Source: Promethearchaeota archaeon (GTDB lineage Archaea > Asgardarchaeota > Lokiarchaeia > Sigyniarchaeales > SOKP01). Taken from it: a stretch of DNA of 23,841 nucleotides. Every line of letters starts with the position of its first letter. Positions within the stretch are counted from its first letter, which is position 1. Under the pieces are notes generated by a model. That model was not told the origin of the DNA, did no database searches, and worked only from the letters and a program-made list of their open reading frames with translations. Positions 1 to 23,841 of this stretch are shown here, in pieces. Both the position numbers and the translations under genes were made by a program. The stretch spans positions 1-23,841 of the forward strand of contig JBHLLT010000035.1 in assembly GCA_048938855.1 (NCBI GenBank), read 5' to 3'.

Positions 1-175
1 AACAAAATAAAAGATAATGTAAAAGGACTTCTGGTCTCCTTTATATCATATTATAAAAACTTTAAAAGCGACATATCTTAAAACTTTTAGAACAAGCTTA
101 AAATTTAAAAGATTTGAATGTTTAACAAAAATATCGAACAATAAATAGAATTTTAAATTAAAAAATTGATGTTAA

Positions 176-595
176 ATGTCTGAAGAACATATTAGAGGTC
201 AAATTAGCGCAAAAGAGGATGAAATAACAAGAATTGAAGAGGAAGCTTCAAAGAAAGATGCTTCTGCTGAAAAGGAAATTGAAGAGGAATTTGATGGAAA
301 AATAGAAGAAGCGCAAGCAACTCTCAATGAAGAAACTCAATTACGAGATGAAGCCATTCAAAAATCTGAAGAATGGACACAAAAAAAGAAAGAAAAAATT
401 TCATCCGTTAAAGAAGCTGAGAAAGTATTATCTCAGTTAAAAAGTGATAAAGCTAAGGCGTTAAATGCAAAATTAAAAGATATTGAAAATGAGAAGAAGA
501 GAACAATCAAAGAAGTTCAAAACGAAATAAAACAATTACAAAAACAGATTGTAGCCTTAGAAAAAGCAAGAGCAAAAGAAGCTGCCAAGGAATAG
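176..595 (+). CDS. Hypothetical coiled-coil protein (E/K-rich)
   Basis: 139-aa ORF that is almost entirely charged heptad helix; no catalytic motif recognised. Confidence 0.8.
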   Translation: MSEEHIRGQISAKEDEITRIEEEASKKDASAEKEIEEEFDGKIEEAQATLNEETQLRDEAIQKSEEWTQKKKEKISSVKEAEKVLSQLKSDKAKALNAKLKDIENEKKRTIKEVQNEIKQLQKQIVALEKARAKEAAKE

Positions 596-661
596 TTTCA
601 AATTGATTCTCTTCTAAATATTTTTTTAAATTTTTTACTTAATACAAAAATTCCTTTAAAA

Positions 662-1234
662 TTGATTATATTAACTGGTTTTGGCCCATACGGTAAGTAT
701 AGAACTAATTTAAGTAGTGAAGTTGTAAAAGAATTTCCTCTGGAGTATAATGGATTTCAAATAGTAAAGAAAATAATACCTGTGAGCTGGAATCAAAGTA
801 TTTATGTTTATAAAAATTTATTATCCAAATTCAATAATAAGCCAAAATTAGTAGTTCTCTCAGGAATTCATTCCGGTAATAAAATCTTACTTGAGAAGTT
901 TGGCTGGAATTTTAGATTTGGTGATGATATCGAAAAAAAAGTTGGATTTGGGCCAATAAAAATGTGGGCTTTTCCTTGGAACAAATCTCCTTTAAACATA
1001 AAAGAAATTTATTCGAAATTATCTAATAAAACTGAGATAGCTATCTCATATTATCCTGGAATTTATTTGTGCAATTTTGTATACTTTTGGGCACTTAAAT
1101 TGTCAAAAAAAGAGTATCCTGTAATATTTATTCATATCCCGGACAAGGGAGAAAAACTTAAAATCATTAATAATATTAAGAAAATTTTAGGATTAATTAT
1201 AGAGCTTAATTTGATAAGAGATTTAGATGTTTAA
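662..1234 (+). CDS. pcp: Pyroglutamyl-peptidase I (peptidase C15)
   Basis: N-terminal IILTGFGPY..N.S motif; catalytic triad contexts LLEK (Glu), YLCNF (Cys), FIHIP (His). TTG start. Confidence 0.9.
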   Translation: MIILTGFGPYGKYRTNLSSEVVKEFPLEYNGFQIVKKIIPVSWNQSIYVYKNLLSKFNNKPKLVVLSGIHSGNKILLEKFGWNFRFGDDIEKKVGFGPIKMWAFPWNKSPLNIKEIYSKLSNKTEIAISYYPGIYLCNFVYFWALKLSKKEYPVIFIHIPDKGEKLKIINNIKKILGLIIELNLIRDLDV

Positions 1235-1366
1235 AGGTAGTTTTTGTCCCTTCTCATTGATAATATCTCTAAAAATTTCAGGTTGAAGCCGTAATTCATC
1301 ATAAAGCCATGCGAGGTTTTTCATTTTAGAGTTGTATATTTCAACTTCTTCTTCAAATAACTCCAT
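1223..1366 (-). CDS. Unannotated small protein, 47 aa (MELFEEEVEIYNSKMKNLAWLYDELRLQPEIFRDIINEKGQKLPLNI)
   Basis: Hand translation: ATG at 1366, TAA at 1223-1225, purine-rich GGGAAG just upstream. Fills the gap between pcp and 1513..1926 and overlaps the pcp 3' end by 12 nt. Confidence 0.5.
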   Translation of the reverse strand: MELFEEEVEIYNSKMKNLAWLYDELRLQPEIFRDIINEKGQKLPLNI

Positions 1367-1512
1367 TTTAATCTTCCCAAAACAATTATTCTACTATAAA
1401 CCAAGGGAATTAAAGATACATATTTACCTATGTATTATCTAAATGATACTTAAATAAGCTACTCTAAAAGGTATATTTTTTTTTGATCGTTAGGACTGAA
1501 ATGAGAAAAAGA

Positions 1513-1926
1513 TTAAGTCCTCAAATATATTTTTTGAATTTTATCAAGAACATACATAATATCTTCAATAGGGGCTCCATTTATTACTTTATGCATTTTA
1601 TGAATCAATTGTTCAGGAAACATATCGAATTCAGCGATTGATTCTTTATAGTCCTTAAATTCATTTGAGACTTCATATATATCTGAACTTCTTTTTCTAT
1701 CAAATTCCCTTGTCACAATTTCAATATAAGATTTTATTAGATCATTGTAAAATTCATTTTCTAAATGTTGAGCTGTATAATTAACCTCATATATCATGTG
1801 GTCATATTTTTGATTGATCTTTTGGATTTCTCCTTCTCTTTTTGCATTTATCTCGGCTATCTTGGGCTGAAGTTCTTTTTTCTTTATCTCTAACTCCTCA
1901 AGTTTAGACTTCAACTGTTCATCCAT
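1513..1926 (-). CDS. Hypothetical protein with N-terminal coiled coil
   Basis: 137-aa ATG ORF with protein-like helical composition; no family recognised. Confidence 0.75.
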   Translation of the reverse strand: MDEQLKSKLEELEIKKKELQPKIAEINAKREGEIQKINQKYDHMIYEVNYTAQHLENEFYNDLIKSYIEIVTREFDRKRSSDIYEVSNEFKDYKESIAEFDMFPEQLIHKMHKVINGAPIEDIMYVLDKIQKIYLRT

Positions 1927-2041
1927 AATAGTTTCTAATAAAGGACATTATTTAAAGCTTTAATAAAATCTTAATACAGCTATTTATTTTATAATTTAAC
2001 CCATTATTATTTTTGATTGTACTATTTAACTTAGAAATATT

Positions 2042-2950
2042 ATGCCAACAAAGATTTTAATACCTGAACCTGAACCTAATTTAAAGTTTATTGATGTTCA
2101 TTGCCATCTACCATTCCCTAGACCAAAAAATGATAAATTACCATCTAATAAAGAACAATTTACTACATATTTCAAAATGGGTGGGCAATATTTAATAACA
2201 AGTACTATTGATATTCAAAGCCTAAATCTAACATTAGATTTCAGGAAAGAATTTAGAAAAAACTTTGGTTTTACATGTGGTTGGGCGCCACAGACGGTAA
2301 CATATACTCCAAGAGATAAATACAATATCGAGTGGAAAAATTGGAAAGATTTTATCCTAAATAATGCCGATAAATACCTTGGAATTGGTGAAATTGGTTT
2401 AGACTTTCATCATGCAAAAACATTAGATAAAAGAAACAGACAAGTTGAAGTTCTTAAACAAATCTTTGAATTAACAAAGGATCTTGATAAGCCATATATT
2501 TTACATGTGAGAAATGCAGCACAACATGAATTTGATAGACAAAATCCTAAACATAGGTTTAACAAAAATGATGGAGTGAATAAAGAAATCTTATCCATTT
2601 TAAAGGAATATAAAATTGAACCTAGAAGAGTCTTATGGCATTGCTTCTCTGGACCTGAAGATTATGGAAGACTTTTACCAAATCAAGGGTATAAGCTTTC
2701 AGTTCCTAGTTCAGCTTATGGTTTTGATAGATGGCGTATAGTAACTAGAGTTTCACCCTTGGAATCTTTAGTTACTGAAACAGATTCTTACTTCCAACAT
2801 CCTTTCAAGCGGGAGCCTATAAATGTTCCATCAAATGTAAGGTATTCTATTGCAGCTATTGCTTATTCTCATAATGTTCCCCAAAAATTAGTTAGTGAAA
2901 AAACAATTGAAAATGCTATTCAATTTTTTAATCTTAAAGTTATAGATTAA
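2042..2950 (+). CDS. tatD: TatD-family metal-dependent hydrolase/DNase
   Basis: DVHCH, GIGEIGLDF, LHVR, WHCFSG and ETDS motifs of the TatD TIM barrel. Confidence 0.92.
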   Translation: MPTKILIPEPEPNLKFIDVHCHLPFPRPKNDKLPSNKEQFTTYFKMGGQYLITSTIDIQSLNLTLDFRKEFRKNFGFTCGWAPQTVTYTPRDKYNIEWKNWKDFILNNADKYLGIGEIGLDFHHAKTLDKRNRQVEVLKQIFELTKDLDKPYILHVRNAAQHEFDRQNPKHRFNKNDGVNKEILSILKEYKIEPRRVLWHCFSGPEDYGRLLPNQGYKLSVPSSAYGFDRWRIVTRVSPLESLVTETDSYFQHPFKREPINVPSNVRYSIAAIAYSHNVPQKLVSEKTIENAIQFFNLKVID

Positions 2951-3054
2951 TCATACTCAACTTTTTCAATAAGATAAAAATCAGTCTAAAAATTATTTAA
3001 ATACTCTTGAATTTAGTTGTAAATTATTATAAAATCTTAAGATAAGTGGTTTGA

Positions 3055-4152
3055 TTGAAAAGAAAAAATTCAATTGTTTTGATTATTGTCGCTGCTTGTA
3101 TTGTAGCTGGAGGTGCTACATTTGGAGTTTTAATATTTACAACATGGGGCGAAATCAATTATGAAAACAGTTATAGTTATAAACCTAGCTCTCCTTCATC
3201 AATAGAACGAATTAATATAAATTCTGATATTGGTTCCGTCCATATTAGATATAATGAAACACCTACAGATTATTATGCAAAACTTGATCTAGATATTCAT
3301 ATTGCAGGAATTTTAGTAGAAGGATCATCATTTTCAGATTTCTTTAATCCCATAGTATGGGAAAATGAAAGCACGCCAGTAACAACTTTTACACTTGATG
3401 CAAAGGCAACGACTTGGTTCATATTTGGGGTATTTCGACAAATTCAAATTAATTTAACTCTTAGGACAGATGTTATATATGACCTAAATGTTTTATCTAG
3501 CACAGGTGGAGTAAATGCAATTTTTCCTGAAAATACCGTCCTCAATAACACATATTTTAGTACTTCAACTGGAAATGTATTTTTAAATGCCTCAAAAAAT
3601 ATAACTTTCCAAGGGAATGTAGGATTGACAACAAGCACAGGTGCTGTCATATTGTATGCTAAACAAAGCAATTTCACTAATGATCTTAAATCGTTATCAT
3701 CGACTGGAAATACTCATTTAAATTTATCAAGTTGCTCGATTGGAGGAGTTCTAACAGGAATCACCACCACAGGCGATATCGTTTTTAAAAGTTTTGACAT
3801 GAAATATGCTGAGGGTTATAATTGGAGATTTCAAAGCTCAACTGGGAAAATTGGATTAACAATTTTGCAATATACAGAAATGGGGGCTAATATTACCGGT
3901 TCAATACAAACATCAACAGGATATATTAATATTTATTATAAGGATGGTCTGGCGACCATAGGTGCTAAATTTACTTGTTCAACTTCTACGGGATCAAAAA
4001 GTTATATTCCAATTGGTTCCGGAGGATTTACCGAAAACGATGTTAATCCCAAAATAATAACTTCAGATGATTACAACAGTGCAATTAATAAATATACACT
4101 AACCGCAACTTCGTCAACTGGAAATGTAATTCTGAATGGCGAAAGTTTATAA
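3055..4152 (+). CDS. Membrane-anchored DUF4097/adhesin-like beta-solenoid protein
   Basis: N-terminal TM helix; recurring (S/T)STG-x-(V/I) repeats about every 29 aa; paralog of 11438..12448. Confidence 0.7.
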   Translation: MKRKNSIVLIIVAACIVAGGATFGVLIFTTWGEINYENSYSYKPSSPSSIERININSDIGSVHIRYNETPTDYYAKLDLDIHIAGILVEGSSFSDFFNPIVWENESTPVTTFTLDAKATTWFIFGVFRQIQINLTLRTDVIYDLNVLSSTGGVNAIFPENTVLNNTYFSTSTGNVFLNASKNITFQGNVGLTTSTGAVILYAKQSNFTNDLKSLSSTGNTHLNLSSCSIGGVLTGITTTGDIVFKSFDMKYAEGYNWRFQSSTGKIGLTILQYTEMGANITGSIQTSTGYINIYYKDGLATIGAKFTCSTSTGSKSYIPIGSGGFTENDVNPKIITSDDYNSAINKYTLTATSSTGNVILNGESL

Positions 4153-4342
4153 TCTTTAATTTTACTTCTTTTTTTATTTTAATTTCTCTTTTTAATTTAG
4201 GTATAATTTGGTTTACTGAAGTAAATTATTAACCTAAAAAATTTATATTAGTTAATGCGATAAATAAAACCTTTTAATATAATTAAAACTTATCTAGTTA
4301 TCTTTTTTGGAAAAGAAATAAGAATTAATAGAGGTAATAGTA

Positions 4343-4768
4343 ATGGATGTAGAACTATTAAAAAAATTAGCAGAATTGAGGAATGGAGAAGGAGAGAGAA
4401 AACCCTCTGATGCTTTGATATTAGCAGAAGCTTTAAAACAACTAGCAACAGAAAATGACGATTTAAAAGAGGAATTAGAAGATATCGAGGAAACTATTGT
4501 CCAATTTGAATATACAGATGCAGATTATAAATATTGGGTTAAATTTGGGGAAGGTTCAGTAGATTATGGTGAGGGTGAAGCAGAAGAACCTGCCGCTACC
4601 ATGAAAGCGTCCGGAGCTACTTGGGCAGGTTTAGGATCAGGAGAATTGGAGGCTACTAGTGCTTATATGAGTGGAGAACTGCAAATTGATGGTGAACTTC
4701 AAGCTGCGATCAGTTATGGGGAAATAAATGGTATGATGCGAGATATTTTAGAAGAACTGTCTGGATAA
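4343..4768 (+). CDS. SCP2 sterol/lipid-binding domain protein
   Basis: C-terminal SCP2 signature TW..L.SGELEATSAYMSGELQIDGEL; GAGG SD upstream. Confidence 0.85.
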   Translation: MDVELLKKLAELRNGEGERKPSDALILAEALKQLATENDDLKEELEDIEETIVQFEYTDADYKYWVKFGEGSVDYGEGEAEEPAATMKASGATWAGLGSGELEATSAYMSGELQIDGELQAAISYGEINGMMRDILEELSG

Positions 4769-4857
4769 GTACCAATTAAATTTTAAATTTTAAATTCTAT
4801 TTTTTAATTTTTATTACATTCTTAGTTTAAATAGTGAAACTTAATAAGTGCAAAAAT

Positions 4858-5139
4858 TTATAAGATTAATTCTAAAAAGGTTCTCTTACATATGCTGTAT
4901 TTTTTTTTAGGGATACTATCTTTAACTTTCACTAATTTAATTGCATTATTTGGACAATTTACTGCGCAAACTCCGCATCCTATACAAAAATCCTCTTTTA
5001 CATACATCATTTCATCAGATTTAACTTCTTCATTCCAAAATATCTTTAAAAACTCAACAACTTTTTTATGTTTTGGGGCATATAATGGTCCTAACACTAA
5101 TTTTTGACGTATAATTTCGTAATAATCCGCTTCGGTCAT
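4858..5139 (-). pseudogene. 4Fe-4S binding-domain protein, apparently internally deleted
   Basis: Only one CxxCxxCxxxCP motif (CIGCGVCAVNCP), joined directly to a 38-aa N-terminus resembling the start of much longer ferredoxin-domain proteins. The frame is open, so it may still be translated. Confidence 0.5.
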
Positions 5140-5181
5140 AAAAAGAACAAAATAAATAACATTAAATAATTTATGTTTAGG

Positions 5182-6465
5182 TTAAGGAAATATCCCTCGT
5201 AGTTCAATAGCTTTAGCGATTCTTGAAACTGCTATAATATACGCGGCTGTACGGAGGAGAATATTTCTTTCTTTAGACACAGTGTATACTTCTTCAAATG
5301 CTTTTAACATTATCTTTTTCAATTCCTTATTTATTCGTTCCAATTCCCAAAAATAAGCACGTATATCTTGCACATATTCAAAGTATGAAACACAAACCCC
5401 TCCACTGTTTGCTAAAATATCTGGAATTACATGAATTCCTTTTTTAAACAAAATTTTGTCTGCTTCAGGTGTGACTGGTCCATTAGCACCTTCTAAAACA
5501 ATTTTACATTTTATTTTATCCGCATTAGTTTGCGTAATCTGGTTTTCGAGTGCTGCAGGAATTAAAACATCGCATTCAAGGTTTAAGAGTTCATCATTTG
5601 AAATTATCTTATAAGTATTGTCTTTGTATTCTTTTAATAAATTACCTTGTTTAGCCCAGTCTAATAATTTAGATATATCTAATCCTTCTGAAGAATAAAT
5701 TCCCCCAGAAATATCCGATACTGCCATAACATTGCATCCATAATTGTATAGTAACTCAGCAATAGTCCCTCCGACATTTCCGAAACCTTGAACTACTATC
5801 TTCAGTGACTTTAGATTAAGGTTTAATTTTTCACACATCGCTTCAAGTATATAATACAAACCCATGCCTGTAGCAGGTTCTCTACCAACAGAACCACCTA
5901 TTTCAATAGGTTTTCCAGTTACTACACCAGGAACTGAACGTCCTTTATTCATACTGTAAGTGTCCATTATCCACGCCATGATTTGCGCATTCGTGTTCAT
6001 ATCAGGAGCAGGAATATCAATATCAGGGCCAATCATATTTATTATTTCTGAAGCATATCTCCTAGTAAGTCGTTCTAATTCTCTTTTTGACAATTTACGA
6101 GGATCTACACAAACTCCTCCTTTAGCGCCCCCTAATGGTAAATTCAAAAGACTACATTTCCACGTCATCCAAGTAGCTAATGCTTTGACTTCATCTAATG
6201 TAACCTCAGGAGAAAACCTTATACCACCTTTTCCAGGCCCCCTTACTGTGCTATGTTGAACTCGATATCCCTCAAAAATTTGAAGTGAACCATCATCCAT
6301 CTGTATAGGGATTGTTACTATTAATGCTCTTTCTACTCTTTTAAGATATTCTCTAATATTTGGATCTAATCCCATTTCTTCAGCAACAATATCAATTTGC
6401 TTTTTAGCAACTTCAAATGCTGTTAATCCCAAAAATCTCACCAGTTTAAAAATTTCTTTTTTCAA
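5182..6465 (-). CDS. gdhA: Glutamate dehydrogenase (Glu/Leu/Phe/Val family)
   Basis: GYRVQH, GPGKGGIRF, LPLGGAKGG, DIPAPD, VVQGFGNVG, EGANGP, PDILANSGGV motifs. The true start is probably TTG at 6432, preceded by GGTGAG. Confidence 0.97.
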   Translation of the reverse strand: MKKEIFKLVRFLGLTAFEVAKKQIDIVAEEMGLDPNIREYLKRVERALIVTIPIQMDDGSLQIFEGYRVQHSTVRGPGKGGIRFSPEVTLDEVKALATWMTWKCSLLNLPLGGAKGGVCVDPRKLSKRELERLTRRYASEIINMIGPDIDIPAPDMNTNAQIMAWIMDTYSMNKGRSVPGVVTGKPIEIGGSVGREPATGMGLYYILEAMCEKLNLNLKSLKIVVQGFGNVGGTIAELLYNYGCNVMAVSDISGGIYSSEGLDISKLLDWAKQGNLLKEYKDNTYKIISNDELLNLECDVLIPAALENQITQTNADKIKCKIVLEGANGPVTPEADKILFKKGIHVIPDILANSGGVCVSYFEYVQDIRAYFWELERINKELKKIMLKAFEEVYTVSKERNILLRTAAYIIAVSRIAKAIELRGIFP

Positions 6466-6543
6466 AAAATGTAATTAATGTTATGTGAAGAAAATATGAT
6501 TTTTATACATTATTTTTTAATGAAAGAAAAAAACTAAAGTATA

Positions 6544-7581
6544 TTACAAATTTACAAGACAATATTGAACAAATTGCATGGGATCATTAGCACATCCCCC
6601 TGAATCTAAACCACCCAATTGGTCTAATATTTTTTGAGGGATAACGTTATCTGCTAACCATAAATCTTTTAAATTCATTAAAGATTCTAATCCTTTTATA
6701 TGAATTATGCGATTTTGACTCAAATCGAGAGTTTCTAATTTCGTGAGGGGTTCTAGTCCCTTTATTTCCCCTATATTGTTTTCTGATAAAAAAAGATTCT
6801 CTAAATTAGTTAGATTATATAATCCCTTTATTTGGCTAATATTGTTTTGTTTTAAATTTAGAATTCTCAAATCTTTACAATTATCTAACCTTCGAATTTC
6901 CGATATTTGATTAGAATTTAACCAAAGGGTCTCTAAATTCTCCAGGTTCTCTAATCCTTGAATTTTTTGAATTTGGTTATTATTTATATAAAGACTCTTT
7001 AATTTTTTTAAATGTTCTAATCCATCAATACTTTTAATTTGGTTTCCTCCAAGATTTAATACTTCTAAATTTTCCAAATTTTCAAGATTTTTTATTTGTT
7101 CTATTTGATTTCCCATAATCCAAAGAACTTCTAGATTTGATAATTCTTCAAGACCTTTTATTTCTGAAATGGAATTCCATGAAATATCTAATCTCTTTAA
7201 TGATTTTAAGCCAATTAAACCTTTAATTTCTGTTATTTGGTTACCTCTTAAATACAATTCTTCTAAATTATTGAGTTGTTCTAATCCTGTTATTTCTGTT
7301 ATTTGATTACTTACTAAATGTAAAATCTTTAAATTTCTTAGATTTTCTAAACCCTTAATTTGTTTTATTAGATTACTCCCCAAGTTTAAAATTTCTAACT
7401 CATTTAATTCTTCAAGACCTTTCATATGCACAATTTCGTTTGAGCTTAGTTCTAAATTCTTTAAATCTTTTAATTTTGATAATCCGATTATCTCATCAAT
7501 ATCTTTTATTTCCAAAAGCCCTAAATCAAGGAATCCGTTTCTTACATCGAATCTCGTACCCGCTACTTCTACAAACTTCAT
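6544..7581 (-). CDS. Leucine-rich repeat protein, SDS22-like 22-aa repeats
   Basis: 12-13 tandem repeats of LxxLxxLxLxxNxIxxIxGLxx. Confidence 0.95.
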   Translation of the reverse strand: MKFVEVAGTRFDVRNGFLDLGLLEIKDIDEIIGLSKLKDLKNLELSSNEIVHMKGLEELNELEILNLGSNLIKQIKGLENLRNLKILHLVSNQITEITGLEQLNNLEELYLRGNQITEIKGLIGLKSLKRLDISWNSISEIKGLEELSNLEVLWIMGNQIEQIKNLENLENLEVLNLGGNQIKSIDGLEHLKKLKSLYINNNQIQKIQGLENLENLETLWLNSNQISEIRRLDNCKDLRILNLKQNNISQIKGLYNLTNLENLFLSENNIGEIKGLEPLTKLETLDLSQNRIIHIKGLESLMNLKDLWLADNVIPQKILDQLGGLDSGGCANDPMQFVQYCLVNL

Positions 7582-7775
7582 AAGTAATACACAGAATTAT
7601 TTTGAAAGAGGTTTCAATTTTTATTAAATAGGATACATAATTATGTAAATCTTATTATTTATTCATTTTTTTTCCTAGAACACAATGTATGAATTAGAAC
7701 TTCTAAATTGCTTAAATCCATCTGAAACCGACTAAAATAATTAAAATTATAAGTAAAAGAGATTTTTTTCTTTTT

Positions 7776-8486
7776 ATGACAAGAGCTCTCTATATGGATG
7801 ACTCTTATTTAAAAAGCTGGAAAACTAAAGTTGTTAGCGTTAAAGATGATAAATATGTAATTCTTGAGAGTACAGCTTTCTATCCTAAAGGTGGTGGACA
7901 ACCGTGGGATGAGGGATTTATAACTAAAGATGATCAAAAATATAGAGTCATATATGTTGGGAAATTCTCAGGTAAAATAAGCCATGAAGTAGATAAACCT
8001 GGATTGAAGGAAGGAGACGAGGTTTCTTGTGAAATTGATTGGAATCGGCGATATACCTTTATGAGATATCATACAGCATCTCACTTAATAAGCAATATTC
8101 TGTATAATAATGTAAATGCTAAAATTACGGGAAATCAGATTGAATTAGATAAGACAAGAATGGATTTTTCCATGAAAGATTATTCTCCAGAAAAATTACG
8201 TGCTTTTGTGGATGAAGCGAATAGAATAATAGAACAGGACTTACCAATATCAGTTGATTATATGACAAGAGAGGAAGTTATGGGAAAATCTGAATTAGCA
8301 CGTTTAGCTATTGGATTACCTAAAAATATTAAAGAATTTCGCATTGTTAAAATTGGAGATATCGATATACAAGTCGATGGTGGAACTCATGTTAGTCATC
8401 TTAAAGAAATTGGTAAGATAGAGTTAACTAAAACGGTAAATAAAGGAAAAGACAACAGAAGAATGTATTTTGTTTTGATAAAATAA
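7776..8486 (+). CDS. alaX: Alanyl-tRNA editing protein AlaX-M
   Basis: T.FYP.GGGQP.D.G, MRYHTASHL (HxxxH) and QVDGGTHV motifs; 236 aa is the AlaX-M size. Confidence 0.93.
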   Translation: MTRALYMDDSYLKSWKTKVVSVKDDKYVILESTAFYPKGGGQPWDEGFITKDDQKYRVIYVGKFSGKISHEVDKPGLKEGDEVSCEIDWNRRYTFMRYHTASHLISNILYNNVNAKITGNQIELDKTRMDFSMKDYSPEKLRAFVDEANRIIEQDLPISVDYMTREEVMGKSELARLAIGLPKNIKEFRIVKIGDIDIQVDGGTHVSHLKEIGKIELTKTVNKGKDNRRMYFVLIK

Positions 8487-8730
8487 TAATATTGGTTTTA
8501 GCTTTTCTTAACACTTTAGTCAACACTTTTTTTGCACAAAATGACATAAAAGTTAAATATAATGTTATCTCATTTTTAGTTTGATCATTTTACATCAATG
8601 ATATATAATGATATAATCGAAGGGCGATCGAAATTCACGATCTTTTATCAAATCTTAACAATGTTCCATTTATTGATGGAAAAAAGTGATCATTTTAGAA
8701 AAATTGATAAAAAAAGAATGAGGTATTAGA

Positions 8731-9366
8731 ATGAAAAAATCTTCAAAATTGATACTATTAACAACTTTGGGAATCTTAGTTTTTGGTTTTTTTCCGATAG
8801 CTTGCGCAGAACCGGGCAAATGGCCCGCATACTTATTTAAAAGACCCGGCTATCTCCCAGGTACTGGTGGTTATCATATTGGTGCTTGGTATTACCCTTT
8901 TATTGGTCCTGGAGGTCATTGGGAGATTCCAGCAGGGGAATATGCTTTCTTCAGATCAGGATGGCTTGTTTCAGATTATGAAATAGAATCAGGATTGGAT
9001 CCTGGCCCACCTTATCAAATGAACCTCTTCGTAGATGACGAAGAAATCACTATGCAGCGATGGACGTGGGTTATTCCAAAAGATACTGTTTTATACCCAG
9101 ACGGCGTGTGGCGAGATACTAAAACCCGTGCGTGGATGTGGGTTGTCAGATTTGATCCAGGATATTTTGAAGCGGGTAAAAGTTATAAAATTACATATCA
9201 ATTCCTAGTTCATGGACAATATTTCGGGAGCGATACTATAGGTTGGCGATTTTACGTTAATCACATGACAGGAGGAGGAATTCCTCCTGCAGACTTTACT
9301 TGGGAAGACTGGTATGGTCCAGCAGGCGAAATAAATAATAATTTCCACTGGCTAGATGTGGTTTGA
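8731..9366 (+). CDS. Secreted hypothetical protein (W/P/G-rich)
   Basis: Signal peptide MKKSSK-hydrophobic-ACA; GAGGT SD; visibly more GC-rich than its flanks. Confidence 0.8.
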   Translation: MKKSSKLILLTTLGILVFGFFPIACAEPGKWPAYLFKRPGYLPGTGGYHIGAWYYPFIGPGGHWEIPAGEYAFFRSGWLVSDYEIESGLDPGPPYQMNLFVDDEEITMQRWTWVIPKDTVLYPDGVWRDTKTRAWMWVVRFDPGYFEAGKSYKITYQFLVHGQYFGSDTIGWRFYVNHMTGGGIPPADFTWEDWYGPAGEINNNFHWLDVV

Positions 9367-9410
9367 TCAAGTAGTTTGAAGAATTAAGATTATCTACTTT
9401 TAATTTATAT

Positions 9411-9502
9411 ATATAGAAAATGGAGGAAAAGATTAAGAAAAACCGCTTCTCGATTGATCACACCTAACGTAATTTTCTTCCAATCTCTATATCTTTTTTT
9501 TT
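9411..9502 (+). repeat. Conserved ~90-nt hairpin element, copy 1, followed by a T-tract (terminator or structured RNA)
   Basis: ATATAGA/TCTATAT and TGGAGGAAAA/TTTTCTTCCA stems; core CTTCTCGATTGATCACACCTAA (9446-9467) matches 20141-20162 at 19/22 positions. Confidence 0.7.
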
Positions 9503-9692
9503 AAGACTTTTTAATCATCAGACAAATCTTAACTTGAGAAAGTATACAAAAAAGTAGTAACTATTATAAACATTTCAATCTAAATTTATTTTATACATCA
9601 GCTAAATTCAAAAATTGATATTTCCCTTAAAATCTAAATTTTTATGAAAATTTTAGGTTAAAAGCCAAAATATATTAAAATAATATTGAGGG

Positions 9693-11441
9693 TTGGTTAT
9701 GGTTGAGAAGGATATTAAGTACAAAAAGAAAAGAAAAATTTTTAAAACGTTAAATAAAAAACAAAAAATCGGTTTGGGAACTACAAGTGCCATAGCAGTA
9801 GCTGCTATTTTTAGTGGGGTTTACTTTTTTTTTGTACTACAAGAAAAACCAGAGTTCATTTTTAAGTGCGGCTTAGCGGATGGTCCCGATTCTATTGATC
9901 CACTTAAAAATCCCGTTCCAACAAATGAGAATCTGATAATATTAGATCAAATTGCAGAAGGTTTATTCGCTTATGATCAAAATAAAACAGATACACCTGT
10001 AGTTCCGAACTTGGCATTAAATGGGACTTGGAGCCCAGATCACTTAAATTTCACTTGTATATTAAGAACGAATGTTACTTTCCATGATGGAACACCTTTT
10101 AATGCCCCTGCGGTTAAGTGGAACTTCGAGAGAATTTATAGATTTATTGAAACTATGCCCAATGATCAAATATGGGCTTGGGAATCTGCATATCTAACTT
10201 CAAAAAGAGAACCAATTATCAACCATACTGAAATAATTGATAATTATACCATAAAATTTGTGTTAAACCAACCTTATGTTCCTATAAGAGAATTATTAGC
10301 CCTTTGGAACTCTTATATACTTTCGCCAACTTCTACGCCCGAAGATGATTTTATCGATATTAGAACAGGAAGATTAGTTGGAACAGGACCTTTCATTCTC
10401 GATAACTGTGAGGTAAATTATTGGGGAGAAAGTACAGAAACCCAAATGCATGCTAATCCAGATTATTGGGATGGAGTGCCATCAATTAATAAAGTAGTTT
10501 TCCTAGATTTGGGAGATTCAGAAAGAATAGAAAGAATGCTATCTGGAGATCTTTCATATATTTGGGGGAATCGTGATAATGACACACTTGATAATTTTAA
10601 ATCAAATCCAGAATTTAGGGTATTGCCGAAAAAAATGATGAGTTTATGGTATTTTGGAATGAATAACAAAATTATAAATCTTACAATGAGAAAAGCAATC
10701 TCATACGCTTTTAATTATAATCATTATCTTAAAGAAGTGTGGGGAGGGCACGCAGAGAAGGCAAAATCGCCTCTTGCAAAGCAAATGCGATATTCTAACT
10801 GGGAAGATTTTAATGTACCCTATTATAATATTACACGAGCAAGACAAATTTTACTAAATGCAAATTGGCCTGGTACAGCCGGTTTAACAGCTAACGATAA
10901 TATTTCGGCTGGAAATGAATGGGAATCATTGGCAAATAGCCCCTCCCCTCTAGGAATATATAATTTTTCAGTTAGTAACTCATTTATGGAATTAGCAGCT
11001 AATCTAGCTATTGAAGATCTTAAACAAATAGGATTGAAAGTAAACTTAAATTCAATGGGATCTTTAGTATTAGAGCATAAATTGAATGAGGGGGAATTTA
11101 ATATTGTGACTCTAGGATGGGGAGTCGTTTCTAATGACCCTGTCGATGTTATTAATCCATTATATTCAAGTAAACTTGATGGAATAGGAAATTATTGGAA
11201 TTTTAATGATACGCAGATACAACAATGGATGGAGGATGCTCTTCAAGAGTTCAATGAATCTACTAGAGAGCAATTATACTTTAATATTCAGCAGCTTCTT
11301 ATTGAAGAACTCAATCCAGTTGTTTGCCTGGCTAATCCTATAAGATATGATATTTGGGATTCAGATGTAAAGGGGATTCCAATTGATGGTGCTCCTTTAA
11401 GATTCATCCTAAAATATGCATATCTAAATGATTCATCTTAA
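9693..11441 (+). CDS. ABC transporter substrate-binding protein, family 5 (OppA/DppA-like), membrane anchored
   Basis: EGLF, PNLA..W, LR.NVTFHDGTPFNA.AVKWNFER, VGTGPF, NPDYW, MRKAISYAFN motifs; N-terminal TM. Likely start is ATG at 9699. No permease or ATPase genes adjacent. Confidence 0.93.
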   Translation: MVMVEKDIKYKKKRKIFKTLNKKQKIGLGTTSAIAVAAIFSGVYFFFVLQEKPEFIFKCGLADGPDSIDPLKNPVPTNENLIILDQIAEGLFAYDQNKTDTPVVPNLALNGTWSPDHLNFTCILRTNVTFHDGTPFNAPAVKWNFERIYRFIETMPNDQIWAWESAYLTSKREPIINHTEIIDNYTIKFVLNQPYVPIRELLALWNSYILSPTSTPEDDFIDIRTGRLVGTGPFILDNCEVNYWGESTETQMHANPDYWDGVPSINKVVFLDLGDSERIERMLSGDLSYIWGNRDNDTLDNFKSNPEFRVLPKKMMSLWYFGMNNKIINLTMRKAISYAFNYNHYLKEVWGGHAEKAKSPLAKQMRYSNWEDFNVPYYNITRARQILLNANWPGTAGLTANDNISAGNEWESLANSPSPLGIYNFSVSNSFMELAANLAIEDLKQIGLKVNLNSMGSLVLEHKLNEGEFNIVTLGWGVVSNDPVDVINPLYSSKLDGIGNYWNFNDTQIQQWMEDALQEFNESTREQLYFNIQQLLIEELNPVVCLANPIRYDIWDSDVKGIPIDGAPLRFILKYAYLNDSS

Positions 11442-12448
11442 GTTGGGATACTATAGAGATCCCACAGATAATTGCCCCCATCCCATTTAAAGAAAGAGAA
11501 ATTATAGTTATTTTGAGTGGGATAATCTGTGGAATTATAATATTGTCCAATATCTGGTGGAATTATATCCCTGTCGAATCCATCCCATGAATTTTCTGGT
11601 TCATGACCATGGCTTGTTGCATTATAAAATACAAATCGAGCTCCAATATCGGGAGAAAAATCTTTATAAATTACGGTGATATTCCCAGTTTTTGTGATTC
11701 CCATCCCAGTAATATTAGCCCCCATTTCAGAATATTGGATAATCTCAAATAAAATATACCCAACTTTATTTTTGAGAGTCAAAAGACTATTATGAGTATA
11801 TTTGTTATTTTTAGTTATTAATGTTGCATTTCCATCATTTACAGTTCCAGATATATTCCCTCCCACCTCACAATTAATAAATTCATAAATTATATCACCG
11901 TTAATTACATTTAAGAGTAAATTGCTTACAGTAATTCCCAATGCAGAGAAATTTATAGCTCCTTCGCTTACAAAAGCATTTATGCTAAAAACAATATCAG
12001 CCCTTAGCTGAATATTAATCTTAATATTTGCTATGTGTAAGTTGGAAAATTCTACTAACTTGTCAAAAATTAATACCATTGTGAAATTTAATGGTGATGT
12101 CAAGTTTTCCCAGCCTATACTAAAGAAATCCAAATATGATTTACTTCTTAAATTAGGACCTGCCATTTCAATATCTACGTCTATCTTGACGAGATAATCT
12201 ACAGATGGAGGAACGTATTTTATATCAATAATACCTACATCAGTAACTAAATTCAATTCTTTGTTAATAGGTGGGGCCTCTGTTCTATATTTATATGTGA
12301 GAGACTTATTAATTTTGCTAAAGTGCGCAAATTCAGAAAAAATAACTAATGTAGGAATACTTATAATAGAAAAAACGAAGATTATGTATATTATAATAAG
12401 TATTGCTTTATAATTTCGCTCCATCTTAAATAAGTGAAACAAGTCCAA
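11438..12448 (-). CDS. Membrane-anchored DUF4097-like beta-solenoid protein (paralog of 3055..4152)
   Basis: Shared blocks with 3055..4152: DFF.I.WEN, LR.D..(Y/F), QY.EMGANITG, IGA.F. Likely start is ATG at 12424. Convergent 4-nt overlap with the SBP gene. Confidence 0.7.
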   Translation of the reverse strand: MDLFHLFKMERNYKAILIIIYIIFVFSIISIPTLVIFSEFAHFSKINKSLTYKYRTEAPPINKELNLVTDVGIIDIKYVPPSVDYLVKIDVDIEMAGPNLRSKSYLDFFSIGWENLTSPLNFTMVLIFDKLVEFSNLHIANIKINIQLRADIVFSINAFVSEGAINFSALGITVSNLLLNVINGDIIYEFINCEVGGNISGTVNDGNATLITKNNKYTHNSLLTLKNKVGYILFEIIQYSEMGANITGMGITKTGNITVIYKDFSPDIGARFVFYNATSHGHEPENSWDGFDRDIIPPDIGQYYNSTDYPTQNNYNFSFFKWDGGNYLWDLYSIPT

Positions 12449-12606
12449 TTGCTTTAAGTAATTAGATAAGATAGATTAATATTTAAATTATTTACTAAAT
12501 ATTTTTCAATTATATATTTAGATCTAATTTACTAGAAAATTCATAATTTATTAATATTGAAATTCCCTAATAGTTATTTATTAAATACCTCAACCACGCA
12601 AATATT

Positions 12607-13599
12607 ATGGTTTTTGATCCAATAGAACGTTTTTTTTCAAGTATGGCTATTTTTATGCTAGCTCTCTGCAGTATTTTATATTTCTCTAAAGGATTGAAGA
12701 AAAAGGATAAAAATGAAAAATTTTTATTAGTAGGATTTGGTGTATTCTGGTTTATTATCGCGGTAACACGATCCTTCTTTTTTATTGTCGATTACATTCT
12801 AGAAGGGATATATACCGGAGATTTGAATATAATAATCCTGACCTACGATGTTACTAATTATATTATTTTATATTTTTACTTATATCTGTATGGTTATGTA
12901 TTTTTTAGTACTACAGTTGTAACATTATTTTTTATTAGATCCTCATTGAAATCGGATCGTGAATTTCAAATTATTTCTTCAGTCATAACCTTTGGATTAG
13001 TACTTTTCTTAATTGGATGGAGCTCAGAATTGATTCTTATAAAATATTTAAACCTTTTTTCTCCTAGTTTAGGACCAGTTTTTATTCTCTTAGGAGGCTT
13101 TATTGCTACATCTCCACAAATTGGGCATTTCGAATTATTTTCAAAAAAAATCATTAAACCAATTATTTTGATTATGATATGTTTACTAGTTGTATTTGTG
13201 ATTTCAATGTTATTCATTAATCTTCAATTAGTAGATTTATTTTTAATTATAATTTGGATTGGTCTTCTTACAATAATTTTTATTGCGGGTTATTTAATTT
13301 ACTTTTATAGTAGAAGAGGAGAACCGGCTGTTGAGAAAGATGATCTCCAAGATACTTTAAGAGTTTTTAGTAAGCCTTTACATTTTAGCATAGAAGATGT
13401 TAAATATAGCAGGGATAAAGGGTTCTGTTTAGTATGTAAAAATAAGATTTCAGGATTAAGCTATATTTGTCCAAACTGTGAAGCATGGTACTGTTTAAAA
13501 TGTCGTGATGCTTTAATTGAGATAGAAAATTCATGTTGGGGCTGTGAAACTCCATTTATAGAGAGTAAATCTAAAAAAATGTTCAAAAGATCTAAATAA
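12607..13599 (+). CDS. Polytopic (~7 TM) membrane protein with C-terminal C4C4 RING-type zinc finger; candidate E3 ligase
   Basis: About seven hydrophobic segments followed by CLVC-x10-CPNC-x4-CLKC-x10-CWGC. Confidence 0.75.
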   Translation: MVFDPIERFFSSMAIFMLALCSILYFSKGLKKKDKNEKFLLVGFGVFWFIIAVTRSFFFIVDYILEGIYTGDLNIIILTYDVTNYIILYFYLYLYGYVFFSTTVVTLFFIRSSLKSDREFQIISSVITFGLVLFLIGWSSELILIKYLNLFSPSLGPVFILLGGFIATSPQIGHFELFSKKIIKPIILIMICLLVVFVISMLFINLQLVDLFLIIIWIGLLTIIFIAGYLIYFYSRRGEPAVEKDDLQDTLRVFSKPLHFSIEDVKYSRDKGFCLVCKNKISGLSYICPNCEAWYCLKCRDALIEIENSCWGCETPFIESKSKKMFKRSK

Positions 13600-13622
13600 T
13601 CAAATATAAAAAGGTGAGTTAA

Positions 13623-13811
13623 ATGATAGAATTTATATTTCTAATTCTAATTATTTCATTAGTAATTACCTTTATTGTTTCAATCTTAATATCGATATGG
13701 GTGTACATTGATGCTAAAAGCAGAGAATTGAATGTTTTCTTATGGATTCTAATCGTGTGGGTAATTCCATTTTCATTAGGAATAATATTATATCTAAAAG
13801 GAAGAGAATAA
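13623..13811 (+). CDS. Small 2-TM membrane protein (PLDc_N-like)
   Basis: WVYIDAKSR....LWILIV..IP..LG.ILYL pattern; AGGTGAG SD upstream. Confidence 0.75.
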   Translation: MIEFIFLILIISLVITFIVSILISIWVYIDAKSRELNVFLWILIVWVIPFSLGIILYLKGRE

Positions 13812-13904
13812 CAAATTAATACAACACTAATATCTTTTTTAACATTAATATCTATAATAAAATTAATTATTGATTTTAAAAAAGTAATTATCTCTGGTGT
13901 AAAA

Positions 13905-14945
13905 TTGATTCCTGTTCAAATTATATTAACCGGAGAAAAGGGTGTAGGAAAGCATACAATATTGAATTTATTCCCAGAGGAAACTATTTTAGAAATTGAT
14001 TTAAATTTAAATGAATTTCCAAAAAAATCTATTGATCTAACTAAATTAGGAAATATCGACCAATGTATCTTACGAATTATTGATTTAGAAGATTTGATTG
14101 ATAAATTTGATTCTTTCAAAGATTTATTAGATTCTACTGACATAATTTGTTTTGTTTTAAATTCCGTTATAAATGATATAGAAAATAATCAAAAAATATT
14201 ATCAAATTTAAAAGAAAAAGTCTCAGATGTTAGTTTTTATATAATTGCTAATTTTCAGGATAAAGAAGAATTAGCATTAGATGTGAATAAAATAGAAGCA
14301 ATATTAAAAGAGAAGACTTTTGGATTTTCTGCCATTCAACATGCTTCTAAAGAAAGAATATTTTCGATTATCGACGAAATTGTAAGAATGACAATTGAAG
14401 GAAAAGATGAAAAAAAGCACAAATTTACAAAATACGATGATTTATGGTTAGAACTTGAAAAAGCAAGAGTATTTGAAACAGAAGGAGACAGAATTAAAGC
14501 GATAGCAAAATTTTCAAATGTAGCATCTCAGATCAAAAACCTCTCTTTAGTGATGGAATTAGAAAATGAACGAGAAGAGCTTGAAGCATTACATTATTTA
14601 TGCAAAGCATGGGAATGTATGATATATGCAGAAGAATATCAGGAACCATTGAAATTTTCAGAAGCAATGAATCATTTTGTTCAAGCAAGCGAAATTATTG
14701 ATGACAATAAGCTAAAGCAAGTATTATTAGGAGATTCAGAATTTTGTAAAATTCTAAAGTTTGGTATGGAATTCGAGCATTCAAATCAAACTAGAATTAG
14801 GACTAATGATTATTTGAAAATTAAAGAATTTTTTAATAAAATAATGGAGTTATATAAACAAGGGAGTTTTGAAAAAGGTGTAAATTGGGCTTTAGCTAAA
14901 GCTTCTTATTTTGATGAATTTGTTAAGGAATTTAAAAAAGATTGA
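13905..14945 (+). CDS. Degenerate small-GTPase-like (Ras/Arf fold) domain plus helical TPR-like C-terminus
   Basis: G1 GEKGVGKH (no S/T), G3 region IIDLED (no DxxG), G4 NFQD, G5 FSA. TTG start with GGTG upstream. Confidence 0.75.
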   Translation: MIPVQIILTGEKGVGKHTILNLFPEETILEIDLNLNEFPKKSIDLTKLGNIDQCILRIIDLEDLIDKFDSFKDLLDSTDIICFVLNSVINDIENNQKILSNLKEKVSDVSFYIIANFQDKEELALDVNKIEAILKEKTFGFSAIQHASKERIFSIIDEIVRMTIEGKDEKKHKFTKYDDLWLELEKARVFETEGDRIKAIAKFSNVASQIKNLSLVMELENEREELEALHYLCKAWECMIYAEEYQEPLKFSEAMNHFVQASEIIDDNKLKQVLLGDSEFCKILKFGMEFEHSNQTRIRTNDYLKIKEFFNKIMELYKQGSFEKGVNWALAKASYFDEFVKEFKKD

Positions 14946-14950
14946 ATAAT

Positions 14951-15205
14951 TTACCCCCCTATTACTTTCGCCCATAATTCGAGTTTTTCATTTTCTTTTA
15001 AACCATAATTTTTAATTACATCTCCAATTGTAATCGTGTTAGGTAATTCTTTTCCTTTATAAATTAAAGCAAAAGAACGTTGTTCAGAAGTTATGATATT
15101 CATATGCTTAACCACAATAGTTATAATACTTTCTACTAAATGCCTTTCATTGACATCTAATTTAATTATTTTACCTCCTCGCGTATCTTCAACAGAGACT
15201 ATCAT
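14951..15205 (-). CDS. Ubiquitin-like protein with C-terminal Gly-Gly
   Basis: 84 aa beta-grasp size; LIYKGKEL resembles ubiquitin LIFAGKQL; YGLKENEKLEL; ends VIGG-stop. Confidence 0.9.
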   Translation of the reverse strand: MIVSVEDTRGGKIIKLDVNERHLVESIITIVVKHMNIITSEQRSFALIYKGKELPNTITIGDVIKNYGLKENEKLELWAKVIGG

Positions 15206-15300
15206 ATTATTATAATATTTTTTTGATTAATTCAAGATATTAGTAAAATAATAGTACCCACATTATAATTATTGTTAAGTAAATAATTACATGCTAAGCA

Positions 15301-15344
15301 TTTTTAGATTTAACTTCGGAAGATTTTATAAAGTCCGAAGTGTA
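15301..15344 (-). promoter_or_regulatory. 44-nt palindromic operator/promoter, copy A (upstream of the Ubl gene)
   Basis: Minus strand reads TACACTTCGGACTTTATAAAATCTTCCGAAGTTAAATCTAAAAA, a perfect CTTCGGA-N13-TCCGAAG; ~95 nt before the Ubl ATG. Confidence 0.75.
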
Positions 15345-15420
15345 GGAAACTTTGAAGAATTTCTAATATTAATTTCAAAATTTAATTAAGTTCATAAAAT
15401 AAAAAAAAGAATTTAGTTTT

Positions 15421-16086
15421 TTATTTTTTGATTTTTCTCTTTTCAACTATAATAATTGAGACTATGACTGTAGCACTAATTAATAAAAAGTAACTAAATC
15501 CTGGTACACTTGGGACTCCAGCACTTACAAGTTCATATGTATGATAATCCGTAGAATATTTACTAGTACCATTAACGAGAAATCCTCTCTGTTTTTCATA
15601 CCATACTTCACTCCCAAAACTATCCTTTAAAATCCAACAATCCATCGTATCATGCATTCCTTCACCAGTAACGTTGAATATAGTGTCAGCATTACCTGTA
15701 TGAACCCACTTCCAAATATTACACATTATAATTGAATCATCTATGGAAATGTCAGTGTGAATCCAAAAGCAATCATGAGTATCATTGAATACTCCGAAGT
15801 TCTGGTTATTTGATGCAATCCTAGTACTGGTGTTAGAATCCCAAAACCCCACATCATTAATAGGAGTTCCCAATCTCCATGTTATATGCATAATCTCACT
15901 CGATCTTCGAGTGAATATAAGTGTGCTTTTATGGGTTGGCATCACGCTAGAACTAAGGTTATGAACAACCTGCAATCCATTAGGTATACTAACTACATTG
16001 GAATGTCCAATCATCAGAAAATTGGAAAACAATATTGAACACATAATGAGCGACAAAAAGCCTTTTATTGCATTTGATCTTTTCAT
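15421..16086 (-). CDS. Secreted cell-surface protein with VPGF-TM-basic C-terminal sorting signal (Loki-CTERM/PGF-CTERM-like)
   Basis: Signal peptide; C-terminus VPGFSYFLL..TM..KRKIKK; paralog of 17810..18466. Confidence 0.85.
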   Translation of the reverse strand: MKRSNAIKGFLSLIMCSILFSNFLMIGHSNVVSIPNGLQVVHNLSSSVMPTHKSTLIFTRRSSEIMHITWRLGTPINDVGFWDSNTSTRIASNNQNFGVFNDTHDCFWIHTDISIDDSIIMCNIWKWVHTGNADTIFNVTGEGMHDTMDCWILKDSFGSEVWYEKQRGFLVNGTSKYSTDYHTYELVSAGVPSVPGFSYFLLISATVIVSIIIVEKRKIKK

Positions 16087-16140
16087 AATAATTTCAACCT
16101 CAATTTTATTTAGATCCTAGATAAATATATCATCATGTTA

Positions 16141-16184
16141 TTTTTAGATTTAACTTCGGAATCTTGTAAAAAGCGCGAATTAAG
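16141..16184 (-). promoter_or_regulatory. 44-nt operator/promoter, copy B
   Basis: Minus strand reads CTTAATTCGCGCTTTTTACAAGATTCCGAAGTTAAATCTAAAAA; ~55 nt before the ATG at 16086. Confidence 0.75.
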
Positions 16185-16190
16185 TTTTTA

Positions 16191-17519
16191 TTATTTGTTC
16201 CATCTTTTCTCTAATTCATCTAGGATAGTATATTTTGGAAAATCTTTCAAGAGAGATGACACAAATCCTTTCTTTAATACTATTTCCTTATAATCATCCC
16301 AATCAAAATTTATTATATTTTGATAAACCATACCTTTGAACGTATCTATAACATTGTTAGAAAAATCTTTTCTCTTAAAATCTGTATATAAATATTTGAT
16401 ATATTTAATGAGAAATTTCCCTATGAAGAGCTTCGCTTTTTGATCAAATAATTTATTGCTTATATCTTCTACAATATTTTCGATTAAACTTATTGTTTGT
16501 AAACTTTTCTCTTCTTCTGGAATACTTAGTTGCAGTTTTTGAAGAAAACTAAATTTCATTATGTTTTCATTTATGATTAAGTTTAACATCTTCTCAAATC
16601 TTCCGTTCACTCTGAAATAATAATTTCGATTTCCATCAAAACTTAAATTAAAGAATTCTGATTCATACAAATTCTCTTCCACTATTTTCTGTATAAAAAA
16701 ATTGAGTGTGTTTAATTTAATATCAAATTTGGACGAAAAATTCTCATGAGTTATGAAGTCTGGATACATAGTTGGATGATTAATACAAAGAAATAGAAGA
16801 ATCTTATAAAATTCTCGTTTAGAAGATAATAAACTTTCAGCTTTTGAATAATCCAGATGATTTATTAAATCTAAAAAGATAACCTTGACTTCATCATTAT
16901 CAATTTCATACTTTTCAAGAAAATTCTTTGCTTGTTCTTTAATATCCTCAAGTCTTTTGATTTCTTCGTTTAAAATTTTCTGATAATCTAAACCATATTT
17001 TTTTAATACATTTGAATACTCTGATTCACCAGTTTTAGCCAATCGATATTTATTATCATCTTTTTTAATATATCCTTTTTCTAATAAACGATTTATGTTT
17101 TTTGAAAGAGAATTATTATTGATCAACAGTGGTTTTTCAAGAAAATCTTTCCAAGTGCAAAATTCATTATTATATAACATCCAGAGAATTATATGATCAT
17201 AATTTCGTTTATTTAGGATTAATTCAGGAGGATATCTTAATTTTCTATCGAAAGAGTCTTTAAATCTTAGATCAAAATATCTTTTTCTCCCTTCTGATGT
17301 AATCATATAAAGGCCTTTCTCTTTTTTTTCCACATATCCATTAGTCATTAATAGATTCATATATTTTGATAATGTTGCCAGACTAAATGCTAATGGCTCC
17401 TCTAAAAAGTCGGACCAATTGCATTCCTCATTATTATTTAGCATCCACAAGATAATATATTCAAAATCTTTTTTTTCAATCCCTACTGGGCATATGATCT
17501 CTTGTGGTGGATAATTCAA
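16191..17519 (-). CDS. Putative transcriptional regulator with tandem winged-HTH domains
   Basis: Two homologous N-terminal units (YPP..I......(F/Y)..IILWML.NNE.C.W.DFLE.PL......LSK..N.L...GY..K....Y.....G) with MarR/wHTH character. Confidence 0.75.
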   Translation of the reverse strand: MNYPPQEIICPVGIEKKDFEYIILWMLNNNEECNWSDFLEEPLAFSLATLSKYMNLLMTNGYVEKKEKGLYMITSEGRKRYFDLRFKDSFDRKLRYPPELILNKRNYDHIILWMLYNNEFCTWKDFLEKPLLINNNSLSKNINRLLEKGYIKKDDNKYRLAKTGESEYSNVLKKYGLDYQKILNEEIKRLEDIKEQAKNFLEKYEIDNDEVKVIFLDLINHLDYSKAESLLSSKREFYKILLFLCINHPTMYPDFITHENFSSKFDIKLNTLNFFIQKIVEENLYESEFFNLSFDGNRNYYFRVNGRFEKMLNLIINENIMKFSFLQKLQLSIPEEEKSLQTISLIENIVEDISNKLFDQKAKLFIGKFLIKYIKYLYTDFKRKDFSNNVIDTFKGMVYQNIINFDWDDYKEIVLKKGFVSSLLKDFPKYTILDELEKRWNK

Positions 17520-17706
17520 TCTCTTAGCACTAATCCTTCAAAAACACCTTGGTACTCTTATTCTCTTGGATTACTATTTTAATATATTATCAATTTTTCT
17601 TGAAATACTTATTTAAAAATATGCTACATCAGTTTATATTTCTTTTTTAAAAAACGGGTATATAATTATATTTCTATATATCCTAATTTTTTTTAATGAT
17701 ATTCAA

Positions 17707-17750
17707 TAAACTTCGGACTTTTTCTAATCTTTCGAAGCTTAATCTAAAAA
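17707..17750 (+). promoter_or_regulatory. 44-nt operator/promoter, copy C (divergent intergenic region)
   Basis: TAAACTTCGGACTTTTTCTAATCTTTCGAAGCTTAATCTAAAAA; ~60 nt before the ATG at 17810. Confidence 0.8.
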
Positions 17751-17809
17751 TGTATAGGGAGAGTAAATAATATTTAACAATAATTTTAAATAAAAAAGGT
17801 TTTACAAAA

Positions 17810-18466
17810 ATGAAAAAAAGTTGGTCAATAAGAATCTTTTTGTTTATCATTATTTCTTCGATCTTCTCTTCAAATTTTTTAGCTTTTGGATATTCTAATG
17901 AAGTGGGAATAATTGATGGCTTGATCGTTAATCACATCTATAGATACTATTCTGTTGCTGAAGATGTCCCTTCAAAACTTACTTTCAAAAAAAATCCGAA
18001 TCAAATGTTTCATATTAAGTGGTATTTTGGGGGTTCATGGAATGTGGGAGGATTTTGGGATGTCAATACCAGCACGAGAATCGTATCAAATCAGCAGAGT
18101 CCTGGACCAGATAATGGAGATCATGATCATTCATGGATTTGGACGGATGTTTCGCTGGATGATCAAATTTTAATATTTAATTTCTTCTCAAACGTAGACC
18201 ACGTCTTCAATGTGACAGGTGAAGCGATGCATGGCTCAATGGCAGTATGGATACTAGAAGACAACTATGGGAGTGAAGCGTGGTATGAAAAGGAACGAGG
18301 ATTTCTCGTTAATGGTACATTTAAATATAGTTCAAGCTGGCAAAAATACTCTTTTGTAAGTGTAACTGTTGATCCAGGAATTCCGGGATATAACTATTTT
18401 CTACTATTTGGAGCAATTTTAGGATGTGGAATTATTTTAATTAAATATAGACAAAGAAAGAAATAA
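17810..18466 (+). CDS. Secreted cell-surface protein with IPGY-TM-basic C-terminal sorting signal (paralog of 15421..16086)
   Basis: Signal peptide; shared blocks GFWD.NTSTRI.SN, FNVTGE.MH, GSE.WYEK.RGFLVNGT.KYS; C-terminus IPGYNYFLL..TM..RQRKK. Confidence 0.85.
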   Translation: MKKSWSIRIFLFIIISSIFSSNFLAFGYSNEVGIIDGLIVNHIYRYYSVAEDVPSKLTFKKNPNQMFHIKWYFGGSWNVGGFWDVNTSTRIVSNQQSPGPDNGDHDHSWIWTDVSLDDQILIFNFFSNVDHVFNVTGEAMHGSMAVWILEDNYGSEAWYEKERGFLVNGTFKYSSSWQKYSFVSVTVDPGIPGYNYFLLFGAILGCGIILIKYRQRKK

Positions 18467-18480
18467 TGTTTTATAAATAT

Positions 18481-18527
18481 AAAAAATAGTGCCATTAAAA
18501 GCGCTTTAATTCTATTTTTTTTTTTTT
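18481..18527 (+). terminator. Hairpin plus T13 terminator after 17810..18466
   Basis: AAAAAATAG/CTATTTTTT outer stem, ATTAAA/TTTAAT inner stem, T-run at 18515-18527. Confidence 0.55.
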
Positions 18528-18575
18528 GAAATTGAAGTTTATATTATTGAACAGTCATCTTAAGCATTAAAGGAT

Positions 18576-18619
18576 TAAACTTCGAGCTTTTCCTAATCTT
18601 CCGAAGCTAAATCTAAAAA
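18576..18619 (+). promoter_or_regulatory. 44-nt operator/promoter, copy D
   Basis: TAAACTTCGAGCTTTTCCTAATCTTCCGAAGCTAAATCTAAAAA; ~60 nt before the ATG at 18681. Confidence 0.8.
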
Positions 18620-18680
18620 TAAAATAGTGAGATACATAACAATAACCTTAATATAACATAAAGAGGTTGGAAAAATAAAA

Positions 18681-20015
18681 ATGAAAATGAAAAGAAAATC
18701 AAGTATATTATTCGGAATTTTAACATTTACAATGATATTCACAATGTTTACTCTGACAATAGGACCCGTACTCGCTGATTCACCTACATTTGTTGTGTCT
18801 CCATCAGGAGGAGATGATACAGCAAACATTCAAGACGCATTTGATGCAGCAATTGCAGCAGGTCCTGGAAGCACAGTTCAGTTAACTTCGGGACAATTTT
18901 ATACTAATGAAATTATAGTTGAAAATTTTTATGGTACATTTAAGGGGACAGGCAAGGATCTTACTAAAATTGATGTCCTTAGAGGATTAGATCCTGGAGC
19001 GCCAGGAGTTTCCACTTTTATGGGTAGTCCTCATATATTTTCATTCGTAGGAGGAGATGTGCTTATCTTAGATATAAGCTTTGATATTACTCCTTATGAA
19101 CCTGCTGAACAATGGGGGCCACCACCTCCCGATGGTTGGTGGTACGATTTATTATCAGTTATTTTAATAGCTGGAGATATAAATTCTCAAATTGAAGATA
19201 TTAAATTTAAAGGTCATGAAGGGACAGCACTCTATGATCCCTGGCATCCTCTCTTTTCTGTAAAAAGCTATAATGTCAGAGTAGGAGTTGAATACGGGGG
19301 CGGGTTACCTACAACTGGAAGACATGTAATTACTAATTGTGAATTTAACTCGCTATGGTTAGGTATTACTGCTTACGGGTTAATAGACTGTGAATTGGCA
19401 ATTAAATCAAACTTGATTCAAGGAGGGGCTATTGGAATAATTAATGCTGATAATGGTAATTCAAAATTTGAGATTTCTCATAATGATATTGAAGCAAATG
19501 CTTTTGCTGGTATATGGGTGATGCAATTTGCTCCATCTCCTTGCCAGTGGCTTATAACCCATAACATTATAAGACCATCAATAATGGCTGATGGTGTTTG
19601 CTTAGAAGATTATACAGGATTAGGATCACTCGATGCAGTTATCTCACATAATAAAATTATATGCGATACATTCTGGGGTGGAATTTGGACAACAATGGCT
19701 CAGGACGCTCTTGTCATTAACAACATTATTTTTGGTACAGTAGATTATGGTATAGCATGTTATTATGCCTATAACACTCTACTGCTTGGTAATAATGTTC
19801 AAAACGTTGATGCCTCTTGGGCTCACATTGTCTTGCTTTGGTCGAGTGAATGTGTAGTTGTCGGAGGTTCAACAAAAACAAATGTGTTAGACGTCGGTGG
19901 TTACAACAATATCATAGTTGGGATGAATAATATGCAAGGTAACTCCCCTGGTCCAGAAATACAAGAAGCATTGGAACAGAAGATGGAACTTCTTAAATCT
20001 TTTCCTAAGTTTTAA
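18681..20015 (+). CDS. Secreted right-handed parallel beta-helix (pectin-lyase-like/NosD-like) protein
   Basis: Signal peptide; GDDTANIQDAFD...GSTVQL..G.FY cap motif; repeated I.(H/N)N.I....GI units; more GC-rich than its flanks. Confidence 0.85.
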   Translation: MKMKRKSSILFGILTFTMIFTMFTLTIGPVLADSPTFVVSPSGGDDTANIQDAFDAAIAAGPGSTVQLTSGQFYTNEIIVENFYGTFKGTGKDLTKIDVLRGLDPGAPGVSTFMGSPHIFSFVGGDVLILDISFDITPYEPAEQWGPPPPDGWWYDLLSVILIAGDINSQIEDIKFKGHEGTALYDPWHPLFSVKSYNVRVGVEYGGGLPTTGRHVITNCEFNSLWLGITAYGLIDCELAIKSNLIQGGAIGIINADNGNSKFEISHNDIEANAFAGIWVMQFAPSPCQWLITHNIIRPSIMADGVCLEDYTGLGSLDAVISHNKIICDTFWGGIWTTMAQDALVINNIIFGTVDYGIACYYAYNTLLLGNNVQNVDASWAHIVLLWSSECVVVGGSTKTNVLDVGGYNNIIVGMNNMQGNSPGPEIQEALEQKMELLKSFPKF

Positions 20016-20106
20016 TAAGTTACTTGGATCCTATCGAGAATAATTCGTAAAAATCATTCAATATAAGAAAGGGAGATATAACAGAGGGTTGAAATTCTTA
20101 ATCAAA

Positions 20107-20196
20107 ATATAGAATTGGAGGCTTTAATTTAGGAATACGTCTTTTCGAATGACCACACCTAAAGCACTACACCTCCATTCTATATATCTTTTTTTT
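20107..20196 (+). repeat. Conserved ~90-nt hairpin element, copy 2, followed by a T-tract
   Basis: ATATAGAATTGGAGG/CCTCCATTCTATAT outer stem, TTTAGG/CCTAAA inner stem; core CTTTTCGAATGACCACACCTAA. Confidence 0.7.
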
Positions 20197-20277
20197 AAAA
20201 AAACTTTTATTTCTTAAGGTTTTGTTCATAAATTATTTTCCTACCACCGAAAACTATAAAAAAACAAGCGTACAGTA

Positions 20278-20410
20278 CAACGCTCTTATACTTTCGTATA
20301 TAATAATCAAGAATTACCTAATAAGATTACAATCGCGGATGTGATCCATAAATACGGTTTAAAAGAAGAAAAAAAACTAATTTTATGGACAAGAGTTATA
20401 GGAGGTTTAG
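20278..20410 (+). pseudogene. 5'-truncated second ubiquitin-like gene
   Basis: Translates QRSYTFVYNNQELPNKITIADVIHKYGLKEEKKLILWTRVIGG, 27/43 identical without gaps to the C-terminal half of 14951..15205. In-frame TAA at 20257 upstream with no 5' start; ends GGA GGT TTAG, the stop displaced by one extra T. Confidence 0.85.
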
Positions 20411-20424
20411 AAAATTTAATTTTT

Positions 20425-20991
20425 TTAATCATCTTTTATTATGATAATACCATCATTTTCTTCTTTTTCTGATTCCTTATCATTCTCCTCAGATGCGTAT
20501 TGCTTCTTAAGTTCTTCAATTTTTTGTTTTTTAAAGAATTTTGTAGCTTCAAAACATTCAGGATAATCAAGTGGATCGTCAGGATTAGGATTTTCTACTA
20601 AAATTTTCAATGCCCTAATTGTAGTTACCAAATCGGATAATCGAGACCACTTCTTTAATATATTTAAGCAAATATATCCTGTTCCTGATTCATTTGATAA
20701 AGACAATTCGACTGGATGTATATTAGGATGAAAAATATTCGAAAGCCATGAAAAATCAATACCACCAGGATAAGGAAATGAACGATTAATTTTTAAATAT
20801 ATACGATGTGTCCTTTTTGGCTTTAAATTACCATTTTCCTTAACAAAACCTAATGCTTTTATGTTTAATATTAAATCGACACCATTACTATCCATTTTTA
20901 TTGAGTTTTCTTCAAGAACATCTAACTTTTTTACATTATTTAGTTCATTATCAATTCTATCTTTCCATATCTCATAAGGAAGCTCTGGCAT
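20425..20991 (-). CDS. Ubiquitin-conjugating enzyme E2 (UBC fold)
   Basis: FPYP, IFHPNI (HPN motif), GYICLNIL..W catalytic Cys, L.NPNPDDPL; acidic tail. Confidence 0.92.
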   Translation of the reverse strand: MPELPYEIWKDRIDNELNNVKKLDVLEENSIKMDSNGVDLILNIKALGFVKENGNLKPKRTHRIYLKINRSFPYPGGIDFSWLSNIFHPNIHPVELSLSNESGTGYICLNILKKWSRLSDLVTTIRALKILVENPNPDDPLDYPECFEATKFFKKQKIEELKKQYASEENDKESEKEENDGIIIIKDD

Positions 20992-21015
20992 AATTATTCA
21001 CACCTTTTTTTCCTT

Positions 21016-21897
21016 TTAATTTTTTTTAAAAGAACATGTCCAGCATTCTGGATTTTTTAATTTCTTAATTATTTCAAATTTATTTAAAAGTCCATTATAA
21101 TTTAATTGTTTTCCTATTAATGGTTGACCGATGGTAGGATTCCACTTCTTTTTTTCTTTAAAATATTCAATTCCTAATATGAATTTTAACACTTGTTGAG
21201 ATTGTAATCCACCAATGATAGATGTGGTTGTTATAATAGCAGGGATTATTCCTAAAGTTTCACCATCTTCATTTTCTATTTCTTGTCCAGTGCAGGAGAA
21301 CTTTTTCCACATCAATTCTAGATCCATATCAGAAACATTACACTGGAGACAAGCAGCATCTTCTACTCCTGAATAAACTGACTGAACTGTACCAAAAAAT
21401 TCCTCAATTCCAGCATCCACAAATGGTTTTTCGTAATAAAATGCATAATTATTGGCTTCTAATCTTGCTTCAATATTATCTACACATGAGCAAATAATAT
21501 CAGACTCTTTATATAATGCTTTATCAATATCATTTAAGTCTTCTTTAATTGCTAGAATCTCTACATTTGGATTTAATTTTTTACATGCACTTTTTACAAC
21601 ATCAACTTTATATTCTTTCTTCTTTGCTTGTTCTGCGTTGAAAAGAATGCAGCGATTCAAGTTTGAAGGATTAATAACATCATAATCAATTAAAATTATT
21701 TTTCCCACACCAATTAATACAAGATTTTTTGCAACTTCGTTACCAATAGCTCCTGCTCCTATTACCATAATAGTTGAATTAGTAATTTTATTTTGGTTCC
21801 AACCTCTTATACGTTTTTGGCGATCAAAAATATCTGAATCTATAGATTCTTTCCCATTTACAGTGAAATCTTCAGGATCATCTTTTTTTCTTGACAT
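21016..21897 (-). CDS. Ubiquitin-activating enzyme E1 (ThiF/MoeB/UBA family)
   Basis: FDRQ, GAGAIG, DYD.I..SNLNR, CVDN..AR, Zn pairs CLQC and CWTC, candidate catalytic Cys in FSCTG. Confidence 0.93.
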   Translation of the reverse strand: MSRKKDDPEDFTVNGKESIDSDIFDRQKRIRGWNQNKITNSTIMVIGAGAIGNEVAKNLVLIGVGKIILIDYDVINPSNLNRCILFNAEQAKKKEYKVDVVKSACKKLNPNVEILAIKEDLNDIDKALYKESDIICSCVDNIEARLEANNYAFYYEKPFVDAGIEEFFGTVQSVYSGVEDAACLQCNVSDMDLELMWKKFSCTGQEIENEDGETLGIIPAIITTTSIIGGLQSQQVLKFILGIEYFKEKKKWNPTIGQPLIGKQLNYNGLLNKFEIIKKLKNPECWTCSFKKN

Positions 21898-21913
21898 ATT
21901 TTCGATTTATCTA

Positions 21914-22402
21914 TTATTTTTTTAATACTGCATAACTCAATGATTTATATCCTTTTTTTATATTATTATCAATCGTAAAAAATTCAAATTCATTTTGGAT
22001 GGGATCTACAACGAGAGCAACTTGATTTTCTTCGGGAAAAAAATATTTTTGAGTTACTAAATCTGTAGGAGATAAAAAACATCCGAGGTTTGGATGAGAA
22101 TGCCACCATCCTACAATTCTCAAATTTTCATTATTTTTTATCTTTTTAATTCTCTGAAATTTTTTCTGATATAATCCGGCAGTACCTTCTATTTGAGATG
22201 TGTAAGTTTTATCACTATAAACTGCTCCAATTAGAAATAGTGAATCCTCTATAATAGTATATATTTGATCATTCCATTTTAAGAAACTGCCTATTAGATA
22301 TCCAAAAATCTCTTGTTCTGAACTTTTGCAGAAATTTTTAATTTCTTCAATTGTTTCTTCATAGATGTAAATTGGAAAAACAAAATCTTCTTGCAATTTC
22401 AT
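21914..22402 (-). CDS. JAB/MPN+ (JAMM) metallo-isopeptidase, Rpn11-like
   Basis: EIFGYLIG (Glu) and VGWWHSHPNLGCFLSPTD = HxH-x7-S-x2-D; VALVVDP. Confidence 0.93.
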   Translation of the reverse strand: MKLQEDFVFPIYIYEETIEEIKNFCKSSEQEIFGYLIGSFLKWNDQIYTIIEDSLFLIGAVYSDKTYTSQIEGTAGLYQKKFQRIKKIKNNENLRIVGWWHSHPNLGCFLSPTDLVTQKYFFPEENQVALVVDPIQNEFEFFTIDNNIKKGYKSLSYAVLKK

Positions 22403-22968
22403 TTTTTTTCTAAATTTAGGCTTAATTCTTTAAATTTTGTATTTAACATTTCATTAGATAAACTAACGGCTTTTTGGGTAATTTCATTCATATCGTCATC
22501 TAACTCAATTATTAATTCACCTGGAAATAAATCCATTATTTTTGTCTTCCCTACTCCTACTTCTCCAACTAAGAATATTTTAGGCGGAATATAAATATGT
22601 TCTTCTACAAATTCATCAAAACTCTCAAATTTAGAGATATCAGAATTCCAATTTATTAAGTCTTTTTTATATCTCTCTATGAACTCAATCATCATTAATT
22701 CTAATTTTTCTCTTATTTCTTCCTCTGGATCATTTATATCTGCAAGTAATATAAAAATGCAAAATTTTTCATCATCATAAGAATTTATAATATCCAAGTT
22801 TCTAAAATTTAAAGATCTTATTTCTCCTCCCCCAATTTCTTGAGATATATTATGGATAACCATAAAAAATCCACTCACAAAATCATCTTCAATTTTAGTA
22901 TGACCAAAAAATGTCTTTGAATAACAGAGAATCCCACCTGACAAAATGATTAGTACTTTAGAAATCAT
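22399..22968 (-). CDS. Longin-like domain protein with truncated C-terminal P-loop GTPase segment
   Basis: aa 1-125 longin-like (SGGILCYSK, VSGFF..I, EI.S.NF); aa 127-170 KIFLVGEVGVGKT; stops ~50 aa after the P-loop; ATGA overlap with the JAB gene. Confidence 0.78.
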   Translation of the reverse strand: MISKVLIILSGGILCYSKTFFGHTKIEDDFVSGFFMVIHNISQEIGGGEIRSLNFRNLDIINSYDDEKFCIFILLADINDPEEEIREKLELMMIEFIERYKKDLINWNSDISKFESFDEFVEEHIYIPPKIFLVGEVGVGKTKIMDLFPGELIIELDDDMNEITQKAVSLSNEMLNTKFKELSLNLEKK

Positions 22969-23047
22969 CGGATATCTCGATTTTAAATCAATGAATAATT
23001 AATTTAATAATAGAGTGAGTGATTATTTAAAATAACCTCTTTGACTA

Positions 23048-23245
23048 ATGAAATCTTATTTAAACCTTAAAAAAAGTGGCTTAATTTTGAAAAAACAAAA
23101 GGATGATTTACAATTTCAAGATTCACACCCTCGAATCTTAGAAATTGAGGATCAAGAAATTGAGGAAAAAAAGCCACCGATTGACAACATTGCCTATTAT
23201 AAAATCGTAAATGAAACTAAAGAGACAAAATTAGAGGAAAAATAA
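23048..23245 (+). CDS. Short hypothetical protein
   Basis: 65-aa ATG ORF, charged, not shadowing another gene; no motif recognised. Confidence 0.4.
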   Translation: MKSYLNLKKSGLILKKQKDDLQFQDSHPRILEIEDQEIEEKKPPIDNIAYYKIVNETKETKLEEK

Positions 23246-23612
23246 ATCTAATATATTTTAACAAGGAAATTCAAATTATGTTTCAATATCTTCCATTTCT
23301 GTTAGAAAAATGCCTGCAATTGTAATCCATTTCTCGTTATCATTACCTTCTTTTCCTTTTCTAAGGAATTTTATTAATTTCTTCTAAATATTTCCTATAT
23401 TGGTTGTCCTTACTTTCGATAGTATCAGTAAAAGATCTCGATTTTCGAGACTATCCTACTCTTTACTCTCAAACAATTCTTCTTGTTTGGTTTTTAATTG
23501 TAACCCAAATTATTTACATATATTAATTTTTTACAAAATAGTAAAAATTAAATAAGATGGAGATTTTGAAAAAAAGTGAGATCCAATTTAAATATTTGCA
23601 AGTGAAAAATAA

Positions 23613-23841
23613 ATGGCAAAAAAAGAAAAACCAGCTTTTTATGAAACACAATTGATAAAAGAATTAATATCATTATTAAATGTGCGAGCAACAGCAGGAA
23701 TAATGTGTAATTTTTCTTGTACTCGAATATATTCAGGAAAATTAGGATTACTACAAGTATCTACTTATTTAAAAGAAACAATTCCAGAAGAAGATAGAAG
23801 AGCTTTATTTATTACTGATGATTTTACCGAAAAATTTGTTA
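23613..23841 (+). CDS. Iron-containing alcohol dehydrogenase, 5' part (runs off the window)
   Basis: Hand translation MAKKEKPAFY...FSCTRIYSGKLGL...RRALFITDDFTEKFV is open to the window end; the RI..G..L and RAL.ITD pattern matches the Fe-ADH N-terminus. Confidence 0.7.
   Translation, partial: MAKKEKPAFYETQLIKELISLLNVRATAGIMCNFSCTRIYSGKLGLLQVSTYLKETIPEEDRRALFITDDFTEKFV

Follow-up and report, generated by a model that had tools for sequence, protein, structure and literature searches.

The ubiquitin systems of Asgard archaea are regarded as precursors of the eukaryotic one, and those described so far rely on a RING protein that is small and soluble. The closest, Clusters I-II of Caldiarchaeum subterraneum and Asgard archaea (Hennell James et al. 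2017, PMC5654768), encode a Gly-Gly Ubl, a ThiF-type E1 and a UBC E2 with HPN and Cys, together with a RING-type finger and an Rpn11-like JAMM protease. Pro-Ubl forms of Caldiarchaeum need trimming (PMC5654768), and Cluster I/II E1s mostly have a ubiquitin-fold domain (UFD), which Cluster III E1s lack (PMC5654768 supplement). We analysed a 23,841-nt stretch of DNA (the window) from an uncultured Loki-type Asgard archaeon, which encodes counterparts of these Cluster I-II proteins, with a RING-like finger and an E1 that has no UFD. It probably encodes a third, lineage-specific Ubl conjugation system of one Loki-type Asgard family, with membrane RING-like and longin-GTPase partners. We found no published description of this module. 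All of the ORFs described are present, at the following positions.

9693-12448: membrane-anchored SBP_bac_5 solute-binding protein (plus strand; Pfam SBP_bac_5 4e-63) and single-TM protein (minus strand)
12607-13599, plus strand: candidate E3 of 330 aa, a 7-TM protein whose RING-like zinc finger, with eight ligands, is at the C-terminus (alignments, AF2)
13623-13811, plus strand: small 2-TM protein
13905-14945, plus strand: Arf-fold GTPase paralogue, no longin domain, helical C-terminal extension (Pfam Arf 0.024)
14951-15205, minus strand: intact Ubl of the second-cassette type, 84 aa
15300-15344, 16140-16179, 17707-17751 and 18576-18620, unstranded: four copies of a palindromic element of ~45 nt (repeat search)
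15421-16086, minus strand, and 17810-18466, plus strand: two Loki-CTERM surface proteins (Loki-CTERM 17.4 bits, under the 19.9 cut-off)
16191-17519, minus strand: double-wHTH regulator (Pfam wHTH)
18681-20015, plus strand: beta-helix secreted protein, downstream of the last element copy
20272-20406, plus strand: remnant of an E2-proximal Ubl, C-terminal ~45 codons
20425-20991, minus strand: divergent UBC-fold E2, 188 aa (UQ_con 3.9e-9)
21016-21897, minus strand: minimal E1 of 293 aa, adenylation domain only (ThiF 2.5e-51)
21914-22402, minus strand: JAB/MPN+ metalloprotease, Rpn11-like, 162 aa (Pfam JAB 1.4e-11)
22399-22968, minus strand: longin domain plus P-loop stub, 189 aa, first gene of the operon
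23048-23245, plus strand: small charged ORF, divergent from the operon

The JAB, minimal E1 and E2 genes form a tight operon with the longin gene as first cistron; from longin through JAB and E1 to E2, the first two genes overlap by 4 nt, and the two following junctions span 16 nt and 24 nt. A convergent group lies 5 kb away, with genes for a Gly-Gly Ubl, the 7-TM RING-like protein, the 2-TM protein and an Arf-fold GTPase that has no DxxG. The first-pass annotation of this DNA had called a complete Ubl-E1-E2-JAB set and had noted that the window contains no ESCRT genes; both hold. Its operon 'longin-P-loop > JAMM > E1 > E2' stands in order, spacing and motifs, but its first gene has proved to be a longin-GTPase fusion shortened by an in-frame deletion.

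The core enzymes keep their catalytic residues. The JAB motif HSHx7Sx2D, the E1 motifs GxGAxGNE, CLQC/CWTC and KFSC203TG, and the HPN and C108 of the E2 are conserved (16-19 orthologues each). The closest solved structure to the JAB protein is the Caldiarchaeum Rpn11-like protein 6fjv (2.1e-12). The E1 best matches the active adenylation domain of eukaryotic Uba1 in the PDB (~1e-25), with MoeB behind (4e-19); checking the Pfam domain span revealed no C-terminal UFD, since ThiF fills residues 32-286 of 293. At 36.7 bits the E2 passes the UQ_con cut-off of 27 bits, compared with 88-92 bits for other E2s of the same genome. Inserted residues separate its HPN from the catalytic Cys, and its acidic tail finishes in a run of Ile. 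Its close relatives number more than 270, and the source names that bear a taxon are all Promethearchaeota/Asgard, save one given as 'archaeon' only.

The intact Ubl has the C-terminus VIGG and ends exactly at Gly-Gly, which is invariant (13-18 orthologues). It aligns over its full length to residues 6-76 of ubiquitin, with GG on G75-G76; the single-ubiquitin score is weak, and the match to the Pfam ubiquitin model (1.6e-3) is under the cut-off. Its identity to the second-cassette Ubl in the relatives' loci L028, L029 and L041 is 90% (88% by tblastn for L028), and its identity to E2-proximal Ubls, which have 1-4 residues past GG, is ~62%. Next to the E2 in the window lies a stub that matches residues 40-84 of the intact Ubl at 60% identity (E 1.7e-12); in relatives this position is taken by a whole, convergent Ubl gene. 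The Ubl/2-TM/RING cassette that normally abuts the E2 has thus been lost here, leaving the stub, and the intact Ubl/GTPase/2-TM/RING set is a paralogous second cassette 5 kb off. Relatives keep an intact two-cassette arrangement, of which this locus is a rearranged and partly eroded version.

Across about 15 congeneric genomes the order is longin-GTPase, JAB, E1 and E2, followed by Ubl, (2-TM) and RING genes in the opposite orientation. At least 16 genomes, from three genera, have the RING-like domain ~0.5-4 kb from the E2. Among the 60 family genomes sampled in both searches, the RING family is found in 32/32 E2-positive and 3/28 E2-negative genomes, counts that overstate the case because related genomes are not independent. 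The first-pass annotation had named a lack of co-occurrence as refuting; other genomes do carry both the longin-GTPase and the RING-like membrane protein along with the operon, and synteny and phyletic tallies show a conserved module. The RING-like family is strong in only one Asgard family, labelled Lokiarchaeia, and the full operon was likewise seen only there. L031, L042 and L041 keep the JAB-E1-E2-Ubl genes and are missing the adjacent RING or longin-GTPase, so neither is obligatory in cis. A canonical Ub-E1-E2-JAB operon sits elsewhere in the same genome, on contig C49, and the window module is therefore a separate system, as had been claimed.

The candidate E3 has seven long helices (AF2; hydropathy), and positive-inside loops place its finger in the cytoplasm. 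The ligands C274, C277, C288, C291, C/H296, C299, C310 and C313, spaced C-x2-C-x10-12-C-x2-C-x4-C/H-x2-C-x10-C-x2-C, do not vary among 33 sequences, save for a single change of Cys to His at ligand 5. This agrees with the RING cross-brace pattern C-x2-C-x9-39-C-x1-3-H/C-x2-4-C-x2-C-x4-48-C-x2-C. The protein had been called a ~7TM C4C4-RING protein; the helices and eight ligands agree with this, but the finger falls under the gathering score of every Pfam RING model (best zf-C3HC4_3, 1.2e-5, in one member), and we therefore name it RING-like rather than a proven RING. Prokaryotic RING families are reportedly the subject of work by Burroughs, Iyer and Aravind. Paralogues number up to 19 per genome and combine one conserved finger with two unrelated-looking membrane domains. 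The 2-TM protein between the RING and Ubl/GTPase genes, also predicted earlier, shows two hydrophobic segments, and in a subclade it has homologues at the same position (L028, L029, L030, L031, L038 and L041).

It is unlikely, on balance, that the zinc-finger membrane proteins are not E3s at all, and are instead substrates, Ubl/E2 receptors or unrelated C1/PHD/p44-like sensors beside an E1-E2 pair that works without an E3. The best sequence matches of the finger are to TFIIH p44 (first for the profile against the PDB, 1.2e-3), C1_2 and DZR and not to RING models. The residue past the last Cys is acidic or Asn, and the 'linchpin' Arg/Lys of many active RINGs is missing. Most paralogues lie away from the operon, and the Caldiarchaeum E2 auto-ubiquitylates E3-free (PMC5654768). 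However, the ligand spacing fits C4C4 RINGs, and sub-cut-off matches were obtained to zf-RING_2 in 19/26 finger sequences and, weakly, to Prok-RING_1 in 11/26, besides zf-C3HC4_3. The top Foldseek matches are RING/U-box domains (HRD1 RING, U-box/RING, Rad18, Ring1B; E 0.4-1.8, above 0.1 because the finger makes up little of a 330-aa model whose mean pLDDT is 65). Adjacency to Ubl and E2 is moreover tight and conserved, and the phyletic linkage complete among E2-positive genomes. We infer that the RING-like membrane protein may act as an E3.

The 189-aa longin gene product derives by deletion from a longin-GTPase fusion of ~291 aa. Against L028, blastn shows a 339-bp gap, an in-frame deletion of 113 codons, flanked by a 32-nt stretch matching both sides, and protein alignment places the product in the same way; a native longin-P-loop architecture was rejected on both grounds. 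The allele is real, as two independent Logan run assemblies carry it in identical form. AF2 gives the full-length orthologue a longin topology and an Arf-like fold. The longin domain (pLDDT 84) has strands at residues 2-9 and 14-19, a helix at 28-45, strands at 52-64 and 70-77, and helices at 82-105 and 111-124. It was assigned on the topology beta-beta-alpha-beta-beta-beta-alpha(-alpha) and on profile similarity to known longins, both of which it shows. Direct Pfam matches were all under cut-off; by hhalign it matches a protein of its own genome that scores above the Pfam Fuz_longin_1 cut-off (probability 84%, E 7e-6, 112 columns).

The longin-GTPase family keeps GxGVGKT, NFQD and SA at the G1, G4 and G5 positions, and its GTPase fold matches Arf/Arl/MglA by Foldseek (E ~5e-9). 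The G3 DxxG and catalytic Gln are missing: in all members the aligned site reads REIDLE(D/E)L, without Gly or Gln, and in the operon copy of the window the entire G3 region is deleted. The GTPase paralogue aligns to the G domain of the operon longin-GTPase, with GxGVGK, NFQD and SA kept and REIDLE replacing DxxG. Its stop codon and that of the Ubl are convergent and 5 nt apart, which agrees with the degenerate, Ubl-converging GTPase seen at first.

With two parts eroded, the system may be only partly functional in this genome. We consider it quite unlikely that it is in decay and has little function left, if any, as the deletion of the G domain and the loss of the E2-proximal cassette might suggest. 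In the same vein, the relative G011 (L041) has lost the longin-GTPase gene altogether, and searches of the family genomes did not find the module in about half of them. Against this, E1, E2 and JAB are intact with every conserved catalytic residue present, the deletion is in frame and retains the longin domain and the ATGA coupling to JAB, and two samples still carry the allele. In addition, Ubl, GTPase and RING are all intact in the complete paralogous cassette 5 kb off.

The palindromic element precedes the Ubl, the two surface-protein genes and the beta-helix gene by 55-100 nt, and is kept at equivalent places in L028 and L041, so the suggested tie between the Ubl and surface-protein genes has a shared upstream element behind it. 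The wHTH protein may be the regulator. The SBP_bac_5/single-TM pair accompanies the RING/Ubl cassette in a subclade; it is duplicated together with each cassette in L028/L029, and L038 has three copies next to its cassette. The small charged ORF has counterparts in the same divergent position in L028-L034 (tblastn, 42-75% identity), and family searches with it gave no match.

An antiviral or conflict role like that of bacterial Ubl-E1-E2-JAB (Bil/Bub-type) or CBASS-associated E1/E2/JAB systems, raised earlier as an alternative, is very unlikely. The module is patchy within the family, varies in copy number and is frequently eroded; its E1 is without UFD, as in 'Cluster III'/bacterial-type systems, and its JAB matches BilC weakly (0.0045). 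However, PADLOC (library dated 2023) lent no support, giving generic E1-E2/JAB models only and leaving the E2, Ubl, RING and GTPase proteins unmatched. The closest solved relatives are eukaryotic Uba1, E2s and Rpn11/Caldiarchaeum Rpn11, the synteny is stable and looks vertically inherited, and the window is without mobile-element or defence genes. That the E1 and Ubl instead serve sulfur transfer (SAMP/Urm1/MoaD-like) is scarcely credible, since the minimal, ThiF/MoeB-sized E1 with its MoeB-like tetracysteine zinc site is accompanied by a UBC-fold E2 (HPN + Cys), a JAB protease and pro-Ubl forms that have no role there, rhodanese and cofactor-biosynthesis genes are absent nearby, and other ThiF paralogues in the genome are available for such roles.

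Under the preferred reading of a third conjugation system, the UFD-less E1 would adenylate the Gly-Gly Ubl, load it on the conserved crossover-loop Cys and hand it to the divergent E2, presumably by thioester transfer. The polytopic proteins would recruit the E2 to the membrane through their cytoplasmic RING-like cross-brace finger and act on targets near the membrane, as E3s or as E3-like adaptors. The Rpn11-like JAB would strip conjugates and process pro-Ubl, since most orthologues have 1-4 residues past GG. With nucleotide motifs kept and no DxxG, the longin and Arf-fold GTPase is probably a regulatory or adaptor subunit and not a classical switch. Where the operon longin-GTPase is minus its G-domain core and the proximal cassette is deleted, as here, the paralogous cassette would supply Ubl, GTPase, 2-TM and RING proteins, its Ubl possibly being controlled, beside the wHTH regulator, by the element common to surface-protein genes. 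The system may act in membrane quality control or signalling.

A tentative extension, which we rate as doubtful, is that the RING-like proteins are receptor-like E3s coupling a membrane-sensed signal to Ubl conjugation via the dedicated E1-E2 pair and the switch-less longin-GTPase adaptor. This would amount to prokaryotic transmembrane signalling or membrane-protein turnover via Ubl tagging, in which, as in eukaryotes, a single E2 would work with many E3s. The module would be a further self-contained cascade in the same cells as the canonical one. If it is confirmed, membrane-anchored E3s and one-E2-to-many-E3 wiring, both eukaryotic hallmarks, were already explored in archaea, and a compact protein set becomes available for reconstitution. 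The natural 'deletion mutants' seen here, an allele reduced to longin and the loss of the proximal cassette, reveal which parts are dispensable in cis.

Compared with Clusters I-II (PMC5654768), the module has an E1 without UFD, a strongly divergent E2 and a longin-GTPase leading its operon, in a genome that already has a canonical operon. Its sole finger is on a 330-aa 7-TM protein, whereas Clusters I-II have a small soluble RING finger protein (srfp). The words 'GTPase' and 'transmembrane' have 0 occurrences in PMC5654768, which does not mention longin-GTPase or polytopic RING partners. With archaeal 'Cluster III' and bacterial Ub/E1/E2/RING/JAB operons, the module shares the UFD-less E1 and a compact E1-E2-JAB-Ubl set, plus the weak Prok-RING_1 matches; its solved relatives are eukaryotic or Caldiarchaeal. 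Eukaryotic polytopic RING E3s (Hrd1, MARCH, Doa10) likewise join a multi-pass membrane domain to a cytoplasmic RING-type finger, which in the module is all-Cys C4C4 and not RING-H2/RING-CH. The weak Foldseek matches of this finger are headed by the HRD1 zinc finger. The membrane domain has no detectable sequence homology to Hrd1/MARCH/Doa10 and its helical-bundle structural matches are non-specific, so we regard the likeness as an architectural analogy and do not claim homology. Longin/roadblock-GTPase architectures, both pairs and fusions, are abundant in Asgard archaea (Liu et al. 2020/2021, doi 10.1101/2020.10.19.343400); a longin-GTPase as first cistron of a Ubl-conjugation operon is mentioned neither there nor in PMC5654768. 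Unlike these Asgard proteins, MglA/MglB and Rag-Ragulator, the module has its longin domain at the N-terminus and a G domain without DxxG and catalytic Gln; in common with them, it combines a longin-type platform with an Arf/Rag/MglA-like small GTPase fold.

An ORF check recovered all genes listed in the first-pass annotation and, again in line with it, no ESCRT genes in the window, which is the entire 23.8-kb contig C58 of a 3.95-Mb MAG (about 29% G+C). Public entries for nearly identical proteins bear the names Promethearchaeota, Lokiarchaeota or Lokiarchaeia. The genes considered here are as follows.

6544-7581, reverse strand: leucine-rich repeat protein
12607-13599, forward strand: 7-TM protein with a RING-like finger
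13623-13811, forward strand: 2-TM protein
13905-14945, forward strand: GTPase paralogue, 346 aa
14951-15205, reverse strand: Gly-Gly Ubl
15421-16086, reverse strand: surface protein
16191-17519, reverse strand: wHTH regulator, 442 aa
17810-18466, forward strand: surface protein
20272-20406, forward strand: Ubl stub
20425-22968, reverse strand: operon of longin-GTPase, JAB, E1 and E2

The ubiquitin-like module among these genes most likely specifies a protein-tagging cascade. Membrane-embedded RING-like proteins would be its specificity factors, the JAB would mature the Ubl and remove conjugates, and a switch-less longin-GTPase would act as a regulatory subunit.

In Pfam searches, the E1 matched ThiF (2.5e-51, residues 32-286 of 293), the JAB matched JAB (1.4e-11) and the E2 matched UQ_con (3.9e-9). 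Comparison of 16-19 orthologues revealed that the E1 keeps its nucleotide loop, two CxxC pairs and the crossover-loop cysteine (KFSC203TG), the E2 its HPN motif and Cys108, and the JAB its HSHx7Sx2D motif. The closest solved relative of the E1 is eukaryotic Uba1 (about 1e-25), with MoeB behind; those of the E2 are eukaryotic E2s, and those of the JAB are Caldiarchaeum and eukaryotic Rpn11 proteins. As a single sequence, the 84-aa Ubl of the window, which ends in VIGG, gave a sub-threshold Pfam match to ubiquitin, while a profile of 13 orthologues aligned to ubiquitin residues 6-76 with the Gly-Gly in register. The E2 C-terminus (20425-20500) is an acidic stretch around an Ile/Val run with a terminal Asp (DGIIIIKDD, DDIIIIEDD and DEIIIIDD are examples), and this tail is kept in nearly all orthologues (loci L028-L043). 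By its sequence it resembles a SIM-like or beta-strand-addition motif and is a possible docking site for the Ubl or a partner.

Of 14 congeneric loci, 13 have an operon headed by a protein of 291-306 aa, in some cases by a tandem pair, or by an 870-aa long form. The AF2 model of one orthologue, from the relative's locus L028 (pLDDT 84, pTM 0.79), places a Ras-like domain after an N-terminal domain of beta-beta-alpha-beta-beta-beta-alpha-alpha topology. Its C-terminal part matched Arf/Arl/MglA structures at about 5e-9, and the entire protein matched a 376-member Asgard cluster with a TM of 0.91. A profile of the N-terminal part found, at 84% probability, a protein of the window's own genome that lies above the Pfam Fuz_longin_1 cut-off, and a protein-atlas feature search added no more than a faint hint (score 0.84, with Fuz_longin_1 present in 34% of one cluster). 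Searching with Pfam Longin (PF13774) gave no match in the genome and was uninformative, as the controls did not match either. Of the G-domain motifs, GxGVGKT, NFQD and SA are retained, and DxxG is replaced by REIDLE. The operon-leading gene had been described as 'longin-P-loop'; it is indeed present, but its 189-aa product is the longin-GTPase minus 113 codons, an in-frame deletion between two short similar stretches. The deletion is real, because the identical allele, followed by the JAB gene, was seen in two independent run assemblies. The 346-aa GTPase is a paralogue of the deleted part, without the longin domain and with a helical tail.

Two relatives, G007 and G017 (loci L028 and L029), carry two cassettes of Ubl, 2-TM protein, RING protein, single-TM protein and membrane-anchored SBP_bac_5 protein. 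The first abuts E2 and the second lies 10 kb away, with a wHTH regulator, two surface proteins and a beta-helix protein between them. The window shows this arrangement minus the first cassette, of which a 45-codon Ubl stub is left 14 nt from E2; G011 (locus L041) has the same deletion. Partial loss of the module's function in the window's genome is a real possibility. First-cassette Ubls carry 1-4 residues beyond GG and must therefore be trimmed, while second-type Ubls, including that of the window, end at GG.

Several other genes recur at these loci. Upstream in the window, the 345-aa protein consists almost wholly of leucine-rich repeats (LRR_4, 1.4e-51), and its orthologue in L030 has an unchanged neighbourhood. 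A conserved 76-aa protein adjoining the RING gene in relatives (L032 5515-5745, L033 6566-6796, L039 13955-14185, L043 4486-4716) resembles the C-terminal end of the window's wHTH regulator (motif ...FPKY.IL..IEK...). Rab-like small GTPases (about 181-193 aa) and proteins of about 347 aa, which look like a further fusion of platform domain and GTPase, recur within a few kb of the relatives' module (L029 6735-7280, L030 9890-10471, L033 7553-8596, L039 11072-12124, L040 4799-5344/9705-10923, L043 1480-3731).

A palindrome of about 45 nt, CTTCGGA-N17-TCCGAAG, precedes four genes at a distance of 55-100 nt: the Ubl, the two surface genes and the beta-helix gene. It is kept at the same places in L028 and L041 and is absent from those relatives' loci that lack the second cassette. 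The earlier proposal that the Ubl is co-regulated with surface proteins is supported by this shared, conserved element, which we infer the wHTH protein to bind. The surface proteins end in a PG(F/Y)-hydrophobic-basic tail, which matches the Loki-CTERM sorting domain slightly below threshold (17.4 against a cut-off of 19.9 bits). These two secreted paralogues flank the wHTH gene in inverted orientation, and their coding sequences form a 123-nt inverted repeat (75%). In L041 an extra palindrome copy (7801-7831) sits between the beta-helix gene and E2. The window has its Ubl stub at that place, and the copy may thus mark the junction of a deletion or recombination.

Both the AF2 model (mean pLDDT 65) and hydropathy show seven long helices in the protein encoded at 12607-13599, and Lys/Arg-rich loops predict a cytoplasmic C-terminus. 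The protein's final 60 residues contain C-x2-C-x10-C-x2-C-x4-C-x2-C-x10-C-x2-C, with ligands invariant in 33 homologues except for one Cys-to-His change at ligand 5. AF2 renders this region as a hairpin then a helix (pLDDT 74-81). The top Foldseek matches were the HRD1 zinc finger, U-box/RING, Rad18 and Ring1B, with E-values that were not significant since this domain makes up a small part of the 330-aa query. A profile search with the finger family returned the TFIIH p44 C4C4 finger first (1.2e-3), and its members match the Pfam RING, Prok-RING_1, C1 and DZR models, all below cut-off. We therefore call the finger 'RING-like'; E3 activity is suggested by its context, and the finger may not be that of an E3. 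VIA-align, which compared the whole membrane-protein model rather than the finger, gave non-specific helical-bundle matches alone, with Z up to 10.7, under the level meaningful for helical proteins. Some family genomes (G298, G307, G280, G088 and others) carry 16-19 copies of the finger, with tandem triplets adjoining E2 (G240:C9) and some members in open frames roughly 500-630 aa long. The finger is borne by at least two membrane domains that resemble each other little.

In homology searches the E2 turned up in 20 of 24 genomes from the genus and 40 of 80 from the family (6 of 13 genera); 11 genomes from one sister family gave no match. In a second sister family (L035) the E2 homologue stands alone, with no E1 or JAB alongside, so it does not attest the module beyond the family. 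Across 300 genomes of the phylum, strong finger matches were confined to the window's family, where 46 of 68 genomes had the domain at E<=1e-5, some weakly, with up to 19 copies each; one other family gave weak matches only, in five genomes. Among the 60 family genomes sampled by both searches, a strong finger match occurred in 32/32 E2-positive against 3/28 E2-negative genomes, a pattern rather than a statistic because related genomes are not independent. At least 16 genomes, from three genera, have a finger gene some 0.5-4 kb from E2, and the RING-like and longin-GTPase genes accompany the JAB-E1-E2 operon in relatives, as the first-pass annotation would have it. Its antiviral alternative received no support from PADLOC, though owing to patchy distribution and frequent erosion a defence role retains a low probability. 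The E2, the JAB and the pro-Ubl forms make a sulfur carrier role of E1 and Ubl unlikely. As Ufm1 homologues have been reported in Asgard archaea, a Ufm1/Uba5-type system was also considered and rejected: the HPN motif of the E2 is canonical, and the E1 obtains a better score with Uba1 than with Uba5.

The same genome encodes a canonical ubiquitin (110 aa), E1 (410 aa), E2 and Rpn11-like JAB (270 aa) in that order on contig C49 (L046 5765-8867); after them comes a gene for a 401-aa protein that matched no family. Contig C34 (L047 6535-10486) carries a third E1 (530 aa), and roughly 2 kb from it lies an E2. The tagging cascade proposed for the window is therefore an additional, divergent system.

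Our literature search, with many subscription papers outside its coverage, turned up no account of these genes as a set. Longin-GTPase fusions and ESCRT-linked ubiquitin clusters have been described in Asgard archaea; linkage of a longin-GTPase to a Ubl operon was not found in the Asgard literature searched. Hennell James et al. 2017 (PMC5654768) make no mention of GTPase or transmembrane partners. The nearest described systems are the Caldiarchaeum/Asgard operons, and the E1 of the module is without a ubiquitin-fold domain, as in 'Cluster III' of that study.

Follow-up and report, generated by a model that had tools for sequence, protein, structure and literature searches.

Does the mirror-like arrangement of a lokiarchaeal ubiquitin-like locus record an old inverted duplication, or has the symmetry arisen in some other way? 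The locus lies at 13,905-22,968 of the window, a 23,841-nt stretch of DNA from a Promethearchaeota archaeon (contig JBHLLT010000035.1). The original prediction read outward from a central winged-helix (wHTH) regulator, paired the operators, CTERM proteins, ubiquitin-like (Ubl) genes and GTPase-like genes of the two arms, and derived both arms from one inverted duplication centred on the regulator. The reading favoured here, and held with good confidence, is that two distantly related versions of one accessory unit stand side by side, having merged and then undergone reciprocal loss.

Parts of the locus and its mirrored pairs

By tblastn/blastn comparison of the window with itself, each part of the mirror locus was found at the claimed place and strand, and the wHTH, beta-helix, E2, E1 (ThiF) and JAB assignments are backed by Pfam matches. 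The features are:

9693..11441 (+), family-5 solute-binding protein of the left unit (PF00496, E 4e-63)
11438..12448 (-), exported protein of the left unit, with an N-terminal hydrophobic segment and a paralogue in the right unit of relatives
12607..13599 (+), 7-TM protein (seven hydrophobic segments) with a C-terminal four-CxxC, RING-like zinc finger
13623..13811 (+), 62-aa two-helix membrane protein of the left unit, kept in both units
13905..14945 (+), left GTPase-like protein, without longin domain, with degenerate G motifs and a helical C-terminus
14951..15205 (-), left Ubl, intact, cassette-type, ending GG-stop (PF00240, E 0.0016)
15300..15344 (-), element A, putative 45-bp operator/promoter element heading the left Ubl gene
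15421..16086 (-), left Loki-CTERM-like surface protein (NF033507, E 0.004, below cut-off)
16140..16184 (-), element B, putative 45-bp operator/promoter element lying 7 nt past the stop codon of the wHTH gene
16191..17519 (-), 442-aa regulator, predicted to contain three winged-helix domains (modelled structure, mean pLDDT 86)
17707..17751 (+), element C, putative 45-bp operator/promoter element divergent from the wHTH gene
17810..18466 (+), right Loki-CTERM-like surface protein (NF033507, below cut-off; CTERM tree)
18576..18620 (+), element D, putative 45-bp operator/promoter element
18681..20015 (+), secreted beta-helix protein, cassette cargo (PF13229, E 7e-10)
20100..20200 (+), stem-loop and T-run element that follows genes for secreted proteins; further copies stand at 9411-9504 and at four more sites of the genome
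20246..20270 (+), remnant of the spacer that preceded a deleted paralogue of the solute-binding protein, now joined to the Ubl fragment
20272..20409 (+), core-operon Ubl pseudogene, reduced to its 3' half by deletion of the 5' half and without its stop codon
20425..20991 (-), E2 (PF00179), HPN motif and catalytic Cys intact, dN/dS 0.14
21016..21897 (-), E1 (ThiF family), intact (PF00899, E 2.5e-51), dN/dS 0.13
21914..22402 (-), JAB/JAMM protease (PF01398, E 1.4e-11), HxH motif intact, dN/dS 0.15
22399..22968 (-), longin-GTPase, internally deleted by a 330-bp loss between short direct repeats, original 3' end kept
23279..23374 (-), final 32 codons left from a wHTH-TPR gene (78% to a 632-aa protein of relative G007, E 7e-11)

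The three gene pairs are indeed homologous. The CTERM genes (15421-16086(-) and 17810-18466(+)) share 48% over 223 aa (E 1e-54), the left Ubl (14951-15205(-)) matches an ORF-less fragment at 20278-20406(+) with 63% over 43 aa (E 7e-16), and the GTPase-like gene (13905-14945(+)) matches 22590-22456(-) with 49% over 45 aa (E 2e-9). The dS of the pairs is near saturation throughout, and rates differ between genes. The right member of the last pair had been taken for a bare GTPase fragment; its GTPase part is homologous, but the gene encodes a longin domain joined to 45 aa of GTPase. The left member is related to a 790-880-aa longin-GTPase-nitrilase form and fails the Ras/Arf motifs (G1 GK[ST], G3 DxxG, G4 NKxD), having GKH, no G3 glycine and NFQD at G4 when aligned to the true Ras of the same locus. 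Both CTERM proteins carry N- and C-terminal hydrophobic segments and score 17.3-17.4 bits against an NCBIfam cut-off of 19.9; a search of the ESM Atlas assigned the CTERM protein to no family. The exported protein has no Pfam match, and the 7-TM protein, whose C1/zinc-finger matches are weak only, is a candidate membrane ligase. The stem-loop at 20100..20200, without a match in Rfam, is probably a terminator.

The symmetry in order and strand is present in the window, but it appears only after a 5.2-kb deletion. In the sister genome, 5.2 kb still lies between the beta-helix gene and the right Ubl, and this block holds four paralogues of the left-flank genes in direct rather than inverted orientation. 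The four flank paralogues and a wHTH paralogue are likewise direct in G007, G003 and locus L123; for example, the solute-binding protein has a 43% identical, directly oriented paralogue in the right unit of G007.

Separate histories of the two units

The pairs had been expected to be mutual nearest paralogs. Rather, the Ubl, GTPase and CTERM copies each group with the orthologues of their own arm: the left Ubl falls inside the cassette clade (support 97/88), and the Ubl pseudogene groups with G003, G007 and G017 (96/92). For the Ubl pair, a recent shared origin is rejected (p-AU 2e-14), and so is deep sisterhood of the GTPase clades (p 0.015). Deep sisterhood of the two Ubl clades (p 0.33) and of the wider CTERM clades (p 0.12) is not rejected, and hence the homology goes back to an old duplication within the genus, which may have been a local one. 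The left-unit trees (solute-binding protein, 7-TM, GTPase, Ubl and wHTH) are congruent, and the right-unit clades are separate.

Gene order was compared across about 45 loci. The right arm proves to be a genus-wide operon of longin-GTPase, JAB, E1 and E2 facing the Ubl gene, with the E2 in 43 of 54 genomes, and in most of the genus it occurs without the wHTH gene, the operators or the left arm. The right unit is intact in G007, G017, G003, G059 (enzymes) and L123. A complete left unit with its own JAB-E1-E2 is found in G002 and G060, where L028 and L044 respectively are single-arm loci of the kind predicted, with wHTH, operator and Ubl facing E2-E1-JAB-GTPase.

A single inverted duplication centred on the wHTH gene is, on these sequence comparisons, refuted as a single event, and the reading in which its arms then decayed complementarily is highly improbable. 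It draws on the order and strand symmetry of this genome, the roughly similar divergence of the pairs, the Ubl clades whose deep sisterhood stands unrejected and the existence of single-arm loci. Nevertheless, the pairs are not sisters and the GTPase clades not even deeply so, the slots of the CTERM genes vary from relative to relative, the right arm mostly lives alone, the mirrored operators B and C are the least alike, and the right arms of G007 and L123 carry the four further paralogues in direct orientation, which the deletion removed here.

In the favoured explanation, each unit would consist of a solute-binding protein, an exported protein, a 7-TM RING-like protein, a small membrane protein, a block of GTPase-JAB-E1-E2 facing Ubl, and a wHTH gene. 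The units would lie in direct orientation with the GTPase-JAB-E1-E2/Ubl block flipped in one relative to the other, and this flip would limit the mirrored look to the Ubl and GTPase pairs. The right unit would be the resident ubiquitin-like operon, and the left a member of a cassette lineage exchanged between species, its short wHTH regulator between two outward-facing 45-bp elements.

The case for exchange relies on wHTH nucleotide identities and multi-gene cassette trees; a further tree with its AU value is weak, the G015b protein row in it being out of frame. The cassette trees conflict with RpoB, with seven state changes and G013 not grouped with G002/G060, and regulators are near-identical in distant species; wHTH DNA identity exceeds that of RpoB in G002/G010 (92.6 vs 83.4%) and G014/G015b (90.7 vs 81.4%), though some transfer signals could be mis-binning, since the genomes are bins with 3-9% contamination. 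By this evidence the wHTH cassette, present in 14 of 54 genomes, is a separate lineage that moves horizontally. The same conflicts and near-identical regulators weigh against a course in which an early local duplication at the AlaX-LRR-GDH site gave direct (tandem) copies, the ubiquitin block was then inverted, and vertical descent with differential loss followed, with no transfer. That course is unlikely, even though both unit types adjoin AlaX in relatives (left-type in G002, G060, G006, G013 and G015; right-type in G003, G057, G058 and G064) and the absence of the cassette from G003 fits it. G003 was considered as a pre-insertion state and rejected: the RpoB tree nests it among carriers, and it has therefore lost the cassette.

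The central regulator and the 45-bp elements

The 442-aa regulator is a short form, in which the TPR tail of its 630-aa paralogues is absent. Its model resembles MarR/PadR-type wHTH proteins (Z about 10); the fold searches list winged-helix regulators only, with part of the model barely covered, and Foldseek gave no match at E<=0.001. TPR-type wHTH paralogues occur in all 24 genus genomes examined, and the remnant at 23279..23374 corresponds, in the right unit, to the central regulator.

A profile from the four 45-bp sites found no fifth site in the 3.95-Mb genome, and Rfam gave no match for the element. The two proposed operator pairs hold in order and strand but not in similarity: of the six pairings, mirror pair B-C agrees least (32/45), and the same-arm pair C-D (40/45) is closer than mirror pair A-D (37/45). 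The element is present in 15 of 54 genomes and absent from the other 39. All 14 genomes with the short wHTH have it (14/14) and the fifteenth has its copy at a contig edge, a co-occurrence that is not independent because the two are physically linked. Nearly all elements (43/44) head a same-strand gene (14 Ubl, 15 CTERM, 8 beta-helix and 6 others with hydrophobic N-termini), mostly 45-130 nt ahead of the start codon. Co-occurrence and position together suggest that the wHTH protein controls the element.

The inner mirror would be a regulatory layout of one cargo gene per element, with element-plus-gene units gained and lost independently on either side. The left CTERM slot has no CTERM gene in G017, G016, G006 and G059, and in G013, G017, G016, G002 and G060 the right slot is filled by a beta-helix gene or another gene for a secreted protein. 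Such one-element-one-gene units, gained or lost between direct copies, could also mean that the elements are recombination sites of an integron-like array rather than operators, and an orphan element in G011 agrees with this. That alternative is very improbable: no recombinase was recognised among the scanned locus genes, the central protein is modelled as tandem MarR/PadR-type winged helices, the spacing to start codons is promoter-like, and ordinary recombination between repeats suffices.

MarR/PadR-type local regulons have a regulator flanked by inverted-repeat sites that head neighbouring genes, with divergent promoters. The present system differs in its three winged-helix domains per chain, a 45-bp element whose second block hardly varies, and a cargo of variable surface proteins plus a ubiquitin-like gene. 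A literature search of incomplete coverage found no description of this cassette or element, nor of a regulon of this regulator-element kind in this archaeal group.

Reciprocal loss and the remaining enzymes

Redundant units that come together by duplication or merger may shed different members until one full set is left; the copies here differ in being distant, xenologue-like versions rather than products of one local event. The predicted complementary divergence of the arms is borne out, the left lacking the JAB-E1-E2 that two relatives keep and the right lacking its tag. The proposed causes do not hold. The right Ubl was read as truncated where the beta-helix unit sits, whereas G007, G017 and L123 have both the beta-helix gene and an undamaged right Ubl. 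The right GTPase was thought to end where JAB-E1-E2 begins, whereas JAB follows a full-length GTPase gene (291 aa) in orthologous loci, and the gene in this genome lost its middle and kept its 3' end.

The deletion junctions were mapped to the nucleotide level. The 5.2-kb block, the Ubl 5' half, 330 bp of the GTPase and most of the wHTH-TPR gene are losses private to this genome. The remnant at 20246..20270 matches the corresponding place in G017 (24/25 nt) and G007 (19/20), and the Ubl pseudogene is 89% identical to the intact G007 orthologue. An assembly artefact is made unlikely by identical junctions on separate contigs (L076, L116, L118; 99.99-100%, possibly from the same study). Once the units had met, redundancy would have been removed reciprocally, the left JAB-E1-E2 early, and in the right unit of this genome later the Ras gene, the four flank genes, half the Ubl, the GTPase middle and the wHTH-TPR gene.

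All deletions leave JAB, E1 and E2 untouched, both here and in G011, which on a separate branch has lost the core Ubl and GTPase and kept E2-E1-JAB, an independent loss of the tag. Judged by their dN/dS, which partly reflects the time before tag loss, the three enzymes are under purifying selection. The left arm kept what appears to be the working Ubl, the only intact tag of its family in the genome (dN/dS 0.10 vs G007). The E2 is the single copy of its family here, as in nearly all genomes, and Ubls are multi-copy. This complementary loss makes it probable that the operator-driven tag is served by a single set of enzymes.

The remaining JAB-E1-E2 might instead be next to decay, the left Ubl not being their substrate. 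Four deletions flank and riddle the right unit, and in G057 a unit is losing E1 and E2; the decay is recent, because the pseudogenised tag still has a low dN/dS (0.09). However, every deletion has spared the enzymes in two genomes that each hold one E2 of the family, further intact copies exist in G057, and the left Ubl shows strong conservation and has no other cognate E1, as the ubiquitin of a second, unrelated Ub-E1-E2-JAB cluster on C49 does not align to it. Imminent decay is accordingly rather improbable. In a working model, the wHTH protein would bind the TTCG-N17-CGAA element and place the tag and the surface proteins under common control; the right E1/E2 would charge the left tag at its GG end, the 7-TM zinc-finger protein would take part in its delivery, and JAB would take it off again.

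The clusters of Ub, E1, E2, small RING and Rpn11 in Caldiarchaeum subterraneum and Asgard archaea (PMC5654768) likewise bring together a GG-ended Ubl, a ThiF-type E1, a catalytic-Cys E2 and a JAMM protease, with pro-forms bearing C-terminal extensions among core-type Ubls. In contrast, there is no small soluble RING gene adjacent to the operon here, the Ubl faces the operon, the partners are a longin-pseudo-GTPase and the 7-TM four-CxxC protein of the left unit, and tag and enzymes come from two units 5 kb apart, the tag behind a regulator-linked element. Lokiarchaeal ubiquitin genes also lie in a discrete region in the Asgard ubiquitin-ESCRT regions (PMC9192718), but no ESCRT gene is near this locus, and the cluster on C49 is separate.

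The mirror itself is a by-product of deletions and of little importance. It is possible, as a tentative proposal, that a GG-stop tag and interchangeable surface proteins under a dedicated factor form a horizontally exchanged, inducible plug-in Ubl module, which beside a membrane RING-like protein would use the host's single E1/E2/JAB set, the resident tag having been replaced twice independently. From the natural knockouts seen in two genomes it can be predicted which tag the little-studied Lokiarchaeal Ubl enzymes accept, and the sharply defined element, with 44 aligned copies, offers a testable regulator-site pair. Because units are swapped between species, ubiquitin loci of this kind may fail to follow vertical descent.

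Geometry of the two units

The window makes up an entire contig (C58) of a bin of 3.95 Mb; weak Loki-CTERM matches, together with the taxa of the closest Atlas clusters, indicate Promethearchaeota/Lokiarchaeia. All the parts of the locus listed in the original prediction were located in the window on the strands given there. The central ones are:

13905-14945, GTPase-like gene of the left unit
14951-15205 (-), left Ubl gene
15300 (-), 45-bp element A
15421-16086 (-), left CTERM gene, for a Loki-CTERM-like surface protein
16140 (-), element B
16191-17519 (-), wHTH regulator gene
17707 (+), element C
17810-18466 (+), right CTERM gene
18576 (+), element D

The homologous pairs match far better than by chance, with E-values of 1e-54 (CTERM), 7e-16 (Ubl) and 2e-9 (GTPase-like). 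The Ubl and CTERM pairs are without any other close homologue in the genome, and the element profile matches only the four window copies there. The left GTPase-like and CTERM proteins share just 59-61% identity with those of the sister genome, G007, as against 84-85% for the enzymes; fast change or allele swapping is offered as a reading of this.

With the lost block described below put back, the left unit reads solute-binding protein (SBP), 11438 exported protein, 7-TM protein, small membrane protein, GTPase and Ubl facing each other, and wHTH. The right unit would read Ras, paralogues of the same four flank genes, Ubl facing E2, E1, JAB and GTPase, and wHTH-TPR. The restored region thus consists of two directly oriented units, between which the GTPase/Ubl block is flipped. 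An inverted duplication centred on the wHTH gene, as originally proposed, predicts that the right-hand flank paralogues are reversed and lie outside the right GTPase, whereas they were found direct and inside it. The elements in mirror positions are also not the most alike among the element pairs, and the inverted-duplication account is mostly wrong.

Elsewhere in the window, 3055-4152 and 11438-12448 are paralogues (27% identity) in opposite orientation, containing a 57-nt inverted match of 77% (3843-3899/11706-11762). A leucine-rich-repeat-like gene with 66-nt repeats (6544-7581), AlaX (7776) and glutamate dehydrogenase (5182) anchor a variable region in many relatives.

Losses in the right unit

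The order longin-GTPase, JAB, E1, E2 facing Ubl is standard across the genus. Of 54 genomes 43 have E2, in almost every case as a single copy. In the closest relatives the longin-GTPase has 291 aa and immediately precedes JAB. The form studied here has 189 aa, as 330 bp are missing between short direct repeats. JAB-E1-E2 did not cut the gene as supposed, because the loss is internal and the last codons are retained, reading into the JAB start.

The window aligns to G007 over 8800-19983, 20078-20198, 20270-22456 and 22425-23371. Between the hairpin and Ubl, G007 has an extra 5.2 kb containing genes for Ras, SBP, an 11438-like protein, a 7-TM protein and a small membrane protein, as well as the first (5') half of a Ubl that is intact there. 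This block is also found in another locus (L123) and, with altered order, in G017. Positions 20246-20270 are a 25-nt leftover of its intergenic DNA, and thus two deletions, of ~0.7 and ~4.5 kb, took place. The damage to the right Ubl came from deletion of this block, and the beta-helix gene held responsible for it is a bystander. The Ubl fragment has lost its stop and is altered at 5 of 45 residues, compared with a single change separating the intact orthologues. A fourth loss left only 32 codons of a wHTH-TPR gene (23279-23374). The truncation junctions were seen again on separate contigs.

A stem-loop of ~95 nt with a T-run occurs at 9411-9504 and 20100-20200, and on contigs C70 (three copies) and C55. 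It recurs 3' of secreted-protein genes across the genus; an Rfam search with it gave no match.

Ancestry of the left unit and its regulator cassette

A complete left unit, with JAB-E1-E2 between GTPase and Ubl, is found in G002 and G060 and carries the sole E2 of each. Their E1 and that of the genome under study sit in opposite halves of the E1 tree, and the trees of left-unit SBP, 7-TM, GTPase, Ubl and wHTH yield matching clades. Complementary loss between the arms is borne out: losses map to each unit, and these two genomes still hold the left JAB-E1-E2. Contrary to expectation, the pairs are not recent sisters. Constraints joining, within the nearest genomes, the left Ubls to the right ones (p 2e-14), the whole GTPase clades (p 0.015, simple model) and the CTERM pairs of the two sister genomes (p 0.023) were rejected; one joining both whole Ubl clades was not (p 0.33). 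The left/right split is therefore as old as the diversity of the system within the genus.

Several variants were seen. An 861-aa longin-GTPase faces Ubl with JAB-E1-E2 absent between them at L040:9952-12812 (G058), where the left-arm arrangement arose independently for a second time. At L035:5068-7710 a long longin-GTPase has a C-terminal carbon-nitrogen hydrolase (nitrilase) domain (PF00795, E 5e-10). A third Ubl clade comprises L024:17290-17529 (G014; interrupted by three stops), L021:11468-11728 and L048:9884-10138; the G023 unit of this clade is down to SBP, Ras and Ubl, adjoining AlaX.

In cassette loci one element lies 3' of the wHTH stop (here by 7 nt) and another upstream, divergent (here 188 nt). 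TTCG-N17-CGAA and a near-invariant AATCTAAAAAT block are common to 44 copies, of which 43 head a same-strand gene; this is always either a Ubl gene or one whose product is hydrophobic at its N-terminus. At L019:7799-7843 (G011) an orphan element has no gene after it, and the core (right-type) Ubl is missing there. CTERM genes flank both sides in G000 (studied here), G007 and G011, only the Ubl side in G013, and only the other side in G017, G016, G006 and G059. The element (15/54 genomes) and the short wHTH (14/54) co-occur. The predicted structure of the regulator has three winged-helix domains with helical linkers, the first two matching MarR/PadR-type folds (Z about 10), and the protein is predicted to bind the elements. 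Triple-wHTH proteins of 630-1050 aa, whose tails are of the TPR type or longer, number 2-10 per genome in the genus; outside it they were found in 1 of 16 other searched genomes of the order.

Cassette carriers are spread over the RpoB tree with seven changes, and in some distant species the regulators are more alike than the RpoB loci. This pattern points to horizontal exchange of the cassette, subject to binning error.

Enzymes, tags and a possible function

The right-unit enzymes have intact catalytic motifs and dN/dS of 0.13-0.15, and the left Ubl 0.10, indicating purifying selection. In a parallel to the genome under study, G011 lost its core Ubl and GTPase but retained E2-E1-JAB. A GG-stop end is found in 9/14 element-led (left-type) Ubls, and a C-terminal extension in all 37 of 37 core-clade Ubls. 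The GTPase-like proteins are without switch motifs.

Other ubiquitin genes were also observed. The unit at L042:9908-10807 (G057) lacks E1 and has a broken E2; its Ubl is intact, and the 3' end of that gene is duplicated in tandem. Two further copies of the ubiquitin-like system are present in G057. The genome under study has a second, unrelated cluster (C49:126764-132122; JAB-E2-E1-ubiquitin, three ubiquitin-domain genes), and another 110-aa ubiquitin at C66:49007-49339 has the same N-terminus as in that cluster.

By analogy, the enzymes may work as in the Caldiarchaeum cascade (PMC5654768), but the present locus has neither the small RING nor the operon layout of that system. Asgard ubiquitin-ESCRT regions (PMC9192718) show an ESCRT link, unlike this locus. 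The right-unit enzymes would charge the left tag, and the 7-TM zinc-finger protein is the putative ligase. Tag and surface proteins would be induced jointly, perhaps remodelling membrane or surface proteins once an outside substrate appears. The lasting point of the analysis is a second tag that is linked to a regulator and apparently mobile.
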